A DNA stretch of 64,000 bases from an uncultured Candidatus Sumerlaeota bacterium (GTDB lineage: Bacteria; Sumerlaeota; Sumerlaeia; SLMS01; CAYUNT01). This document shows, one piece after another, positions 1 to 64,000 of this stretch. The notes beneath the pieces were generated by a model that saw only the letters and a list, made by a program, of their open reading frames with translations, made no database searches and was not told where the DNA came from. The stretch's first letter is position 1. Every line of letters starts with the position of its first letter. The stretch covers positions 32 to 64,031 of the forward strand of contig CAYUNT010000002.1 of NCBI GenBank assembly GCA_964446285.1, given 5' to 3'. The position numbers were made by a program, and so were the translations under genes.

Positions 1-39
1 AATCCCTGCTAATCATAGAAGGTTCACGGAATTGTCCTG

Positions 40-162
40 GTTGCCTGGCATGAACTGTTCAAAGTTACTGGTGGCACGGGCATCTTGCCCGTGATTCCGG
101 TGGCTTGGGCGTCTCGCCCAAGATTTTTCCGGCACTTTGAACAGTCCCTGAGTTGCCTGGCG
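40..162. repeat. MITE-like composite element: 12-bp terminal inverted repeats (gaactgttcaaagt / actttgaacagt) and flanking gttgcctggc direct motif enclose two tandem GC hairpins (cacgggca-tct-tgcccgtg and cttgggcg-tct-cgcccaag)
   Basis: Inverted and direct repeats read directly in the sequence. The second hairpin belongs to the ccggtggcttgggcgtcccgcccaag family also present at 39046-39072 and 62896-62927. Confidence 0.6.
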
Positions 163-275
163 TGCGTGCCTTTCCAAAATGCGCCTCGCGCTTGCCACAG
201 CCGCTAAATCCACCTTGCCCCGCCGTGTCTATGATATAGACGATGCAGTTGGGTTTGCGATAATCGCCGCGGACC

Positions 276-1334
276 TTGAAAGAACCCCAACCAAGGATCG
301 AAATCATGTCTATGTCCACAAGTATATCGCTAAGCCAATGGGCGCGTTTGTATGACGCCGCTCAAAAATACAAAACCATGGCGTGCTGGGAATGGATGTA
401 TGACAGCGACATTTTCGGGGTCCAGAACCCCCTTACGCAGGAGGTGGGGTATTGCTGCATCATGGGGCGCAAGGGTGAGTTTTTCGCAATGGCGGTTTAT
501 CTGGGAACTCAAGGATTGGAGACCATCAATTCCATTCTTTCGGGCCGCCTTGGGCCAGGCAGCGACGATTTGATAGATGCGCAAAATTGCCTTATGCTTT
601 CATTTGGAGGCCGCGAGGAAATTGAACCGCGGGATCATCAAGTCATCAAACAACTGGGCCGCCAATTCCGCGGACGAACGGACTGGCCGTTGTTCCGCAG
701 ACACAAGCCCGGATATAGGCCGTGGTTTCTTGCTTCGGACGAAGTGGATTTTCTAGCGCTGGCCATCGAACAGGCGATGGAAGTCGCTCCGCGTGTGAAG
801 GACAATCCGGATTTCCTGATTTCAGATGAGAAGGAACGCTACCTGGTTCGAGTCTCGGAATCCATCGAAGGCAATCTATCCTGGCGCGATGAGTGGAAAA
901 AACCGTCTGCCCTTATTCACAAACCGTTGGCAGTCCGGGTGAACGAAAGTCTGTTGAAACAGGCCTGCCAGGCGATCGAACAGCGAGGCGGAACCTGGTT
1001 GTATGACCTGTATTATGGACCGTTCACGATACAAGAGACGGAACCTCATTATTTGCCTCTCATGAGCCTGTGGATGGACCTCGATTCAGAGGCGATCCTG
1101 GGTTTTGAAATGACAGCCCCCGACGAGGGACTGGAGACACACGCGGAGTGTCTTCTTAAACTCGTGTGCAAATCGCATGTCTGCCCGGAAAAGGTCCTGG
1201 TTATGCGGGAACGCGCGGGCGAACTCCTTGCGCCACTTGCCAAGGAGCTGAATTTTCAACTCCTGATCACCGAGCGGCTGCCCCCATTAGAGAATGCAAA
1301 ACGCTCCATGAAGCAATTCATGTCCCGAGTCTGA
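276..1334 (+). CDS. hypothetical protein
   Basis: 352-aa ORF with protein-like composition and no motif I can assign. It follows the promoter-like region after the MITE-like element. Confidence 0.5.
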   Translation: MKEPQPRIEIMSMSTSISLSQWARLYDAAQKYKTMACWEWMYDSDIFGVQNPLTQEVGYCCIMGRKGEFFAMAVYLGTQGLETINSILSGRLGPGSDDLIDAQNCLMLSFGGREEIEPRDHQVIKQLGRQFRGRTDWPLFRRHKPGYRPWFLASDEVDFLALAIEQAMEVAPRVKDNPDFLISDEKERYLVRVSESIEGNLSWRDEWKKPSALIHKPLAVRVNESLLKQACQAIEQRGGTWLYDLYYGPFTIQETEPHYLPLMSLWMDLDSEAILGFEMTAPDEGLETHAECLLKLVCKSHVCPEKVLVMRERAGELLAPLAKELNFQLLITERLPPLENAKRSMKQFMSRV

Positions 1335-1455
1335 TAATTATCGGCATCTCGATGCTCTTTATGACCTCAGAAAAAGAAAAAGGGGCAGACCGGGAGGTCT
1401 GCCCCACATTTGCATCTTCTATTATGTGCTATGTCCGAACCGCCGCGGATGCGGG

Positions 1456-2793
1456 TTATTTCTTGAACTGCGGCAGCCAATCGGCCTGCGCGGCGAACAT
1501 TTCGTCGGTCATCGCCTGGATTTCGTCGAGCGAGCACACGGCGGCCGTCAGCGGATCGTAGGCGAGCGCCCAGAATACCATGCGTTTGTCACCCGTCAGC
1601 GCGGCGCGGACGGCCATTTGCTGCACGGCCACGTTCGCGGCGTTCAGCGCGGCGCATTGCGGCGGCAACTCGCCCACCTGGCACGGATGGAATCCGCTCT
1701 TGTCCACATAGCACGGAACCTCGACGCAGCATCCGCGCGGAAGGTTCGTGATGTGGCCGTCGTTGCGGATATTGCCGTTGATGCGCGCGGTTTCGCCCGT
1801 CTCAAGCGCGTTCACGATCTTCGACCCATACTCGCGCGAGACATGCAGGTTGAGCGGCGTCTTGCCCGAGGCCATATCCTTCATTTCCTGCATCCAGTTG
1901 GCGCGGTCGCCTCCGTAGAGCTGTTTGATGAATCCCGTGCCGCCGTTCCAGCTGCCGCCCGGGCAATACTTCTTGATGAGCGCGGGCCGTTTGCGGAACC
2001 ACCAGTTGTATTCCGAGTTGTGGCCGCTCGATTCCGTAACGGCGTAGCCGAGGTGCTTGAGCATTTCGCAGCGTGTCGTATCTTCGCGATACACCTCGGG
2101 GCGCGCGGCGGCCTTGTGGATGTGCGGATAGGCGTCTTTGCCGTTCCAGCGGAATTGCAGATACCACGCCTGGTGGTTGATGCCGGCGCACCAGTAGTCG
2201 ATGCTCGGGCCGGTTTCGCCAACGATCGGGTTGTCGATCGCGCCGATGCGCGTCGCCCACTGCCAGGCCGTTCCCTGAACGCTGTGGCAAAGACCGATGA
2301 TTTTGGCGCCTGTCGTCTCGAACCCCGACAGGCAGAGCATTGCCATCGGGTTGGTGTATTGCAGCACCCAGGCGTTGGGGCAGATGCGCTCGATGTCGCG
2401 GAAAATCGCGACCATGACCGGGATCGTGCGCAGGGCGCGGAATACGCCGCCTGGGCCGAGCGTGTCGCCGATGCACTGGTTCACGCCGTATTTGAGCGGG
2501 ATGTCGATGTCTTGCGAAATGACCTCGATGCCGCCGTGCAGGATCGAAACGATCACATAATCCGCGCCCTTGAGGGCCTTTTTGCGGTCCAGCGTGGCCT
2601 CAAGTTTGACCTTTTTGTGTCCGCCATCCTGGAGAATGCGGCGCGCCACGCCTTCGGCGTATTTCAGGCGCACGGGATCTACGTCCACCAGCGAGAATCG
2701 CGTTTCTTGAAGCGCGGGATACGAGAGAATATCAAACATGAGCTGGCGCGAAAACACAAGGCTTCCGGCTCCGATGATCACAACTTTCGGCAT
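1456..2793 (-). CDS. glycoside hydrolase family 4 (NAD/Mn-dependent alpha-glucosidase/alpha-galactosidase type)
   Basis: N-terminal MPKVVIIGAGSLVF Rossmann motif, length around 445 aa, and conserved GH4-like internal blocks (CHSVQGT, YTNPMAM). Confidence 0.85.
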   Translation of the reverse strand: MPKVVIIGAGSLVFSRQLMFDILSYPALQETRFSLVDVDPVRLKYAEGVARRILQDGGHKKVKLEATLDRKKALKGADYVIVSILHGGIEVISQDIDIPLKYGVNQCIGDTLGPGGVFRALRTIPVMVAIFRDIERICPNAWVLQYTNPMAMLCLSGFETTGAKIIGLCHSVQGTAWQWATRIGAIDNPIVGETGPSIDYWCAGINHQAWYLQFRWNGKDAYPHIHKAAARPEVYREDTTRCEMLKHLGYAVTESSGHNSEYNWWFRKRPALIKKYCPGGSWNGGTGFIKQLYGGDRANWMQEMKDMASGKTPLNLHVSREYGSKIVNALETGETARINGNIRNDGHITNLPRGCCVEVPCYVDKSGFHPCQVGELPPQCAALNAANVAVQQMAVRAALTGDKRMVFWALAYDPLTAAVCSLDEIQAMTDEMFAAQADWLPQFKK

Positions 2794-3013
2794 GGTAAAA
2801 TTGGCTCCGTTTCGTCGGGAATCTCAGCAAAATGCGAACCGCCGCGCGCCCGGAATCCCGCGCAGGGAATTGGCGGATTGGCGGCAGCCGGGCCGAGAGA
2901 ATGCCCGCCTCGGGGGCGCTCGTCAAGGCCGAGCCGCGCCGGGAATCTGCGCCAAAACAGGCCCTCATATCAGATTAATTGATGCGAACTGTGAAAAGGG
3001 CTTAAACGAATAA

Positions 3014-3042
3014 ACAAAAAAAAGCCCCGATTGCTCGGGGCC
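3014..3042 (-). terminator. intrinsic terminator downstream of the pilin-like gene: hairpin gccccg-attgct-cggggc followed by a T8 run on the minus strand
   Basis: The GC stem plus poly-T tract (A8 on the plus strand) lies immediately 3' of the minus-strand stop at 3120. Confidence 0.6.
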
Positions 3043-3119
3043 AAGGAACGGCAATCGGCAGCAAAGCCTGCCGGTCAAGGAGTGGGGTGATCCTAAAAGC
3101 CTATACGGAGATGGAATCG

Positions 3120-3746
3120 CTACTCGGCGTATTTCCCGTCGGAGAACTTCTGATTCCGCTCGATGTCGCCGACGCTCACCGTGCCGTTGGTCGCGTCGTA
3201 AATCACTTCCGTATAGGCAGGTTTGGAGTCTCCTGTGAAATCGCCATTGAAGATCAATTGATCGGGACCGCACGAGGTCAGACGCCACCAGCCATAGCGT
3301 TTCACGGAATACTCCTGATCGACAGGCTGGTTCGCATAGCGGGGGTCGTCGAAATTGCGGTAGTAATACTGGCGGCTCCACCAGAAGGGATTCGGACGCC
3401 CCGCGCGAAAAACGTCCTGCAGAACGCTGGCGGAGGTCAGATACGCAGTAGGCGTCGTCAGCAGCGGCGGATTGAGGCCATTGACATCCCAGAGCTGATT
3501 GTAGGGCGGCTGGCCGTAGGGAGGGTATTTGTTGTAATCAACCCGGTAGGATTCGAGTGCGAGGGCCACGTTGCGCATATCGCTGCGCACGCGCGAAACC
3601 TTCGAGCGCACTTGCGCCTCGAGGAAGTTGGGGATGGCGATCGCCGCCAGGATGGCGATGATGGCCACGACGATCAGAAGTTCGATCAGGGTAAAGGCCC
3701 TCGCGCCTGCGAATATCTTCGTGGATTTTAGCGGATTGCTATTCAT
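3120..3746 (-). CDS. prepilin-type N-terminal cleavage/methylation domain protein (DUF1559-like pseudopilin)
   Basis: ARAFTLIELLIVVAIIAILAAIAIPNF N-terminal motif. Likely start is the ATG at 3746 (MNSNPLKS...); the track ORF extends to 3818. Confidence 0.8.
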   Translation of the reverse strand: MNSNPLKSTKIFAGARAFTLIELLIVVAIIAILAAIAIPNFLEAQVRSKVSRVRSDMRNVALALESYRVDYNKYPPYGQPPYNQLWDVNGLNPPLLTTPTAYLTSASVLQDVFRAGRPNPFWWSRQYYYRNFDDPRYANQPVDQEYSVKRYGWWRLTSCGPDQLIFNGDFTGDSKPAYTEVIYDATNGTVSVGDIERNQKFSDGKYAE

Positions 3747-4030
3747 TGGGCGCTGCCTCCTTTGCGATTTGGCTTGGTGTTTCCCGCCGGAGCGTGGCGA
3801 GATAGTTTGTTGTTTCAATCAACTTATACAAGCACCCCCCGCGCGCCGTCAAGCGCCAAAACACAAGCGCGAAAAATAATTTCACCCCGCAAGGCGCCCG
3901 AGGTTTTCCCGTTGCATTCCGCCCATTCTGGCAATAAGTGATGTTTTGCCGCGCCGGGATTCTCCGCCAGACTCCGCCCTCGGCGATGGCTGGCGGGCAA
4001 ACTTTAGCGCTGTTGCCGATGGGCAGAAAT

Positions 4031-4115
4031 GCCCCGTCACTTCGTTCCGGGTTCTGCAAGAACGAACAAGTCGCAAAGCACACTTCATGCGGAACCCCGA
4101 ACGAAGTGGCGGGGC
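4031..4115. repeat. long-stem imperfect hairpin element, copy 1 (about 27-bp stem: gccccgtcacttcgttccgggttctgca ... tgcggaaccccgaacgaagtggcggggc)
   Basis: Imperfect inverted repeat read in the sequence. A second copy with conserved arms but a different loop lies at 13189-13272. Confidence 0.6.
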
Positions 4116-4215
4116 TGCAAAAGGTAAAAAGGCGCCTCGGCTTAATAATGGCATCAGTGTGCGCCCGCGCCTGGCAGCCCTTCACCTTCCTCATCGAAGG
4201 ACGCTGGCACGCTTC

Positions 4216-5400
4216 ATGAAAATGCGCAAAATCAACACGGCCATCGCTTCTCGCATCAACCGCTCCTTCGTGCTTGCGCAAATTTACCGCCACCCGCTCA
4301 TTTCACGCGCGGAACTGGCCAATCGCACCGGTCTTGATCGTTCCGCCGTCACGCACATCCTCAACCACCTCATCGAGTGCGGGCTGGTCGAGGAGGTGAA
4401 GAAGGGCAAAGCCGGCGCGCGCGGCGGACGCTGCCCCATCCAGTTGCAGGTTCGCTACGATGCCGCTTGCCTCATCGCCATCGAGATCGGCCTTGGCAAA
4501 CTCACATGCGTCATCGCAAACCTCGAAGGGCGCGAACTGGCGCGCGACGAAATGGACATCGCCCGCGGCGAACCGCTGCTCGGCATCCTCGTCCGCTTTC
4601 TCGATCCCTTGCGCCGCCGCCGCCGGAAGCTCTTTCAGGACGCCGCGCTCATCGGCATCACCTGCCCGGGCGTGGTGGATAGCGCCGCCGGACGCATGGT
4701 GTTTAATATCTTTCACAACTGGCGCGGCGTGGATGTGGCCAGCCATCTCGAATCCCGATATGGCAAGCCGGTTTTTATGGAAAACGACGCCAACGCCGCC
4801 GCCATGGGCGAACTCTACAAACTCGGCCCCGCCCAGCAGGTCCACAGCCTGATTTATTTGTTCCTGCGCGCCTCGGCGCCCGGCGGACCCAGCCTGCTCG
4901 GGGTGGGCGGCGCCATTATCCTAAATGGCCGCCTTTGGCCCGGCGCGCATTTTTGCGCGGGTGAGGTCTCGGAAACCGTCAACGCCGCCTTTTCGCACAT
5001 CATGCAGCAACTGCGCCAGCGCCTGGAAAAATCGCCGGGCGGGATGGGTGCTCCGCAAACCCTCGCGGAACTCTTGCGGCTCGGCGAACAAGGCCATGCC
5101 GATTGCCAATGGGCGTTGAATGAGATTGCCGCACGGATCGGACAATTGCTGGGCGATTTTGCCTCGTTCCTGGATACACAAGGGGTTTTGGTGCATGTGC
5201 ATCCCCCCGAGGGCACGCAATCGCTTGTTGAAAAAATCCGCGAGGCATTCGTGCGCAATTACCGCCTGCCCGGCAACGGATCGGTCGAGTTTTTGCCGCC
5301 ACAACTAGGCGCAAAGGCCGTTCTGGAAGGGATCATCCGCCTTGCTTTGGAACGGGTTTTCATCCACGACGCCACGCAAAATTCCATCCTGTTTCCCTGA
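4216..5400 (+). CDS. ROK family transcriptional regulator (NagC/XylR type)
   Basis: N-terminal HTH region (RAELANRTGLDRSAVTHILNHLIECGLVEE) followed by a ROK sugar-kinase-like fold. The ATG at 4216 lies inside the longer track ORF 3946-5400. Confidence 0.8.
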   Translation: MKMRKINTAIASRINRSFVLAQIYRHPLISRAELANRTGLDRSAVTHILNHLIECGLVEEVKKGKAGARGGRCPIQLQVRYDAACLIAIEIGLGKLTCVIANLEGRELARDEMDIARGEPLLGILVRFLDPLRRRRRKLFQDAALIGITCPGVVDSAAGRMVFNIFHNWRGVDVASHLESRYGKPVFMENDANAAAMGELYKLGPAQQVHSLIYLFLRASAPGGPSLLGVGGAIILNGRLWPGAHFCAGEVSETVNAAFSHIMQQLRQRLEKSPGGMGAPQTLAELLRLGEQGHADCQWALNEIAARIGQLLGDFASFLDTQGVLVHVHPPEGTQSLVEKIREAFVRNYRLPGNGSVEFLPPQLGAKAVLEGIIRLALERVFIHDATQNSILFP

Positions 5401-5553
5401 ACAATTCGAGTTTCCTTGAACAATCCGAGGCGGGTTTCCCGCCCTCCTGGCAACGCTGTGTGCCACCTTCTCTGTCGAGGGTCCCATAGGTCCCATTCGT
5501 CCTATAGGTCCCATTTTCGCTATTGGGGCAGCAGGCTTTCAGAAAAACAGGTG

Positions 5554-8550
5554 TTATTTTTCCGCCAGTTTCTTCAATTCTTGCAATAGGTTCAGGGCTT
5601 CAAGCGGCGTCAGGCGGTCGATTTGCAGGCCTCTGAGGCGTTCGAGGGCCGGATGCGGCGGCGCGTCGAATAGCGAGAGTTGCACGGCGGACTGGCGCGC
5701 GGCCTCGAACTCGTCGAGAAACCCGAGCCGTCCGCCCCGGCGCCGCGGTTTGACCGGCGCGGACGAAGCCGCGGACTCTCCCGGCACTCCCTCCGCGTTC
5801 TCTGCGTTCCCCGCGTTTTGTGCGTTCTTCGCGTTCTTCGCGTTCTCTGCGTTTCCTCCCTTGCTCGCCCCCGCCCCGGAATCCACAGCAAGCGCCTGGC
5901 CGTTTTCAAGCGACTTGAGAATGGAGCGCGCCCGCCGGATCGCCCGCGCCGGCACGCCGGCCAGTTTCGCCGCGTAAATCCCATAGCTGCGGTCCGCCGC
6001 GCCATTGACGATCTTATACAAAAACACAATCCGCTCGGGGTCCTCGACGACCGCCACATTGTAATTGCGCAGCCGCGGCAGCCGCCCTTCGAGGTCGGTC
6101 AGTTCATGATAATGCGTCGCGAAAAGCGTTCGCGGACGCCGTCCGGGCGTGTTGTGCAGGTGTTCGAGCACGGCCCAGGCGATCGAAATGCCATCGTAGG
6201 TCGAAGTGCCGCGCCCGATTTCATCGAGAATCACAAGGGATTTGTCCGTGGCGTTGTTGAGGATGTTCGCCGTTTCGAGCATCTCGACGAGGAACGTTGA
6301 TTGCCCGCGCGCCAAGTGATCCATCGCCCCCACGCGCGTGAAAATGCGGTCGAGCAGCGCAATATCCGCCTCGCGCGCTGGAACAAACGACCCCACATGG
6401 GCCATCAGGGCGATCAACGCCACCTGGCGGATATAAGTGGATTTTCCGGCCATGTTCGGACCCGTGATGAGGCCGATCTGGCGCGTGTCGGAATCGAGCC
6501 GCGTATCGTTGGGCACAAACGGCGCATCGACCTGCACGGCTTCGAGCACGGGGTGGCGCCCGTCGCGGATTTCGATGCGCCCGTCATCGTTGATGCGCGG
6601 ACGCACGTATCCGCCCGCCAGCGCCGCTTCGGCCAGCCCAAGCAACGCATCGAGCCGCGCAAGCAGCCGTCCTTGCGCCAAAATCGCCTCGACCTGCGAC
6701 GCCGTCTCCAGGCGCAGTTCCTCGAAAAGCCGCGCCTCCAGGCCGTTGATCCGCTCCTCGGCGTGGAGGATGATTTCTTCCTTTTCCTTGAGTTCGGGCG
6801 TGATGAACCGCTCGCCGTTCGCGATGGTCTGGCGGCGCTGATAGTCGGCGGGCAAGTCGCCGATCTGGCGCAGTTGGGCGTTGGTCAGTTCAATATAATA
6901 GCCGAAAACCTTGTTAAATCCGACCTTCAGGTTGGGCAGATTGAGGCGCTGGGCCTCGCGCGCGCGGAACGCGGCGATCCAGCCTTTCGTGTCATGCGCC
7001 ACCGTCTTGATTTCATCGAGTTCGGCGTTCCAGCCCGGACGGATCACGCCGCCATCGCGCGCCGTGAGGGGCGGATCGTCCGTGAGGGCGCGGCGCAGGC
7101 GGTCTCGCAGCGGATCGAGCGGGTCCAGCCCTTCGCGCGTCGCGGCAAGCAATTCCGAGCGCGCCGGTTCGAGCGCGGCGGCCAGGCGCGGCAGACGGTC
7201 GAGCGCGGCGCGGATGGCCGACAAATCGCGCGGACCGGCCCGCCCGCAGGCCACGCGGCTCGCTACGCGCTCAAGGTCCGGCAGCCCCGCCAGCGATTCG
7301 GCCGCGCGCGAACGCAACGCCAGCGAATGGAAGAATTCCTCGACGGCATCGAGGCGGCGTTCAATTTCCGCGGCGCGCCCAAGCGGCGACAAAACCCACT
7401 GGCGCAGCAACCGCCCGCCCATCGCCGTGCGCGTGCGGTCGATCACGGCCAGGAGCGTTCCGTCGCGCCCGCCCGAATGCAGATTGCGCACAAGTTCGAG
7501 GCTGCGCTGTGTCACGGCGTCGAGCACCAGGCAGTCGTCCGTGCGCCAGACTCGTAACTCGCGCAGGTGGGCAATCGCGCCCTTTTGCGTTTCCTGGAGA
7601 TAATCGAGCGCCGCGCCCGCCGCCCCAAGCGCCACGCTGAGATGCTCCGCGCCAAATCCTTCGAGGCTTTGGACGCCAAAATGGCGCTGGAGGAGGCGGC
7701 GCGAACGCGCGGGATCAAAGCGGTCGGCGGGGCGGCGCGTCAGGCGCGCGCGCGATTCGCCGATGCCTCCCACCGCGCCCGCTCCTCCCCCGCCGCTTCC
7801 GATTCCGCCTGTGGCCGCCGCCACAAACGCCTCGGGGAATCCTTCTGGCAAAAGGATTTCCGCCGGTTCGAGGCGCACGAGTTCCGAAAACACCTCTTCG
7901 CGCGCGCGCGGGCCTTCGAGTTCCGTGACGGCGAACGCGCCCGTCGAAAGGTCGGCGATGGCGATGCCGAACACGCCCTTTTCCGAAAAAAGTTCCAGGG
8001 AAGCGGCATCTGTGCGCGCGCTCGCTGTTTCCGGCGGCGAGACGCAGCCGCTCCCCCTCAGGCCGTTTTCCTCCCGTCCAAACAGGTCTTCCAAACCCGC
8101 AGGGGCGCCTGCCCCGCAAGTTTCATTTTCCGCCCCTCCGCGCGCGGGCTGCCAAGTGATCGCCATCAGGTAATTGTTCGCGCGATCATCCAGAATCCCC
8201 GGTTCGAGCGCCGTCCCCGGCGTGATGACCCGCACGATGTCGCGCCGAACCAGGCCTTTCGCCTGTTTCGGGTCTTCCATTTGCTCGGCGATGGCCACGC
8301 TGCGGCCCGATTTGACGAGTTTCGCCAGATAACTTTCGATCGCGTGATACGGAACGCCCGCCATCGCCACTTCGCCGTCCACGCCCGCCGTTTTGCGCGT
8401 AACGACGATGTTCAGCAGCCGCCCGGCCTCGTCCGCGTCCTCGAAGTAGGTTTCGTAGAAATCCCCGCATCGAAACAGCAATATGCAATCCGGGTGCTCT
8501 TGTTTCAAGCGCCGGAACTGGCGCATCATCGGAGTTGCCAAATCCTGCAT
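5554..8550 (-). CDS. mutS: DNA mismatch repair protein MutS (unusually long, with low-complexity inserts)
   Basis: Mismatch-binding N-terminus (MSMQDLATPMMRQFRRLKQEHPDCILLFRCGDFYETYFEDA), Walker A GPNMAGKST and the C-terminal HTH region. Low-complexity segments include NAKNAKNAQNAGNAENAE. Confidence 0.9.
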   Translation of the reverse strand: MQDLATPMMRQFRRLKQEHPDCILLFRCGDFYETYFEDADEAGRLLNIVVTRKTAGVDGEVAMAGVPYHAIESYLAKLVKSGRSVAIAEQMEDPKQAKGLVRRDIVRVITPGTALEPGILDDRANNYLMAITWQPARGGAENETCGAGAPAGLEDLFGREENGLRGSGCVSPPETASARTDAASLELFSEKGVFGIAIADLSTGAFAVTELEGPRAREEVFSELVRLEPAEILLPEGFPEAFVAAATGGIGSGGGGAGAVGGIGESRARLTRRPADRFDPARSRRLLQRHFGVQSLEGFGAEHLSVALGAAGAALDYLQETQKGAIAHLRELRVWRTDDCLVLDAVTQRSLELVRNLHSGGRDGTLLAVIDRTRTAMGGRLLRQWVLSPLGRAAEIERRLDAVEEFFHSLALRSRAAESLAGLPDLERVASRVACGRAGPRDLSAIRAALDRLPRLAAALEPARSELLAATREGLDPLDPLRDRLRRALTDDPPLTARDGGVIRPGWNAELDEIKTVAHDTKGWIAAFRAREAQRLNLPNLKVGFNKVFGYYIELTNAQLRQIGDLPADYQRRQTIANGERFITPELKEKEEIILHAEERINGLEARLFEELRLETASQVEAILAQGRLLARLDALLGLAEAALAGGYVRPRINDDGRIEIRDGRHPVLEAVQVDAPFVPNDTRLDSDTRQIGLITGPNMAGKSTYIRQVALIALMAHVGSFVPAREADIALLDRIFTRVGAMDHLARGQSTFLVEMLETANILNNATDKSLVILDEIGRGTSTYDGISIAWAVLEHLHNTPGRRPRTLFATHYHELTDLEGRLPRLRNYNVAVVEDPERIVFLYKIVNGAADRSYGIYAAKLAGVPARAIRRARSILKSLENGQALAVDSGAGASKGGNAENAKNAKNAQNAGNAENAEGVPGESAASSAPVKPRRRGGRLGFLDEFEAARQSAVQLSLFDAPPHPALERLRGLQIDRLTPLEALNLLQELKKLAEK

Positions 8551-8563
8551 ACTCACATCTCTT

Positions 8564-8608
8564 CACTCACAACTCGCCACTCACAACCCACAACTCACAA
8601 CTCAAAAC
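8564..8608. repeat. (GTTGTGR)n heptamer array (minus-strand orientation) in the mutS leader, overlapping the stop of the M50 protease gene
   Basis: The plus strand reads tcactcacaactcgccactcacaacccacaactcacaactcaaaac. The same heptamer family occurs at 38937-39014 and 62829-62892. Confidence 0.6.
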
Positions 8609-9249
8609 CCAATAATCCACCCCGTCAGCCCAATGAAAAAACCGATCAGCGAATGAAACAGCGCCCGCGTCATGGGAAACATGAATAGAAGCATTAGAAT
8701 CAAAATTCCAAAACGTGAGGCCATAAAGAAATACTGATACCATTCCTCGTGGTTTTTGATGACAAGGTGCCATAGGACATGGCTGCCATCGAGCGGCGGA
8801 ATCGGGATCATGTTGAACACCATCAGGACAATGTTAATGATGATCATGTATCCGATGATCGTGGCGGCGGCGTCGGGCAGATGGCCTGGCACAATGATTT
8901 TCCAGATTTTCAAAAGAAGGACCGTCAGCAAAACCAGCAGGAAGTTGGAAGCCGGACCCGCGATGGCCACAATCATTCCCCAACCCGGTCGGCGGAAATT
9001 TTCCTCCTGAACAGGCACGGGTTTGGCCCATCCGAAGAGGAATGGCACGTTGGAGAAAATGGCAAGGAGCGGCAGAATAATCGTGCCAATCGGGTCGATG
9101 TGGGCGATGGGATTGAGCGTCAGACGGCCCTGGTAGGCTGCCGTCCGATCTCCGCCCCAATACGCCGTCAGCGCGTGCGAAAACTCATGCACAGTCAGCG
9201 ACAGCAAAAACACGGGAAACATCAAGAAGGCTTCGGCTGGGATATTCAT
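8602..9249 (-). CDS. site-2 protease family (peptidase M50) membrane metalloprotease
   Basis: HEFSH (HExxH) motif in the first TM region and a multi-TM profile. Confidence 0.75.
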   Translation of the reverse strand: MNIPAEAFLMFPVFLLSLTVHEFSHALTAYWGGDRTAAYQGRLTLNPIAHIDPIGTIILPLLAIFSNVPFLFGWAKPVPVQEENFRRPGWGMIVAIAGPASNFLLVLLTVLLLKIWKIIVPGHLPDAAATIIGYMIIINIVLMVFNMIPIPPLDGSHVLWHLVIKNHEEWYQYFFMASRFGILILMLLFMFPMTRALFHSLIGFFIGLTGWIIGF

Positions 9250-9538
9250 GAGGAAGCTCGGAGGCGCAACTCCTTGCGTGGCATTGCATTTCCAGGGGCG
9301 GACGTGTTCCCGGAAGGCGTCGCAAATCGCACGCCCTGCCGGGTCTTTTCCTCATGCCCGCGCGCCAAAGTCAACGCCATTGCCCCGGATTGCTTATTCC
9401 CAAAAATGAATAATCACCGCAAAAAACGCAAGACACCAACACCACAAGAGAAGATTTTACCACGAAAGGCACGAAAATAACGAAAAAAGAATGTATCTTT
9501 CTTCCTTTTCGTTCCTTTCGCATTTTTCGCGGCAATAA

Positions 9539-10279
9539 TTACTCTTCTTCCATGCGGACTTGTTTGCGCGGCGTGCGCATCCACTCAATCCACAACCGCC
9601 ACGGATTCAGAACCGCCTCGAAAATGATCGCCTTGGACATCTTCGACTGTCCGCGCCGCCGCTCGGAATACACAATCGGTTCTTCGACCACGCGGCATCC
9701 AGCGCGGTGGACCCAAAATAGTGTTTCGACCAGGAACGAATAGCCGCGGCTGCGGATTTTGCGGCGCAAAATGGCCCGCAGCGCCCGCGCCTGGTAGCCG
9801 CGGAATCCGCTTGTGCAATCCGCATAGGGCATAAAGAGCGCCTTGCGGACGTATTGATTCGCGCCGAGGCTCAAGAGCAGACGGCTGATTTCCCAGTTGA
9901 GCACGCGCACGCCATCCACGAACCGCGAACCAATCGCCATGTCCGAGCCGCGCTCGAGCGCCGCGAATAGCTCGGGAATCGCCGCCGGGTCATGCGAAAA
10001 GTCCGCGTCGAGCGTCACCACATGATCGAAATGGTTATGAAGCGCCCAGGCAAATCCCTCGATCATTGCGAACCCGTATCCGCGCGGCCCTTTGCGCGAA
10101 AGCAGATTCACCGCTCCATCCCGGCGCGCCAGTTCCGCCACTTGCTCGCCTGTGCCGTCGGGCGAACGGTCGTCAGCGATAAGGATGGATGCCTGCGGAG
10201 CCACGGCGCGCAACCGCTCGATCAGCGGGCCGATGTTATCCGCCTCGTTGTATGTCGCGACAAGGATCAACTGCTTCAT
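9539..10279 (-). CDS. GT2 glycosyltransferase, polyprenol-phosphate mannose synthase (Dpm1-like)
   Basis: MKQLILVATYNEADNIGPLIERL... DDRSPDGTG motifs typical of dolichol-/polyprenol-phosphate mannosyltransferases. Start is taken at the internal ATG of track ORF 9539-10321. Confidence 0.8.
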   Translation of the reverse strand: MKQLILVATYNEADNIGPLIERLRAVAPQASILIADDRSPDGTGEQVAELARRDGAVNLLSRKGPRGYGFAMIEGFAWALHNHFDHVVTLDADFSHDPAAIPELFAALERGSDMAIGSRFVDGVRVLNWEISRLLLSLGANQYVRKALFMPYADCTSGFRGYQARALRAILRRKIRSRGYSFLVETLFWVHRAGCRVVEEPIVYSERRRGQSKMSKAIIFEAVLNPWRLWIEWMRTPRKQVRMEEE

Positions 10280-10301
10280 TTTCGCCCGTTTCGCCCGCGC
10301 C

Positions 10302-11462
10302 TTACTGGCCGAGCAGCACAAGATTGTCGCGGTGGATCACCTCGGGATAGTCGAGGTGCCCGAGGACCTTTTCGATCTCGGCGGTTTTCAGTCCGCGGAT
10401 GCGCGCGCACTGCTCGCTCGAGAAATTCACCAGACCCTTGGCGAGCGCCGTTCCCTCGCCGTCGCACACCTCGACCACATCGCCCTTCTCGAACTCGCCC
10501 GCCACGTCCGTGACTCCGACGGCGAGAAGGCTTTTGTTGCCCTGAAGCAAAGCGCGCCGCGCCCCATCGTCGATCATGAGCCGCCGTCCGCGCGCCGAAC
10601 AGGCGAAAATCCAGCGGTCTCGCGCGTCCATGCGGGCGCCCGATTCCTCGCCCGGCACAAACAGCGTTCCCATTTCCTGTCCGGCGGCGATTCCGGCCAG
10701 CACGCCCGGCCGCGCGCCGTTGGCGATAACGACCGTCACGCCCGCCATCGTAGCCGCGCGCGCCGCCTCGAGTTTCGACGACATGCCGCCGCTGCCGAAC
10801 TTCGATTGTCCGCGCATCCGCGCCGGGGCGAACGCTTGCGTCTTGCCATACTCCACAAGCGGCACCAATTGGGCGCTCGCATCCTCGTGCGGATTGGCGT
10901 TCATCAGTCCCTCGACGTTGGTCAGGATAATCAGCAAGTCCGCCTTTATTTTCGAGGCGATCAGCGCCGAGAGGCCGTCGTTATCGCCAAACTTCAATTC
11001 ATCAATCGTCACAGTGTCGTTTTCGTTAATGATTGGCAGCACGCGGTCGCGCAAGAGCGTCTTGAGCGTATATTCGGCGTTGAGGTATCGGCGGCGGTCT
11101 TCCATATCCTCGCGCGTAAGCAGGATTTGCGCGATGTTGATGTCATACGCCTCAAAAATGGACGAATACACATGCATGAGCCGGCATTGGCCGATGGCCG
11201 CCAGCGCCTGCTTTTCCGGAATGGATTTGGGTTTTTCCTCGCGCCCCATCAGGCCGATGCCGCACGACACCGCGCCGGAGGTAACGTAAACCACTTCAAT
11301 TCCGCCGTGGATGAATGTGGCCATTTCGAGCGCCAAGCGGTTAATCAGGCGCACATTCAGCTTCCCCCGCCCTTCCGAAAGGACGTTCGACCCGCACTTC
11401 ACTACAAGGCGGTGGATAGGGCGGCTGGCAAATGGCCAGAATGGACGATGCGGTTTGGTCAT
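10302..11462 (-). CDS. proB: glutamate 5-kinase with C-terminal PUA domain
   Basis: LVVKCGSNVLSEG N-terminus, amino-acid-kinase fold and a PUA-like C-terminus. Start is taken at MTKPH inside the longer track ORF. Conserved obg-proB gene order. Confidence 0.88.
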   Translation of the reverse strand: MTKPHRPFWPFASRPIHRLVVKCGSNVLSEGRGKLNVRLINRLALEMATFIHGGIEVVYVTSGAVSCGIGLMGREEKPKSIPEKQALAAIGQCRLMHVYSSIFEAYDINIAQILLTREDMEDRRRYLNAEYTLKTLLRDRVLPIINENDTVTIDELKFGDNDGLSALIASKIKADLLIILTNVEGLMNANPHEDASAQLVPLVEYGKTQAFAPARMRGQSKFGSGGMSSKLEAARAATMAGVTVVIANGARPGVLAGIAAGQEMGTLFVPGEESGARMDARDRWIFACSARGRRLMIDDGARRALLQGNKSLLAVGVTDVAGEFEKGDVVEVCDGEGTALAKGLVNFSSEQCARIRGLKTAEIEKVLGHLDYPEVIHRDNLVLLGQ

Positions 11463-11832
11463 TGAGGATACCTTTTCAAGTGACTGGATTGCAGCGTTTC
11501 TGCGACAAAGGAGTGATATGGTATGGATGCTTTTTCTGAAGCGCCGCAGGCGCGGCAAGGAAATAGCCCAAGGCAAGCGAAGCGCCGCCCTGGGAAGGCT
11601 CCCCCAAAATCCAAAGCCCTGACAGGGCGAAAAGATTCCTTCGGATGCCGCCCACATTCCATGCGCCAGGATGATGCGCACATGAATTGGAGGAAAACCA
11701 GGGTCCTGACGCCCCTTTCGGGGCTGGACATCTTTTATCGCTGTCTTCCCAGGGCGTTGCCCTGGGCTTTTTCCTTATCGCGCCTTTGGCGCTCAAGAAT
11801 TGGCACGGCATTTTCTCTGCACTCCAGTCTGA

Positions 11833-12972
11833 TTATCCGTCTTTGTGATCCAACGAATCCCGCAATTCCGAGCCCTCTGGCGGATTTGCGGCCACGGGCG
11901 GTACCGACCCTTCGGCGTTCGTGACGTTGATTGCACTCAACTTATCATAAATCAGCTCACGCAGTTTCTCTATGTTTGTTCCAGCCTGCGCGGAAATAAC
12001 AAGCAGAGGAATCCCCCGGCGCTGAAAGGCCCGTTTCACGGATTTCAACGTCTCCTGGCTTAGCAAATCCGCCTTGTTCAAGCAAACCACTGTGGGCTTT
12101 TGCCCCAGAGCCTCGGAATACTGCGCCAGCTCCTCACGCACGAGCGCGTAGGAATACACAAGGTCCTCGATGAGGCGTTTTCGCGCCGGAACATCCTCGG
12201 GTTCGCCCACGCCGTCGGGCGGGCTGACCAGGTGGACAATCAGGCGGGTGCGTTCGATGTGGCGTAAAAACCGGTCGCCCAGCCCCGCCCCTGTGTGCGC
12301 CCCCTCGATCAGCCCCGGAATATCCGCAATCGTCACAGGATGCGCCAGCGACTCATCGACCATCACACCCAGATTGGGATGAATTGTTGTAAATGGATAC
12401 GCGGCGATTTTGGGATGGGCGCTCGTGACAGCCGCAAGCAGCGTGGATTTTCCCGCGTTCGGAAGGCCCACAACCCCAATATCCGCAATGGCCTTCAGTT
12501 CGAGGATCAGATTGCGTTCCTCGCCGGGTTCGCCGAATTCAAACTCGCGGGGCGTGCGGTTGGTCGAGGTGGCGAACGACTCGTTTCCGCGCCCGCCGCG
12601 CCCGCCGCGCGCCACAAGAACGCGCTGACCCGCCCGCGTCACGTCGCCCAGTTCCGCGCCCGAGTCCGCGTCAATCACGCAAGTCCCCAGCGGAACGCGC
12701 AGAACGATGTCCTCGCCCGAATGGCCCGCCTTGTTAAAATTAGCCCCTTTATCGCCTGGGCGCGCCTGGATGAGCGAACGCATCTTGAAATCGAGCAGCG
12801 TCACCATCGAGGCATCGCCCTCGAAGTAGATGCTTCCCCCCGTGCCCCCGTGCCCCCCGGCCGGGCCTCCTTCGGGAACATATTTTTCGCGCCGGAATGC
12901 CACTGCCCCATCGCCGCCATTGCCCGCCTTAACGTGCACACGCACAAAATCAACAAAATGAGAATGTTTCAT
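11833..12972 (-). CDS. obg: GTPase Obg/CgtA
   Basis: Obg fold N-terminus (FVDFVRVHVKAGNGGDGAVAFRREKYVPEGGPAGGHGGTGGSIYF) and G-domain GLPNAGKST. Start is taken at MKHSHF; the track ORF extends to 13119. Confidence 0.9.
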   Translation of the reverse strand: MKHSHFVDFVRVHVKAGNGGDGAVAFRREKYVPEGGPAGGHGGTGGSIYFEGDASMVTLLDFKMRSLIQARPGDKGANFNKAGHSGEDIVLRVPLGTCVIDADSGAELGDVTRAGQRVLVARGGRGGRGNESFATSTNRTPREFEFGEPGEERNLILELKAIADIGVVGLPNAGKSTLLAAVTSAHPKIAAYPFTTIHPNLGVMVDESLAHPVTIADIPGLIEGAHTGAGLGDRFLRHIERTRLIVHLVSPPDGVGEPEDVPARKRLIEDLVYSYALVREELAQYSEALGQKPTVVCLNKADLLSQETLKSVKRAFQRRGIPLLVISAQAGTNIEKLRELIYDKLSAINVTNAEGSVPPVAANPPEGSELRDSLDHKDG

Positions 12973-13188
12973 AATGGCGCCTGTTGTCTTTCGAGCTCCG
13001 GCTCTCTGGTTCCCTGGATTGCGTTTCCGGGCGGCAATATCTTTTCCGTTTCCGCCACCTGGAGCGGCGCGCCCGCTGGATGCGCGGGCTTGATCTAGCA
13101 CTTTCTCCGCCCACGCCAAACGCCGTCAATGGCGAAGCGCGTGTTACGAAATGACCGGGCGGCATCTTGACACAGTTTCCAACAAACC

Positions 13189-13272
13189 GGGAAAAAGCCC
13201 CGTCACCTCGTTCCGGGTTCTGCATACGCGGATGCGTCCTGGATCACTCTTTATGCAGAACCCCGAACGCAG
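13189..13272. repeat. long-stem imperfect hairpin element, copy 2
   Basis: gccccgtcacctcgttccgggttctgca ... tgcagaaccccgaacgcagtaaggggg. The arms match copy 1 (4031-4115) and the loop differs. Confidence 0.6.
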
Positions 13273-13577
13273 TAAGGGGGTGAAAGCGGTTTGGGTCGGC
13301 AATAGTGTCAAGATACGCCCCAAATGACCAAACCGTATCCCCGCGCAAATACCGTTAAGTTTGAATAAAGCCGCGGGCAAACGGACAAAACCTCTTGATA
13401 GATTGTCACGATTCGGCATAAAGGCAAAAGCGAGATGTGGGGCGGCTGTGTCTTGCGATTCTATATGATCGAGGAACCATTCTGCCGAAAAGGGATGTGC
13501 GTGGGGTAACTCGAAGAGGGTAGAATCATGCCAGACCGGTTCGCCCGCCGATTTTTATCATAAGGAGTCTCGGAATC

Positions 13578-14741
13578 ATGAAGAAAACTTTGATCCTTGT
13601 CCTGTCACTGGCGGCCATGCTGTCGCTTACGACGCTGGCCAGCGCCGCGGATTTGCAATGGTCGGTGCTGGTTCCCGAAGCCACTATTCTAGCGGCCACG
13701 GGTGAAACCGGCTTCTCCGCCGGTTCTCTTTCCGTGAACAGCGCTGGCGTAATTGCGATGTAGGAGCGCACTTCCACCCACAAAGTTCTGCTGATTGACG
13801 CCAGCAACAACGTGACCCTGATCGCGACCGCGGTCCAGATTGCCGCCGCCATCGGCACCGCCAACGGAACCACGGATGACCCAATTGCCCTGCAAATCAA
13901 CATTCAGACTGTTCGATTCAATGCCGATGGCAACATTATCGTCTATACGCGCAATTCCGCCGGCACAGATGCCCAGGGCGATCAGGGAACGCTGCTGGCT
14001 ATCGAGCCGACCGCTCCCTACACGATCCATGTCCTCGCCACAGCCAAAAACGGCGGCAACACGCCGGTTCCGGGCGGCATGGGCATGGTTATGAACGGCA
14101 ACACGGCCTACATTCTGAACGACAACTACTATTTCCCGAACCTGGCGGAAGGCATTTATGCAATTTCCACTTCGCCCGTTGTTGATGACGGTTCGAAGAC
14201 CACGACGCTGATCGTCGATAGCGCCGCGCTGCAGGCCGCCAGCGGCGATTCCTCATCGGCTCTGGCCCTGAGCGACGGCGTTATGCTCGACGCCAACACG
14301 ATGATCCTCATTAACAGCGGCGTCACCGCCTCCAATGACAATTTGGTAAAAGTGGACCTCTCTGGAACGCCGACTGCTTCGCTGTATGTGGCGGCGACCG
14401 ACATTGAGGCCGACCTCGGCACGACGGACGTGGGCTTTACGGCCATCACCGCCGATCCTTCCGGCAAGGTGTATCTGCACAATTACTATGGCAACAGCAC
14501 GTTCGATGACGGCGTGGTCATCCTCAGCAACATCGTTCCACCCAACGCCGACGCGGCAATCGAACTCGAAACCAAAATCGCGACCGACCTCGGCGGAACC
14601 GACTTCAATAGCGGCGGATGGGACTCGCTGGCCTATAGCTCGGTTCGCGGCGGCGTTTTGATGCTGTCTGGCGGCACAGGCTGCAAGGGCGTTGTCCGCT
14701 GCGCGCCTGTTTCCGCCGTCAGCGACTGGACGCTTTACTAA
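13578..14741 (+). pseudogene. secreted repetitive protein gene carrying one in-frame TAG (signal-peptide exon 13578-13763 plus body 13812-14741 in the same frame); possible pseudogene, readthrough or base-call error
   Basis: An AAGGAG Shine-Dalgarno precedes the ATG at 13578. A signal peptide (MKKTLILVLSLAAMLSLTTLASA) is followed by a TAG at 13761-13763, and the frame continues open for 16 codons into the 309-aa ORF, which has no signal peptide of its own. A rho-independent terminator follows the gene. Confidence 0.5.
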
Positions 14742-14857
14742 GATCAAGAACCTTGCGCGGACTGCGCCCCCGGCTCCCTGCGCCTGACCCGAATACGGCA
14801 GGCAGCGCCCGCCGCCAGAGGCAAATCCCGCGCGACACCGCAACGTGAAAACAACCT

Positions 14858-14896
14858 GGCCCGGGACGGCATCGCAACCGTCCCGGGCCTTTTTAT
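14858..14896 (+). terminator. intrinsic terminator (ggcccgggacgg-catcgcaa-ccgtcccgggcc plus TTTTTATT)
   Basis: A 12-bp GC stem followed by a T-run, just downstream of the secreted-protein gene. Confidence 0.65.
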
Positions 14897-14939
14897 TGTT
14901 CTCCCTATGTCTCGCGCTGTTCCTGGGATTGTCTTGGAA

Positions 14940-16202
14940 TCAGCGAATTTTTGATTCGTTCGGGCCGGTCCAAAGCAGCAGGGGGCGCACGTGTTTCCCT
15001 CCGCGCCCCGCGACGCTCTTTTCCGTCGGCTGCGGACGCCACCCGGCCTCGACCATGCTTTCGGTCTCTTCCCAGGGCTTGATGCCGCTCAGCGCGTCCA
15101 TCGCCGTCACATTGCACGCGCCGACGGCGTTGGCCATTTGCAGCGACCGCTCGAAGGCGCATCCGCGCAGGAACGACGCGATGAATCCCGCAATCGCCGA
15201 GTCGCCCGAGCCGGTCGCCGATGCCACCGGGTCCACCAGAAATGTCCCATGCCACAGCTCGCGCGCGCTCCAGTCATCGAGTCGATCCGCGCCGAGGTTG
15301 GGGATTTTCGCCATGACCTCGCGCGATGCGGTGCGGCCGTAAATTCCGCGCCACCCGCATTTGATGACGGCCACTTTCGCGCCCAAATCGAGCAGCCGCC
15401 CGCCGAGCCGTGTCAAATCTTCGGCCGTAAAGGAATCCAGCAGCGCCCGCCCCTCGCGCCGCGCCCGGTCGTGGCGCGCCATGAACTCCTCGCGCTCGAG
15501 CATGAACAGCATTTCCTCCGCGCTGGGCAAAAATAAATCCAGATACGGAATCGTCCGCTCCAGCACCTTGCGCCAATCCACGCGCCCTGAAGGGGCTGCC
15601 GGGTCGGGCAAGGCCATGTCGAGGCTGGTCGAAACGTGCGGGTGGCGCTCCTTGATGCGGCGGAAAATTTCGGTCAGTTCCGCGCCGTCGTTTTCGTAAA
15701 GGCGCTTCATCAGGGGCGGATAGCCGAGGTGAAAATGGCGCGAACGGCCCACGACCTCGTAATTCACGTCGTCGGCGCCGTAAGTGTTATTCGTGCCGGG
15801 GCAATGGAGGAACATGCGGTCGATGCCGGGAGGCGCGAGGACGATGGTGTAAGAAGTCTGTTCGCCCGCGACGCGAACCATGCTTTTGTCCAGGCCGCGC
15901 TGCGCCAGAAGCTCCAGAAGGCCTTTGGCGAAGAAGTCATCGCCCACCTTGCCCATCAACTCGACTTTCATCCCGAGCGTGCGCAGGTTGATGCCTGTGT
16001 TCGAGACCGGCCCGCCCGAAGACATGACGACCTCTCCCATTTGAGTGAGTTTTCCGGGGCGGAAGATGTCCTCAAAGGCCACCTCGCCGCGTTTGAAAGG
16101 GAAATGGGGAATGACGTCGAGGCAGATGTGTCCGGCGACAACGACGTCAACAGGGTTCTTTGGCGCTTTAGGCGATTTGGGCGGTTTCGAAGACGGGGTC
16201 AT
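14940..16202 (-). CDS. PfkB-family carbohydrate kinase
   Basis: Ribokinase-like N-terminal motif (VVVAGHICLDVIP) and C-terminal motif (GAGDSAIAGFIASFLRG). Start is taken at MTPSSKPP inside the track ORF. Confidence 0.8.
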   Translation of the reverse strand: MTPSSKPPKSPKAPKNPVDVVVAGHICLDVIPHFPFKRGEVAFEDIFRPGKLTQMGEVVMSSGGPVSNTGINLRTLGMKVELMGKVGDDFFAKGLLELLAQRGLDKSMVRVAGEQTSYTIVLAPPGIDRMFLHCPGTNNTYGADDVNYEVVGRSRHFHLGYPPLMKRLYENDGAELTEIFRRIKERHPHVSTSLDMALPDPAAPSGRVDWRKVLERTIPYLDLFLPSAEEMLFMLEREEFMARHDRARREGRALLDSFTAEDLTRLGGRLLDLGAKVAVIKCGWRGIYGRTASREVMAKIPNLGADRLDDWSARELWHGTFLVDPVASATGSGDSAIAGFIASFLRGCAFERSLQMANAVGACNVTAMDALSGIKPWEETESMVEAGWRPQPTEKSVAGRGGKHVRPLLLWTGPNESKIR

Positions 16203-16429
16203 GGTTTGGTGTCTCCCAGAAAAGGCAGATAAGATAAGAGCGGACGCAAGCGATTGCGTGATTTGAGGAGTTTGGCGTGGCCGTGCAGCAACAAATGGCG
16301 GAGCCAACAAAAAATCATCCGCACGTCCGCGTCATTGCAATCGCTTACATTGTCTCCCTGCCGCGCGTCCATCCTTAAAATTGCATCGCTGGCGGATTGC
16401 GCCTGATTCTTTTGTCTCACAAAACAGGC

Positions 16430-18064
16430 CTAATCGCGGCCGCGCGCGCGGCGGGCCGCCTGGAGCAATGGACCGAGGGCGACTTGTTTGTCCACACGCG
16501 TTTCGCCACGGCGCACATCGATGAACAGGACGATATGCCTGCCTGCCAGAGCTGCTTGTCCTTCGCGCACAGGAACAGGAACAGAAGCAGAAGCAGAAGA
16601 AGCAGACCCGAAGATCTGCCCCACTTTTTCTCGCTCTTCAGGTAGAGCGTTCCACAAAATTAGAGGCAATTGCGCAAAATCCGCTTCGGATTCTATTTGG
16701 GCGCGAACAGTCACAACTCCGCCCAAGCCGGCCCGATTGCTCCTGCTTTCCTGGCTCGCATCGCCTTCGTGGGCGGGCGCGGAGGATTCGGAGGAATTGG
16801 AAAAATTGGAGGACTCGTGGCGCGCGTCCAGAGCCAAAACCCGCGCCAAACGCATGGGGTTGGATTCGGGATAAACATCTTCCTCAGCGACGCGGGTGCG
16901 GGGCGTGAAGTCGAAAAACCGCCACGGCAGCGGCTCGCCCTCACTGGCGCACCACATCTGATTGGCGTCGTAATAGACGATTCCCGGCGGATATTTCTCG
17001 CCTTTGGCTGGCCAGTCCGCAGGTTTCTGCACGTCCCCATACCAGACTACGCTCTCGTGGCATCGCAGGTGGTCTTCGAGAAGCATCATCTGGGCGGGAT
17101 GTTGTGCCGCTCCATAGCGCAAATTGAGCCAGGCCGCCACCTCATCGAGCGTCGCCGGGGTTGCCTCGCCCGGCGTCGCATCCAGGAACCGCCGCAGCAA
17201 ATCGGCGTTTTCGGGAAAGTGGCAATCGTGGTCTTCCTGGTGCATGAGGAAGCAGAATGCGTCGTTGAGCGCGGGCGGGGAAAGCGAAGGTCCTTCCTGG
17301 ATGAACCAGTCTGCGTTTTGCGGCGGGAAATTCCCGCGATAGCCTCGGAAAAAATCGCGCCAGTAATCGGGCTGCTCGAACATGATGCGCGACGCGCGCT
17401 GGTCGTCGGGATCGGTAGAAAAAATCACCGCGCCGCTCGGGCCGCTGTCGGGCGAATGGAAGCTCAGGAGCGCGTCGCGAGCCGTCCACTGGACCATCCA
17501 CAGGCGCGCCGGATGTCCCGCCGGGATGCGGAAATTCCCGCGGTCGGGTTTGTAGATGTCCCAAGGGCACCCGCGATGGAACATGCTTGTGTCGCAGGTG
17601 CGGTGATCGAACCCGACGCCCCAGAGGCACTCAAAACCCAGTTGATACGCGGCTTCGGTGAACTTCGATCCCACGCTTCCGATGAACTGGTCGATGGCAA
17701 GTGTCGCCGTGTAAAAATCGAAAAACGCTTCGGTGCGCCGGCGCGTCTCGCGCACAAGCGCCGTCACCTCCTCCTGCGATTTGGTAACGTTGTAATTCTC
17801 CGCCGAATGGTGGATGAAACTCGTCGGCATCACGCCGTAGTCGTCGCCGAATTCCAAACGCCAGCGCCGGATTGAGTCGTGCGCCTTGGCGGCCACTTTT
17901 TCGTCGATCAGCCACGTGATTGGGAGGCCTCGCTGGTGATACATCCGTTCGAGCTGGCGCAGTTTCGGCCAGGCGTCGCCTTCAAGCTCCAAGTTCTCCG
18001 GCGTTCCGCCAAACAGATAGCAAAGCGGGTCCCATCCATAGTGATAGTTGCTCGAAAGGACCAT
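16430..18064 (-). CDS. large conserved hypothetical protein (possibly carbohydrate-active); start uncertain, could extend to 18415 with a 200-aa Arg-rich disordered N-terminus coupled to nusB
   Basis: Long ORF with a globular-looking body (YHYGWDPLCYLFGG... HHSAENY...) and a low-complexity C-terminal SASASVPVPV tract. I cannot assign a family. Confidence 0.5.
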   Translation of the reverse strand: MVLSSNYHYGWDPLCYLFGGTPENLELEGDAWPKLRQLERMYHQRGLPITWLIDEKVAAKAHDSIRRWRLEFGDDYGVMPTSFIHHSAENYNVTKSQEEVTALVRETRRRTEAFFDFYTATLAIDQFIGSVGSKFTEAAYQLGFECLWGVGFDHRTCDTSMFHRGCPWDIYKPDRGNFRIPAGHPARLWMVQWTARDALLSFHSPDSGPSGAVIFSTDPDDQRASRIMFEQPDYWRDFFRGYRGNFPPQNADWFIQEGPSLSPPALNDAFCFLMHQEDHDCHFPENADLLRRFLDATPGEATPATLDEVAAWLNLRYGAAQHPAQMMLLEDHLRCHESVVWYGDVQKPADWPAKGEKYPPGIVYYDANQMWCASEGEPLPWRFFDFTPRTRVAEEDVYPESNPMRLARVLALDARHESSNFSNSSESSAPAHEGDASQESRSNRAGLGGVVTVRAQIESEADFAQLPLILWNALPEEREKVGQIFGSASSASASVPVPVREGQAALAGRHIVLFIDVRRGETRVDKQVALGPLLQAARRARGRD

Positions 18065-18411
18065 GCAAAGGAAAAACTCGCGCGGACGGAAAACCACGGC
18101 GGGAACAGTGAATTCGCGCCGCCCAATGCGCGCCCGCAACCGCCCGCGTCCGGGCCGGATGGCGCGCAACCCCACGCCCCACAGTGCGGGGGCATCCAGG
18201 CCTCCGCCAGATTCCACCCCCGCTGCTGCAACTGCTCCTTCCCCCTCTGCTTCTTCCGCGCGGCGCGGACGCGAATCCTCTTGCGGCGCAACGAAATCCG
18301 GCCATTCGATCCACTCGAAGGCAGGGCGGCGCGCCCGGCGGGCGGACCCGGCGCGAAAACGAAACTCGAATCGCATTCCGGCGATTCCCACCGCCTTGGA
18401 CGCCGTCTGGA

Positions 18412-18891
18412 TCATTTTTCTTCCTTTGCGTCTTTGCGCCTTTGCGGTGTCTCGCTCTCTTCGCCGCCGTTTCCGCCTTCTTCCTTGCGGAATTCGGCGA
18501 AAAGCGCGTCGAGAACGCCATTTACAAAGCGCCAGGCTTCCTCGTCGCCAAATTCGCGCGCCACTTCGATATATTCGTCGATGACCACGCGCGGCGGGGT
18601 GTCCTCGAAGTAAAACAACTCGGCGCAGGCGATGCGGAGCACGGCGCGATCGGTGGCGCAAAGCCGCTCAGGACGCCAGTTTTGCAGCGCGGCCTCGATG
18701 CGCGCGTCGATTTCTCGGATGTGTTCGAGCGCCGTGCGAACCAGCTGGAGCGAGCGGTCGGGCAGGGATTTTTTGCGTTCCGGCTCAAGCTGCGAATAGG
18801 CGCGCGCCGCTTCCTCGACGCTTTGGCGCGTATAGCCGATGGAATAGAGAAGTTGTATGGCAACGATGCGGGCGTAATGGCGTTTGGGCAC
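18412..18891 (-). CDS. nusB: transcription antitermination factor NusB
   Basis: NusB-like length and motifs (ARIVAIQLLYSI... DRAVLRIACAELFYFEDTPPRVVIDEYIEVAREFG). Confidence 0.85.
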   Translation of the reverse strand: MPKRHYARIVAIQLLYSIGYTRQSVEEAARAYSQLEPERKKSLPDRSLQLVRTALEHIREIDARIEAALQNWRPERLCATDRAVLRIACAELFYFEDTPPRVVIDEYIEVAREFGDEEAWRFVNGVLDALFAEFRKEEGGNGGEESETPQRRKDAKEEK

Positions 18892-19112
18892 GGCAGCTAA
18901 TATCCGGAATCAAGAAATTGAAAGTGGGAGCAAGACGCAAATAAAGGCCGCGCCGCTCCCGCTGGCGTTTGAAATGCAATCCCAGCGCCCCCTTCGCGCG
19001 CAAGCCGAGAAGACCTCTTTTTACCGCGAAAAACACAAAAGGAACGAAAAAAGACATGGAATTAAGGTATTCTTTTTCGTAATTTTCGCCTTTTTCATGC
19101 TTAATTCTTCTT

Positions 19113-19520
19113 CTATTCGGGCGGCGGCGCGGGGCGCAGCCAGGCGAGCGTCGCGCCCCATCCGCCGCGGCCGGCGGGCGCTTCGGCAAAGCGCTCGACC
19201 AGCGGATGGCGGCGCAGAATATCGTGAACCTGGCGGCGGATTTCGCCGATGCCGCGGCCATGAATGATGCGCACTTCGCGGAATCCGCGCGCGGCGGCCT
19301 GTTCGAGATACTCTTCCACCACGGCGCGCACATCGCGCGGGGCGAAAAAGTGCAAGTCGATGGCGTCCTCGATAGGCACCTCGACTATTTCTTCTTCGCC
19401 AGAATCCGCCGCATCCGGTCCATTTGCCTGAACCGGCGTTTCCTCTTGGCCGGGAGCGCGCTTGGCGTCTTCGATGCCGGAGTTTGGGTCAGACGCAGGT
19501 TGGAAAAAGGGAATCCGCAT
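19113..19520 (-). CDS. Smr domain-containing protein
   Basis: Smr signature region IDLHFFAPRDVRAVVEEYLEQAAARGFREVRIIHGRGIG. Confidence 0.75.
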   Translation of the reverse strand: MRIPFFQPASDPNSGIEDAKRAPGQEETPVQANGPDAADSGEEEIVEVPIEDAIDLHFFAPRDVRAVVEEYLEQAAARGFREVRIIHGRGIGEIRRQVHDILRRHPLVERFAEAPAGRGGWGATLAWLRPAPPPE

Positions 19521-19585
19521 AGGCAGAACTGATTCTCAGGGACTGACTCTCGGGGATTCTCGGGGACGGCAAGCTTATTGCGATG

Positions 19586-19921
19586 CTATCGTTGCTCGTG
19601 TTCTTCGGGCGATGGGCTGCCGAAGGCATTTGCCGCGCGCTGCTGCCATCGCACTGGGTCTCGTCTGAGATGCATGATGCCACCGACCAAGACATGATCG
19701 CCACGAACCTGATAAAGGACCCCGTATGGGAAACGGTCGGTAAGGCATCGACGCGAACGAAGGGAAAACACAGGCCACGCAGCGGGGTGATTCCGAATGC
19801 GCTCGAAAGCACGCTGCACCTCAGCGGCGAACTTGTATCCGAGGCCAGGGCATTGGCTGTTAAAATAGTCAACGGCCTCAGCCAACTCCGCCTCGGCACA
19901 AGACAAAACAAGGACCTTCAT
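19586..19921 (-). CDS. type II toxin-antitoxin system RelE/ParE-family toxin
   Basis: Length around 110 aa and C-terminal FPYGVLYQVRGDHVLVGGIMHLRRDP typical of ParE/RelE plasmid-stabilisation toxins. 4-bp overlap with the upstream antitoxin ORF. Confidence 0.8.
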   Translation of the reverse strand: MKVLVLSCAEAELAEAVDYFNSQCPGLGYKFAAEVQRAFERIRNHPAAWPVFSLRSRRCLTDRFPYGVLYQVRGDHVLVGGIMHLRRDPVRWQQRAANAFGSPSPEEHEQR

Positions 19922-20163
19922 CTCCGATTGATCCTTGCCAGAACTTCTTCCGCCGGAGAGGCCGTGATTTTGCCCGATTCGTATGCGTCAATTCGTGATT
20001 CGACCTCCCTTGACCACGCCTCGTCCGCACGGCGGTCTGCGGACGGATCGAAACTTTGGAACAGCCTCTCGATTAGTTCCGCCCTATCCACCGGAGGCAG
20101 CCCCAAGGCTTCTTTCAGAACTTGCTCTGCCGTGGCGTTCATGGGCCTCTCCTGAACAGACAT
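19918..20163 (-). CDS. putative addiction-module antitoxin
   Basis: 81-aa acidic protein (LPPVDRAELIERLFQSFD...) directly upstream of the toxin and translationally coupled to it (ATGA overlap). Confidence 0.7.
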   Translation of the reverse strand: MSVQERPMNATAEQVLKEALGLPPVDRAELIERLFQSFDPSADRRADEAWSREVESRIDAYESGKITASPAEEVLARINRR

Positions 20164-20202
20164 TCCGTTGCGCTAATAACTCGCCTGCAAGGCGATCTTG
20201 CG

Positions 20203-21108
20203 TTAATCCACGACTTTGTTCAGAGGATATTCGACAATGCCCGCGGCGCCGGCGCGTTTAAGCGCCGGAATCAACTCGCGCACGGTTTTCTCGGGCAAAA
20301 TGCTCTCGACCGCTACCCATTCGGGATCGTGCAGCGGCGAAACGGTCGGCGAGGTCAGCGCAGGCAGCAGCGACAGTATCTCATCAAGCGAGGCTTTCGG
20401 GGCGTTCATCTTCACCCCGACCCGCTCTTCGGCCGCGATGGCGGCTCGCAGCAGCAGCGCAATGTTCTCGATCTTCTCGCGTTTCCAGGGATCGGCCCAT
20501 GCTGCGCGGTTCGCAATGAGTTTCGTCCACGACTCCAGCACCGTGTCCACGATGCGGAGTTTGTTCGCCCGCAGCGACGACCCGGTTTCCGTCACTTCGA
20601 CAATGGCATCCACCAACTCGGGGGCTTTCACCTCGGTGGCGCCCCACGAAAACTCGACCTCGGCGCGCACGCCGTGGCGTTCGAGGTAATCGCGGGTGAG
20701 ATTGACGGCCTCGGTGGCGATGCGCCGCCCTTCCAAATCGCGCACGCCGCGGATGTCCGAATCCTCGGGCACGGCCAGCACCCATCGCACGGGGCGCATC
20801 GAGGCCTTGCTGTAGATCAGATCGGCGACTTCCACAACTTGGGCGCGGTTTTCGCGAATCCAATCGAGGCCGGTCAGACCCGCGTCGAACACGCCTTGCT
20901 CGACGTATCGCGCCATTTCCTGCGCGCGGATCAGCAGCGCTTTGATTTCGGCGTCGTCGCAGTCGGCCTTGTAAGAGCGCTCGCCGATGCGGAACGAATA
21001 GCCCGCCTTGCGGAAAAGCGCGATTGTGGCCTCTTGGAGCGACCCTTTGGGCAGCCCGAGGCGGAGAGATTTGGGGGTATCGGCGCTGGAAGATTCGCTC
21101 ATTCGCAT
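20203..21108 (-). CDS. hisG: ATP phosphoribosyltransferase (long form)
   Basis: [13 protein letters not shown]-terminal motif, length around 300 aa, C-terminal regulatory domain. Confidence 0.9.
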
Positions 21109-21112
21109 TTCC

Positions 21113-22675
21113 TTATTTGGATTGGCCGGAGGAAACGGCGGCGGTCGCGTTTTCGCCGGTCACGGAGGCATTGAAAGGATCAAACGGCCCCCGGTCACGC
21201 AGCGGAAGGTCCGAGTGGCCCATGAGATACGTGTCGATGTGGTGGGCGGCCTCGCGGCCTTCGTAAATGGCCCAGACAACCAGCGATTGCCCAAAGCGCG
21301 CGTCGCCCGCCGTGAAGACCTTATCGACGCTCGTTTTGTAATCCGTTCCGGCCCGGATGTTGCCGCGCGCGTCGTAAGCCACGCCCAGATCGTCAAGCAA
21401 ACCGTTGTGTTCGACGTGCACATATCCCATCGCCAACAGGACGAGATCAGCGGCGACCGTGAACTCGCTGCCCGGGATTTCTTTGAACGACCGGCGGCCC
21501 GAGGCGTCCGGCTCGCTCCATTCGATGCGCACGGCGTGGAGTTTTTCGACGCGTCCATCGCGCCCGCTCAGGGATTTGGTCAGGATGCTCCAATCGCGCA
21601 GGCCGCCTTCTTCATGGGCGGTTGAGGAGCGCAGGATGTTTGGCCAATGAGGCCATGTGTTGGGCGCTGGCTCGTCGGGCGGGCACGGGAGAAGTTCGAA
21701 CTGGCGGATTTCCGCCGCGCCCTGGCGCAACGCCGTGCCCAGGCAATCCGCGCCCGTATCTCCCCCGCCGAGGATGACGACATGTTTGCCTGTCGCCATA
21801 AGCGACCGGACGCCGCCGCCGACGATGCCTCCGACAGGTCCACCCAAGTCGTCGCCCGCCACGCGGCGGTTTTGCTGTTCGAGGAATTCCATCGCAAAAT
21901 GCACGCCATCGAGTTCGCGCCCGGGCACATCGAGGTCGCGCGGACGGCGCGAACCCATCGTCAGGCACACGGCGTCGTATTGCGCGAGCAGATCGCGCGC
22001 CGGCACATCGCGCCCGACGTGGCACGAGCGCACAAACCGCACGCCTTCCGCGACCATCTGGTCGATGCGCCGCTGGACGATGTGTTTTTCGAGCTTGAAA
22101 TCGGGAATGCCGAACATGAGCAATCCGCCGACGCGATTGTCCTTTTCATAGACAGTCACGTCGTGCCCGGCGCGGGTGAGTTGTTGCGCGCAAGCCAGCC
22201 CGGCCGGCCCCGCCCCAACCACGGCCACCTTGCGCCCTGTGCGGCGCGCGGGCGGCTGCGGGCGGATCCAGCCCTCGGCGAAGGCGTGTTCGACGATTGT
22301 AAGTTCAATGTTTTTGATGGTGACCGGCGTCCGCGGCAGGTTCAGAACGCACGCCTGCTCGCACGGCGCCGGACACACGCGCCCCGTGAACTCGGGAAAA
22401 TTGTTTGTCGAATGCAGTTGGTCTATCGCCTCGCGCCAGCGGTTGCGATATACGAGATCGTTCCAGTCCGGGATCAGGTTCCCCAGCGGGCAGCCCGAAA
22501 GGCAAAAAGGGATGCCGCATTCCATGCAGCGGGCGCCCTGCTGGCGAATCTGGTCTTCCGGCATTGCGATGGGAATTTCTTTCCAGTCCTGAATCCGCTC
22601 CTCGACAGGGCGGTAGGAAGGAGTTTGGCGGTCGATTTCCAAAAAACCGGTTGGCTTGCCCATAAGATACTTCAT
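21113..22675 (-). CDS. gltD: glutamate synthase small-subunit-like NADPH oxidoreductase (GltD family)
   Basis: [13 protein letters not shown] start, Fe-S cysteines [15 protein letters not shown] dinucleotide motifs [11 protein letters not shown] and [13 protein letters not shown]. The track ORF continues upstream to 23185 through a repeat region. Confidence 0.85.
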
Positions 22676-22707
22676 CCAAAAGATAGGCGGTCTGCGCTTG
22701 GGGTTGG

Positions 22708-22839
22708 CGCGGCTGGCGCTAAGGCTCGCAAAGGCCTGAAGAGCGAGTGCGGAGCCTCGCGATCCCACTGCGACGCGGCTGGCGCTAAGGCCCGCAAAGG
22801 CCTGAAGAGCGAGTGCGGAGCCTCGCGATCCCACTGCGG
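22708..22839. repeat. tandem direct repeat, 2 x 66 bp (gcggctggcgctaaggcYcgcaaaggcctgaagagcgagtgcggagcctcgcgatcccactgcgRc)
   Basis: Two near-identical adjacent units read in the sequence. The core gcgagtgcggagcctcgcgatccc recurs at 56838-56860 (reverse complement), 57345-57370 and 63011-63036. Confidence 0.7.
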
Positions 22840-23252
22840 CGCGGTCCGCGCCTGGAGAGGCGCAATGGCCGTTTCGCGGCTTTCCTCCGGCCTGGGCGGC
22901 CTTTTGCGCGCCGCTCCTGGCCAATCCACAAACGTTCTTTCTATCGGGCCGCCTCACGCGGATCAACGGTTTGTTGATCAGCGGCGGCGACTCGGGAGTT
23001 GACTTTCCCGGACGCCAATCGGAGCGTTTCCAACTGCGCGCCCTGACCTTGTCGCAATCCACCCTTGGGAAAGAACCGGAAAGCAACCCGAGAGAAGAAA
23101 AGGACGAAAACGACCCCAAGAACCTAAACGATAAATAAGGGCAAGAGAACCGCTGAAAAACTACCCCCCACTGACCACTGACCACTGCCCGCTTCTTCTT
23201 TCACAACTCTCAACTCATCCCCCCAAACTCGCTCTCCCCGGAGGCCCCGTTC

Positions 23253-23720
23253 ATGGACATCAGCAAGCATTTCCAAATCATGCTCGATTACGAAATGCGT
23301 GCAAACCGGGCGATGCTCGATGCGATGGAAGCCGCCGTCTCTCCTCCCGAGCGCGCCGTGGCGTTTTTTGCCCACATCCTGGCGGCGCGCGAACTATGGA
23401 TCAAACGTCTGCGCCACGAATCCACAGATGGTTTCGATCCGTTTCCGGCCTGGACCCTCGCCGAGCAACGCGCGCGTATGGAAAAGATCGACGCGACCTG
23501 GAAGGAATTGACCGCTCAATTCGACTGGGCGCGCATCGAAGAGCCTGTGGAATACACCGACACGCGCGGCGGACGCTGGCGCACGCGGCTCTACGATGCT
23601 TTGTCGAATCTTGTCACGCATTCGGCATATCATCGCGGCCAGATCGCGATTCTTCTGCGGCATTTTGGCGCCGATCCTCCTGTCGTGGATTATTTGTATT
23701 TCCAGCGCGAACGGCTCTGA
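23253..23720 (+). CDS. DinB/YfiT-like (DinB_2) family protein
   Basis: HSAYHRGQIAILLRHFG C-terminal motif and four-helix-bundle-like length of 155 aa. Confidence 0.75.
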   Translation: MDISKHFQIMLDYEMRANRAMLDAMEAAVSPPERAVAFFAHILAARELWIKRLRHESTDGFDPFPAWTLAEQRARMEKIDATWKELTAQFDWARIEEPVEYTDTRGGRWRTRLYDALSNLVTHSAYHRGQIAILLRHFGADPPVVDYLYFQRERL

Positions 23721-23811
23721 GCGCTCCCGGTGGCCAATTGCGGGGGCAGTGAGGATTCCGGCGCGAGAGACGCCAAAAATCTGTGTGATTGAAAAGAAAA
23801 AGAAGGGCCTG

Positions 23812-24276
23812 ATGAAGATGAGGCGAATGGACCGGGTTATGGAGGAAAAGGACGCCATCGAACTCCTGAGAAAGGGCGAATGGGGTGTATTGTCCACCGC
23901 GGACTCCAAGGGCCAGCCCTATGGCGTCCCGATGAATTATGCGCTGGAAAACGGCTATATCTATCTGCACTGCGCGGCCGCGGGAGGACATCGTTTGGAG
24001 GCCATTTCGAAAAAGGCCAAAGTCTGTTTTACGGTGGTCGGAAACACTGAAGTGCTGCCCGAGAAATTTTCCACCCGCTACGAAAGCGTCATCGTATTCG
24101 GAAAAGCGGCTCTGGTGGAAACGGATGAAGAGAAAATGGCGGCGCTCATGGCGTTTCTCCGCAAATACAGCGCGGATTTCATGGATGAGGGCGTTGCCTA
24201 CATCCACAGAGACATGTCAAAGACGGCCATAATCCGCGTGACGCTCGACCAAGTAACCGGCAAGAGAAGGCCCTAG
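23812..24276 (+). CDS. pyridoxamine 5'-phosphate oxidase-like FMN-binding protein
   Basis: Split-barrel PNPOx-like pattern (GVLSTADSKGQPYGVPMNYALENGYIYLHCAAAG). Ends with a TAG stop, so TAG functions as a normal stop in this genome. Confidence 0.7.
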   Translation: MKMRRMDRVMEEKDAIELLRKGEWGVLSTADSKGQPYGVPMNYALENGYIYLHCAAAGGHRLEAISKKAKVCFTVVGNTEVLPEKFSTRYESVIVFGKAALVETDEEKMAALMAFLRKYSADFMDEGVAYIHRDMSKTAIIRVTLDQVTGKRRP

Positions 24277-24512
24277 GGCAGTGGACATGGCGGACACACG
24301 GACATTCGGATAGGAATGGTCCCTTTGCATGGCGCCCGGCCCTGTTGGACCCAAACGGAAAATTAATGCGCGGCAAAAGGGAAGGAATTGACGCCCCTCC
24401 GCCGCGATGCTAATGCCCTTGCCGCCTTCGCCGGGATGGCCCATACTTCTGGGCGAAGGGGCGGCGGTGGCCAGATTCGCTTCGCGCCGCCCAGTCAAGA
24501 AAGGCGCAGTTC

Positions 24513-25310
24513 ATGATTTCCCTGCCGCTTCCGGTTGATCCTTCGACAAACGATTCCTTCGCCAGTGGCGCGCCCTTCGCCGTTCTGTTCGACAGCGACG
24601 GCGTCGTGGTGGACAGCGAGCAAATCAGCCTGGTGGCATTTCGCCAGGCGACCGAAGAATTTATTGGCGCGCCGCTTCCCGAGGATGAAATCGAGGCGGC
24701 GTGCGGATTGCGCGACGCTGACATTGTGGCGCGAATGGCGCGGCGTTTCGGAGTGGCGGTGGACATCGAGGCATACAAAGACCGCAAGGCGTCTTTGTAT
24801 CGTTATTACGCCGAAGAAAAATCCGTTCATGCCTTCGCCGGAGTGCGCGAATTGCTCGATCATTTGTCCGAGCAGCGCATCCCCTACGCGCTGGCTTCGT
24901 CCGGCCCTCGCTGGAAAATCGAATACAACCTGGCTGCGGCGAATTTGAGGCATTTGTTCCCCGTGGCTGTGAGCGGCGAAGAAGTGGAACGCGGAAAGCC
25001 CGAGCCGGACGTCTTCATCGAGGCGGCGCGGCGCGTCGGAATGGATCCACGTCGTTGCGTGGTGATCGAAGACAGCGTCAATGGCGTTCGGGCGGCGCGC
25101 GCGGCGGGAATGGCCTGCATGGCCGTTACAAACACCTTCGCGCCCTTCCAACTCCACCAGGCCGACCGCATTGTGGAATCGCTCGAACGAATCACGGCGG
25201 ATGACCTGGGGCGGCTTGTGTTCGATAAAAATTTACGGCGCGCCATGCCGTCGGACGCGGCTCTGGCGGCGCCTCTCGCGGTCAAAACCCGCGTCAAAGT
25301 GCTGAATTAA
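24513..25310 (+). CDS. HAD-IA family hydrolase (beta-phosphoglucomutase-like)
   Basis: Motif I FDSDGVVVDSE, ERGKPEPDVF, and VIEDSVNGVRAARAAGM. Confidence 0.8.
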   Translation: MISLPLPVDPSTNDSFASGAPFAVLFDSDGVVVDSEQISLVAFRQATEEFIGAPLPEDEIEAACGLRDADIVARMARRFGVAVDIEAYKDRKASLYRYYAEEKSVHAFAGVRELLDHLSEQRIPYALASSGPRWKIEYNLAAANLRHLFPVAVSGEEVERGKPEPDVFIEAARRVGMDPRRCVVIEDSVNGVRAARAAGMACMAVTNTFAPFQLHQADRIVESLERITADDLGRLVFDKNLRRAMPSDAALAAPLAVKTRVKVLN

Positions 25311-25384
25311 CCTGCAATAACGAAAATCACCCGCAACGGTGGCGGCAAAAATCGCACCCGCAATGCTTCCCTGCGGCTTAGCGG

Positions 25385-26695
25385 CTAGGTATTCGACACC
25401 GGGAGCCGGATTTGAAATATGGTTCCGTGCTCTGGCGAACTGTGCAGGCAAACCGTGCCTTTGTGGTCCTCGATGACTTTCCTTACCACAGACAATCCCA
25501 ATCCTGTGCCTTTCGATCCTTTTGTTGTGAAAAATGGCTCAAAAATGTGGCCCAATATATGATCGGGAATGCCTGGCCCGTCGTCGATGACCTCAATAAC
25601 GGCGGCATCGGCATTTGTTCCCGCGCACGCATTTGCGTTTCCCCCCCCGGCCGTCCCTGCGGATTTTTCACCGCGGTTCTGCATCAGGCGCGTGCGAATC
25701 ATCACGCGCGAACCTCGATGATTCGAGCAGGCGTCGAGCGCATTGGTCACCAGGTTCAGAACCGCATCGGCAATTGCCATGCGATCCAGCAGCAACGGGG
25801 GGAGCGCGGGATCGAGTTCGCAATCCAATTCCACCTTGTGATCCGTTGCGGAGGCGGCGCATTCCTCCACAATCTCGCGCACGATCGTATTCAAATCCTC
25901 GGGCGCGATTTCCAGGGTCTGCGCCTTCGAGAATGCCAGCATATCCTTGATTAGCGTTACGATCCGGCTCTTGCTGCGTTCGAAGATCGGAAAACTTTCC
26001 GCGATCATTTCCTGATTGCCCATTTGAATGCCCGTTCGGATCAGGCTGACCGATCCCTCGATGCCCGTGAGGACATTTTTAATGTAATGGGCAATGCCCG
26101 CGATGGCGACACCGAGGGCGGCCAGGCGTTCATTTTGGAGGTTTTTCTCGATCAGGCGCGCGTTTTCGATCGCGAGTCCGGCCTGGCGGGCAAAAATCTG
26201 AAGGATTTTCGCATCCTCGCCCGAGAAGTGTTCACGCCCCACTGTGTTCACCACTTCAAGAACGCCAATCAGCGTCTCATTGCGTCCGATCATGGGCGCG
26301 GCGATGAGGTTGCGCGTGGTGAACGCTGTCTTGTCATCTGCCTTTTTCGAGTGGCGCGGATCGGTGGCGGCGTTTTCGCTTATGACAATCTCGCGTTTTT
26401 GCGCGCACAGCCCGGCCACGCCTTCGCCCATCGCAAGCCGGACAGGCTTGATGCGCTCGCCCGCCTCGCCGAGCGCCACTTCGAAAAACAAATCGTTGCG
26501 CTCGGGATCGTAAAGCAAAAGCGACGATCCCTCGGCCCGCATCAGCGATTTGCTTTCGGCCATGATGAGTTCAAGGAGTTCGCCCAGGCGGTTCACGGCG
26601 GAAATCATGCCGCTCAGACGGTAGAGCGCGTCGAGATAGCGGGTTTCCGCCTCGCAAACCGCCGCGTTCTCGGGTTGGGAATGGGCTTCACTCAT
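25385..26695 (-). CDS. cytoplasmic sensor histidine kinase with GAF domain
   Basis: GAF-like N-terminus, an H-box (AHYIKNVL), and an HATPase_c G-box (DDGPGIPDHILGHIFEPFFTTKGSKGTGLGLSVV). No TM segments. Confidence 0.85.
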   Translation of the reverse strand: MSEAHSQPENAAVCEAETRYLDALYRLSGMISAVNRLGELLELIMAESKSLMRAEGSSLLLYDPERNDLFFEVALGEAGERIKPVRLAMGEGVAGLCAQKREIVISENAATDPRHSKKADDKTAFTTRNLIAAPMIGRNETLIGVLEVVNTVGREHFSGEDAKILQIFARQAGLAIENARLIEKNLQNERLAALGVAIAGIAHYIKNVLTGIEGSVSLIRTGIQMGNQEMIAESFPIFERSKSRIVTLIKDMLAFSKAQTLEIAPEDLNTIVREIVEECAASATDHKVELDCELDPALPPLLLDRMAIADAVLNLVTNALDACSNHRGSRVMIRTRLMQNRGEKSAGTAGGGNANACAGTNADAAVIEVIDDGPGIPDHILGHIFEPFFTTKGSKGTGLGLSVVRKVIEDHKGTVCLHSSPEHGTIFQIRLPVSNT

Positions 26696-27045
26696 GATGG
26701 AACTCCGGATGCAAACGGTGATTCTTCCCCAAGAATTCCACGCGCCGCCAACTCATTGCGTTTGATTCCAAAGCACTTTCGCCCGGCCGCGCAAAGAACA
26801 AAACCGTTGCACAGCACAGTCTCATACAACATGGCAAGTATAGAACGCCGCAGGCCGGATGCCAATCCGGAATCTTGGCCAGCCGAAAGACTGCGGTAGC
26901 CGCGCCGGGAAATCGCCCTTGCCTGAACAGCCCGAAAGCCGATGTATTTGGAGCGGAGACGGTTTATTGGCGCTTCGTTTCGCGATGTATAAACAATAAG
27001 TCCTGCAATAAATGAGAAATCACTCTCCACAAGGGGCATGATGTG

Positions 27046-29592
27046 ATGCGCAAACCGGTTTGTTATGCCATCTGCCTGGAAGCGTTCCTGGCTCTGATTC
27101 TTGCTGGATGCACGCCGATGGGGCGGATGCTCGGACTGAAAGGGGCTTCCTCCGCCATGCAAACGCCGCCGGTCGTCGTGGACGCTCAGCCGCAAGGGGC
27201 GCTTTCGGGCGTTATTCTCTATTGCGGCGCGGGACATGGCTGGACGCTCGATTCCGCCGACCGCCGCCCCACCGACGGCGACAGCGGATGGTGGACGCAG
27301 CGCGGAATCACAAACGGCCTCGTCGAGGATTATGGCAATATCGACCAATTGAATCTCTTCGCTGAAATGGCTTGGCGCGCAGGGGCGACCATTGTTCCCT
27401 TCCGCCCGCTCGGACATCAGACGCGCGAAGTCGTGATGGACAACGGCGATCCGGGCGTGGAATTCAACGGCTTGTGGAGCGACGTCCACGCCTCTGTTTA
27501 TTATGGTAACGCAAACGACGCAGCGGGCTATAGGGTGGCGCCGGCCTCGGCGGATGCGGAAACGGCCACGGCCCGCTATACGCCCACGCTGTCCGAAGCG
27601 GGCATCTATCCCGTTTATACCTGGGCGGATTACGGCGCGGACCGCCTGCGCCGCCAGCGCTATCGCATTCGCCACACGGGCGGAGTTACCGAGGTGTTTG
27701 TGAATCATCGGCGCGTGGGGCGCGGATGGGTGTGGCTGGGGAATTACTTCTTCGAAGCGGGACGCGATGGGTATGTGGAAATCAGCAATCGCTGCGGCGC
27801 GGGAGATGGCGGCGTGGTCGTGGCGGATGCAATCCGGTTTGGCGTGGGCATGGGCGATGTGAATCGCGGCAGCGGCGTTTCAGGGCAGCCACGAGAATTG
27901 GAGGCGGCGCTTTACTGGATCGAACGGATGCTGGGCCAGGGCGCGCCCGGCGATGTTTGCGCCCGCACGAAATTCGACGATTACGACGCCAATGTGGGGT
28001 CGCCTGCCCGCATGTCGGCCTGGATGAACAACGAGGCCGATGGCGAGTATGCAGATCGCATCTATCTTGGATTCCATTCCAACGCAGGGCGCAATGGGTC
28101 GCTGCGCGGCGCATGGACGCTGTTCAACAACGAATACACAACGACGGATCAGGAACGCTATGCGCAGGTGGTTTGCGAGGAAATCGAAAATGAAATGGAG
28201 CGTCTCGACGAGGGAGTTGCCTTTCCCGAGGACTGGAATTCCACGCTGAAAGTCAAGGTATATGGCTCGAATTACGGCGAAATCCGCTCGGGTTACAACA
28301 ATAACGAAATGAACGCAACAATCGCCGAGGTGGCCTTCCACGATAACGCCCCGGACGCGGAGATATTGAAGGATCCGAAGGCGCGGCGCGTGATGGCGCG
28401 CGCGGCGCTTCGCGGCGTGATCCGCTACTTGAACGAGGCGTCGAAAGGGCGCGTGCCGGCGGCGTATCCGCCCGATGCGCCAACGCACCTCCGCGTGAAA
28501 GGCGCCGGCGGCGGAAAGGCTGTCCTATCCTGGAAAGCCCCCGAGCGCGGCACTGCGGCGGCGGAAGGCGATCCCCCCGCAGGGTATGTAGTGTATCGCT
28601 CGGAAGACGGGCGCGGATTCGCGGCGGCGGCCCGCATCGAAGGCGGCGAAACCACGCAAGCGCGCATCCAGATCGGACGCGCCCGCGCAGGTTCCGGCGC
28701 GGGAAAAGCGGGGGGAACGGTGTTTTTCCGCGTGGCGGCTTGGAATTCGGGCGGTGAATCCGATCCGTCGCCTGTCGTGGCGGTTCGCAACAGCGGCCAG
28801 GGCCGGGGGCGGCGCGCGCTGATCGTGGATGGCTTCGACCGCCAGGACGCCGGGCAGTCGCCGATTGTCGAAGTGGCGTCGCACCTCGGCAGCACCTCGG
28901 GCGGCGGCGGGCGCTTCGCGATTCTGCGGCCCGAACGCATGAATCCGCGCAACAGCACAGTGGCGCACGCGATCGCGCTGGCGGATAACGAAATGGATTT
29001 CGATTCGTGCGAAAGCGCCGCAGTCTCCGCTGGCCTCGTTTCGCCGCGCGACTACGCCCTTGTGGCATGGGCCTGCGGGACGGACGGCCCGGCAGGCGGC
29101 CACTCGCTCGACGAACGCGAACTGGCGATATTGCGCGAATTTGTCGAAAGCGGCGGCGCGCTTTTGCTCAGCGGTTCGGAAATCGGATCGGCCCTGTCGA
29201 AGGCAAAAGGCAGCGGCGCGGAGTTTTCCCGAGATATTCTAAAATCGGAATACAAAGCCACCCTTCCGGGAGCATCGCGCGCGGCCGGCGTGTCCGGTTC
29301 TGTATTCGAGGGCGTGAGCGAATTTGGATTTGGCGCCGCTCAGGAGCCTGGGACGTTCGAGACGCCCGCGTGCGATTGGATCAGCCCGTTGCCAGGAGCG
29401 CGGGCGGCCTTGAAATTCGCCGGTGAAATCACCGCGCCCGGAGAAGGCGCGGCGGCCATTCAGGCGGAGGTGGGCGAAAAGGGCCGCGTGCTGTATCTGG
29501 CATTTCCATTCGAGGCGTCGGGACCGCGCGAAACCCGCGCCCTGCTGATGGCGCTGGCCTTGAATGATTTCCTGCTGCGCGCGCCCCGCTGA
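27046..29592 (+). CDS. lipoprotein with Amidase_3-like (N-acetylmuramoyl-L-alanine amidase) and FN3-like domains
   Basis: Lipobox LILAGC after MRKPVCYAICLEAFLA. LGFHSNAG ... EVAFHDN blocks resemble the MurNAc-LAA zinc-site pattern. PTHLRVKGAGGGKAVLSWKAP ... YVVYRSEDG looks FN3-like. Confidence 0.6.
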   Translation: MRKPVCYAICLEAFLALILAGCTPMGRMLGLKGASSAMQTPPVVVDAQPQGALSGVILYCGAGHGWTLDSADRRPTDGDSGWWTQRGITNGLVEDYGNIDQLNLFAEMAWRAGATIVPFRPLGHQTREVVMDNGDPGVEFNGLWSDVHASVYYGNANDAAGYRVAPASADAETATARYTPTLSEAGIYPVYTWADYGADRLRRQRYRIRHTGGVTEVFVNHRRVGRGWVWLGNYFFEAGRDGYVEISNRCGAGDGGVVVADAIRFGVGMGDVNRGSGVSGQPRELEAALYWIERMLGQGAPGDVCARTKFDDYDANVGSPARMSAWMNNEADGEYADRIYLGFHSNAGRNGSLRGAWTLFNNEYTTTDQERYAQVVCEEIENEMERLDEGVAFPEDWNSTLKVKVYGSNYGEIRSGYNNNEMNATIAEVAFHDNAPDAEILKDPKARRVMARAALRGVIRYLNEASKGRVPAAYPPDAPTHLRVKGAGGGKAVLSWKAPERGTAAAEGDPPAGYVVYRSEDGRGFAAAARIEGGETTQARIQIGRARAGSGAGKAGGTVFFRVAAWNSGGESDPSPVVAVRNSGQGRGRRALIVDGFDRQDAGQSPIVEVASHLGSTSGGGGRFAILRPERMNPRNSTVAHAIALADNEMDFDSCESAAVSAGLVSPRDYALVAWACGTDGPAGGHSLDERELAILREFVESGGALLLSGSEIGSALSKAKGSGAEFSRDILKSEYKATLPGASRAAGVSGSVFEGVSEFGFGAAQEPGTFETPACDWISPLPGARAALKFAGEITAPGEGAAAIQAEVGEKGRVLYLAFPFEASGPRETRALLMALALNDFLLRAPR

Positions 29593-29771
29593 CGCCCGCG
29601 CCAATGCCGATAGAAGAAATGCGCTTGCCTTGGCGGCCCTCAAGCGGGCAAGTCTGTTAAGAATAATTAAGGGCAGGCTTTTGGGCAGGCCCCTTTTTCA
29701 TTTGCCGCTGTTGTTTTTGGCGGCAGCCTTATTCCCCCACGGCATCGTCTGAATTCGAGTTCTCCGGACAC

Positions 29772-30896
29772 ATGGCGCACGCATATACTCCCGGTTTGCA
29801 AGTCACCCCCGAATCCATCGTTGAAAAAACCCGTCAGTTGCCGCTTCCGGGCAAAGTGCTGGCAAAATCCGGCGACCGCGTAACGGCCGAACAGGTAATT
29901 GCCACAACGGATTTCCCGGGCGATGTGATTACGGTCAATGTCGTGAATCAGCTCGGCATCGAGCCGCACGACCTGCCCGAGTTCATGCTCAAAAAGGAAG
30001 GCGACACGGTCCGCGAAAACGAGCCGATCGCGGAAAACAAGCCGTTCTTCAAATTCATGAAGACGACAATCAAGTCGCCCATCACGGGAACGGTCGAAAG
30101 CGTATCGAGCATCACGGGACAGGTGCTTTTGCGCAATCCGCCGCGAAAAATCGAACTGCGCGCTTACATCGACGGCGTCGTCACAGAAGTGATTCCCGAT
30201 TCGGGCGTGGTCATAACCACCGCAGCCACATTTGTGCAGGGGATTCTCGGAATAGGCGGCGAAAAAAACGGCGTGCTGGCGGCGGCCATCGACAAGGTGG
30301 ATGCGGTCCTTACCGCGGATTGCATCCGGCCCGAGCACAAAGGGAAAATCCTGTTTGGCGGCTCGCTTATCGAGGCCCCGGCGCTGAAAAAGGCGCTCGA
30401 AATCGGCGTGGCGGGCATCATCACGGGCGGATTCAGCGCGCACGACCTCAAGGAATGGCTCGGCTACGACCTCGGCGTGGCTATTACGGGCGACGAAGAT
30501 GTGGCGACAACACTGATTATCACCGAGGGATTCGGGAAAATGGCGATGGCCCGCCGCACGTTCGACCTGCTGAAGACGTGCGAAGGCAAACGGGCTTCGA
30601 TCAGCGGCCGCACGCAAATTCGCGCGGGCGTGATGCGCCCCGAGGTGATCGTCCCGCTGGCCAAAGACCCCTCCGCAGTGGCCAAAGGGCGCGACGCCGC
30701 CTCGGGACTCAAGGAAGGCGACCCTGTGCGCATTATCCGCGAGCCGTATTTTGGCCGCCTGGGCAAGGTGGCCGGGCTGCCCCCGGAACTAGTAAAGATC
30801 GAGACCGAAGCAAAGGTGCGCATCATGAAGGTGGAATTGGAAGGCGGCGAGGTCATTACGATTCCCCGCACCAATGTCGAGGCGATTGAGGTATAG
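29772..30896 (+). CDS. hypothetical soluble protein with N-terminal barrel-sandwich-hybrid (biotinyl/lipoyl-like) motif; first gene of the coupled 5-gene operon
   Basis: GKVLAKSGDRVTAEQVIATTDF hybrid-motif-like segment and a Gly-rich central domain (ILGIGGEKNGVLAAAIDK... GVAGIITGG). No TM segments. Confidence 0.6.
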   Translation: MAHAYTPGLQVTPESIVEKTRQLPLPGKVLAKSGDRVTAEQVIATTDFPGDVITVNVVNQLGIEPHDLPEFMLKKEGDTVRENEPIAENKPFFKFMKTTIKSPITGTVESVSSITGQVLLRNPPRKIELRAYIDGVVTEVIPDSGVVITTAATFVQGILGIGGEKNGVLAAAIDKVDAVLTADCIRPEHKGKILFGGSLIEAPALKKALEIGVAGIITGGFSAHDLKEWLGYDLGVAITGDEDVATTLIITEGFGKMAMARRTFDLLKTCEGKRASISGRTQIRAGVMRPEVIVPLAKDPSAVAKGRDAASGLKEGDPVRIIREPYFGRLGKVAGLPPELVKIETEAKVRIMKVELEGGEVITIPRTNVEAIEV

Positions 30897-30900
30897 TCTC

Positions 30901-32241
30901 ATGGTGTGTCTCCGAGCAAAAACATCCGCCGCCTTTCGTTTGTCGTTGTGCGGGCTGTGGCTTGCGGCGGCGGCAATAGCGGCTCATGCGCAAAGTCCAT
31001 CTGCTCCCTCCGCTGAGTCTTCTGCGCCCAGCGCGTCAGACGCCGCAGGCAAGGCAGCGAAGGCGGCGCCCGCGCCACTTGCGCCTCCGAGCGGGTTCAA
31101 GGCGTTTGACATCCCGGGCGATCGCGGTGGCGCTGTGGGGCTTTCCTGGGATGCTTCGGCGGCCGACGCCCCGGGCCGCGAGTATATCCTTTACAAATCC
31201 ACCTCGCCCGGCGGTCCGTTCGAGGAGTTCAAGCGATTCCCCGCCACCAAGAATTACCAGTCTGACGAGCCGCGCGTATTTGGATACTCGGCCAGCAACG
31301 CCAAGAGGCATTTTATCCAGCGCGATGTGGAGATCAAAGATGACAAGCCCGTTCGGGAATACTACCAGCTGGCGATTGCGGAAGGCGAAGCGGTGGCGCA
31401 TTGCCCCGAAACCGTCACCGAGCTGGCCAAGCCGAACTGGTTCGCCGGGCACAAAATCAACAATCTGATCCTGGTGCTCTTTTGCTCGGGATTTGTTTTA
31501 TTCTTCATCCACCGCGCGGGCAAAAATCCAAACCTGTTCATCCGCAAACTCAGCGGACTCGAAGCGATTGACGAGGCCATCGGCCGCGCCACGGAAATGG
31601 GAAAACCGATCCTCTACACCACGGGCTACAGCGACATGGATCAGGTTTCCACAATCGCCTCGGTGAACATCCTGGCGCATGTGAGCCGCAAGGTGGCCGA
31701 CTACGATTCGCGACTCCTTGTGCCGTGCAAGTGGTCGATCGCCATGACCGTCTGCCAGGAAGTTGTGAAGGAATCTTACCTGAACGCAGGGCGCCCCGAC
31801 GCCTATAATCCGCAGGAAATTTACTTCATCGCGGGCGAGCAGTTCAGTTACACCGCCGCCGTCGATGGATTGCTCGTGCGCGAGAAACCCGCGGCCATCT
31901 TCCTGCTCGGCACGTTCGCCGCCGAGGCCCTCATCCTCGCCGAAACGGGCGCATCGACCGGCGCCATTCAAATCTCGGGCACAGATTCCGCATATCAAAT
32001 CCCGTTCTTTGTGGTGGCGTGCGATTACTGCCTGATCGGCGAGGAACTCTACGCGGCCAGCGCCTATCTTTCGCGCGAACCCAAACTGCTCGGCTCGCTC
32101 AAGGGGCAGGATGCGGGAAAATTGCTGCTCATCGCCGGCCTCCTGCTCGGCAATCTCTGCATGCTCATGCAATTTGGTTTGGGACAGATGATCGCCGCTC
32201 CGCTGGTCCTGGCGATCAAACGCTTCTTTACCCCTCTGTAA
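30901..32241 (+). CDS. hypothetical exported/membrane protein (signal peptide, FN3-like periplasmic domain, C-terminal TM domain); alternative start 30874
   Basis: MVCLRAKTSAAFRLSLCGLWLAAAAIAAHA signal-like N-terminus and multiple hydrophobic segments in the C-terminal half. The ATG sits 5 nt after the upstream stop. Confidence 0.55.
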   Translation: MVCLRAKTSAAFRLSLCGLWLAAAAIAAHAQSPSAPSAESSAPSASDAAGKAAKAAPAPLAPPSGFKAFDIPGDRGGAVGLSWDASAADAPGREYILYKSTSPGGPFEEFKRFPATKNYQSDEPRVFGYSASNAKRHFIQRDVEIKDDKPVREYYQLAIAEGEAVAHCPETVTELAKPNWFAGHKINNLILVLFCSGFVLFFIHRAGKNPNLFIRKLSGLEAIDEAIGRATEMGKPILYTTGYSDMDQVSTIASVNILAHVSRKVADYDSRLLVPCKWSIAMTVCQEVVKESYLNAGRPDAYNPQEIYFIAGEQFSYTAAVDGLLVREKPAAIFLLGTFAAEALILAETGASTGAIQISGTDSAYQIPFFVVACDYCLIGEELYAASAYLSREPKLLGSLKGQDAGKLLLIAGLLLGNLCMLMQFGLGQMIAAPLVLAIKRFFTPL

Positions 32242-32257
32242 TCCGCGAGGTGATCCG

Positions 32258-33199
32258 GTGAATTTCTGGAAACGCCAATTGCCGGCCGTGGTGGTCTTCG
32301 TCGTGGGGATGCTCATGGTGATTCAGTTTTATATTCCCCATCCGGCTTCCTCCGCGGTCCTCGAAGGCACTAACGTCTGGATGCGAATCATCCGCAACTT
32401 CGCGCTGATGCTCGGCGTGATCAGCCTGGTGAACAGCCATTGGCGGAAAATCTCACGCAAGCAATCCGGATTCGGTTACAGCATCCTGGTCTTTGTCTCC
32501 TTTTTCGCCATGACGTTCTGCGGCCTGATCTGGGGCATCGACGCCCCGCGCGATCTGACGCTTCCGCTCGAGGTTCCGGCGGAAATCATGCAAAAGGGCG
32601 GCGAATTCAAAACGGGAATCGATGTCGAGGCGATTGACCAGATTACATATTCGATCCCGCCCGAGGCAAAGGCGCCGGCAAAGGCGCTGCGGGCCAGGGT
32701 GGGCAAGAGCCAGGAACAGGAACTCAAACCGGACGTCCCAATACGTTTTGGGGAAAAAGGCCCTGTGATCGTCGTGGCGGAGCCTGGATCGGGAGAGGGC
32801 GAGCTTTCGGCCTCGATGCATGTCAAAGGACGGCTCAGCCCGGGATTCTGGATATTCAAAAACATGAAAACGAGCATGGAATCGACGATGTATTCCTTGC
32901 TCGCTTTCTTCATCGCATCCGCGGCATTCCGGGCATTCCGCGCACGCAGCACAGACGCCACCATCATGCTCATCGCCGCCATTATGATGATGATTGGCCG
33001 CGTTTCATTTGGAGAAATCATATCGAGCTGGTTCAGCAAGGATTGGCTGTTTTTCCCCAAATTGAGTTACTGGATGATGAACGTGCCCGTGACCGCCGCC
33101 AAAAGGGCCATATTCCTTGGCATTGCGCTTTCGGTCATCGCCACATCCATCCGCGTTCTTTTTGGCCTGGAGCGCTCTTACCTGGGGAGGAGCGAATGA
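32258..33199 (+). CDS. hypothetical polytopic membrane protein (GTG start with AGGTGA Shine-Dalgarno)
   Basis: Hydrophobic segments at both ends flank a central soluble loop. Begins 17 nt after the upstream stop. Confidence 0.55.
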   Translation: MNFWKRQLPAVVVFVVGMLMVIQFYIPHPASSAVLEGTNVWMRIIRNFALMLGVISLVNSHWRKISRKQSGFGYSILVFVSFFAMTFCGLIWGIDAPRDLTLPLEVPAEIMQKGGEFKTGIDVEAIDQITYSIPPEAKAPAKALRARVGKSQEQELKPDVPIRFGEKGPVIVVAEPGSGEGELSASMHVKGRLSPGFWIFKNMKTSMESTMYSLLAFFIASAAFRAFRARSTDATIMLIAAIMMMIGRVSFGEIISSWFSKDWLFFPKLSYWMMNVPVTAAKRAIFLGIALSVIATSIRVLFGLERSYLGRSE

Positions 33200-34035
33200 T
33201 GAATTTCGCCGATAAAATCCTCAAACTCGACCGCCGCTGGGTTTTCCTTGTCGTTGCCATCGTCACGGCCATTCCCATCATCCAGCCGCTGAACCTGCCG
33301 GTCTATGTGACGCCGGAAGTCCGTGGAGTCTTCGATGAAATCGAGAAGATTCCCGAAGGCTCGGCGATTCTAATCGCATTCGACTACGAACCCGGCTCGA
33401 CGCCCGAGTGCGATCCGATGTCGGTCGCCGTGCTGCGCCACTGCTTCCGCCGCAATCTGCGCGTGATCGGAGTCACGATTCTGGCGGTGGCCGTCGGCCC
33501 GGCCGAGCGCGTGCTCACGCAGGTGGCCAACGAAATGGGCAAGGAACGCGGCAAGGATTACACATTCCTCGGCTTCAAATCTGACCGCGCCCCAACAGTA
33601 GTCGGGATGTCGATCTCGATCCAGCGGACGTTCCAGACCGACCGTTACGGCAACGAAACGGCATCGCTGCCCGTTCTGCAGGGCGTCGGCAAACTCGCGG
33701 ATTTCCCCTACATGGTGGAAATCGCCGACGATTCAATTTTGGAATACTGGATTATGTATGCGCACGACACGGTCGGGCTGAAAATCGGCTCGTGCTGCAC
33801 GGCAGTCATCGCGTCGGGGATTTATCCGTTCCTCAACTCGGGGCAACTCACGGGCATTGTGGGCGGGCTGAAAGGCGCGTCGGAATATGAGAAATTGGTG
33901 GGCTTCCGCGGCATGGCGTCGCGCGGAATGGATTCCCAGGCCGTGATTCACATTTTCATCATCGTCCTTATGGTGGTTGGCAATATCGCTTTTCTCGTGA
34001 GCCGCAAAACCTCCCAGCGGAGGCAAACTGCATGA
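33196..34035 (+). CDS. hypothetical membrane protein
   Basis: ATGATG start overlapping the upstream stop (ATGA coupling). N- and C-terminal TM segments. Confidence 0.55.
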   Translation: MMNFADKILKLDRRWVFLVVAIVTAIPIIQPLNLPVYVTPEVRGVFDEIEKIPEGSAILIAFDYEPGSTPECDPMSVAVLRHCFRRNLRVIGVTILAVAVGPAERVLTQVANEMGKERGKDYTFLGFKSDRAPTVVGMSISIQRTFQTDRYGNETASLPVLQGVGKLADFPYMVEIADDSILEYWIMYAHDTVGLKIGSCCTAVIASGIYPFLNSGQLTGIVGGLKGASEYEKLVGFRGMASRGMDSQAVIHIFIIVLMVVGNIAFLVSRKTSQRRQTA

Positions 34036-34670
34036 ATTTCCTTGATCCTTCGCTCATCGGAATCTGGGTGGCCGCGCTTCTGACGCTGGCCATTTACAGC
34101 TTCTTGTATAAGGACAACCCCTTCTACAAAGTGGCCGAGCACGTTTATATCGGCGTATCCACCGGGTATTTGGTTGTGGTGACACTGCGCGACGCCTTGT
34201 ATCGCGACTTGTGGGAGCCGCTGTTTGTCAATCAGCACAAGGAATATCTCGTCATCATCCCCGCGCTGCTCGGGCTGATTTTGTTCACGCGCTTCACAAA
34301 AACCCTCGGCTGGATGTCGCGCATTTCCATCGCGTTTATTGTCGGCGCCGCCTCGGGAATGTCGATTCCCTACAATACGCAGACATTCCTGCTGCGCCAC
34401 ACCGAAGCCACAATCATGCCGTTTGCGGGCATTTCGGATTGGGCCGCATGGGTGAACAACCTGCTGATTCTGATCGGCGTGGTTTCCGTGCTCGTGTATT
34501 TCTTTTTCTCGATCAAACACGAAGGCCCGGTGCGTCCTGTGGCGCGCACGGGGATGATTTTTCTGATGCTATTTTTCGGCGCGGCCTTTGGATACACAGT
34601 CATGGGCCGCGTTTCGCTGCTGATCGGCCAGATGCGATTCCTGCTCGTGGACTGGCTCCACATCGGCTAG
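34032..34670 (+). CDS. hypothetical polytopic membrane protein
   Basis: ATGA overlap with the upstream gene and roughly six hydrophobic helices. Ends with a TAG stop. Confidence 0.55.
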   Translation: MNFLDPSLIGIWVAALLTLAIYSFLYKDNPFYKVAEHVYIGVSTGYLVVVTLRDALYRDLWEPLFVNQHKEYLVIIPALLGLILFTRFTKTLGWMSRISIAFIVGAASGMSIPYNTQTFLLRHTEATIMPFAGISDWAAWVNNLLILIGVVSVLVYFFFSIKHEGPVRPVARTGMIFLMLFFGAAFGYTVMGRVSLLIGQMRFLLVDWLHIG

Positions 34671-34706
34671 CCTCTTTCGGCAGAGCACCTATTAATCCGA
34701 GCATAA

Positions 34707-35318
34707 TTAGTTGACAAGTTCTTTCTCCGTGAATGGGAGTTTGCATCCAAGAATGCAGGACCGGATGAACTGCTTGTTTTGCGCCCGCGCCCGAAACGAA
34801 TCGCAGGCTTTGCGTTGCAATTGAGCCGCCGTCTTGGGCGAGAAGTTCGCCATGTCCACATACTTCACCGCGCTGAACACCCACTCGGTCGCATTGAGTT
34901 CGGGCGCATACGGGGGAAGCCACACCACCTCCAGGCGGGCGCGCACATCGGGCCGCGCAAGAAAATCCCGAACCTCCCGCGCCCGGTGGATCGACACGTT
35001 GTCCCAAAGCAGGATCAACGGCCCCGGGAGTTCGCGCAGCAGGTCCACCAGAAAGCAAAGCACCCGCGCCGCGCAAAACGCCCCCGCAACGATCTCGAAC
35101 AGCAAGCCGGCCCGGTTCGTGATTGCCGCTATCACCGACAGTTTTTTCCAGTTGAAGCATTCCTCCACGACCGGCGTGTGGGCCACAGGCGCCCAGGTCG
35201 CGCGCACGAGCGGCTGCAGCGACAACCCGGATGCATCAGCGAAAACCAGTATTTTCCCTTCACGCCGCGCCCGGCTCTTGATCCGGGGAAAGACCCACCG
35301 GCGGAACCGCTCTATTTT
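34707..35318 (-). CDS. IS630-family transposase OrfB (DDE catalytic part, frame +1 relative to OrfA at the A7 tract)
   Basis: DDE_3 motifs. Deleting one A from the A7 tract, or an equivalent +1 shift, gives the fusion ...DPQK-IERFRRWVF... Confidence 0.7.
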   Translation of the reverse strand, partial: KIERFRRWVFPRIKSRARREGKILVFADASGLSLQPLVRATWAPVAHTPVVEECFNWKKLSVIAAITNRAGLLFEIVAGAFCAARVLCFLVDLLRELPGPLILLWDNVSIHRAREVRDFLARPDVRARLEVVWLPPYAPELNATEWVFSAVKYVDMANFSPKTAAQLQRKACDSFRARAQNKQFIRSCILGCKLPFTEKELVN

Positions 35319-35753
35319 TTTGGGGGTCGCGCTCGCGGGCGCGGCGGACGGGTTTCTGGCGCGAGAACCGCAAGGTTTTTCGCAGCAGGCGCGAGACGCT
35401 CGCCTCGTGGTAGATGACCCCGAAAGTGTCCGCGATGAGTTGGCGGATGCGCTTGCAGGTCCACAGGTTGGTCTCCCAGCCGTGAACAAGCGGCCCCTGG
35501 ACAAGCATCCGGGCCAGGCGTTTGCGCTGGGCGCGGGTGAGTTGCGCCGGGCGTCCGCGCTTGCCGGGTTCAAAGCCATGCTTGGGGTCCTCCTTTGGGG
35601 CCTTGATCCAGTCGTAAACCGCTTGGCGGCTGATGCCATAGTGGCGGGCGACGGCGGCGACGGGCTCCCCGCGCGCAACCAGGCGGACGGCCGTGCGCCG
35701 CGCGGCCAGTTGGTCGGAGGGGGGACGGTGTTTGTAGGCAACTCGAGCATTCA
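35260..35753 (-). CDS. IS630-family transposase OrfA (HTH DNA-binding part)
   Basis: HYGISRQAVYDWIK helix-turn-helix, ending shortly after an A7 tract at about 35313-35319. Confidence 0.75.
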
Positions 35754-35934
35754 TGCCCCTAGGCCAGAACAAGGCCCGCAACAGCGTCAAGTAAATAAGA
35801 TGGGATTAGTAAGAATAGGGTGCATCTCACTTTTTATCCACCCGCAGGCGAAACCGCCACGTTTCTTTCAGCGAGGCCACCTGCGGATGGACAAAAAAAG
35901 TGAGATGCGCCCGGTCGGCGCAGGTATGATCTTC

Positions 35935-36855
35935 TCAATGTTGCTCGCTGTTGCGAGAGAGCCTGGGCAATTCGTGAATTGACTGGTATCTAAGAGCCGC
36001 CTGCACCTTCTGATGCTCCATCGTCTGCAGAGAAGTTTCATAGTATGCGAGATATTCTTCGTTGCCATCCGGGATGGGAAAGCCCATGCTTTTTTGTTTG
36101 CGAATTATATCCTTGCAACGGGCCAGGCCTTCCTTGCAGCTGGCAATGGTTGCTTTATCTTCCTCCGCCAAAGTCACAAGAATACGCAGCCGGCCCATTT
36201 GCAGAAGAAAGTTGCTTGCTAAAGATTCGGGAAATTGAAGGTTTCCATAAACAGCTGCGAGTTTGCTCTTCGAAGAAGCACGCATATCCGTTCTGGCAGC
36301 ATCATGGATTTCATTCAGAATAGAACTGCATTTTAACGAAGAGGAGTATTGGTCCATAAGATATTGCACATAGACGGCGCAGTCTGTCGTATTTCCATCC
36401 CGGAATTCAACAAGCGCCAGGCGGGATAAGATATGGCCTGCATATTCATTTCCTGATTTAATTTCCCAAGGCGACCATTGAGACCGATCGCACTCCACGG
36501 CCTCCAATGCAGACAGATAATCCAGGCGAGGGTCTTCTCGGAGATTAAACTCACGTATTTGCCCTATATTGAATAGCGCGCGCCCGGCCCATATGCTGCC
36601 GGGGTATTTCGAGGCCAGTTCCCGAAATCCCCCGCAGCATTCTTTGAGGGTATCCGCGTCCGAGATGGCGTTTTCCCAAGCCTTGCACAATGAAAAATAC
36701 TCGGACTCCGGACTTTTCGCGGATGGCGCCTGGTTTGCTTTGGCGATGGGAAAATACAGCACAAGCCCTGCAAAAACAACGCCAGCCAGAATATAAAAGC
36801 CTCGCATAAAAACATCCTCCGCTTTACTTGGCATAAGTTCTATCTTTGTTCTCAC
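35935..36855 (-). CDS. hypothetical membrane-anchored/exported protein in low-GC island
   Basis: Signal-anchor MRGFYILAGVVFAGLVLYFPIAKA (start possibly at 36807). Local GC is clearly below that of the rest of the window. Confidence 0.5.
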   Translation of the reverse strand: MRTKIELMPSKAEDVFMRGFYILAGVVFAGLVLYFPIAKANQAPSAKSPESEYFSLCKAWENAISDADTLKECCGGFRELASKYPGSIWAGRALFNIGQIREFNLREDPRLDYLSALEAVECDRSQWSPWEIKSGNEYAGHILSRLALVEFRDGNTTDCAVYVQYLMDQYSSSLKCSSILNEIHDAARTDMRASSKSKLAAVYGNLQFPESLASNFLLQMGRLRILVTLAEEDKATIASCKEGLARCKDIIRKQKSMGFPIPDGNEEYLAYYETSLQTMEHQKVQAALRYQSIHELPRLSRNSEQH

Positions 36856-36858
36856 TCA

Positions 36859-37119
36859 TCACCGATACGAGGACATGTGGGCGGTTTGGCCGTGCGCAAA
36901 ATTGACCGTAATCGGCTGCGAGGAGTTATTAGATATTGTCTCGGACATCACATATACATCATGCTCGGCATAATATGTAGTGTAGTCTCCCTCAAAAGGA
37001 CCTTGAAGGGGCAATTGATCTTCGCAATAAATCGCCTCATCGCCTTCTGTGTTTCTCCACCCAAATGCACAAAAAAGCAAAACAACAGCCAAAATCACTT
37101 TCCCCCTGCTACCCTTCAT
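36859..37119 (-). CDS. small hypothetical secreted protein in low-GC island
   Basis: MKGSRGKVILAVVLLFCAFGW signal-like N-terminus, AT-rich codon usage. The track ORF extends to 37179. Confidence 0.45.
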   Translation of the reverse strand: MKGSRGKVILAVVLLFCAFGWRNTEGDEAIYCEDQLPLQGPFEGDYTTYYAEHDVYVMSETISNNSSQPITVNFAHGQTAHMSSYR

Positions 37120-37319
37120 GAGATCCCACACAAATGACAGGTAGAATAATAAAGCGCACAAACAGCACTGCGCAAACAATTGTGCGGATATGACGTTTGT
37201 GTTTGGCTGTCAATACAATTATATACATAATTAGAAATATTGTGCTCTTCACAACCGCCGCCATATTATACGTTTATATTTCTACACTTTCAGAAGCCCC
37301 CTCAAAGGCACGCAATGGG

Positions 37320-39233
37320 CTATGTTTTTTCGTGCAGCGGAGGAACATACACGCGGTAGTGCGGGCACCCATCGAAAGGCTCTGTGATCCAGCGTCCGCC
37401 GGGCAAATGACGTTCGATTTCCTGCGGAATCGCCGCCGGGCAGGGGTCCTGGATAATAAACAGCAAACGCCGCCCGGCGCGCTCGGGATGCCATTTCGCC
37501 GAGCGCGTTTTCCATGTGGAAAACGGCACAATCACCGCTGTGCGATCGCGAAATCCGGGATTCCAGGTGTTCATCTGGCTGTCGAAGGGGAAAAGGACTC
37601 CGCTTTCGTTGTGCGTGATGAATTCATACTGCGCGAGGTTGGTATTCATAAAATACGCCAAGCTCGTAAAGGGCGCGTAGTTTTTTATGAAGTCGTCTTT
37701 CCCCGACAGGACGCGGTCGTAATAGAGTTTGATATTATATTGCGCGAGAAAAAGCGCGGCAGCAACTGCGAGCACCGCCCCCATGCGCGCGGCGGGCCGC
37801 CATCGGATTCGCGTCAGCCCCCAAAGCGGCAGCGCCAGCGCAAAGGCACAAATGGAAATCGCCAAGTGCACGCGCTGATGATAGGGCGGATAGGGCAGCA
37901 TCGTCAGTCCGCCCAGAATCGCGTTGTTGAGCAGGAAGAAAAGAATCAGCAATAAAAACGCGGGGGTTCGCCATCGCCAGAGCATCCACAACGCGCCCAC
38001 TGCGGCAAGCCAGAATCCGTAACGGTCGAGGAATCCGATCGGCGTTGAGTAGGCATGATAGGCGTTGGGACCGCTATAATAGCCGCGGAAGGCGTTGCCG
38101 ATGTTCTTCGCCGTCGCGACGATCACCGAGCGCGTCTGATAGCTGCTTAGCGCCCAGTCAAGCTGCGGTTTGTAGAGGAGTTGCGTGCTGGTCTGGCGGT
38201 AGGACGTTAGATACGGATGCGTTTCAAGGTCGTGGCGCAACTTGACGAGCACGAGCACGTAGATCGAGAGAGTGATGAGCAAGGGGGCGTTGCGCCGAAG
38301 CCAGGTTTTGTCCTCGATAAAACGAATTCCCACATAGATGGCAAGCGGCAGGAGAATAAGGCGGCCGCTGAAATACTGCATCGTAACAACAGCCGCTAGA
38401 ACGGCCGCCAAAAGCCCAAAGAGCGCCTTGGCCCACCAGCGCCGCGCTTTTTCGCCCGCCAGAAACGCCCACGCCGCCGCGATATACACAGCCGAGGTTT
38501 CGTTGAAGTATCCGCCCTCGACGGACATAAACAAATTGTAATGCATGAACGCGCCCAGAAACACCACCAGGAGCGCATAAGCGGGGCCGAGCATCCATCG
38601 CGCAAAACCATAAAACACAAGCAGCATCATGACGCTTCCGGCCACACTGGCGGCGCGGCACCACGCGTCGGAATGCGTCTGGAACCATGCGTGCGAATAC
38701 GGCAGCGCACGCAGCCAAAAGACCAGATTATACATGCCAGAATGCGACACGCCGAGGTCCCAGGGCATGTCTTTCGAGGCGTGCTGATTGAAAACGAAAC
38801 GCCAGGCGGTATCGACTTCGTCGCCATTGAGCGGCACAACAAAACGCGAAAGCGCCGGAACGCACACAAACACAAACGCGCCTAAAACCAAGAGAAGAAC
38901 AGCGAATTCCGATAACAGGCCATGCCGCCGAGGAGAGGTTGTGAGTTGCGAGTTGTGAGTTGTGGGTTGTGAGTTGTGAGTTGTGGGCTGCGAGTTGTGA
39001 GTTGTGGGCTGCGAGGGTGCGGCGGAAGGCGCAGGCGCTGGGTTTCCGGTGGCTTGGGCGTCCCGCCCAAGGTTCCCTTCTTGCTTTTTTACGGAAATTT
39101 GCGGCGCCTGCGCCTGTCTGGCGGTTTCCAATTCACCTGGCAGCAAATCGTCGAAATCGTCATAATCCCGAATTGGAGGCATGGAATTGCGCGAAAGCGC
39201 GGAATTGGGATTTGTATCTGGAGGAAAGGCCAT
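37320..39233 (-). CDS. large polytopic membrane protein, GT-C-like (ArnT/PMT-type glycosyltransferase fold suspected), with a repeat-encoded N-terminal TTHNSQP tract
   Basis: More than ten hydrophobic helices plus a large C-terminal soluble domain. The N-terminal region is encoded by the (GTTGTGR)n array and the GC hairpin in-frame (GRDAQATGN ... QPTTHNSQPTTHNSQ). Confidence 0.55.
   Translation of the reverse strand: MAFPPDTNPNSALSRNSMPPIRDYDDFDDLLPGELETARQAQAPQISVKKQEGNLGRDAQATGNPAPAPSAAPSQPTTHNSQPTTHNSQPTTHNSQLTTSPRRHGLLSEFAVLLLVLGAFVFVCVPALSRFVVPLNGDEVDTAWRFVFNQHASKDMPWDLGVSHSGMYNLVFWLRALPYSHAWFQTHSDAWCRAASVAGSVMMLLVFYGFARWMLGPAYALLVVFLGAFMHYNLFMSVEGGYFNETSAVYIAAAWAFLAGEKARRWWAKALFGLLAAVLAAVVTMQYFSGRLILLPLAIYVGIRFIEDKTWLRRNAPLLITLSIYVLVLVKLRHDLETHPYLTSYRQTSTQLLYKPQLDWALSSYQTRSVIVATAKNIGNAFRGYYSGPNAYHAYSTPIGFLDRYGFWLAAVGALWMLWRWRTPAFLLLILFFLLNNAILGGLTMLPYPPYHQRVHLAISICAFALALPLWGLTRIRWRPAARMGAVLAVAAALFLAQYNIKLYYDRVLSGKDDFIKNYAPFTSLAYFMNTNLAQYEFITHNESGVLFPFDSQMNTWNPGFRDRTAVIVPFSTWKTRSAKWHPERAGRRLLFIIQDPCPAAIPQEIERHLPGGRWITEPFDGCPHYRVYVPPLHEKT
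38937..39072. repeat. composite repeat: (GTTGTGR)n heptamer array (38937-39014) plus GC hairpin ccggtggcttgggcgtcccgcccaagg (39046-39072)
   Basis: Read directly in the sequence. The same array-plus-hairpin arrangement recurs at 62829-62927. Confidence 0.65.
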
Positions 39234-39284
39234 TGTTGGGTCTTTGTGACTTTGTGGTGAATAGTTTTTATAAGCACACCATAT

Positions 39285-39704
39285 TTAGCGCGATTGGCGG
39301 TGCGCAGCGGCGGATTGGAGAGTGACAACAGCGGCGAGAATACGCGGCGCCCCGCGCCTGGCGGTCCGAAACACAAACTGGATGCTTGCGGCGCGCCGTT
39401 TCCGCGCGCCTTGGCACGGGATGCGAACTGCGCTACTCCAATCACGCCCTTCGTCAAAGGCGCGCCCGAGAGCATCCGCTATTTCCCGCCGCGCGTCCAG
39501 CCCTAGCAGCGAAACCAGCGCGCGGTTGAGCATCGCATCTGCCCGCTCGCCCCACAGACGCTCCGCGGCGTCGTTGAGAAAAACCACATTGCCAATGGCG
39601 TCCGCAACGACAACCGGCCCGGCGGGCGCTTCCGCCAAACGCGTCAAAACCGCCGCGCGCTCCTCATCGTTGTTCCACAGTTCCAGAGGAAATCGCATGG
39701 ACAT
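39285..39704 (-). CDS. putative PAS domain protein
   Basis: PAS-like N-terminal block (VVVADAIGNVVFLNDAAERLWGE). Start is taken at MSMRFPLEL inside the track ORF. Confidence 0.45.
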   Translation of the reverse strand: MSMRFPLELWNNDEERAAVLTRLAEAPAGPVVVADAIGNVVFLNDAAERLWGERADAMLNRALVSLLGLDARREIADALGRAFDEGRDWSSAVRIPCQGARKRRAASIQFVFRTARRGAPRILAAVVTLQSAAAHRQSR

Positions 39705-39717
39705 GGGAAAATCTCCT

Positions 39718-40395
39718 TCACGGCCGCGCGGCGGGCGCGGGCGCCGGCGCGGATGCGGATGCGGATGGCGGCAGAGGCGCGGGCGATGTCGATGCTGGCG
39801 GAGTCCAGTCGCGTCCTGTGGTCCGTTTTTGCGTTCGAACGATATCGCCCGGGCTGACGGTTCCGTTCGTCGGATCATAGATTAAAAAAGGATTCCACGC
39901 GCGATCCGGCCCCACGCATTGCAGGCGCCATTCGCCGGTTTCATCGAGGAGCGATGGAACAAACCGCGTCGAAAAGGGGCGCGCGGCGTTGCGCTCGATG
40001 AGTTCAGGAATGTTCTCGTATCCGTAGCGACGCCAGATTTCATCAGGGAAATCCAGGGATTTTGGGACATCGCCGCCGAACGGGCACAGCATCGCGGCGC
40101 TCGAAACATACGCGATGGGCGTGCTCAGGCGATCCGGAACATACCACCATTTGAGGAACGTTCCGCGAATGACCTCCGGACCGCCCACAAAACCCGGTTC
40201 CGTCATGGGAGGATAAGCGTTTTCGTCCGTGCGGTAGGTTTCGAGCGCCGTGGCCACAGAGCGCATGTCGGCCAGCGCGCGCGCCACCTTCGAACGCGTT
40301 TGGGCCTCGAGGAAATTGGGAATCGCAATCGCGGCGAGCAGAGAGATGATCGCCACGACCATCAATAGCTCAATGAGTGTGAACGCGCGTTTCAT
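39718..40395 (-). CDS. prepilin-type N-terminal cleavage/methylation domain protein (DUF1559-like pseudopilin), paralog of 3120-3746
   Basis: MKRAFTLIELLMVVAIISLLAAIAIPNFLEAQ... Start is taken at this Met; the longer track ORF would overlap metH. Confidence 0.8.
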   Translation of the reverse strand: MKRAFTLIELLMVVAIISLLAAIAIPNFLEAQTRSKVARALADMRSVATALETYRTDENAYPPMTEPGFVGGPEVIRGTFLKWWYVPDRLSTPIAYVSSAAMLCPFGGDVPKSLDFPDEIWRRYGYENIPELIERNAARPFSTRFVPSLLDETGEWRLQCVGPDRAWNPFLIYDPTNGTVSPGDIVRTQKRTTGRDWTPPASTSPAPLPPSASASAPAPAPAARP

Positions 40396-40438
40396 TGCGG
40401 GAAGTTCCGGGCGCATTTGCATAATGTCATTCGGCCAA

Positions 40439-43400
40439 TCACGAATTGGATGAGGAAGGCGAATTTGCGGATGTTTCCGAAGCGGCAGAGGATTCGTAAC
40501 CAAGCACCGGCGCGAGCCATCGCTCAATTTCGCCGAGCGGCATGCCTTTTCGCTGCTGGTAATCCGCTACCTGGTCGCGTCCAATGGGCGCCACATCAAA
40601 ATACCTGGCGCGCGGGTGCGCGAAATAATACCCGCACACGGACGCCCCGGGCGTCATCGCAAAGGATTCCGTCAGGCGGATGCCCGTGTTCGATTCGGCC
40701 TCAAGCAGGCGGAATATCTCGCGTTTTTCCGTGTGATCCGGGCACGCCGGATAGCCGGGCGCGGGGCGGATGCCACGATATTTCTCGTGAATGATGTCGT
40801 CGTTCGATAGGTTTTCCGCGCGGCCATAACCCCACAAATCTCGCACCTGCTTGTGGAGATATTCAGCCAGAGCCTCGGCGAGACGGTCAGCCAGAGCCTT
40901 CACGAGGATGGCGCTGTAATCGTCGTGCGCAGCCTCGAATTTCGCGCAGAGTTCCGCAGCGCCCGCGCCCGCCGTGACGGCGAACAACCCGGCATAATCG
41001 CGGCGTCCCGAATCGCGCGGCGCAACGAAATCCGCCAGGCACCATTGCGGGCTGCCGTCGTCGCGCTCGATCTGGCGGCGCATAAACCGAAGCGTGGACA
41101 GGGTTTTCGCATGTGTGTCATCCGCGAACAACACCACATCATCGCCCTCGGAGGCGGCTGGGTATATGCCATATACTGCATGGGCCTGAAGAAGGTGTTC
41201 GTCCGCAATGCGCCGCAGCATCGCCTGTCCGTCGTTGAACAATTCGCGGGCGCGTTCGCCCCAGCGCGCATCCTCAAGAATTCTCGGATACACGCCGCGC
41301 AATTCCCAGGCGTGGAAAAACGGCGACCAGTCGATGAAGGGAACAAGGTCCGCGATGGGGACGTCCCGCAGCGCGCGCACGCCCAAAAATGAAGGCGTGT
41401 CAATGGTTTCGCGGCTCCAATCGGGCGCGAATCGCCGTTTGCGCGCCTCCTCGATGGAAAGAAGCGGGCGGGCGGGGCGCGCCTGTTGATGTTCGCGGAG
41501 GCGGGCGTATTCCTCGCCGATTTTTCGCGCATAAGCCCCGCGTGTGGCGGGATCGAGAAGGCTTTGCACCACGCCAGGGGCGCGCGAAGCATCCAGCACA
41601 TGCACGGCGGGCGCATTGTAATTCGGCGCGATTTTCACGGCCGTGTGCAGACGGCTCGTAGTCGCTCCCCCAATCAGCAGCGGCACTTTCATGCCCGTGC
41701 GTTCCATCTCGCGCGCCACATGAACCATTTCATCGAGCGAGGGCGTAATGAGTCCGCTCAACCCGATGATGTCCGCATGGCACTCGCGCGCGCGGCGTAA
41801 AATGTCCTCAGCCGGAACCATTACACCCAGATCAATTACCTCATAGTTATTGCAAGAAAGCACGACGCCAACAATGTTTTTGCCGATGTCGTGGACGTCG
41901 CCCTTGACAGTGGCGAGGAGAATGCGAGCCGCTGCGCTGCCGCCCTCCACTTTGGCGCCCCTTGCCGCCGCCTCTGCTTTTTCGCGCTCCATGTGTGGCG
42001 TCAGGAACGCCACCGCCTTTTTCATCACCCGCGCGCTCTTCACCACCTGCGGCAAAAACATCTTTCCCGCGCCAAACAAATCGCCCACTACACTCATTCC
42101 GCGCATGAGCGGCCCTTCGATCACGGCGAGCGGACGGCCCAATTCCGCAAGCGCCTCCTCAGTATCTTCGTCGATGTAATCCGCCACGCCATGGACGAGC
42201 GCATGGGCAATTCGCTTTTCGACGGGCGCGTTTCGCCACGCCTCCTCTTCTTTCTGTTCGCGTTTTCCGTTGTGCTTGATCTTCTCGGCGAATTCGACCA
42301 GCCGCTCCGTGGCGTCCGGGCGGCGATTGAGCAGCACATCCTCAACGCGCTCGAGCAAATCCGCCGGTATTTCCTCATACACTTCGACCATGCCCGCGTT
42401 CACGATGCCCATGTCGAGTCCGGCGCGGATCGCATAATACAAAAACGCCGAGTGCATCGCCTCGCGCACGGGTTTGTTGCCGCGGAAAGAAAATGACACA
42501 TTCGACACGCCGCCGCTTACGAGGCAGCCCGGCAACTCGCTTTTTATGCGGCGCACCGCCTCGAAAAACGCCAGCGCGTAAGCGTTGTGCTCCTCGATGC
42601 CCGTCGCCACCGTCAGGACGTTTGGATCGAAAATGATGTCGGCCGGATCGTATCCGAGTTCGCCCGTGAGGATTCGATAAGCGCGCGCGCAAATCTCGAA
42701 CTTGCGCTCGGCGGTATCGGCCTGCCCGCGTTCGTCAAACGCCATCACAACCGCCGCCGCGCCATACCGGCGAATGATACGCGCCCGTTCGCGAAAGACG
42801 TCCTCGCCTTCCTTCAGGCTGATCGAATTCACAAGCGCCTTGCCCTGGATGCATTGCAGCCCGGCCTCGATCACCTCCCAGCGCGAACTGTCGATCATGA
42901 TCGGCACGCGCGCGATGGCCGGTTCCGAGGCGATGAGGTTGAGGAATTCGCGCATCATCGCAACGGAATCGATCAGGCCCTCGTCCATGTTGATGTCGAT
43001 CACGTTCGCGCCGTTTTCCACCTGCTGGCGCGCAATCGTGAGCGCGGCTTCGAGATCGCCCCCGCGCACGCACTGGGCGAATTTTGGCGAACCCGTGATA
43101 TTTGTCCGCTCGCCCACCACGATGAAACCCGTTTCCGGGCCGGCCACAAGCGGTTCGAGTCCGCTGAAGCGGCTGGCGCGGCGGCGCGGCGGCGGAACGC
43201 GCGGGGCTTCGCCGCGCACGCGCTCCGCAATGGCGCGGATGTGCGCAGGTGTCGTGCCGCAGCATCCGCCAACGATGTTCAGCCACCCCTCGCGCGCGAA
43301 ATCCCGAAGCATCTCCGACATGTGCGCGGGCGAATCGTCGTATTCCCCAAACGCATTGGGCAGGCCCGCGTTCGGGTAGCAACTGACGAAGCAATCCGCC

Positions 43401-44257
43401 AGCCCCGACAATTCCTCGATGTAAGGCCGCATTTCCGCTGCGCCGAGCGCGCAGTTGATCCCGACCGACAGCGGGCGCGCGTGCTCGATCGAATACCAGA
43501 ACGCCTCGACCGTCTGGCCCGAGAGCGTGCGCCCCGAACGGTCCGTGATCGTGACGGAAATCATCACGGGAACGCGGCGGCCAAGCGATTCGAACACCTC
43601 TTCGATGGCAAAAAGGGCGGCCTTGAGATTGAGCGTATCGAAGGTCGTCTCGGGCAGGAGGACATCCACGCCGCCTTCGAGCAGGGCGCGCGCCTGCTCC
43701 GCGTAAGCATCGGCCAGATCGCGAAACGTGACGGCGCGAAATCCCGGCCGGTTCACGTCGGGCGAGAGCGAGGCGGTTTTGTTCGTCGGCCCCATGGCGC
43801 CCGCCACCCATCGCGGACGCGACGGATCGCGCGCCGTGACTTCGTCGGCGGCCTCGCGGGCAATGCGCGCCGACGCCAGATTGATCTCGCGCGCGAGGGC
43901 CTGGGTTCCGTAGTCCGCTTGCGAAATGCGCGTCGCGTTGAAGGTGTTGGTTTCGATGATATCCGCGCCCGCATCGAGGAAATCGCGATGAATTTGCGCA
44001 ATGACGTCAGGGCGTGTGAGCGAAAGAAGATCGTTGTTTCCGCGCAGGGGCGACGGATGCGCGGCGAACCGCTCGCCCCGGAAATCCTTCTCGTCGAGGC
44101 GGCGCGTTTGAATCATCGTGCCCATTGCGCCATCGAGGATAAGGATTCGCCGCGCGAGCGCCTCACGCAGCGCCCCCTCCGCCGCCGAGGAACCCACGAA
44201 AGAAGATCCAGCGTCGCTGGGCTTTGGATTTTGTTTTTTGGAATCAGAATTGGTCAT
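40439..44257 (-). CDS. metH: cobalamin-dependent methionine synthase
   Basis: Homocysteine-binding Hcy domain ([13 protein letters not shown]), a pterin-binding domain, a B12-binding DxHxxG-type region ([11 protein letters not shown]) and the C-terminal AdoMet activation domain. 1272 aa. Confidence 0.92.
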
Positions 44258-44539
44258 GAAATCAAAGAGAGGAACAGGGAAAACATAATCTACAACTCAG
44301 AATATAACGCGCCTCGAAAATGCTCTTCGCAGCCGCGTTCCATTCAAATTCGCACACTCCCCCCAGACCATCAAACAGAAAACCTTTTGCCTAGTCCATC
44401 TACCCAATTAAAAAGAGCGCGGAAGGCCAATCTGGGCAGGCGCCTAATTCTTTTGGTAGTGCGCATTATTTGTTTGTGCTGTCATTTCGTCGGAAAGACA
44501 GCGGGGCGACATCGGGTATCTGATTTGGTATTCTCAAGA

Positions 44540-44989
44540 TTATTCTCTTGTCTCAAGATTCTTGGCATCAATCAGGTCTTGCGGCCTGCCGGCGGCTTTC
44601 TTGGATCGGATCAGGTCCGCCCGCGAGATAAACGGGATATTCAATCCTTCTATGGGGACTTCTTCGCGGCGTTCCCATGCGGATTCAAACTCCATGCCGG
44701 GGATCGACATCATAATATCCAGCCGCAAAGGGGCTTTCCCCATTTGGTAAAAATAGCCAGGCGCGGAAAAATCCTCAGGCGAAAGATTTTGCAGGGGCGC
44801 GCCAAACGCCTTCAGAGCATTGAAGACTCTTTCCGCATTTTCCTTATCGATGGCGATCCACAGGTCCAGGTCCTTGGTATACCGTGGTTCCGTATATCGC
44901 ATCACGGCATACCCGCCGACAACAAGGTATCGGACCTTATAATCGCTGAAAATGTTCAATAGTTCTTTGAAGTCGGGGCTGGTCAGCAT
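44540..44989 (-). CDS. nucleotidyltransferase-fold protein (minimal NTase / TA-type)
   Basis: Pol-beta NTase motif: LVVGGYAV ... KDLDLWI (hG[GS] ... DxD). Confidence 0.6.
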   Translation of the reverse strand: MLTSPDFKELLNIFSDYKVRYLVVGGYAVMRYTEPRYTKDLDLWIAIDKENAERVFNALKAFGAPLQNLSPEDFSAPGYFYQMGKAPLRLDIMMSIPGMEFESAWERREEVPIEGLNIPFISRADLIRSKKAAGRPQDLIDAKNLETRE

Positions 44990-45164
44990 ATCCTTGTCTC
45001 ACAATTTGATAATCCTTCACCATATCGAGCGCGGCCTCAAAAATAGCCGCCGGACCTTGGCGCTGCCAAAATTCCACATCAAAGCGGCGGTCGTCTTCGC
45101 CAGCGCCGCCGGTCTCCTTTTCGCCGCCACCGATTTTGCCATACACTTCAATAATCTCAGACAT
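44937..45164 (-). CDS. small hypothetical protein, possible partner of the NTase
   Basis: 75-aa ORF overlapping the NTase start by 53 nt. Contains an RLQRTIEH (Rx6H-like) motif. Weak. Confidence 0.35.
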   Translation of the reverse strand: MSEIIEVYGKIGGGEKETGGAGEDDRRFDVEFWQRQGPAAIFEAALDMVKDYQIVRQGYADQPRLQRTIEHFQRL

Positions 45165-45356
45165 GATTTCCTTCTCCGAAGTTTTCGCACAATGCCGCTG
45201 TCATCAAGCCACACATATTCGGCTTGCCGCTTTTGCATGGCGGCAACACATGCAAGGTCACACATTCCCCCCAAGGCCATCAAACAAAATACAAGCAAGT
45301 CGGATGGCATAGCCTTTGTGGCAAGGTTGCGGAGCCACTGTTGGAGGCAGGGGCTG

Positions 45357-46859
45357 CTAATCGCGCCCGGAGGAGCGCACGAGGATTCCGCAGATGCGGT
45401 CTTGGGTGGCGCGGATGGTGGCGACGGGCGAGGAAAAGTGATTCGCCAAAATGGAAAATGCAATCTCTCGTCCGTCGCGGCCCTTAATATAGCCTGAAAG
45501 TCCGCTGACATCGCGCAAGGTGCCCGTCTTAGCCGTGACTTGCCCTTCCATCCCGTCCTTGCTCATGCGATAACGCAGCGTGCCGTCGCGGCCCGAAACT
45601 GGCAGCGAGGCGCGAAACGCCTCGGAACCCGCGCCAGAGGCCATCTCGCGCAGCAGCATCACAATCGCGCGCGGCGCCACAAGGTCCGTGCGCGCCAGGC
45701 CGCTGCCATCTTCGCCCTCGACGAGCGAATCCGGAATCCGCATTCCGCGCAGGAATCGCGCCTCGGCGGCGTGTGAGGCGTCGTAGGAGCATTGCCCCGC
45801 CGCGCGCCCCCCGGCGGCCAGATAGACCATCTCCGCCAAATGATTGTCGCTGTCTTTGTTTGTGCGTTCGATGATCGCGGCGAGCGGCGGGGATTTGTGT
45901 TCGGCCAGCAGGCGCGCGCGGTCCGAAGCGGCGTCCGGAGCCACTCGTCGCCATTCGATTTCCACGCGCCCCTTGAACTCGATGCCTTCGCGGCGCAGCG
46001 CGTTTTCCAGCGCCTCCGCCCACCCAGACACCGGATCGGGCAGAGGAAGCGTCAGCGATTCCGCAGGCAATCCCTGGGGAAATTCGCCCACAGCCACCAG
46101 CGCGGCCGGTCCGGTGGCGCGCGCAAGGCGGAGAGTTTTCTTGCCCGAAGCGCCAACCGTGCGTGTTTGATTTTCAAGCGCGAGGCCGCGTTCGAGGCGC
46201 GGCGTAATTTCTGCGCGGCACGGCTCGCCTGCCACATCCGCCGGGGAAAACTTGACCAGAACACGGTTTTCGTTCAGCGCCAGCGCCGACGGCAGCGTTC
46301 CGTAGAGTTCGAGCAGTTGATCCCACGCCCATCCGGGCGGCATGAGCGCCGGGGATTCGTAGATGGAAGTGTCGATCACAACGCGCCCCGCCACGCTCTT
46401 GATGCCTGCGTCCTTTGCGGCGCGCGCCCAATCGCCGAGCAGCGCCAGGCCCGAGCGCCCGCGCAGGAATTCCGGCCGCATAGCCGGATCGCCGCCCGCC
46501 TCGAGCACGAGATCGCCATCGAGCGCGCCCGCGCCGTCCAGCGCCCCTGCCGCCCAAAACCGTGTTGTGAACTGATAATCCGCGCCAAGTGTCCGCAGCG
46601 CGAGCGACGTTGAGAACAGTTTGCGGTTCGAGGCCGGCATCAAGCGTTCATTGCCCCCGGCATCAACCAGCACCCGCCCCGTCGAGAGGTCCAGCGCATA
46701 CACACCCCACTGCCCGCCGCGCTCGCCGAGTTTGGCAATTTCATCCGCCACGAGCTTTTGCAGCGACGGATCCGGCCCCGATGGCGCGCCCGCCGCTGAT
46801 AAAGATGCCAGGCAGAATAGCGCCAGCGCGGCGCACAAAGAGCATAAGGATAATCGCAT
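45357..46859 (-). CDS. dacB: D-alanyl-D-alanine carboxypeptidase/endopeptidase (PBP4, peptidase S13)
   Basis: Signal peptide, PBP4-type blocks (LMPASNRKLFSTSLAL; KTGTLRDVSGLSGYIKGRDGREIAFSILANH). Confidence 0.85.
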   Translation of the reverse strand: MRLSLCSLCAALALFCLASLSAAGAPSGPDPSLQKLVADEIAKLGERGGQWGVYALDLSTGRVLVDAGGNERLMPASNRKLFSTSLALRTLGADYQFTTRFWAAGALDGAGALDGDLVLEAGGDPAMRPEFLRGRSGLALLGDWARAAKDAGIKSVAGRVVIDTSIYESPALMPPGWAWDQLLELYGTLPSALALNENRVLVKFSPADVAGEPCRAEITPRLERGLALENQTRTVGASGKKTLRLARATGPAALVAVGEFPQGLPAESLTLPLPDPVSGWAEALENALRREGIEFKGRVEIEWRRVAPDAASDRARLLAEHKSPPLAAIIERTNKDSDNHLAEMVYLAAGGRAAGQCSYDASHAAEARFLRGMRIPDSLVEGEDGSGLARTDLVAPRAIVMLLREMASGAGSEAFRASLPVSGRDGTLRYRMSKDGMEGQVTAKTGTLRDVSGLSGYIKGRDGREIAFSILANHFSSPVATIRATQDRICGILVRSSGRD

Positions 46860-46965
46860 TATTCACACAGCCCCAACGAAAAACGATGCAGAGAATATGC
46901 ACCGCGCCATCGCATTGCAGCGTCAGAATCCTGGAATCCGCGCGGCGGCGGCGGCGTCCGGGCGC

Positions 46966-48567
46966 CTATTCACGGAAAGAGGCCAAAGTGACGCAAGCAC
47001 GATCTATCACTTCATCCGCTCCGTCGATGCCGGCGTTGTGATTATTGACCAGCATGCTGAAGACGAGATCGCGCCCGCTGGCGTCCGTCACGTATCCGGA
47101 AAATCCGCGCACATAGCCGATGTATCCCGTCTTGGCCTGCACCTTGCCTTCGGCGGCCGTTCCGACCATGCGCTTATCGAGTGTCGATTCCTCGCCCACA
47201 TAAGGCAGCGAGGTCCGGAATACATCACGCAGTTCAGGGTTGTTGTAGATGCGGCGCAAGAGGGCGCAAAACTGGCGCGGCTGCACATAATCCTGGCGCG
47301 CAAGCCCCGAGCCGTCACACATTTGCAGTTTGTCTGGATCAGGAGCGCCGATTGCCTCGAACCACTTGCGCACGGCTTTGAGGCCGCCATCGAAATCGCC
47401 GGGAAAGCCTTCGTGAACCGCCAGCGTGCGCAAAATCTGATCGGCGAAAAAGTTGTGGCTGGGTTTGTTGACCACGCGGATGAGTTCGGACAAAGGCGGC
47501 GAAACATGCGTGATGAACGTCTGGCGGCGCCCGGGAGCGGGCTTGTCAATGCGCGCCGGATCGCCGAGTGAGCGGATGTTTCGCGCCGCGCCATCGACGC
47601 GGATTCCCTCGCGCTCAAAGGCCTCTTTCGCAAGCGTGGCCGCATAGAGCGCGCCATCCCACACAGCCCCGCGTTCGCGATGCGGTTTTGCGTCGATGGC
47701 AATTTCGCCCCGCACGACAAAGACATTGCTGCCCGTCTCGCGCGAGACGATGTCCGCCGTGGTTTTCGTGCCCGTGGTTGCCGTGGTGGCCTCATTGACG
47801 AGCGTGATGAATGGAGTGGCCGGAACGACGCGCAGCGAAGGGCGGTCGCCAACGGCCTTGCCCGGCGTGGTGTAGAATCGGAAGCAATTTTCCTCCATCG
47901 CCAAGCCGCTCGATCCGCAACCATACCAATAGGGCAGATCGCCATATTCCCAATAAGATGAAATGTATTCTTCGGTAAAACAACGCCCGTCGCCGATAAT
48001 ATCGCCCGAGATTTCGCGAATGCCCGCGTCCTTGAGCGCCTTGGCCCATTCGGCCAGGAGTTTCGCGCTGTCGTGCGAGTCGTCCGGATGCCATGCGCCG
48101 AGCGATGGATCGCCCGATCCCACAATGACCAGATCGCCATCGAGCCGCCCATTGCGAATCTCGCCCACGGCGTCAACGCGCGTCGTGTAACTGAAGTCCT
48201 TGCCGAGGCGGTCCAGCGCGGCGGCCGTCGTGACGAGTTTTGTATTCGAGGCCGGATTCATGGACTTTGCGCCATTGAGATCATAAATCACTTCGCCTTC
48301 GGCGGTTTCCACGCGCACTCCCCAAAAGGCGTTATCGAAGCGCGGATCGCTGAAAATGGTATTGAGGTCCGCGCGGAGTTTTTCGCGCGCGGGCGAAGTG
48401 GCAGCAGCTGCGGGCGCATTGGATGCGGCGGATGTCACAGCGCCTGCGGCGTTGCCTGCGGCCTCGCGCCCGGGCGGCGGGCAAAGCGTCGCGCAGCCCA
48501 AAATCCACGCGCACAAAGCAAAAAGAGAGAAAAACCGCAGCAAATCAACTGGTCGCACTCGAATCAT
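46966..48567 (-). CDS. PBP4-family D,D-carboxypeptidase/endopeptidase paralog (lipoprotein-like start)
   Basis: MIRVRPVDLLRFFSLFALCAWILGC lipobox-like start at 48567. NPASNTKL and KTGYIGYVRGFSGYVTDASGRDLVFSMLVNNH blocks. Confidence 0.8.
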   Translation of the reverse strand: MIRVRPVDLLRFFSLFALCAWILGCATLCPPPGREAAGNAAGAVTSAASNAPAAAATSPAREKLRADLNTIFSDPRFDNAFWGVRVETAEGEVIYDLNGAKSMNPASNTKLVTTAAALDRLGKDFSYTTRVDAVGEIRNGRLDGDLVIVGSGDPSLGAWHPDDSHDSAKLLAEWAKALKDAGIREISGDIIGDGRCFTEEYISSYWEYGDLPYWYGCGSSGLAMEENCFRFYTTPGKAVGDRPSLRVVPATPFITLVNEATTATTGTKTTADIVSRETGSNVFVVRGEIAIDAKPHRERGAVWDGALYAATLAKEAFEREGIRVDGAARNIRSLGDPARIDKPAPGRRQTFITHVSPPLSELIRVVNKPSHNFFADQILRTLAVHEGFPGDFDGGLKAVRKWFEAIGAPDPDKLQMCDGSGLARQDYVQPRQFCALLRRIYNNPELRDVFRTSLPYVGEESTLDKRMVGTAAEGKVQAKTGYIGYVRGFSGYVTDASGRDLVFSMLVNNHNAGIDGADEVIDRACVTLASFRE

Positions 48568-48703
48568 GCAACAACTCCACAAAAAGAATGCCGTCGGGTG
48601 CCGGCGGCGCAGAAAGAAGTGAAAACCACTCGCGCCAAGTGGATCAAGGTCAATGGAGCGCCACTGGCCGCAGACCCAACGGCGCGACGCGCAACCGCCC
48701 TTT

Positions 48704-51700
48704 TCAGTCCGCAACGCGATCGAGAGGCACTTCGCGTTCGATGCCCGCCCACAAAAATACAAGCACGGCCTTTTGCACGGGACGCCTGTGTATTTCGGAC
48801 AGCGCCCGCGCATAAAGGCGGATTTGTTCCGCATACGAAATGGCGCGCTCTTCCAAGGCCGGACCGGCGCTCACCTGGTCCGTTTTCCAATCCAGGAGGA
48901 GGAGTCCATCCGACGCGGCGGCCACGCAATCGGCCACGCCCTGGACTACGATACTTTCGCCGCGGAAGCGCGCACGCGCGGTTTCGGGGAGAAATCCATA
49001 GACCTCGCCGGCGGGAACAAGCGCCGTGAACGGAACCTCGCGGCGGATGGCGCCTGCGGGAAGCGAGGCGAGGCGGCGTCCGAGTTCGCCCTGAAAAAAC
49101 CGCGCCACGGCGGCGCAATCCACCGCGTCCGCCGCTACCGCGGGCAACAAGCCCTGATTGATCAGCGCCGCCACTTGCCCGCGCACCTGCTCTTCAGAGT
49201 CCGCGCGCGAATAATCCAGGTGGCGCATGGCTAAATGCGTAATCGTTCCGCGCTCGGCCGCTCCCAGCTGCGGCGGACGCTCCTCCTTCCCGGGTGATTC
49301 CTCACTCTCTTTCGCTGAAAATTCCTTGCATGTCTTTCGCGCAGATGCGGGCGGCGCAAACGGCCATCCGGGCGCGCCATCCTCTGGTTCGCTCGCGTAA
49401 TCCCAGAGACGTTTGATTTCTGTTACAGACATCTTCGCGCGCAGTCCGCCAGGAAGCTCGGGCGCGGAAGAGGCGGCGGCTATGCGGCGGAGCGATTCCA
49501 GCGCCCGCGCTTCCCACGAGGCGCAGTCGCCCGCAAAGGCATTCGACGCTCCTTCGGCCGCTTCCGCTTCTGGCGGCTTTGCGAATTCCGTATTAGCGCC
49601 TGTGATTTCTATGCGCTCGATGATGTGCGCGAGCGTTAGCGGAACGGACTGATTGCGGGCGATTCCCAACGAGGCGCCGCGGCGGCGTTGTTCTGCCCTG
49701 GCCTCCTCGGATTTCGCCGCCAACTCGGCCGATCCCGCAAGCGCCGGGCCAATCCAATCGAGCAGACACCGCGCCGATGAACGCAAAAACACAGGAAGCG
49801 TCTCGGATTTTGCGCCACCGCTCCAGAGCCGCCACGCATCGAAGGCCTCGCGCGGGCGCGCGACAGTTCCGCTCAAAATCAGCAAATCGCGCGCCCGCGT
49901 CATGGCGACGTAAAGCAGGCGCATTTCCTCGGAAAGCATGGCGATGCGCCGCCCCGCGCGCACGGCTTCGTGATGAAGCGCGGGCAGATGCACGCCTCGC
50001 TGCTTGCAGGGCGCGCGCATCCCGATCAGGCCGCGGCGATCAGTGACAATCGGATTATACAGGTCTGATAAATTGAACCGCCCCGACAGATTGGCAATCA
50101 CAACCACGGGAAATTCGAGACCCTTGGCGCGATGGATCGAAAGCAGCCGGACGGCGTTTTCGCCGGGCGGCGCATTGTCGCCCGAGGCCGGGTTCTGTCC
50201 CGATTCGGCCAGGCGGCGCAAAAATCGCAGAAATCGCGCAAGGCCCCGATTCGCGAACGTGTCAAACTGCGCGGCGCGCTCGCGCAACGTTTCGATGTTG
50301 GACTCACGCAAATCCCCATCCAAACCGGCGCATGCGGCGGCCCGATACTGCGATTCCGCGAGGATGCGGTCGATCAATTCCGCGACAGATACTTGCCGCG
50401 ATAAAGCGCGCCATCGCTCGATACGTTCGAGCGCCGCGCGGCATCGCTCCGCTAAATCTGAGCTATCGTCAGAATTCGCACTGGCCTTCGCGCCGGAATC
50501 GCCTGCGGAAAATGCCCGCGCGGCCGCGTAAAAATCGCCTTCGGACGCGCCGAGGCGGATGCGCATCAGGTCATCGGCGGAAAAGCGGCAAAAAGGCGAA
50601 CGCAAATACGCCGCCAGCGGGATGTCCTGGCAGGGATTGTCGAGAATTTCCAAAACCGATACCAGATCGCGAATTTCCAGCGCATCGAGGAGGTTGCCGC
50701 CCGGCGGGGCCTTCACTGGAATTCCGCAATGCCGCAACGCCGCCGCAAACACATCCGCGCCCGTCATCGAGCGCATGAGGATCACGATGTCTCCCCACTG
50801 CACGGGCCGCCACACGCCGCCGGAGTCTTCGATCCACAAATCCGCGTTCTGGCCATCGGCTCGTCGGCCCACGAGCGACCACAACCGGCTAGCAAGCGCA
50901 TACGCCTCGCGTTCGAGCAGGGCCGGTTCGGCTTCGGGAGCGGCCGCGTCTTCGCCTTCCCCTTCATTTTCCTCGCTAGCGGCTTCATTTTCCGCGCCGC
51001 CATCCGGGGAATGCGCTCCTTCTTCGCCGCGCGTATCCGCATCCGATGGCTCGCCGTTTGGCGAAAAAGCCACGGCCGATTCTCCACCGTCCGCGCGCGA
51101 GACGATGGGCGCGCTGGAATCCACAAGCAGCCACTCTACAGGACAATTGTCTGGATTTTTCGAGGGCGGCAAATCAGCGGGCGGGTCGGACGCGCCGCGC
51201 CCCTGCACAAGACGCGCGGAATCATCATAAGGAATTCCGCCAAGCGCCACGTCCATCAGGCGCTCGAAGACAGAATTCACCGCGTCGATCACCGGACGCC
51301 GGCAGCGATAATTGCGCGGAAGATCGATGCGGAAATCGGCTGTGTCTATGTTGGCAACATGATTTTCAGTTGTGCCTGCGGATAGCGCGCCAGCCGATGC
51401 CGCGCTTTGCGGCGCATCGGGCCGGAGCGATTGCGCACGACGGTAGGCGTCAAGGAATATCTCCGGTTCCGCCAGCCGGAATCCATAGATGCTCTGCTTA
51501 ACGTCACCCACGGCAAACAGGTTCGGCGCGCGCCCTTGCGCATCGTTCTGGCGGCTCACCAGATGCAAAATCGCCGCCTGCAACTCGTTGATGTCCTGGT
51601 ATTCGTCCACGAGGACCCGCTCGAACCGGTCGCGATACTGCAGCGCCACCGGACCCGGCGTGAGAAAAGCCTCGTTCGAACTCAGATTACTTGTCTCATT

Positions 51701-52933
51701 GATCCTTGCGGTTTCATTTGTCCCATTCGTCTCATCAGCGCCAACCGCGCTGCTATCCACTTTTGTCTCACGGGCGGAGAGCGCATCGAGAGCCAGGCGT
51801 TCAATGTCATTGAAATCCAGCGCGCCAATCTGTCGTTTTTCTCGCGCATAAGCATCCAGCGCATCCTCGGTGAGCGCCAGAAAGCGTCCTATCAACGGCG
51901 ATGTCGAGCGCACGCCATCAATCCAGTCTTCGGGAGAAAAACGCGCCTGAAACTTAGCAAGCGCCGTCAATTGTTTGCGGGCCGGATCGAAGACGCGCGC
52001 CTTGAGAAGGTTTCGCATTTCCGCATATTCCGGCGGCACGCGCGGACCTTTGCGCGGCATTTTCGCGCTGGCGCAATCGGCGAGAATCTGCTGCCATTCC
52101 GTCCATTCGCCCGCCGCCAGCGAGCGCCGTGCGCGAATCGATGCGTCGCGCAAATCGCCTGCAAATCCCGCCAGTTTTGCATCCGGAATTCCGCGCGCGG
52201 CCAGTTCGCGCAAGAGCCAGTCGAAACGCGCCTCGATGTCGGCGTGCGCGGCCTCGAGGGTTTCGATAAATCGCCTCCCCCAGAAAGTCCGCTCCAGAAC
52301 AGGTATTTTACCTGCGGGCGAGCCGAATTCCCCCAGCGCCGCCAGAACGCGCGCCTTCCATTCCGCCGGACGCGCCGTCGTGCGTAGGAAATCCGCCGCG
52401 CGCCTTACCTCGCCAGCCAGCCGCGCATCATCGCGCCGTCCGCCGAACGCATCCACCAGCGCCCGAAACTCGACCCCGCGCGGCCCGTCGTCGCGGTAAT
52501 GCGCCTCAAAAACGCCATCGAGCGTTTCCGCCCATAGCAGCTCGCCCTCCTCGGCGTCCAGCACGCCGAATCCAGGATTTATATCCAGGACGTGGAAATT
52601 CTGGCGGACAAGTTCCTGGCAAAACGAATCCAGCGTCGAGATAGAAGCGCGCTCAAGCAGGGCCAGCTGGCGGCGCGCCCGCGCGTGGTCTGGATACTGC
52701 GAGAGCGTTTCGCGAAGCGCTCCGCCTATGCGGTCTTTCATTTCCCGCGCGGCGGCCCGCGTAAACGTGACAACCAGAAGGTTCTCGATATCGAGCGGCG
52801 GAACTTCCTGCGTAATGGCGTAAAGCACGCGCCCGGCGAGCACGGACGTCTTGCCCGCTCCGGCGGCGGCGGAAACGAGCAGGTTCACGCCGCTGGTTTC
52901 GACGGCGAGGCGCTGTTCGGGAGAGAATTTCAT
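48704..52933 (-). CDS. addA: ATP-dependent helicase/nuclease AddA (UvrD-like helicase with C-terminal PD-(D/E)xK nuclease)
   Basis: Walker A AAGAGKTSVL, UvrD helicase motifs, 1409 aa. 4-nt overlap with the upstream addB. Confidence 0.85.
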   Translation of the reverse strand: MKFSPEQRLAVETSGVNLLVSAAAGAGKTSVLAGRVLYAITQEVPPLDIENLLVVTFTRAAAREMKDRIGGALRETLSQYPDHARARRQLALLERASISTLDSFCQELVRQNFHVLDINPGFGVLDAEEGELLWAETLDGVFEAHYRDDGPRGVEFRALVDAFGGRRDDARLAGEVRRAADFLRTTARPAEWKARVLAALGEFGSPAGKIPVLERTFWGRRFIETLEAAHADIEARFDWLLRELAARGIPDAKLAGFAGDLRDASIRARRSLAAGEWTEWQQILADCASAKMPRKGPRVPPEYAEMRNLLKARVFDPARKQLTALAKFQARFSPEDWIDGVRSTSPLIGRFLALTEDALDAYAREKRQIGALDFNDIERLALDALSARETKVDSSAVGADETNGTNETARINETSNLSSNEAFLTPGPVALQYRDRFERVLVDEYQDINELQAAILHLVSRQNDAQGRAPNLFAVGDVKQSIYGFRLAEPEIFLDAYRRAQSLRPDAPQSAASAGALSAGTTENHVANIDTADFRIDLPRNYRCRRPVIDAVNSVFERLMDVALGGIPYDDSARLVQGRGASDPPADLPPSKNPDNCPVEWLLVDSSAPIVSRADGGESAVAFSPNGEPSDADTRGEEGAHSPDGGAENEAASEENEGEGEDAAAPEAEPALLEREAYALASRLWSLVGRRADGQNADLWIEDSGGVWRPVQWGDIVILMRSMTGADVFAAALRHCGIPVKAPPGGNLLDALEIRDLVSVLEILDNPCQDIPLAAYLRSPFCRFSADDLMRIRLGASEGDFYAAARAFSAGDSGAKASANSDDSSDLAERCRAALERIERWRALSRQVSVAELIDRILAESQYRAAACAGLDGDLRESNIETLRERAAQFDTFANRGLARFLRFLRRLAESGQNPASGDNAPPGENAVRLLSIHRAKGLEFPVVVIANLSGRFNLSDLYNPIVTDRRGLIGMRAPCKQRGVHLPALHHEAVRAGRRIAMLSEEMRLLYVAMTRARDLLILSGTVARPREAFDAWRLWSGGAKSETLPVFLRSSARCLLDWIGPALAGSAELAAKSEEARAEQRRRGASLGIARNQSVPLTLAHIIERIEITGANTEFAKPPEAEAAEGASNAFAGDCASWEARALESLRRIAAASSAPELPGGLRAKMSVTEIKRLWDYASEPEDGAPGWPFAPPASARKTCKEFSAKESEESPGKEERPPQLGAAERGTITHLAMRHLDYSRADSEEQVRGQVAALINQGLLPAVAADAVDCAAVARFFQGELGRRLASLPAGAIRREVPFTALVPAGEVYGFLPETARARFRGESIVVQGVADCVAAASDGLLLLDWKTDQVSAGPALEERAISYAEQIRLYARALSEIHRRPVQKAVLVFLWAGIEREVPLDRVAD

Positions 52934-55900
52934 TGCCGCGCCTCGCTTTCCTGGCCGTTCTCCGCGCCACGATATATTTTGTCATTTGCCGCGGGCGCGC
53001 TTTGACGCAAGCGTTCAAGCGCTTCCTCCGCTCTAAGGCGGGGCAGGGCGCGCGGCGCATCCACGCGGTCGTCAAACCGGCACAGTGGACGGAACGGACA
53101 CCATTTACAAGGTATCTTGCCGCCATAGCGCACCGGCGCCACCTCGATTATGCCGTTCAGGATTGCGCGCCCCGACGCGGCGATGAAGCGCCCCGCATGA
53201 GCCAGCACGCGGTCCATGTCGCCATCCGCCAGCGCGTCGCTCCATCGCATCGAGACCTCGCCCGCCTCGCTCACGCGAGCTCGGTGGAAAACGCCCTTCT
53301 CGCCTGGGTCGATGGTTTCGAGCGCCGCCTGCCATCGCGCCTCGAACATCCCTCGCATCTGACGCCGCGCGTGACGATCCGTCTCCGTTTCGGACTCGGC
53401 GTCGTCAGGGTGTGCAAATTTCGGCGCCGCTTCGATCACTGGCATGTAAAACGCGCCCGCCGCGCGCGGATGCCCGCCGAGTTGCTGCGCGGCCCGCGGC
53501 GAGGCGCACACGGCAAGCAAATACCCCGCCAGCTGCAATTGAAGACCATAATACAATTCGCCCAAATCCAAAGGCCGCGCCGTGGTTTTGTAATCCACCA
53601 CGCGCACGCCGACCTCCGTCGCTGGACCTTCCGCCGCGCCCCGATTTGATTTGTCTTCTCCAGCAACGGGCTGTGTTGCGTCCAGGCGATCGATCCGTCC
53701 GCGAATTCGCAGCCGAATACCATCGCCCAGATCAAACTCCAGCGGATCGAGCACCAGTCCGCGTTCTGAATCCGCGCCTGCCGCGGCCCCTTTTGCCACA
53801 GCGCCGCCCATCCCGAAATCCACCTCGGCGCCCACGGGACGGAACCGGCTGCGGCGCAGCGACGACGCCACCGTCCAAGCCATCGCACCGAGCGTTTCGC
53901 GAATCCGCTCCAGGAGAAAACGCATTCGCGCCGTGCTGAGGAGGAGTTCGTTTTTCAGGCGCGGCGCGGCCTGGTCGAGGCACCGCGCGATTTCCGCACG
54001 AACCGTCTCTTCGCCAAGCGCCGCCAAGTCTTCACCGCGTTCGAGCGCCCCGCCCACCCACAAACCCATCACCGCGTGGTAGAGCGATCCGAGGTCCACG
54101 ACCTCGACTCGATATTCCGGGCGCGGTTCGAGCGCGAGCAGATTCGCGGCAAAATGCTGGAACGGGCACGCGGCGAACGATTCGATCCGGCTGAGCGAAA
54201 GCGGCACAATCCCTTTCTGCGAAACAAGCGCCTTGCGCGCCAGCGCCGGATCGAGGCGCGCCTGCTGCGGTTTTTCCGCGGCGCACTGGGCCATCTGCAC
54301 CGCCTGCGCCAGCGCGGGGGCAGCGGCGATGGCTTCCGCGCGAAGCCGTTCGAGCGCCGCACGCGCCTCGGGATCGCGTCCGGCCCCGCCCGTCCTCCCT
54401 GTCATCGCTTCCGCCCACAACGATGCCCATGCGCCAGGTGTATCCGCGCTTTCCCAGTCCGAATAATGATTTCCGCCGATCTGCTCCGGCTCCGCCCCCG
54501 GAAACAGCGCTCGCATCCGCCTCCAGAAAGGCGACGGGAACAACGCCTCTCCTTTCGCATCTGCGAGCGGGCGGCTCGCCCACAACCGCCTTTCCGCGCG
54601 CGTAAATGCAATGTAGGCTAAATACGATTCGTTCAAAAATAGTTCGCGCGAAGGCGGCGCCACCTCGCATCCGAGCGTCCGCAACAAATCGCGCTCGGCA
54701 TCGTTCAGGAGCGGGTCCTGCGCGCGCGCGCGCGGAAAATCCCCTTCCGACAAGCCAATCACCAGGGCCGCATCCAAATCCGGCTGGCGCGAACGGTCCA
54801 CGCTCCCGAGGCTCGCCGCATCCAGACCCGGCGGGATGACGCCGATGCGCAAATCCGCAAGCGCCGTCTCGACAATCTCAACCGCTTCCCCGCCAGCGAG
54901 CGGTTCGCCTCCAAGCGCCTGCGCCATTTGTTCGAGGGCGCCGCGAACGATTCCGAGCGCCTGGCGGTGTTCTTCCGCCCGCGCCGGATCGCCATCGCGC
55001 CGCGCCTGCTCCTCGAGCGCGCGCAATTGCCCCTCGGCGTCCACGCGCCGCATCCAATCCGCCAGCGCCTCCGCCAGCCGCTCCGCATCTGTGGCGGCCT
55101 GCGCATCCTGCCCGATCTCCTGCTCCTCTTCCTGATTTTCTTTGGCGCCAATTGAATTTTCCGCTTCTGGAGGACGCATCGCCCCGAGCGCATGCGCCGC
55201 CTCCCACTCGACGAGCGGATTCACAATCCGCAGCCGCCAGGCGTTGATGCGCGCCAGTTGCTCGCGCCGCCGCGCCTCCTCCCGCGGATCCATTCGCGGG
55301 TCGTCATCATCGAGCCGCCGCTGTCCCCACACCTGCCACCCCCGCGGCGACGTCCAAACCCCGCGCCCCGTAAAGCCATGTTCGATCGTGTAATTCTCCA
55401 GCCGGTCGATTGCCTCCGGCTCGATTCCCGCCCCCGCCAATCCTGTTTTCAGCAAATCGAAAACGTCTGGCGAATGCCATCCGCGAAACGTCACGCGCGC
55501 CAGCGCCTTAAGCGCCGCCACAAGCGGATGCGCATCGAGCGGGCGCCGCTGATCCACGAAATAGGGAATGCCGAATTCGCGCAGCGCGGGCGCAAGATCG
55601 CCAAGGCGTTCCTCGATGCTTCGCGCGATAATTGCCATGCGCCGCCAGGGGATTCCCTCCTCGCGATGCAGCCGGGCCATTTCGCGCGCCGCCGCCCCGG
55701 CCTCCGCGCGAGGCGACGCCGCCTCCACCAGGCGGATCGAAGGCGGCGCAGCACGCGCCGGCGGCTCGTGTTCCCGCGCAGCGGGTCCTCCCCAGGGTAT
55801 AGGCCGGACGCGCCCCCATTGCGCTTCGAGATGCGCGAGGTCGGGCGCTTGTGAAAATCGGCCCCGCGCCTCGCCATTTTCTTTTGCGCCTTTCCCATTA

Positions 55901-56994
55901 TGCCCCATCCCGGCGAGCGCCAGCGGCTCGAGTTCCGGCACGCCGAGCGCCGCAGCCCGCGCCCGCAAACGCCGCAGCGTCCGCCCCGTTTCCGCAAACA
56001 GCTCGCCCGCCGCCTCCTCAAGCGCGAATCCATCATCAAGCGCCCGTTCAACGCCCGGGTCCAGGCACAGGCACAAATCCACCTCGGACGATTGGCGCAA
56101 AATCTCGTCGAGCGCGGCCAATTCCTGCGCGCTGAACGACGAAAATCCGTCGATCCACACACGCGCCCCGGCAAGCAGCGGACGACGCCTCAGCGCCTCG
56201 GCCAGCCGCCCCGCCGCCTCTTCCGGGTTGAGGAACCGCCCGTTGATCGCGGCCAGATAGTCTTCGAAAATATCCGCCAGATCATGGGTTTTCGCAGCCA
56301 GATAAGACCGTCCAGCCGCCGCGGAGCGCCCGGCTTCTTTTGGCGCATTCCCCGAGGCGGCCTCTAAATTCGCCGCGTCCGCCGCAGGTTTTGACAGCGT
56401 TTCGGCCACTTCGCGCAACATGGCGGGTGTGATGCGCTGGCGCAGAAACTCCGCCACCAGCCGCCCGGCTTCGGCGTCGAACCCCGCCTGCGTTCCCGCC
56501 CGCCGGAACACGCGCAGTTGCCTGGCCCGCCGCCGCAGAATCAGCCGCAGAAGCAAACGCCGTTGCAGCAATCCGATTTCCGGTTCCCCTGGCCCTCCGG
56601 CTTCCTGAAAAGCCCAGAACGCCAGCCTCCGAAAAGACAATATGCGCGCGCGCGAAAACGCCCGCCCCCCCAGGCAATCGAGCAGCGCGCGTTCCATTTG
56701 GAAGGTTGCCTGTTCGGGCACGAGCAGAACCAAAGGCGCACTCTCCGCCCCATATACTGCGCCCGCTCCTGTCCGTTGCCGGCACGCAGAAGAATTTTCA
56801 GGCGCACTCTCCACCCCATATACTGCGCCCGCTCCTGGGATCGCGAGGCTCCGCACTCGCGCCCCATCTGCCTCTCCGACTGCGCATGGTTCCCCGCCCA
56901 GACCCTCTTCCGCGCGCAACGCCCCGGCCACCGCGGCAAGGCAATGCCGTGTTTTTCCGCTTCCCGCCCGGCCCAGAACAAACCTCAGCGCCAC
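52930..56994 (-). CDS. addB: ATP-dependent helicase/nuclease AddB (with in-frame repeat insertion near the N-terminus)
   Basis: MALRFVLGRAGSGKT start, LLVPEQATFQ, and a C-terminal Fe-S nuclease cysteine cluster (CKWCPFRPLCRFD). Insertion [50 protein letters not shown] is encoded by repeat DNA. Confidence 0.85.
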   Translation of the reverse strand: MALRFVLGRAGSGKTRHCLAAVAGALRAEEGLGGEPCAVGEADGARVRSLAIPGAGAVYGVESAPENSSACRQRTGAGAVYGAESAPLVLLVPEQATFQMERALLDCLGGRAFSRARILSFRRLAFWAFQEAGGPGEPEIGLLQRRLLLRLILRRRARQLRVFRRAGTQAGFDAEAGRLVAEFLRQRITPAMLREVAETLSKPAADAANLEAASGNAPKEAGRSAAAGRSYLAAKTHDLADIFEDYLAAINGRFLNPEEAAGRLAEALRRRPLLAGARVWIDGFSSFSAQELAALDEILRQSSEVDLCLCLDPGVERALDDGFALEEAAGELFAETGRTLRRLRARAAALGVPELEPLALAGMGHNGKGAKENGEARGRFSQAPDLAHLEAQWGRVRPIPWGGPAAREHEPPARAAPPSIRLVEAASPRAEAGAAAREMARLHREEGIPWRRMAIIARSIEERLGDLAPALREFGIPYFVDQRRPLDAHPLVAALKALARVTFRGWHSPDVFDLLKTGLAGAGIEPEAIDRLENYTIEHGFTGRGVWTSPRGWQVWGQRRLDDDDPRMDPREEARRREQLARINAWRLRIVNPLVEWEAAHALGAMRPPEAENSIGAKENQEEEQEIGQDAQAATDAERLAEALADWMRRVDAEGQLRALEEQARRDGDPARAEEHRQALGIVRGALEQMAQALGGEPLAGGEAVEIVETALADLRIGVIPPGLDAASLGSVDRSRQPDLDAALVIGLSEGDFPRARAQDPLLNDAERDLLRTLGCEVAPPSRELFLNESYLAYIAFTRAERRLWASRPLADAKGEALFPSPFWRRMRALFPGAEPEQIGGNHYSDWESADTPGAWASLWAEAMTGRTGGAGRDPEARAALERLRAEAIAAAPALAQAVQMAQCAAEKPQQARLDPALARKALVSQKGIVPLSLSRIESFAACPFQHFAANLLALEPRPEYRVEVVDLGSLYHAVMGLWVGGALERGEDLAALGEETVRAEIARCLDQAAPRLKNELLLSTARMRFLLERIRETLGAMAWTVASSLRRSRFRPVGAEVDFGMGGAVAKGAAAGADSERGLVLDPLEFDLGDGIRLRIRGRIDRLDATQPVAGEDKSNRGAAEGPATEVGVRVVDYKTTARPLDLGELYYGLQLQLAGYLLAVCASPRAAQQLGGHPRAAGAFYMPVIEAAPKFAHPDDAESETETDRHARRQMRGMFEARWQAALETIDPGEKGVFHRARVSEAGEVSMRWSDALADGDMDRVLAHAGRFIAASGRAILNGIIEVAPVRYGGKIPCKWCPFRPLCRFDDRVDAPRALPRLRAEEALERLRQSAPAANDKIYRGAENGQESEARQ

Positions 56995-57000
56995 AGAGCC

Positions 57001-57062
57001 ACCTTTCTTTCTATTTCTCTTTCTCTCTTGTTCGCGCGTGTGCGTGCGTGCGTGCGTGTCAT
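57001..57062. repeat. simple-sequence tract upstream of addB: CT-rich run followed by (GCGT)5-like microsatellite
   Basis: ctttctttctatttctctttctctcttgttcgcgcgtgtgcgtgcgtgcgtgcgtgtc read directly. Confidence 0.5.
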
Positions 57063-57493
57063 GCCGCCAGAAGATTCACCGCAGAGGCGAGGAGAACGCA
57101 GAGTTTTTTCCTTATCTCTTGTTCGCGCGCGTTCGCGTGTGCACTGCAATCTCCCACGCGCCGCAAGTTTCTTTCACTCCGCCGTTGTGTGCGAGCGTTT
57201 TCTCGCCATTGGAGGGATGTGCGGATTGACACCCTCTGCCAGTTTGTTATGGTAAGTTCACAAGGCGGTTCGAGGCGCGCAATCCGGATTGCGCGTGCGG
57301 ATGCGCCAACCGCTCCCCGCCAGAAGAGCGCGAGTGAAGAAAAAGCGCGAGTGCAGAGCCTCGCGATCCCAGGCGATCCTGGCCGATCCCCCCAAGCTCC
57401 GCCTTGCGCCATGCGCCGGCAAATCGGACTCGCATCGAATCTGCCCCAGCCGTCTTGAACCAATCCCTCATCCCCCAAAAGGAGGACGCTGCC

Positions 57494-57778
57494 ATGGCCG
57501 ACACCGAAGCAAAAAAAGCGGAAGGACCGACCCCAGGCCAGCGCCTTGACGACGCCATCGACGCCACACGCGGGAAAATCTCGCAGGTGGCCGGCGCGGT
57601 TCGCGAGAAGTTCGAGCATGGCCGCGAGGCCATTGGTGAACTCAAGAAAAAGAGCTTCGAAGACGTCATTACGTCCACGAAGAATTTCGCCAAGGAACAT
57701 CCTGGCACGACGCTCCTCGGCGGAATCGCCCTCGGATTCCTGATCGGCTATATCGTCCGGGGACGCCGCGACGACTAA
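57494..57778 (+). CDS. DUF883/ElaB-YqjD-like C-tail-anchored membrane protein
   Basis: Strong Shine-Dalgarno (aaaggagga) before the ATG at 57494. Coiled-coil N-terminus and C-terminal TM LLGGIALGFLIGYIV. 95 aa. Confidence 0.7.
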   Translation: MADTEAKKAEGPTPGQRLDDAIDATRGKISQVAGAVREKFEHGREAIGELKKKSFEDVITSTKNFAKEHPGTTLLGGIALGFLIGYIVRGRRDD

Positions 57779-57843
57779 GCCGGCAGCTGCCGGGCCTTCC
57801 TCCCGTCACCGCGGTCCCCCATCTGAAATACAGCAGATTTTTC

Positions 57844-58317
57844 ATGCCCCCTTCGTCACCATCCGAGGCGGAGAACGAGCGTATGGCCGATCCTGAAAGC
57901 GCGCGCGATTCCCATGCGCAAGAGCCTAGCGCATCCAGTTCCGGCAATCCCGGCCCTGCCGCTGCCGCGCCGCCGTCCCCGCCCTCGTCATCGCCCATCG
58001 CAAATCTTCTGATCGAGCTGGCCGGGCTTGTGGCGCGATGGTTCGGACTGCAATTCGAGCGCGCCTCCATCAGCATCCGCCTCCAGATTCAGACGCTGAT
58101 CGTAGTCGCGATTCTCAGCGGCGCGGGGTTGTTGCTGGTGGCTGCGGGGATCGTCTTTCTCGACGTGTTTCTATTTCAGCTGATCCGCCTCTGGCTGGAA
58201 GAAGCCGCGTCGTGGTGCCTGATGGCCATTCTTCATCTTCTGGCCGGAATTCTGTTGATCCGCCTGGCGATTGCGCGCTCAAGAGCGCCCGAAGAAGAAG
58301 AGGAGGACGAAGGATGA
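57844..58317 (+). CDS. YqjE-like (holin-X/DUF1469-type) two-TM inner-membrane protein
   Basis: Two hydrophobic helices and an acidic C-terminal tail (EEEEEDEG). Gene order follows the DUF883 gene as in yqjD-yqjE-yqjK. Confidence 0.55.
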   Translation: MPPSSPSEAENERMADPESARDSHAQEPSASSSGNPGPAAAAPPSPPSSSPIANLLIELAGLVARWFGLQFERASISIRLQIQTLIVVAILSGAGLLLVAAGIVFLDVFLFQLIRLWLEEAASWCLMAILHLLAGILLIRLAIARSRAPEEEEEDEG

Positions 58318-58655
58318 TGGGCGCGGGACGACGCGATGCCTTGCGCCGCCGGGCGCAAATCCGCCGCGAACTCGCCGAAACCGAGGCGCGGATGGGTGTT
58401 GTGTTTCGCGCCATGGAAAGCGGAACACGCGACGCGCTCAGCCCCGTCCGGTTCGTGCAGCGCCGTCCGGTGCTTGGATTTGCGCTGGCTGTGGTTGGGG
58501 GACTTCTCCTCAGCCGCCTGCTAGGCAAACGCGCCTCGGGCGAGGTGATCCGGCGCACAGGGCGCTCACTGCTCGGTCGTGTGGTCGCCAGCCAGGCCAC
58601 GCGCCTTCTCGCCCCGCATCTCGAATCCCTTGCCGCGCGGTTTATACGCTTTTGA
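58314..58655 (+). CDS. YqjK-like small protein (Arg-rich N-terminus, C-terminal TM)
   Basis: ATGA start-stop overlap with the upstream gene. 113 aa with hydrophobic segment LGFALAVVGGLLLSRLL. Confidence 0.45.
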   Translation: MMGAGRRDALRRRAQIRRELAETEARMGVVFRAMESGTRDALSPVRFVQRRPVLGFALAVVGGLLLSRLLGKRASGEVIRRTGRSLLGRVVASQATRLLAPHLESLAARFIRF

Positions 58656-58686
58656 TGACAGCAAAATAACGAACAATAAATCCTCC

Positions 58687-60453
58687 ATGACCTCTACCAC
58701 CCGTTCCTCGATTGCCCCCGCCCTGTTGATGGCGGGGGTAATGTTTGCCCTCGCGTGGTCCGTGGCCTTTGTGCCCATCCGCGCCGACAACGATTGCTGG
58801 TGGCACGTCAAAACCGGCAAATACATCAGCGAACACGGAATCCCCAGCCACGATGTGTTTTCTTTCACGGCGGAAGATCACAAGTGGGACAACCACGAAT
58901 GGCTGACCGAGGTGGCGATGTGGCAGATGTATCGCCTGGGCGACGAAACGGGCCTGGGCGGATGGCGCGCGGTGATTTTGCTGACGGCGCTTCTTTCGAT
59001 GGCCTCGTGGGCGGCGGTGGCGTGGCTCGCGGGACGGCGAGTGCGCTATTGGCCGGTGGCGCTCTTCGTGGCAATCTGGGCCATCGCCATCGGACGCCGC
59101 ACGCTCTATCCGCGCCCGCCCGTGGTTACGTATGCGCTTTTTGCAATCTTCCTGTGGATATTGTATGAGGTGCGATTGCGGCGCTGGCCGCGCAAACGCC
59201 TCGCCTGGCTCGTTCCGCTGACCGCGCTTTGGTCCAATCTGCATGGCGGATGGATGGCCGGGCTGGTGGCCGTGGTGTTTTTCGGATTCGAGTCGGCGCT
59301 CGCGACCGCTTTCGACTGGTGGCGGCAATGGCGCGCCGCGAAAAGGAACCTGTCAGACATTCAAAAAGGAAGACTAGGACGGGACGTCCAAGCCACCGGA
59401 GATCTTGGGCTAGATGCCCAAGCCGCCGGAAATGCGCGACTTGACTTCCACCGCAAAGACTTCATCGCCTACAGTCTCGTCTTTCTCGGGTGCGTGGCCG
59501 CGTCGTGCGCCAATCCCTTCGGGTGGCGGCTGTATCTGCTGCCCGCTCGCGTGATGAAAGACCCGAATCTGACGCGCCTCATCGGCGAATTGCAGCCTCC
59601 GAACTTGTTTTACACGGTAGCGTTTCTCGTCGCTCTGCTCGCGGCGGGCGCGGGATTCGCCCTCGTGCGGAGGCGGCCCGTCGCGCTGCCGGACGCGCTT
59701 TTGTTTCTCTTTTGGGGATGGCAGGCCGGGCAGCACGTCCGCCACCTGCCGATGTTCGCCGTTGCCGCCGCGCCGCTGCTCGCCGTGCTCGTGCGCCAGG
59801 GATTGGCGGATTTCCGCACGCACCCGGCCATGTTGAGCGCGGGGTCTGGCCTGCGCCGCGCGATCCATTGCGCAACGCCCTGGGCCATCGCCGCCGCGGG
59901 CGCCGTCCTTGCGGTCTATGTGGCGCTCAATCCGCGCGAAGCCGATTCGTATCCGGCGCGCAATCGCGACCTCCTGCGCGGAACCGACTACATCGCGGAG
60001 AATTATCCGGCCGAGGCGTGCGATTTCGTGCTGGCGAATGACATTCGCGGACGCCTCTTCAATCTGAATCACTACGCCGGCTATTTGATTTGGCGTCTTT
60101 CGCCCGAACACACGCGCGTATTCACCGATTCGCGGTTCGACATCTTTGGCGGGCGCTTTATCGAGGACGAATATGTGATCCGCCGCGGCGCGGAATCGGC
60201 GCGCGAGGGCGTCCTGTGGCAAGAACGCCTCGACGCCTATAAAATCGACTGGATTCTCATTCCGGACGCCGAACCGCTCAACGAACGTCTTTCGGCGCAT
60301 CCCGAGGCGTGGGAACTCGTCTATCGCGACGGCCCGTGGTCGCGCCATCCGGCGGGATTCTCGATTTGGATTCGCGTCACGCCCGAGACGCAAGCCATGC
60401 GCGACCGCTGCCGCCGCGCCCTCGCCGCCATGTCGCCCGAGCCAAAGGAATAA
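58687..60453 (+). CDS. large polytopic membrane protein, GT-C-like, carrying two in-frame copies of the GC-hairpin repeat
   Basis: About ten hydrophobic helices and a C-terminal soluble domain. The internal segment GRLGRDVQATGDLGLDAQAAGN is encoded by 59376-59432, which matches the hairpin repeat family. Confidence 0.55.
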   Translation: MTSTTRSSIAPALLMAGVMFALAWSVAFVPIRADNDCWWHVKTGKYISEHGIPSHDVFSFTAEDHKWDNHEWLTEVAMWQMYRLGDETGLGGWRAVILLTALLSMASWAAVAWLAGRRVRYWPVALFVAIWAIAIGRRTLYPRPPVVTYALFAIFLWILYEVRLRRWPRKRLAWLVPLTALWSNLHGGWMAGLVAVVFFGFESALATAFDWWRQWRAAKRNLSDIQKGRLGRDVQATGDLGLDAQAAGNARLDFHRKDFIAYSLVFLGCVAASCANPFGWRLYLLPARVMKDPNLTRLIGELQPPNLFYTVAFLVALLAAGAGFALVRRRPVALPDALLFLFWGWQAGQHVRHLPMFAVAAAPLLAVLVRQGLADFRTHPAMLSAGSGLRRAIHCATPWAIAAAGAVLAVYVALNPREADSYPARNRDLLRGTDYIAENYPAEACDFVLANDIRGRLFNLNHYAGYLIWRLSPEHTRVFTDSRFDIFGGRFIEDEYVIRRGAESAREGVLWQERLDAYKIDWILIPDAEPLNERLSAHPEAWELVYRDGPWSRHPAGFSIWIRVTPETQAMRDRCRRALAAMSPEPKE

Positions 60454-60522
60454 TAAGGGCATTCGCCAAATGAATAATTACTGCAGAGTCGAATTGAAAC
60501 GGATAAGAGGAAGTAAACTCCA

Positions 60523-61422
60523 ATGAGTGGCGGAGAAAACGAATCGTTCAGCCGGGAAGCAAGGCAGGCGCTTGCCTTTGCGCGGCGCGAGGCGGGGCGG
60601 TTGCTTCATCCCGCCATCGAACCCGAGCATATCCTTCTCGGCATCCTTCGCGCGGACGATTGCCAGGCGGCTTCGCTCATCCGCCAACGCGAGGCCGATC
60701 CCGACCTCGTGCGCCTCGAAGTGGAGCGAATGATCCGAACCCCTGCGCCGCCGCGCCTCGCGCTCGATATTCCCTTTTCGCCCCGCTCGGAGGACTTTCT
60801 GGCCCAGGTGGATTCCATCCGCCACTCGCTCGGGCACGATCAAATCCGCACAATCCATTTGCTGCTCGCCATGACGGGCGACACCTCGCTGCCTGTCTGC
60901 GCCATCCTCGCGCGCCACGGCGTCACGATCCGCGCCGTCCTCGAACGCCTCCTGATCGAGCAGGGCATTGTGCGCGACTCGTCGCCGCTCGAACTCCTTA
61001 TCATTCGCAACCTCGTGAAAACAGGCCGCCTTACCGACGGCATAGCCCGCGCCCTGCTTCAACGCAACGCCCACGAAAACGTCAAAGACATCCTGCTGGC
61101 GGAAGGCCACCTGACCGAGATGGACGTGGCGCGCATCCTCGCCCGCGAATCCGGCGCGCAAAGCGTGGACCTCGCCGAATTCGACCCGGACGCCTCGCTT
61201 CTGCGCCAGTTCCCCGCGGATTTGGCGCGCAGGCTCGAGGTGCTGCCGCTCCGCTACGACAAAGACGAAGACGCCCTGTTTATTGCTGTGGCCAATCCGC
61301 TCGAAAGGGACCACATCGAGGAAATTCAGAATTTGTGGGGCGTCAAGGTGGTCACGATGGTCGCGCCCGAATTTACGCTCAAACGCCTCATCGCGGAGCA
61401 CTACCCCGCCTCTTCCGCCTAG
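60523..61422 (+). CDS. Clp N-terminal domain repeats fused to a GspE-N (T2SSE N-terminal, MshEN-like) domain; no ATPase
   Basis: Clp_N-like repeats (ARQALAFARREAGRLLHPAIEPEHILLGILR; IRTIHLLLAMTGD). C-terminal GspE-N-like fold (VDLAEFDPDASLLRQFPADLARRLEVLPLRYDKDEDALFIAVANPLE). Confidence 0.6.
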   Translation: MSGGENESFSREARQALAFARREAGRLLHPAIEPEHILLGILRADDCQAASLIRQREADPDLVRLEVERMIRTPAPPRLALDIPFSPRSEDFLAQVDSIRHSLGHDQIRTIHLLLAMTGDTSLPVCAILARHGVTIRAVLERLLIEQGIVRDSSPLELLIIRNLVKTGRLTDGIARALLQRNAHENVKDILLAEGHLTEMDVARILARESGAQSVDLAEFDPDASLLRQFPADLARRLEVLPLRYDKDEDALFIAVANPLERDHIEEIQNLWGVKVVTMVAPEFTLKRLIAEHYPASSA

Positions 61423-61740
61423 GCAGGGCAAAAGGGGCGCCGCGCGCGACGCGGAAAAGCCGATTGCCCTCGGGCGCGGGGGCTGCTACGCAGTGATGCC
61501 ATCGCGCGCCGAGCGAACGCCTCTGGATTTCGCCCGGCCTTTCCTTCTCATCGTTCCTGGAATCCCGGCGATGGGCCGAATTCCCGCTGGTTCTTTGCCC
61601 CCTCCTCCCCGCCGCCCATCCAAAACGCCAGCGCCCGCTGCGCCGCGGAGAAACATAGCATAATGAAAATAGCCGCCATCGTATATTTGGTATATATTGT
61701 GGTTTTGGTGATATGGGGATGGATCGCGCGGCGCTGGCGC

Positions 61741-62796
61741 ATGGTCGGACGCCATTTTGTATATCAGATATTGATCGCCGGCGCGTTCTTCATGCTCCTG
61801 CCGTTTTATTGGATGCTCATCACGTCGTTCAAAGACGCCTCGCAATCCAACACCTTCCCGCCCAACTGGCTTCCGGTGCGCGCGCGTAATTACGTCGAGC
61901 ACGAGGGCCGCAAAGAACGTGTCGATATTGTAAAACGAGGCCGCAAGCCCACGGACCCCGTGCAGGTGGTTCCCGATTCGGCTGTCGGATTCCAAAAGGA
62001 AATCAGCCCGAGCGGACACATTGTGCATCAGAAGGGCTGGCCCGAAAAGGCAGTGTTCAGCGTTCCCGCGGACGCCATCAGCCAGCGCATCGAAATGTCG
62101 CTTTCGCCGGTCAATTTCATCGAGGCGTGGTATGCGCCCGAGGTTTCGACGCTCGGCGCGGTGAATTTCGGGCGATATTTCTGGGTTTCGATCTACACAG
62201 GCGTGCTCTCCACCGCCGGAACGCTCATCACGGCCGCGCTCGCCGCCTATGCATTCTCCCGGATGCGATTCATCGGAAAAGGACTGTTTTTTTACATCGT
62301 TCTGGCAACGATGATGGTCCCCGGCCAGGTTTTGCTCATCCCGGACTTTATTATTCTCGACATGCTCCACTGGCTCGATACGCCGCTCGCCCTGATTGTG
62401 CCGTGGCTGGCATCCGTATTTACCATTTTCCTTATGCGGCAGTTTTTCATGACGATCCCCGACGACCTCTGGGATGCGGCGCAAATCGACGGCGCGGGGC
62501 GATTCCGGTTCCTTTGGCAGGTCGTGACGCCGCTTTCAAAACCCGTATTCATCACAGCGGGGATTTTTACATTTCTTGCCCAATGGAACTCGTTGCTGTG
62601 GCCCTTGATCGTCACCTCCAGCCCCGAGATGCGAACGCTCATGGTCGGCTTGCAGACCTTCAACCAGGAGGCTGGCTCCGACTATCATCTGCTGATGGCC
62701 GCATCGTCGCTCGCCATCCTGCCCGTAGTGCTCTTGTTCTTCTTCCTGCAGCGATTCTTCATCCAGGGCATCGCGCGCGCCGGACTGAAGTCCTAG
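61741..62796 (+). CDS. carbohydrate ABC transporter permease (MalG/UgpE-like) with a large periplasmic insert; no adjacent partner genes
   Basis: EAA-loop region (WDAAQIDGAGRFRFLWQVVTPLSKP) and six TM segments. An alternative longer start at 61663 adds an extra N-terminal helix. Confidence 0.75.
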   Translation: MVGRHFVYQILIAGAFFMLLPFYWMLITSFKDASQSNTFPPNWLPVRARNYVEHEGRKERVDIVKRGRKPTDPVQVVPDSAVGFQKEISPSGHIVHQKGWPEKAVFSVPADAISQRIEMSLSPVNFIEAWYAPEVSTLGAVNFGRYFWVSIYTGVLSTAGTLITAALAAYAFSRMRFIGKGLFFYIVLATMMVPGQVLLIPDFIILDMLHWLDTPLALIVPWLASVFTIFLMRQFFMTIPDDLWDAAQIDGAGRFRFLWQVVTPLSKPVFITAGIFTFLAQWNSLLWPLIVTSSPEMRTLMVGLQTFNQEAGSDYHLLMAASSLAILPVVLLFFFLQRFFIQGIARAGLKS

Positions 62797-62828
62797 CGGC
62801 AAAGGGCGGGCACAAGGCAGGATGGGGA

Positions 62829-62927
62829 AGTTGTGAGTTGAGAGTTGTGGGTTGTGGGTTGTGGGTTGTGAGTAGTGGGTTGTGGGTTGTGAGATTTTCC
62901 GGTGGCTTGGACGTCCCGTCCAAGATT
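62829..62927. repeat. composite repeat: (GTTGTGR)n heptamer array (62829-62892) plus GC hairpin ttccggtggcttggacgtcccgtccaagattc (62896-62927)
   Basis: Read directly. Lies just after the permease stop in the same architecture as 38937-39072. Confidence 0.65.
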
Positions 62928-63193
62928 CTTTGATGAGTTTTTAGATAGGCTCTTTTTACCTCCAACCAGTCCCAGGTTGAGCGCTCACGCGCTCAGGGCA
63001 TGCGGAAAATGCGCGAGTGCGGAGCCTCGCGGTCCCAGGTTCGGCAGAGCGAGCGCGAAATTTCCCTGCAAATCGAATGATGCGCTTCGCGGGGCTTGCC
63101 TTGGCGGACCTCTTCATGCAGTGTCGCGCGAGATGCGGCTATTAAGGCGTTCCCAGGGCGCCAAATACTCCACCCAACAGGAGGCGCAACCAG

Positions 63194-64000
63194 ATGAGAT
63201 TTATCAAATCGTTTTTCAATTACATCCTCAGCATCAACACGATCTGGGGATTTATGATCGTGATCGCGCTTTTGCTGGCGCTCTTTCAGCACATCGCATC
63301 CACCAAAACCCCCCTTCCGCTCGAAAAATGGCTGGAAGGACCTAATAAAGTGGGCATCAAGGTGGTGGACAAGGACGACAAGGTCTATGGGGCCGGCTTC
63401 ACTTTGCGGCGCGAAAACAACAGTTATCTGGCCGTCGAGCAGCCGCCCGATCCGCTCCCGGACGTTCCCTGGCTGGCTGGCGCGGAGCCTTCGCCCAAAG
63501 GCGGATGGATTTTCAAATGGAGCGCGGGCGCCAAGGCCACTGAGGAGGCGGCCGATGCTTCGAGCGCCAAAGCGGTCATCAAAGGCGATTATGAGGCGCT
63601 CCTTGACGGAAACAAAGTGTCGGGCGGCGTATTTGAGGGGGGCGTTGTCGAGATTCCTCTCGACGAAAAGGTGCTTGCACAGGGGGACAACTTTCTGGTG
63701 GTCCGCCTGACGCACCTCCAAAGTCCTGTTCGCCAATCGCGGTTTCTCATCATCCGGGATGGTTCCAACTGCATTTTCCAGAAACTCGATCCGGATGAGA
63801 CGGCCCCGTTTCTGAAGAATGTTTCGGCGAAAAGCGGCGCTGTGCAGATCGCATGGGACATCAAGACCTACGGCAAATACGCTGTTTCTCTGAATGAAAA
63901 GACACTTGCCGCCGGGAAACTTGTCACGCTCAAGACAATGACCGACGCGGCCTTTGATTACGCCAAAACCGCCTTCAACATCGGCCTGGGTCTTGTGGCC
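63194..64000 (+). CDS. partial CDS (3' end beyond window): N-terminally membrane-anchored hypothetical protein
   Basis: ATGAGATTTATCAAATCG... encodes MRFIKSFFNYILSINTIWGFMIVIALLLALFQ (TM). The frame stays open to the window end with high-GC third positions. Absent from the ORF track, presumably because it lacks a stop. Confidence 0.45.
   Translation, partial: MRFIKSFFNYILSINTIWGFMIVIALLLALFQHIASTKTPLPLEKWLEGPNKVGIKVVDKDDKVYGAGFTLRRENNSYLAVEQPPDPLPDVPWLAGAEPSPKGGWIFKWSAGAKATEEAADASSAKAVIKGDYEALLDGNKVSGGVFEGGVVEIPLDEKVLAQGDNFLVVRLTHLQSPVRQSRFLIIRDGSNCIFQKLDPDETAPFLKNVSAKSGAVQIAWDIKTYGKYAVSLNEKTLAAGKLVTLKTMTDAAFDYAKTAFNIGLGLVA

Follow-up and report, generated by a model that had tools for sequence, protein, structure and literature searches.

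When a bacterial reading frame that opens with a signal peptide is cut by a single in-frame TAG and then runs on in the same frame, what has become of the gene? The question is raised by a locus in the window (the whole stretch of 64,000 nucleotides that was analysed, from an uncultured Candidatus Sumerlaeota bacterium), where an ORF of 61 codons ends in an amber codon and a 309-aa ORF follows it in frame. The original prediction had listed four possible answers: a recent nonsense mutation, a base-call error, context-dependent readthrough, or a stand-alone 61-aa secreted peptide followed by a leaderless partner.

Layout of the locus and homology across the stop

The locus has the following features (window coordinates).

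13562 to 13567, plus strand: Shine-Dalgarno sequence AAGGAG, 10 nt 5' of the ATG at 13578, read directly from the sequence
13578 to 13646, plus strand: start codon and 23-residue Sec-type signal peptide MKKTLILVLSLAAMLSLTTLASA, with predicted cleavage between ASA and AD (crude hydropathy test)
13578 to 13763, plus strand: N-terminal gene fragment of 61 codons plus the premature TAG, corresponding to family profile positions 1-54
13761 to 13763, plus strand: premature amber codon (codon 62), aligned with Gly in the closest relatives and with Val or Ala in most family members
13764 to 13811, plus strand: run of sixteen sense codons in frame, ERTSTHKVLLIDASNN, homologous to a segment (NLEGTNRKILKIDLSQPPSSR) inside intact relatives
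13812 to 14741, plus strand: 309-aa ORF called by the gene finder, with a GTG start and a TAA stop (14739-14741), corresponding to profile positions 78-382 and repeat units 2-6
14858 to 14897, both strands: bidirectional intrinsic terminator (GGCCCGGGACGG...CCGTCCCGGGCC plus a T-run), common to this gene and the convergent pfkB-like gene
14940 to 16202, minus strand: pfkB-like gene, convergent (from the gene layout)

The start signals are concentrated at the upstream end. The anti-Shine-Dalgarno duplex at the ATG at 13578 has an energy of -8.8 kcal/mol, and the N-terminus (MKKTLILVLSLAAMLSLTTLASA followed by AD) combines a basic n-region with two Lys, a hydrophobic core of 14 residues (maximum KD12 2.64) and an A-x-A site; here and below, signal peptides were judged by a crude hydropathy test. 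At the GTG at 13812 there is no Shine-Dalgarno sequence (duplex energy +0.6 kcal/mol), and the same scan found no good one at the other in-frame starts within about 90 codons. The 309-aa ORF, which is rich in Ala (12%), Thr (11%), Gly (11%) and Asp (8%), has no signal peptide and no positively charged n-region of its own, and the segment with which it begins is internal in homologues. Downstream of the TAG the frame stays open for 325 codons with no second stop or frameshift. The terminator hairpin at 14858-14889 has 12-13 bp, 11 of them GC pairs, and is followed by TTTTTATT. Since this terminator is shared with the convergent pfkB-like gene, and since the upstream neighbour, obg, lies divergently on the opposite strand, the gene is monocistronic. 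What the original prediction had read from the sequence is confirmed throughout: the AAGGAG and the ATG at 13578, the signal peptide, the TAG at 13761-13763, the 16 codons after it, the 309-aa ORF devoid of a Shine-Dalgarno sequence or signal peptide of its own, and the strong intrinsic terminator behind it.

The surroundings have some features of their own. The intergenic region between obg and the gene (12973-13577) is unusually long at about 605 nt, and no sigma-70-like promoter match was found in it; a search of 12900-15100 gave no Rfam hit beyond one chance snoRNA-like match. Beside the pfkB-like gene lies an ORF on the minus strand (16430-18661; 661-743 aa, depending on the start chosen) which has no Pfam match at E <= 1e-5.

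Two ORFs in the same frame and separated by one stop may look like a broken gene, and a chance control showed that such bridged pairs are common in a window of roughly 60% GC. Because they are so abundant in this GC-rich sequence, the geometry of the ORFs is by itself no evidence, and homology was used instead. Searched against 5.8 billion proteins, the fused sequence hit its own 309-aa ORF and three homologues that are 386-400 aa long, namely P0002 (389 aa; 42% identity at 100% query coverage), P0003 (386 aa; 43% identity at 93% coverage) and P0004 (29% identity at 59% coverage). When P0002 and P0003 were aligned with the window by tblastn, each gave a single segment, 13578-14738, that crosses the stop (E = 2e-76 and 9e-69). 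The homologues align straight through the position of the TAG, and the closest of them have Gly there, within ...VFVVGNLEGTNRKILKID..., so that the comparison with orthologues proposed along with the original prediction finds a sense codon at this position in the intact homologues. P0002 and P0003, as well as the loci L010, L011, L019 and L020, are single uninterrupted ORFs, and signal peptides are present in P0002, P0003, L010 and L011. The closest genomic relatives are L010, a locus in a Candidatus Sumerlaeaceae metagenome-assembled genome (MAG), and L011, a locus in a Sumerlaeota MAG; the nearest members of this uncharacterised family are thus in Candidatus Sumerlaeota, and, judged from this one protein, an organism related to them is the probable source of the window.

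A profile search of 1.84 billion representative proteins extended the family to 63 clusters at 50% identity, most of them 354-408 aa long and matching the profile from end to end. In this search the window gene appears as two pieces only, which cover positions 1-54 and 78-382 of the profile. The N-terminal peptide, scored as P0011 (a near-identical variant of 57 aa), matches the profile with E = 1.5e-8 in the library of 1.84 billion proteins, and the 309-aa ORF matches positions 78-382 with E = 3e-139. By the hydropathy test, 40 of the 43 members of the family alignment have a signal-peptide-like N-terminus. The column of the TAG holds mostly Val or Ala, then Asp, and belongs to a blade-1 motif, G-x-[IV]-[YF]-V-[AV]-D, that is a typical NHL-like strand. 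The near-invariant residues of the family (G57, G118, G166, G174, S247, D254 and G305) are all kept in the window gene. As the homology spans the stop, the split gene is real and not a chance pair of ORFs, and the comparison supports the original prediction of a single exported protein, about 387 aa long, that an amber codon interrupts. The stretch 13764-13811 would then be former coding sequence, as its homology to the inside of intact relatives indicates, and no intergenic spacer. No relative above about 44-46% identity came up in the genome and metagenome scans or in the protein search. A paralogue of the gene was not found in the window.

Predicted fold and neighbourhoods of the family

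An AlphaFold2 model of the fused sequence, made with the family alignment, has a mean pLDDT of 91 and a pTM of 0.89. It contains six repeat units that start near residues 26, 79, 150, 210, 266 and 323 and have about four strands each; five of the six consist of a strand, a helix and three strands. Residue 62, where the TAG lies, belongs to unit 1, and the GTG at 13812 (residue 79) coincides with the start of unit 2. The N-terminal fragment comprises the signal peptide, an initial strand and helix, and a portion of blade 1. Searched against the PDB with Foldseek, the model matches six-bladed beta-propellers: Pizza6, the Thin NHL domain, PON1, SMP30 and strictosidine synthase, with E about 3e-7, probability 1.0, a query-normalised TM of 0.45-0.5 and a target-normalised TM of 0.5-0.7. 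At the sequence level the family profile finds weak matches over blade 1 in the PDB (E = 2e-6 to 1e-3), and these are the NHL repeats of TRIM71, Thin, PknD and Pizza. Pfam gave 0 families at E <= 1 for the protein, and NCBIfam gave none. The protein is thus confidently predicted to be a six-bladed beta-propeller of the NHL/Pizza kind, and it belongs to a small uncharacterised family. This family forms a branch, unnamed until now, within the superfamily of six-bladed beta-propellers, and the present work defines it as a small unnamed group of secreted six-bladed propellers.

It is worth describing the extreme C-terminus separately. It corresponds to the last 10 codons of the window gene (14709-14738) and is conserved in the family, with the motif V-x-[DE]-W-x-[LM]-Y in most members and P-[AV]-E-L-S-V-F-x-x-x in a subgroup. 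With a pLDDT of about 65, this tail is not part of the propeller core that was modelled with confidence, and it could be a docking or sorting peptide.

Gene neighbourhoods differ between parts of the family. At nine Acidobacteria-type loci (L016, L017, L022, L024, L027-L029, L032 and L033) the propeller gene lies directly 3' of a gene for a TonB-dependent-receptor-like protein, which has about 1,000-1,065 aa and contains the domains CarboxypepD_reg, Plug and OMP_b-brl_4; at L017, for example, the receptor-like gene occupies 2515-5712 and the propeller homologue follows at 5752-6954. A convergent gene for a metallo-beta-lactamase/DUF5689 protein is found nearby, as are genes for a glucoamylase-like and a GH3 protein, and the whole layout resembles a polysaccharide-utilisation locus. 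That the Acidobacteria homologues adjoin receptor-like genes and lie near glycoside hydrolases suggests a role of the family in substrate capture at the cell envelope; such a receptor and glycoside-hydrolase context is absent around the window copy and the Sumerlaeota copies. Another distant homologue, at about 29% identity (L031, Ga0072500_155489), has a single in-frame TGA at 656-658, at another position of the protein (RPS*GTLVAINSG, the asterisk marking the stop). Known from one contig of 1.2 kb, this may be an error or a second independent pseudogene.

The model bears directly on whether the two ORFs might be expressed separately, either with the 309-aa ORF or a similar C-terminal fragment made by reinitiation and working in the cytoplasm, or with the 61-aa peptide and the fragment as the halves of a two-part system. 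Terminating ribosomes can sometimes reinitiate nearby, the two ORFs are called separately in every assembly, and the GTG at 13812 sits where the second propeller unit begins, all of which would suit such an arrangement. Against it, Shine-Dalgarno sequences are lacking at this GTG and at all the other in-frame starts over about 90 codons, and the product would have five of six blades and lack the N-terminal strand. A conserved two-gene pair was identified in none of the 63 clusters, where the shorter hits look like fragments at contig ends. A two-part system would moreover have its parts in different compartments, as only the 61-aa piece has a signal peptide. Separate expression is accordingly very unlikely, and the stand-alone peptide with a leaderless partner, one of the four answers listed at the outset, finds no support: relatives are not organised as two genes, and the downstream piece has no start signals.

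The TAG in other assemblies and in the rest of the window

A premature stop seen in one metagenomic assembly invites the suspicion that it is a base-call or assembly error, or the consensus of a minority variant, and that the real gene is intact. Beyond the general expectation that single-base errors occur, what speaks for this is that one related contig, L003, is riddled with indels. The identical TAG is present, however, in eight contigs from seven other assemblies (L001, L002 and L004-L009), with an identical 55-nt context in all eight. The pair of 61-aa and 309-aa ORFs is found in the JGI assemblies 3300023207, 3300021561, 3300020812, 3300021843 and 3300029799, and further in the NCBI metagenome GCA_030154545.1 and in SRA run SRR8165484. 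In the 2 kb surrounding the gene, the identity of the eight contigs to the window is 99.7-100%, and the collection of 5.8 billion proteins holds no intact full-length allele. They carry two haplotypes of the 3' end of the neighbouring pfkB-like gene, so the TAG is common to at least two strain variants. The contig L003, with 39 gap openings in 1152 aligned bases, says nothing either way. The TAG is real and no sequencing error, and it is fixed in every sampled member of the lineage; an artefact, one of the options of the original prediction, is hardly credible after this.

Two apparent further lesions turned out to be spurious. What looked like a 75-bp in-frame deletion in L006 is a scaffold gap of 10 N. 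The protein P0011, which comes from L003 and serves as a cluster representative in the protein collection, was considered as an independent frameshift allele and rejected as long-read error, given the 39 gap openings and an obg gene that is shattered in the same contig. L003 (JGI 3300045909, Ga0496406_022533) is from the same organism, has fragmented gene calls and is probably an uncorrected long-read assembly.

Variation among the contigs is slight. Within the gene there are three variants (F265C, N30Y and I31F in the numbering of the 309-aa ORF), two of which lie close to a contig end; the count of 3 non-synonymous against 0 synonymous fits relaxed constraint and is far too small to weigh. 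A denser cluster lies outside the gene, in the 3' end of the pfkB-like gene on the minus strand (14982-15066), where 6-7 mostly non-synonymous SNPs separate the haplotypes of contigs that are otherwise 99.8-100% identical; at window position 14988 both L002 and L005 are broken. The pattern suggests strain heterogeneity, or else a recombination tract in the part that encodes the C-terminal tail of the kinase.

If the stop is real, it could still be one that is not always obeyed. Reassignment of TAG throughout the genome was considered and rejected on the use of the codon elsewhere in the window. In a crude set of non-overlapping ORFs there are 19 TGA, 13 TAA and 10 TAG terminators, so that 10 of 42 ORFs end in TAG, among them 23596-24276 and 34032-34670; the original prediction had already taken the stops of these two (24274-24276 and 34668-34670) as genuine and recoding as unlikely, and the wider count agrees. 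Three of the TAG-ended genes have the codon 2-7 residues past the end of a Pfam domain match, which spans profile positions 2-140 of 140 for Pyridox_ox_2, 2-110 of 111 for HATPase_c and 4-182 of 184 for BPD_transp_1. No other homology-supported in-frame TAG was seen in the 64 kb. As a separate observation, the window contains tandem paralogous genes for D-Ala-D-Ala carboxypeptidase (Peptidase_S13; 45357-46859 and 46966-48834, minus strand), both ended by TAG.

There is then the possibility that this gene alone is still functional through amber readthrough, by near-cognate decoding, a natural amber-suppressor tRNA or pyrrolysine, and that selection maintains the full-length propeller. An intact downstream frame of 325 codons, the conserved family residues that are kept and the confident model of the fused protein are all compatible with this, as is the TAG being the only allele in any assembly and lying on two local haplotypes. 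Its relatives, on the other hand, have sense codons for Gly, Val or Ala at the position, and because roughly one ORF in four in the window ends in TAG, in some cases at the end of a domain, an efficient suppressor would be costly. No tRNA gene was found in the 64-kb window and no Rfam element at the locus, and there is no stable structure 3' of the stop: the predicted RNA fold of 13730-13830 is no better than that of shuffled controls (z = -0.6). The base after the premature TAG is G, which is not known to make a UAG leaky in bacteria. Pyrrolysine is, as far as is known, essentially confined to methylamine methyltransferases in organisms with pyl genes. The features expected of programmed readthrough are thus missing, the stop not being conserved in relatives, no Rfam match being present and the fold being unexceptional, and the context-dependent readthrough raised in the original prediction finds no support in them. 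We consider it improbable that the gene is kept functional by readthrough. For a lineage that decodes the amber with a natural suppressor tRNA or by a gene-specific readthrough, and so keeps its secreted propeller at work, the chances seem slimmer; if true, this would explain both the sole TAG allele across samples and the pristine downstream frame.

A probable nonsense mutation and its place among known systems

What is left of the original list is the recent nonsense mutation, and the gene is quite likely an ordinary young nonsense-mutation pseudogene that has been mis-annotated as two ORFs. A point mutation would have turned codon 62 of a monocistronic gene for a secreted propeller into TAG. 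Translation from the ATG at 13578 would stop after 61 residues and leave, after removal of the signal peptide, a peptide of 38 residues, and the remaining 325 codons would be essentially untranslated. Should ribosomes on rare occasions reinitiate at the GTG at 13812, the resulting protein would remain in the cytoplasm and have only five of the six blades. We infer that the propeller gene has lost its function. As it stands alone between a divergent and a convergent neighbour, no polar effect on other genes would follow.

On an evolutionary scale the lesion is probably young, because neither a further stop nor a frameshift is present, the conserved positions of the family are unchanged and a well-formed propeller is still predicted from the fused sequence. 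It has to be said that an intact downstream frame, kept residues and an excellent fold prediction are also what is expected of a gene that still functions. Likewise, the fixation of the TAG across samples and on two haplotypes means either that the lineage tolerates the loss or selection favours it, or that full-length product continues to be made in some amount. For annotation, the consequence of the pseudogene reading is that the 61-aa and 309-aa ORFs of public assemblies should be joined into a single gene, marked as disrupted, and not kept as two hypothetical proteins. Loss of the propeller in this lineage may be a niche adaptation. The case has no bearing on open questions about the genetic code.

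Several known systems can be set beside the locus. The predicted fold is that of the established six-bladed propellers (NHL, the PknD-derived Pizza, SMP30/gluconolactonase/PON1, and strictosidine synthase), from which the family differs by having no Pfam or NCBIfam match, by the query-normalised TM of only 0.45-0.5, by an additional helix that follows the first strand of five units out of six, and by the conserved tail V-x-[DE]-W-x-[LM]-Y, which has no counterpart there. Catalytic or metal-binding residues were not recognised in it. With stop-codon reassignment, which is known from some phages and from a few lineages of bacteria, the locus shares an in-frame TAG in a conserved coding region; reassigned genomes, however, avoid TAG as a terminator and have many in-frame TAGs, whereas here 10 of 42 ORFs end in it and one homology-supported in-frame TAG is seen. 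Pyrrolysine systems (pylTSBCD with MtmB, MtbB and MttB) likewise have an in-frame UAG behind which the reading frame continues, but there the UAG is conserved in orthologues and the genome carries pylT and pylS, whereas here the relatives have Gly, Val or Ala, the gene encodes a secreted propeller and no methyltransferase, no tRNA gene is present in the window, and TAG often serves as a terminator. As defining features of each were looked for at the locus and in the window and not found, the window gene very probably lies outside the pyrrolysine, programmed-readthrough and code-reassignment classes.

Single-nonsense pseudogenes have been catalogued in Salmonella Typhi, Yersinia pestis, Mycobacterium leprae and many MAGs. 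From these the window gene differs in nothing mechanistic; what is particular to it is that the family is uncharacterised, the lineage uncultured and the allele fixed across metagenomic samples. It has in common with them an ORF that is intact but for a single in-frame stop, homologues elsewhere that are uninterrupted, a remnant that is mis-annotated as a shorter gene with a weak GTG start, and an affected gene that is accessory, secreted and non-essential.

Follow-up and report, generated by a model that had tools for sequence, protein, structure and literature searches.

A GTGG-tagged palindrome and a heptamer array in a predicted membrane-protein linker of a Candidatus Sumerlaeota bacterium

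Introduction

The small dispersed repeats (SDRs) of Nostocaceae, on which Elhai et al. wrote in 2008 (cited in PMC5861425), reportedly lie within tandem heptamer repeats or within minitransposons. The Rickettsia palindromic elements (RPEs) that were described first are longer, at about 100 to 150 bp. RPEs are palindromic repeats that lie in frame within functional genes, to which they add peptide (PMC3733652).

Among the known systems closest to the elements described here are the GTAG/GTGG-tagged REPs of the PVC group, short palindromes with a 5' GT[AG]G tag (Di Nocera et al. 2013, PMC3733652). When they occur in frame inside genes, these REPs encode 20 to 30 residues (PMC3733652). Opitutus terrae, the species richest in intragenic GTAG-type REPs in that survey, has published examples both of in-frame intragenic REPs and of GTGG-tagged REPs (PMC3733652).

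Dispersed 7-nt tandem repeats form a second group of comparators and include GGGAATC of Xanthomonas, GGGGA(C/T)T of Nostoc, and the STRR of Calothrix, each specific to its genome (Rehm et al. 2015, PMC4692102). Such repeats are mostly intergenic and near sense-strand stop codons, with a minority inside genes, and slippage is their suspected origin (PMC4692102).

Here we describe a heptamer array and a REP-like hairpin that lie side by side in a 64,000-nucleotide stretch of DNA (the window) from an uncultured Candidatus Sumerlaeota bacterium, and we compare them with these systems.

Results

The same GTTGTGR unit occurs at several scattered loci in the window:

38938-39014, plus strand: heptamer array 1, 11 GTTGTGR units, with variants GTTGCGA and GCTGCGA
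62829-62893, plus strand: heptamer array 2, 9 units, sense orientation
8557-8608, minus strand: heptamer array 3, about 7 units, sense orientation, in the mutS leader
23201-23214, minus strand: short fourth array, the two-unit remnant GTTGAGA GTTGTGA, in a divergent intergenic region

In the 64-kb window, GTTGTGRGTTGTGR at up to 2 mismatches has 24 matches, versus 0.59 expected from shuffles, and TRF assigned copy numbers of 9.9 at 38938-39006 and 9.3 at 62829-62893. Array 1 is antisense within the open reading frame (ORF) 37320-39233, whose strand reads it as SQPTTHNSQPTTHNSQPTTHNSQLTT. Array 3, which has no hairpin, occupies the entire spacer between the TGA of an M50-type peptidase ORF (8602-9249, minus strand) and the mutS start (GTG 8556 or ATG 8550), and this TGA falls in its first, degenerate repeat unit. 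The short array is adjoined by (CAGTGGT)3 at 23168-23187.

These arrays resemble the published heptamers in being a dispersed 7-nt tandem unit, and two of the four start on a sense-strand stop or no more than 33 nt from it, a placement shared with those heptamers (PMC4692102): array 3 overlaps its TGA and array 2 begins 33 nt past the stop of a plus-strand ABC permease gene (61663-62796), while arrays 1 and 4 are placed otherwise. They differ in that GTTGTGR is only partly G-tract forming, in being known from four loci, and in showing no length variation. Period 7 was also the most frequent tandem-repeat period in the loci fetched from other phyla, with a unit that differs by genome, and arrays of the same kind, as CACAACY, lie in frame in the EPSP synthase gene of an unrelated, AT-rich contig.

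The second component of the locus is a hairpin unit of about 29 nt, present as six units at four loci in 64 kb:

39044-39077, plus strand: REP-like hairpin unit (family D3), gene-strand translation NLGRDAQATGN; GTGG at 39049-39052, CTTGGGCG at 39053-39060, loop TCC, CGCCCAAG at 39064-39071
62897-62930, plus strand: REP-like hairpin unit directly beside array 2, with a T-rich tail; stem 62906-62924 (CTTGGACG/CGTCCAAG)
66-128, plus strand: hairpin doublet (head-to-tail), first a CACGGGC/GCCCGTG variant and then CTTGGGCG/CGCCCAAG
59374-59430, minus strand: hairpin doublet (head-to-tail), lying antisense within ORF 58579-60453 (plus strand) and read in its frame

The hairpin has an 8-bp stem, present in every copy, and a 3-nt loop, the stem is preceded by GTGG or GCGG in 6/6 window units, and the 62906 stem carries a compensated pair (G-C to A-T) relative to the 39053 copy. 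The 26-mer CCGGTGGCTTGGGCGTCCCGCCCAAG at up to 3 mismatches matches the window four times (0.00 expected), at 97, 39046, and 62899 on the plus strand and at 59374 on the minus strand. All four loci of array or hairpin given in a sequence-only reading of this DNA are present as described there; the minus-strand copy at 59374, the doublet 59374-59430 to which it belongs, and the variant hairpin at 68 are additions. The doublet at 66-128, with a fold z-score of -4.3, sits in a MITE-like shell (49-150) bounded by 17-nt inverted ends, with flanking 13-nt direct repeats at 40-52 and 152-164. Both window doublets being head-to-tail, inverted REP doublets (REPINs) were not encountered, and tblastn detected no RAYT gene in the 64-kb window.

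With a deliberately loose hairpin pattern, genomes of other phyla yielded at least 118 loci, and the family has members in Planctomycetota, Verrucomicrobiota, Sumerlaeota, and Acidobacteriota. GGTGGC predominates in the copies that were fetched, though with a search pattern that by itself demanded GGYGGC. Across 37 distinct variants, stem positions show compensatory changes (A-T 25/T-A 6; C-G 13/T-A 13; G-C 16/A-T 10). In one Planctomycetales locus (L059), a Y1_Tnp ORF has inverted doublets of the family hairpin on both sides; such inverted pairs occur commonly in genomes other than this one, unlike in the window. The exact hairpin variant had a single match in the metagenome collection (L124), a hairpin-only tandem cluster with no array.

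Together, the tag, the 8-bp palindrome, the compensated stem, and the relatives flanking a Y1 transposase support the assignment of the hairpin as a putative GTGG-tagged REP, and they bear out the REP-like character proposed for it earlier. Its tag is that of most Opitutus terrae GTAG-20 elements (PMC3733652), and, like the PVC-group REPs, the family is dispersed, often 3' of ORFs, and occurs as singles, dimers, or groups. The stem variant CTTGGGCG and the Sumerlaeota host lie outside that survey, and the pairs here, unlike those REPs, are head-to-tail. The epithet "genome-specific," which the sequence-only reading had applied to both components, does not suit the hairpin, a member of a multi-phylum family; it does suit this heptamer, as about 55 kb of contigs from 50 to 60%-identical relatives (L125-L130) contained no GTTGTGR arrays and no tagged hairpins.

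Array 1 and its hairpin lie in the 5' part of an ORF on the opposite strand:

37320-39233, minus strand: host gene, encoding a 637-aa polytopic membrane protein
39015-39043, plus strand: spacer from array 1 to the hairpin; the gene strand encodes NPAPAPSAAPS

A homologue (P0002, 50% identical) has a weak PMT_2 match. The repeats fall between a conserved N-terminal motif, RDYDDFDDLLPGELETA, and the first hydrophobic stretch, which is presumed from reading the sequence, not from computation, to be the first membrane helix. In P0002, the N-terminal motif upstream of the element is present and both repeats are absent. The two proteins have RDYxDFDxLxP..ETA in common, and of the 11 motif residues that are identical, 7 are specified by different codons. 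A downstream start, which would place the repeats outside the gene, was considered and rejected because the motif upstream of them is conserved at the protein level. By this protein-level evidence, ORF 37320-39233 is a genuine gene, and its repeats are translated, as had been supposed, into a low-complexity linker; the reverse-strand reading GRDAQATGN...QPTTHNS given for the interior of this ORF is also correct. The spacer peptide NPAPAPSAAPS aligns loosely with PAEAARLEPPPA of P0002 and may be native Pro/Ala-rich linker.

Queried with the repeat-coded segment of 57 aa, a word-indexed protein search gave 4 weak, repeat-only matches. An exhaustive representative search with the same segment gave 40 matches, all to the QPTTHNS-like part, and the hairpin peptide was present in 0 of the 15 of these sequences that were inspected. 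Many of the QPTTHNS-like matches look like simple-sequence DNA that has been translated, and a eukaryotic origin is possible for some.

A second case of in-frame hairpins is provided by the doublet 59374-59430, which is read within the membrane-protein ORF 58579-60453 as GRLGRDVQATGDLGLDAQAAGN and lies in a length-variable loop. This ORF has 299 homologues, and the loop is missing from a 64%-identical one (P0011). Elsewhere, the hairpin occurs in open frames with Pfam domains that span it or flank it on both sides, namely those for a protein kinase, PurL, Lhr, DUF7948, a BlaR1-type peptidase, and ValRS. In-frame REPs within genes are already known for this group and are not new. RPEs are likewise palindromic repeats in frame within protein-coding genes; this likeness is one of description and involves no heptamer component.

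Could the repeat-coded peptide be under selection as a flexible Thr/Pro/Gln-rich spacer in the protein, or is it simply DNA that is tolerated? The frame is open across about 135 nt of repeat sequence, both host genes use the same hairpin frame (LGRDAQATG), and hairpin frames in long ORFs of other genomes are non-uniform (20, 10, 9, 4, 4, and 3). However, in homologues the segment is either missing or replaced by unrelated sequence of another length, and purifying removal of harmful frames would explain the frame bias equally well. We consider selection for this peptide very improbable.

Self-identity of coding array 1 is 0.93 at a lag of 21 nt versus 0.80 at a lag of 7 nt, so that persistence appears to have been limited to in-frame changes of 21 nt; for the intergenic array the values are 0.88 and 0.86, with no clear excess at lag 21. 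This periodicity bears on the suggestion that 7-nt slipped-strand changes frameshift the N terminus. The 5' part of the host gene, whose product is a membrane protein and possibly a glycosyltransferase, holds an imperfect tandem array of 7-nt units, which could in principle be a contingency locus whose slippage toggles the gene or switches its N terminus, and phase variation in some pathogens is reported to be driven by heptamer repeats (PMC8262952). Yet the array was identical among the window, three independent contigs (L003, L122, and L123), and all five protein-cluster members, despite point differences nearby, a weak test in that all are at least 99% identical. Moreover, the units are only about 80% alike, with interruptions that suppress slippage, the 21-nt higher-order period reflects survival of frame-preserving changes only, and arrays of this type are mostly intergenic. 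Frameshifting by slippage at this array thus finds no support in the comparison, and a contingency locus would be hard to credit.

The sequence-only reading had joined array and hairpin into one composite repeat family. In favor of a single composite mobile element, MITE- or BIME-like and transposing as a unit, order and relative orientation are alike at 38938-39077 and 62829-62930, and arrays lie beside 2/5 hairpin loci in the window versus 1/133 copies elsewhere (Fisher p of about 0.003, post hoc), which exceeds simple independence. A Humisphaera locus (L049) has a similar layout of stop codon, heptamer array, and hairpin, with a different heptamer. Against this, the spacer differs between the two loci (31 versus 5 nt), the order of units is not the same in arrays 1 and 2, and neither terminal inverted repeats nor target duplications flank the pair. 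Arrays also occur without a hairpin, at 8557 and 23201, and hairpins without an array, at 66-128 and 59374-59430; 0/133 related hairpins lie beside a GTTGTGR array, the one match to the exact hairpin variant in the metagenome collection belongs to a cluster of hairpins only, and the spacer 39015-39043 is similar to native linker in P0002. The composite family is thus unproven and the coupling of array and hairpin suggestive; transposition of the two as one unit seems to us quite unlikely.

The pairing also invites comparison with the Nostocaceae SDRs, which it resembles in that a hairpin of about 25 nt lies beside a heptamer array (62829-62930) and in a MITE-like shell (49-150). Here, unlike there, the hairpin flanks the array without interrupting it and carries a REP-type GTGG tag, and the likeness comprises two cases in another phylum. 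A mechanistic link between heptamer arrays and small hairpin elements across phyla would account for the pairing alike in the window, in the Humisphaera locus L049, and in the SDRs of Nostocaceae. Arrays might be preferred landing sites of REPs mobilized by a Y1 transposase, or processing of REP ends might seed heptamer slippage. Such a link is doubtful at best.

At gene ends, the pair might instead be a functional 3'-end module in which the sense-strand array supplies stops in three frames, and termination of transcription or protection of the mRNA 3' end falls to the hairpin and its T-rich tail. Arrays 2 and 3 lie downstream of stops in sense orientation, the hairpin 62906-62924 scored as terminator-like, all window copies have T-rich tails, and the array may also contribute G-rich structure. 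The stop-array-hairpin layout of L049 is in keeping with such a role, and REPs are mostly downstream of coding regions and are likely RNA elements (PMC3733652). When the composites were folded on both strands, z-scores were -0.97, 0.24, 0.05, and -0.94, and the hairpin doublets alone stood out; as the composites did not fold better than their shuffles, a structured composite RNA was dropped as a candidate. A scan of the whole window against Rfam at the gathering threshold gave no match, and a tRNA scan found none. Also against a 3'-end module, only 29 of 139 family members (21%) have at least five T within 10 bases after the stem, the copy at 39053-39071 lies antisense inside a gene and was not called a terminator, array 3 has no hairpin, and the composite folds of -0.97 and 0.05 do not rise above those of shuffled sequence. 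We regard this function of the pair as unlikely.

Discussion

The anatomy of the repeats, their coding status, their family relationships, and their absence from homologues, as established above, are probably best explained by two separate small repeats of non-coding origin that were brought together in one permissive stretch of DNA. The hairpin would be a palindrome that can fold in single-stranded DNA, of the type mobilized by RAYT-class Y1 transposases, and was presumably mobilized in this way. (GTTGTGR)n would be a lineage-specific dispersed heptanucleotide repeat that grows and shrinks most likely by replication slippage. Both repeats would gather at gene ends and be tolerated within genes when they read open and their peptide is harmless and disordered; we take them to be selectively neutral. 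At 38938-39077, the linker from the N-terminal motif to the first hydrophobic stretch would have been lengthened by about 37 repeat-derived residues. The orientation of an array within a gene is forced, because GTTGTGA gives TGA in all three frames, whereas its complement is stop-free in every frame. After entry, only 21-nt (7-codon) duplications would have survived. The side-by-side placement of the two repeats most likely reflects shared permissive sites, and an insertion bias of REPs toward heptamer tracts may contribute.

These findings extend GTGG-tagged REPs and dispersed heptamers to Sumerlaeota, a phylum known here from metagenome assemblies only, and provide two clean, homologue-controlled cases in which repeat DNA is translated into a protein linker. 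For annotation they carry a warning, as ORFs that run across such repeats can be real, and the orientation of arrays within genes is set by stop-codon content. If the pairing of arrays and hairpins proves systematic, it would bear on target choice by RAYT-type elements; at present it is a lead only.

Two repeat types in the window

The positions that the sequence-only reading gave for these repeats were borne out, each locus being found as described. The GTTGTGRGTTGTGR 14-mer matched 24 times at ≤2 mismatches, against 0.59 expected from dinucleotide-preserving shuffles, and TRF counted 9.9 copies at 38938-39006 and 9.3 at 62829-62893. A 26-nt hairpin motif matched four times at ≤3 mismatches (0.00 expected); units of the hairpin measure about 29 nt and also form head-to-tail doublets.

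Heptamer arrays (unit GTTGTGR) and hairpins in the window
66-128, head-to-tail hairpin doublet, a CACGGGC/GCCCGTG variant and then CTTGGGCG/CGCCCAAG
97, + strand, hairpin motif match
8557-8608, heptamer array 3
23201-23214, two-unit heptamer remnant adjoining (CAGTGGT)3
38938-39014, heptamer array 1, inside ORF 37320-39233
39046, + strand, hairpin motif match
59374, - strand, hairpin motif match missed by the sequence-only reading
59374-59430, head-to-tail hairpin doublet
62829-62893, heptamer array 2, intergenic
62899, + strand, hairpin motif match

Other repeats accompany these. The perfect (CAGTGGT)3 tract at 23168-23187, beside the short GTTGTGA remnant, is therefore a second heptamer type in the same genome. 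A second small repeat family, GCGAGTGCGGAGCCTCGCGATCCCA, carries its own short palindrome and occurs at 22739-22767, 22805-22833, 57343-57371, and 63009-63037; a 66-nt tandem duplication (22708-22839) holds two of these copies, and another shares an intergenic region with the 62906 hairpin, 85 nt beyond it. A possible MITE of 88 nt, whose long ends are complementary (CCCCGTCACTTCGTTCCGGGTTCTGCA...TGCGGAACCCCGAACGAAGTGGCGGGG), is present in two copies that are 75% identical (4027-4114 and 13193-13280).

The hairpin is a multi-phylum REP

A deliberately loose hairpin pattern, GGYGGCWYGGRCRTCYNGYCCRWG, matched at least 118 loci; among the matches listed, hosts include Planctomycetota, Verrucomicrobiota, Kiritimatiellia, Sumerlaeota, and Acidobacteriota, among others, and inverted pairs are frequent. 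In 37 distinct variants among these matches, the stem is held by double changes at positions that the pattern does not impose (A-T 25/T-A 6; C-G 13/T-A 13; G-C 16/A-T 10). One Planctomycetales contig, L059, carries a Y1_Tnp (IS200-like) ORF with hairpins of this family as inverted doublets on both flanks, which is the classic arrangement of a RAYT, or REP-associated transposase. GTAG-tagged REPs have already been described in the PVC group, where the usual tag in Opitutus terrae is GTGG and sites downstream of ORFs are favored (Di Nocera et al., PMC3733652). Together, these observations identify the hairpin as a member of a known REP class that spans several phyla, and the term "genome-specific" does not hold for it. 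Within the window no RAYT was found, and both doublets are direct rather than inverted and so are not REPINs.

All six reading frames of the hairpin are free of stops. In the PVC group, many intragenic REPs are in frame and encode 20 to 30 residues (PMC3733652); in agreement with this, hairpins in other genomes lie within open frames with Pfam domains spanning them or on both sides.

Genes with an in-frame hairpin in other genomes
L113, L083, L119, L063, and L077, together: protein kinase, PurL, Lhr helicase, DUF7948, BlaR1-type peptidase
L059, ValRS

The first five genes are from other phyla. Frame usage is uneven (20, 10, 9, 4, 4, and 3 among 50 long spanning frames), the rare frames being those that encode Trp, Cys, or His. 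In L059 (7100-7800, - strand), an insertion of ~240 amino acids leaves the valyl-tRNA synthetase frame open and holds the Y1_Tnp (RAYT-like) domain, and the flanking doublets are translated as GTAFQAV..TGRMxVP; an in-frame transposase within an essential gene is unusual.

Repeats are read in frame in two window genes

ORF 37320-39233 (- strand) has four homologs along its length. One of them, P0002 (632 amino acids, 50% identity, weak PMT_2 match), also carries the motif RDYxDFDxLxP...ETA that precedes the repeats in the window protein; 11 of the motif residues are identical, 7 of these 11 through different codons, a signature of conservation at the protein level. The claim that the 38937-39072 unit lies inside a gene is thus upheld. 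P0002 lacks both the LGRDAQATGN segment and the QPTTHNS repeats, and the N termini of two further homologs, P0003 and P0004, are shorter. Judging from these comparisons, the ~37 repeat-derived residues are a lineage-specific addition. They sit after the conserved N-terminal motif and ahead of the first hydrophobic stretch, presumed to be the first membrane helix.

A second case is ORF 58579-60453 (+ strand), which has 299 homologs, many of the named ones annotated as Candidatus Sumerlaeota, which points to the probable phylum of the window. Its hairpin doublet (59374-59430) is translated as GRLGRDVQATGDLGLDAQAAGN in a variable-length loop, a segment absent from the 64% identical homolog P0011. 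Both ORFs read the hairpin from its antisense strand, in one shared frame (LGRDAQATG). With REP features and in-frame copies in genuine genes, the view of a REP-like element tolerated in coding sequence stands.

The heptamer array fits a known class and probably grew in 7-codon steps

Dispersed heptanucleotide tandem repeats are a known class, and the (GTTGTGR)n array fits it. Members such as Xanthomonas GGGAATC and Nostoc GGGGA(C/T)T favor sense-strand positions no more than 50 bp from a stop codon, with occasional copies inside genes (PMC4692102). Array 2 starts 33 nt past an ABC permease stop codon, and array 3 occupies the whole spacer between an M50-type peptidase ORF (8602-9249) and the mutS start, the TGA of that ORF falling in the array's first degenerate unit. 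The long ORF 8779-9480 (+ strand), opposite the peptidase ORF (- strand, with an HExxH motif), has no Pfam match and is probably spurious.

Across ~800 kb of PVC-group, Sumerlaeota, and Acidobacteriota loci (L004-L121), 7 is the commonest tandem-repeat period (55 arrays with at least three copies), and the heptamer units differ from genome to genome. The identical CACAACY motif occurs in many short predicted proteins and in two long in-frame arrays in the EPSP synthase gene of an unrelated AT-rich contig (L001), whose product retains its EPSP_synthase Pfam match.

In-frame arrays in the L001 EPSP synthase gene (a short array also lies near the gene start)
1140-1235, (AACCAAC)13.7
1437-1592, (CCCACAA)22.3

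In a Tepidisphaeraceae MAG (L009:205-289), (GAGTTGC)4 faces its complement (GCAACTC)4 across ~25 nt, forming a long hairpin after a stop codon and ahead of the following start; this unit is close to the window's GTTGCGA variant.

Because (GTTGTGA)n has TGA in all three frames and (TCACAAC)n is stop-free in every frame, an array rich in A-type units can survive in a gene only in antisense. Identity in coding array 1 is 0.93 at lag 21 versus 0.80 at lag 7, and in intergenic array 2 it is 0.88 versus 0.86; the lag-21 excess indicates that the coding array grew after insertion by 7-codon steps only. The proposed slipped-strand switch of ORF 37320-39233 gained no support: the same array is present in the window, in three independent contigs, and in 5/5 members of the 90% protein cluster, with point differences nearby, and heptamer copy number does not change between the window and these contigs, which is weak negative evidence since the strains are very close.

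Adjacency of array and hairpin

The array and the hairpin might instead be coupled as one composite unit. Both composite loci share order and orientation, and hairpins have an array within 50 nt at 2 of 5 window loci versus 1 of 133 copies in other genomes (Fisher p ~0.003, post hoc); the sole outside case, in Humisphaera (L049), repeats this layout (stop codon, heptamer array, hairpin) but uses another heptamer. However, the spacers are unequal (31 nt versus 5 nt), unit order differs between arrays 1 and 2, each element is also found alone, and terminal repeats or target duplications around the pair are absent. The permissive segments are also short (a ~60-amino-acid linker and a 196-nt intergenic region), so that an array and a hairpin in one segment are necessarily adjacent. 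Moreover, the exact hairpin variant has a single metagenome match (L124), a hairpin-only cluster. The evidence for coupling is suggestive, and a genome-specific composite family is not supported. The L124 cluster (40-180) has four to five hairpin units in head-to-tail order, spaced ~33 nt apart, and no heptamer array.

Neither element was present in ~55 kb of contigs from relatives with 50-60% protein identity, by which both expansions look recent in this lineage. The whole window gave no Rfam match, and the composites folded no better than shuffled sequence. The hairpin at 62906-62924 scored as terminator-like and the 39053 copy did not; T-rich tails occur in only 21% of family members among the matches listed. 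A subset of hairpin copies may serve as 3'-end elements. Most likely, the array and the hairpin are two repeat types that the genome tolerates and that are for the most part selfish or neutral, and the window repeats are additions to already known repeat kinds.
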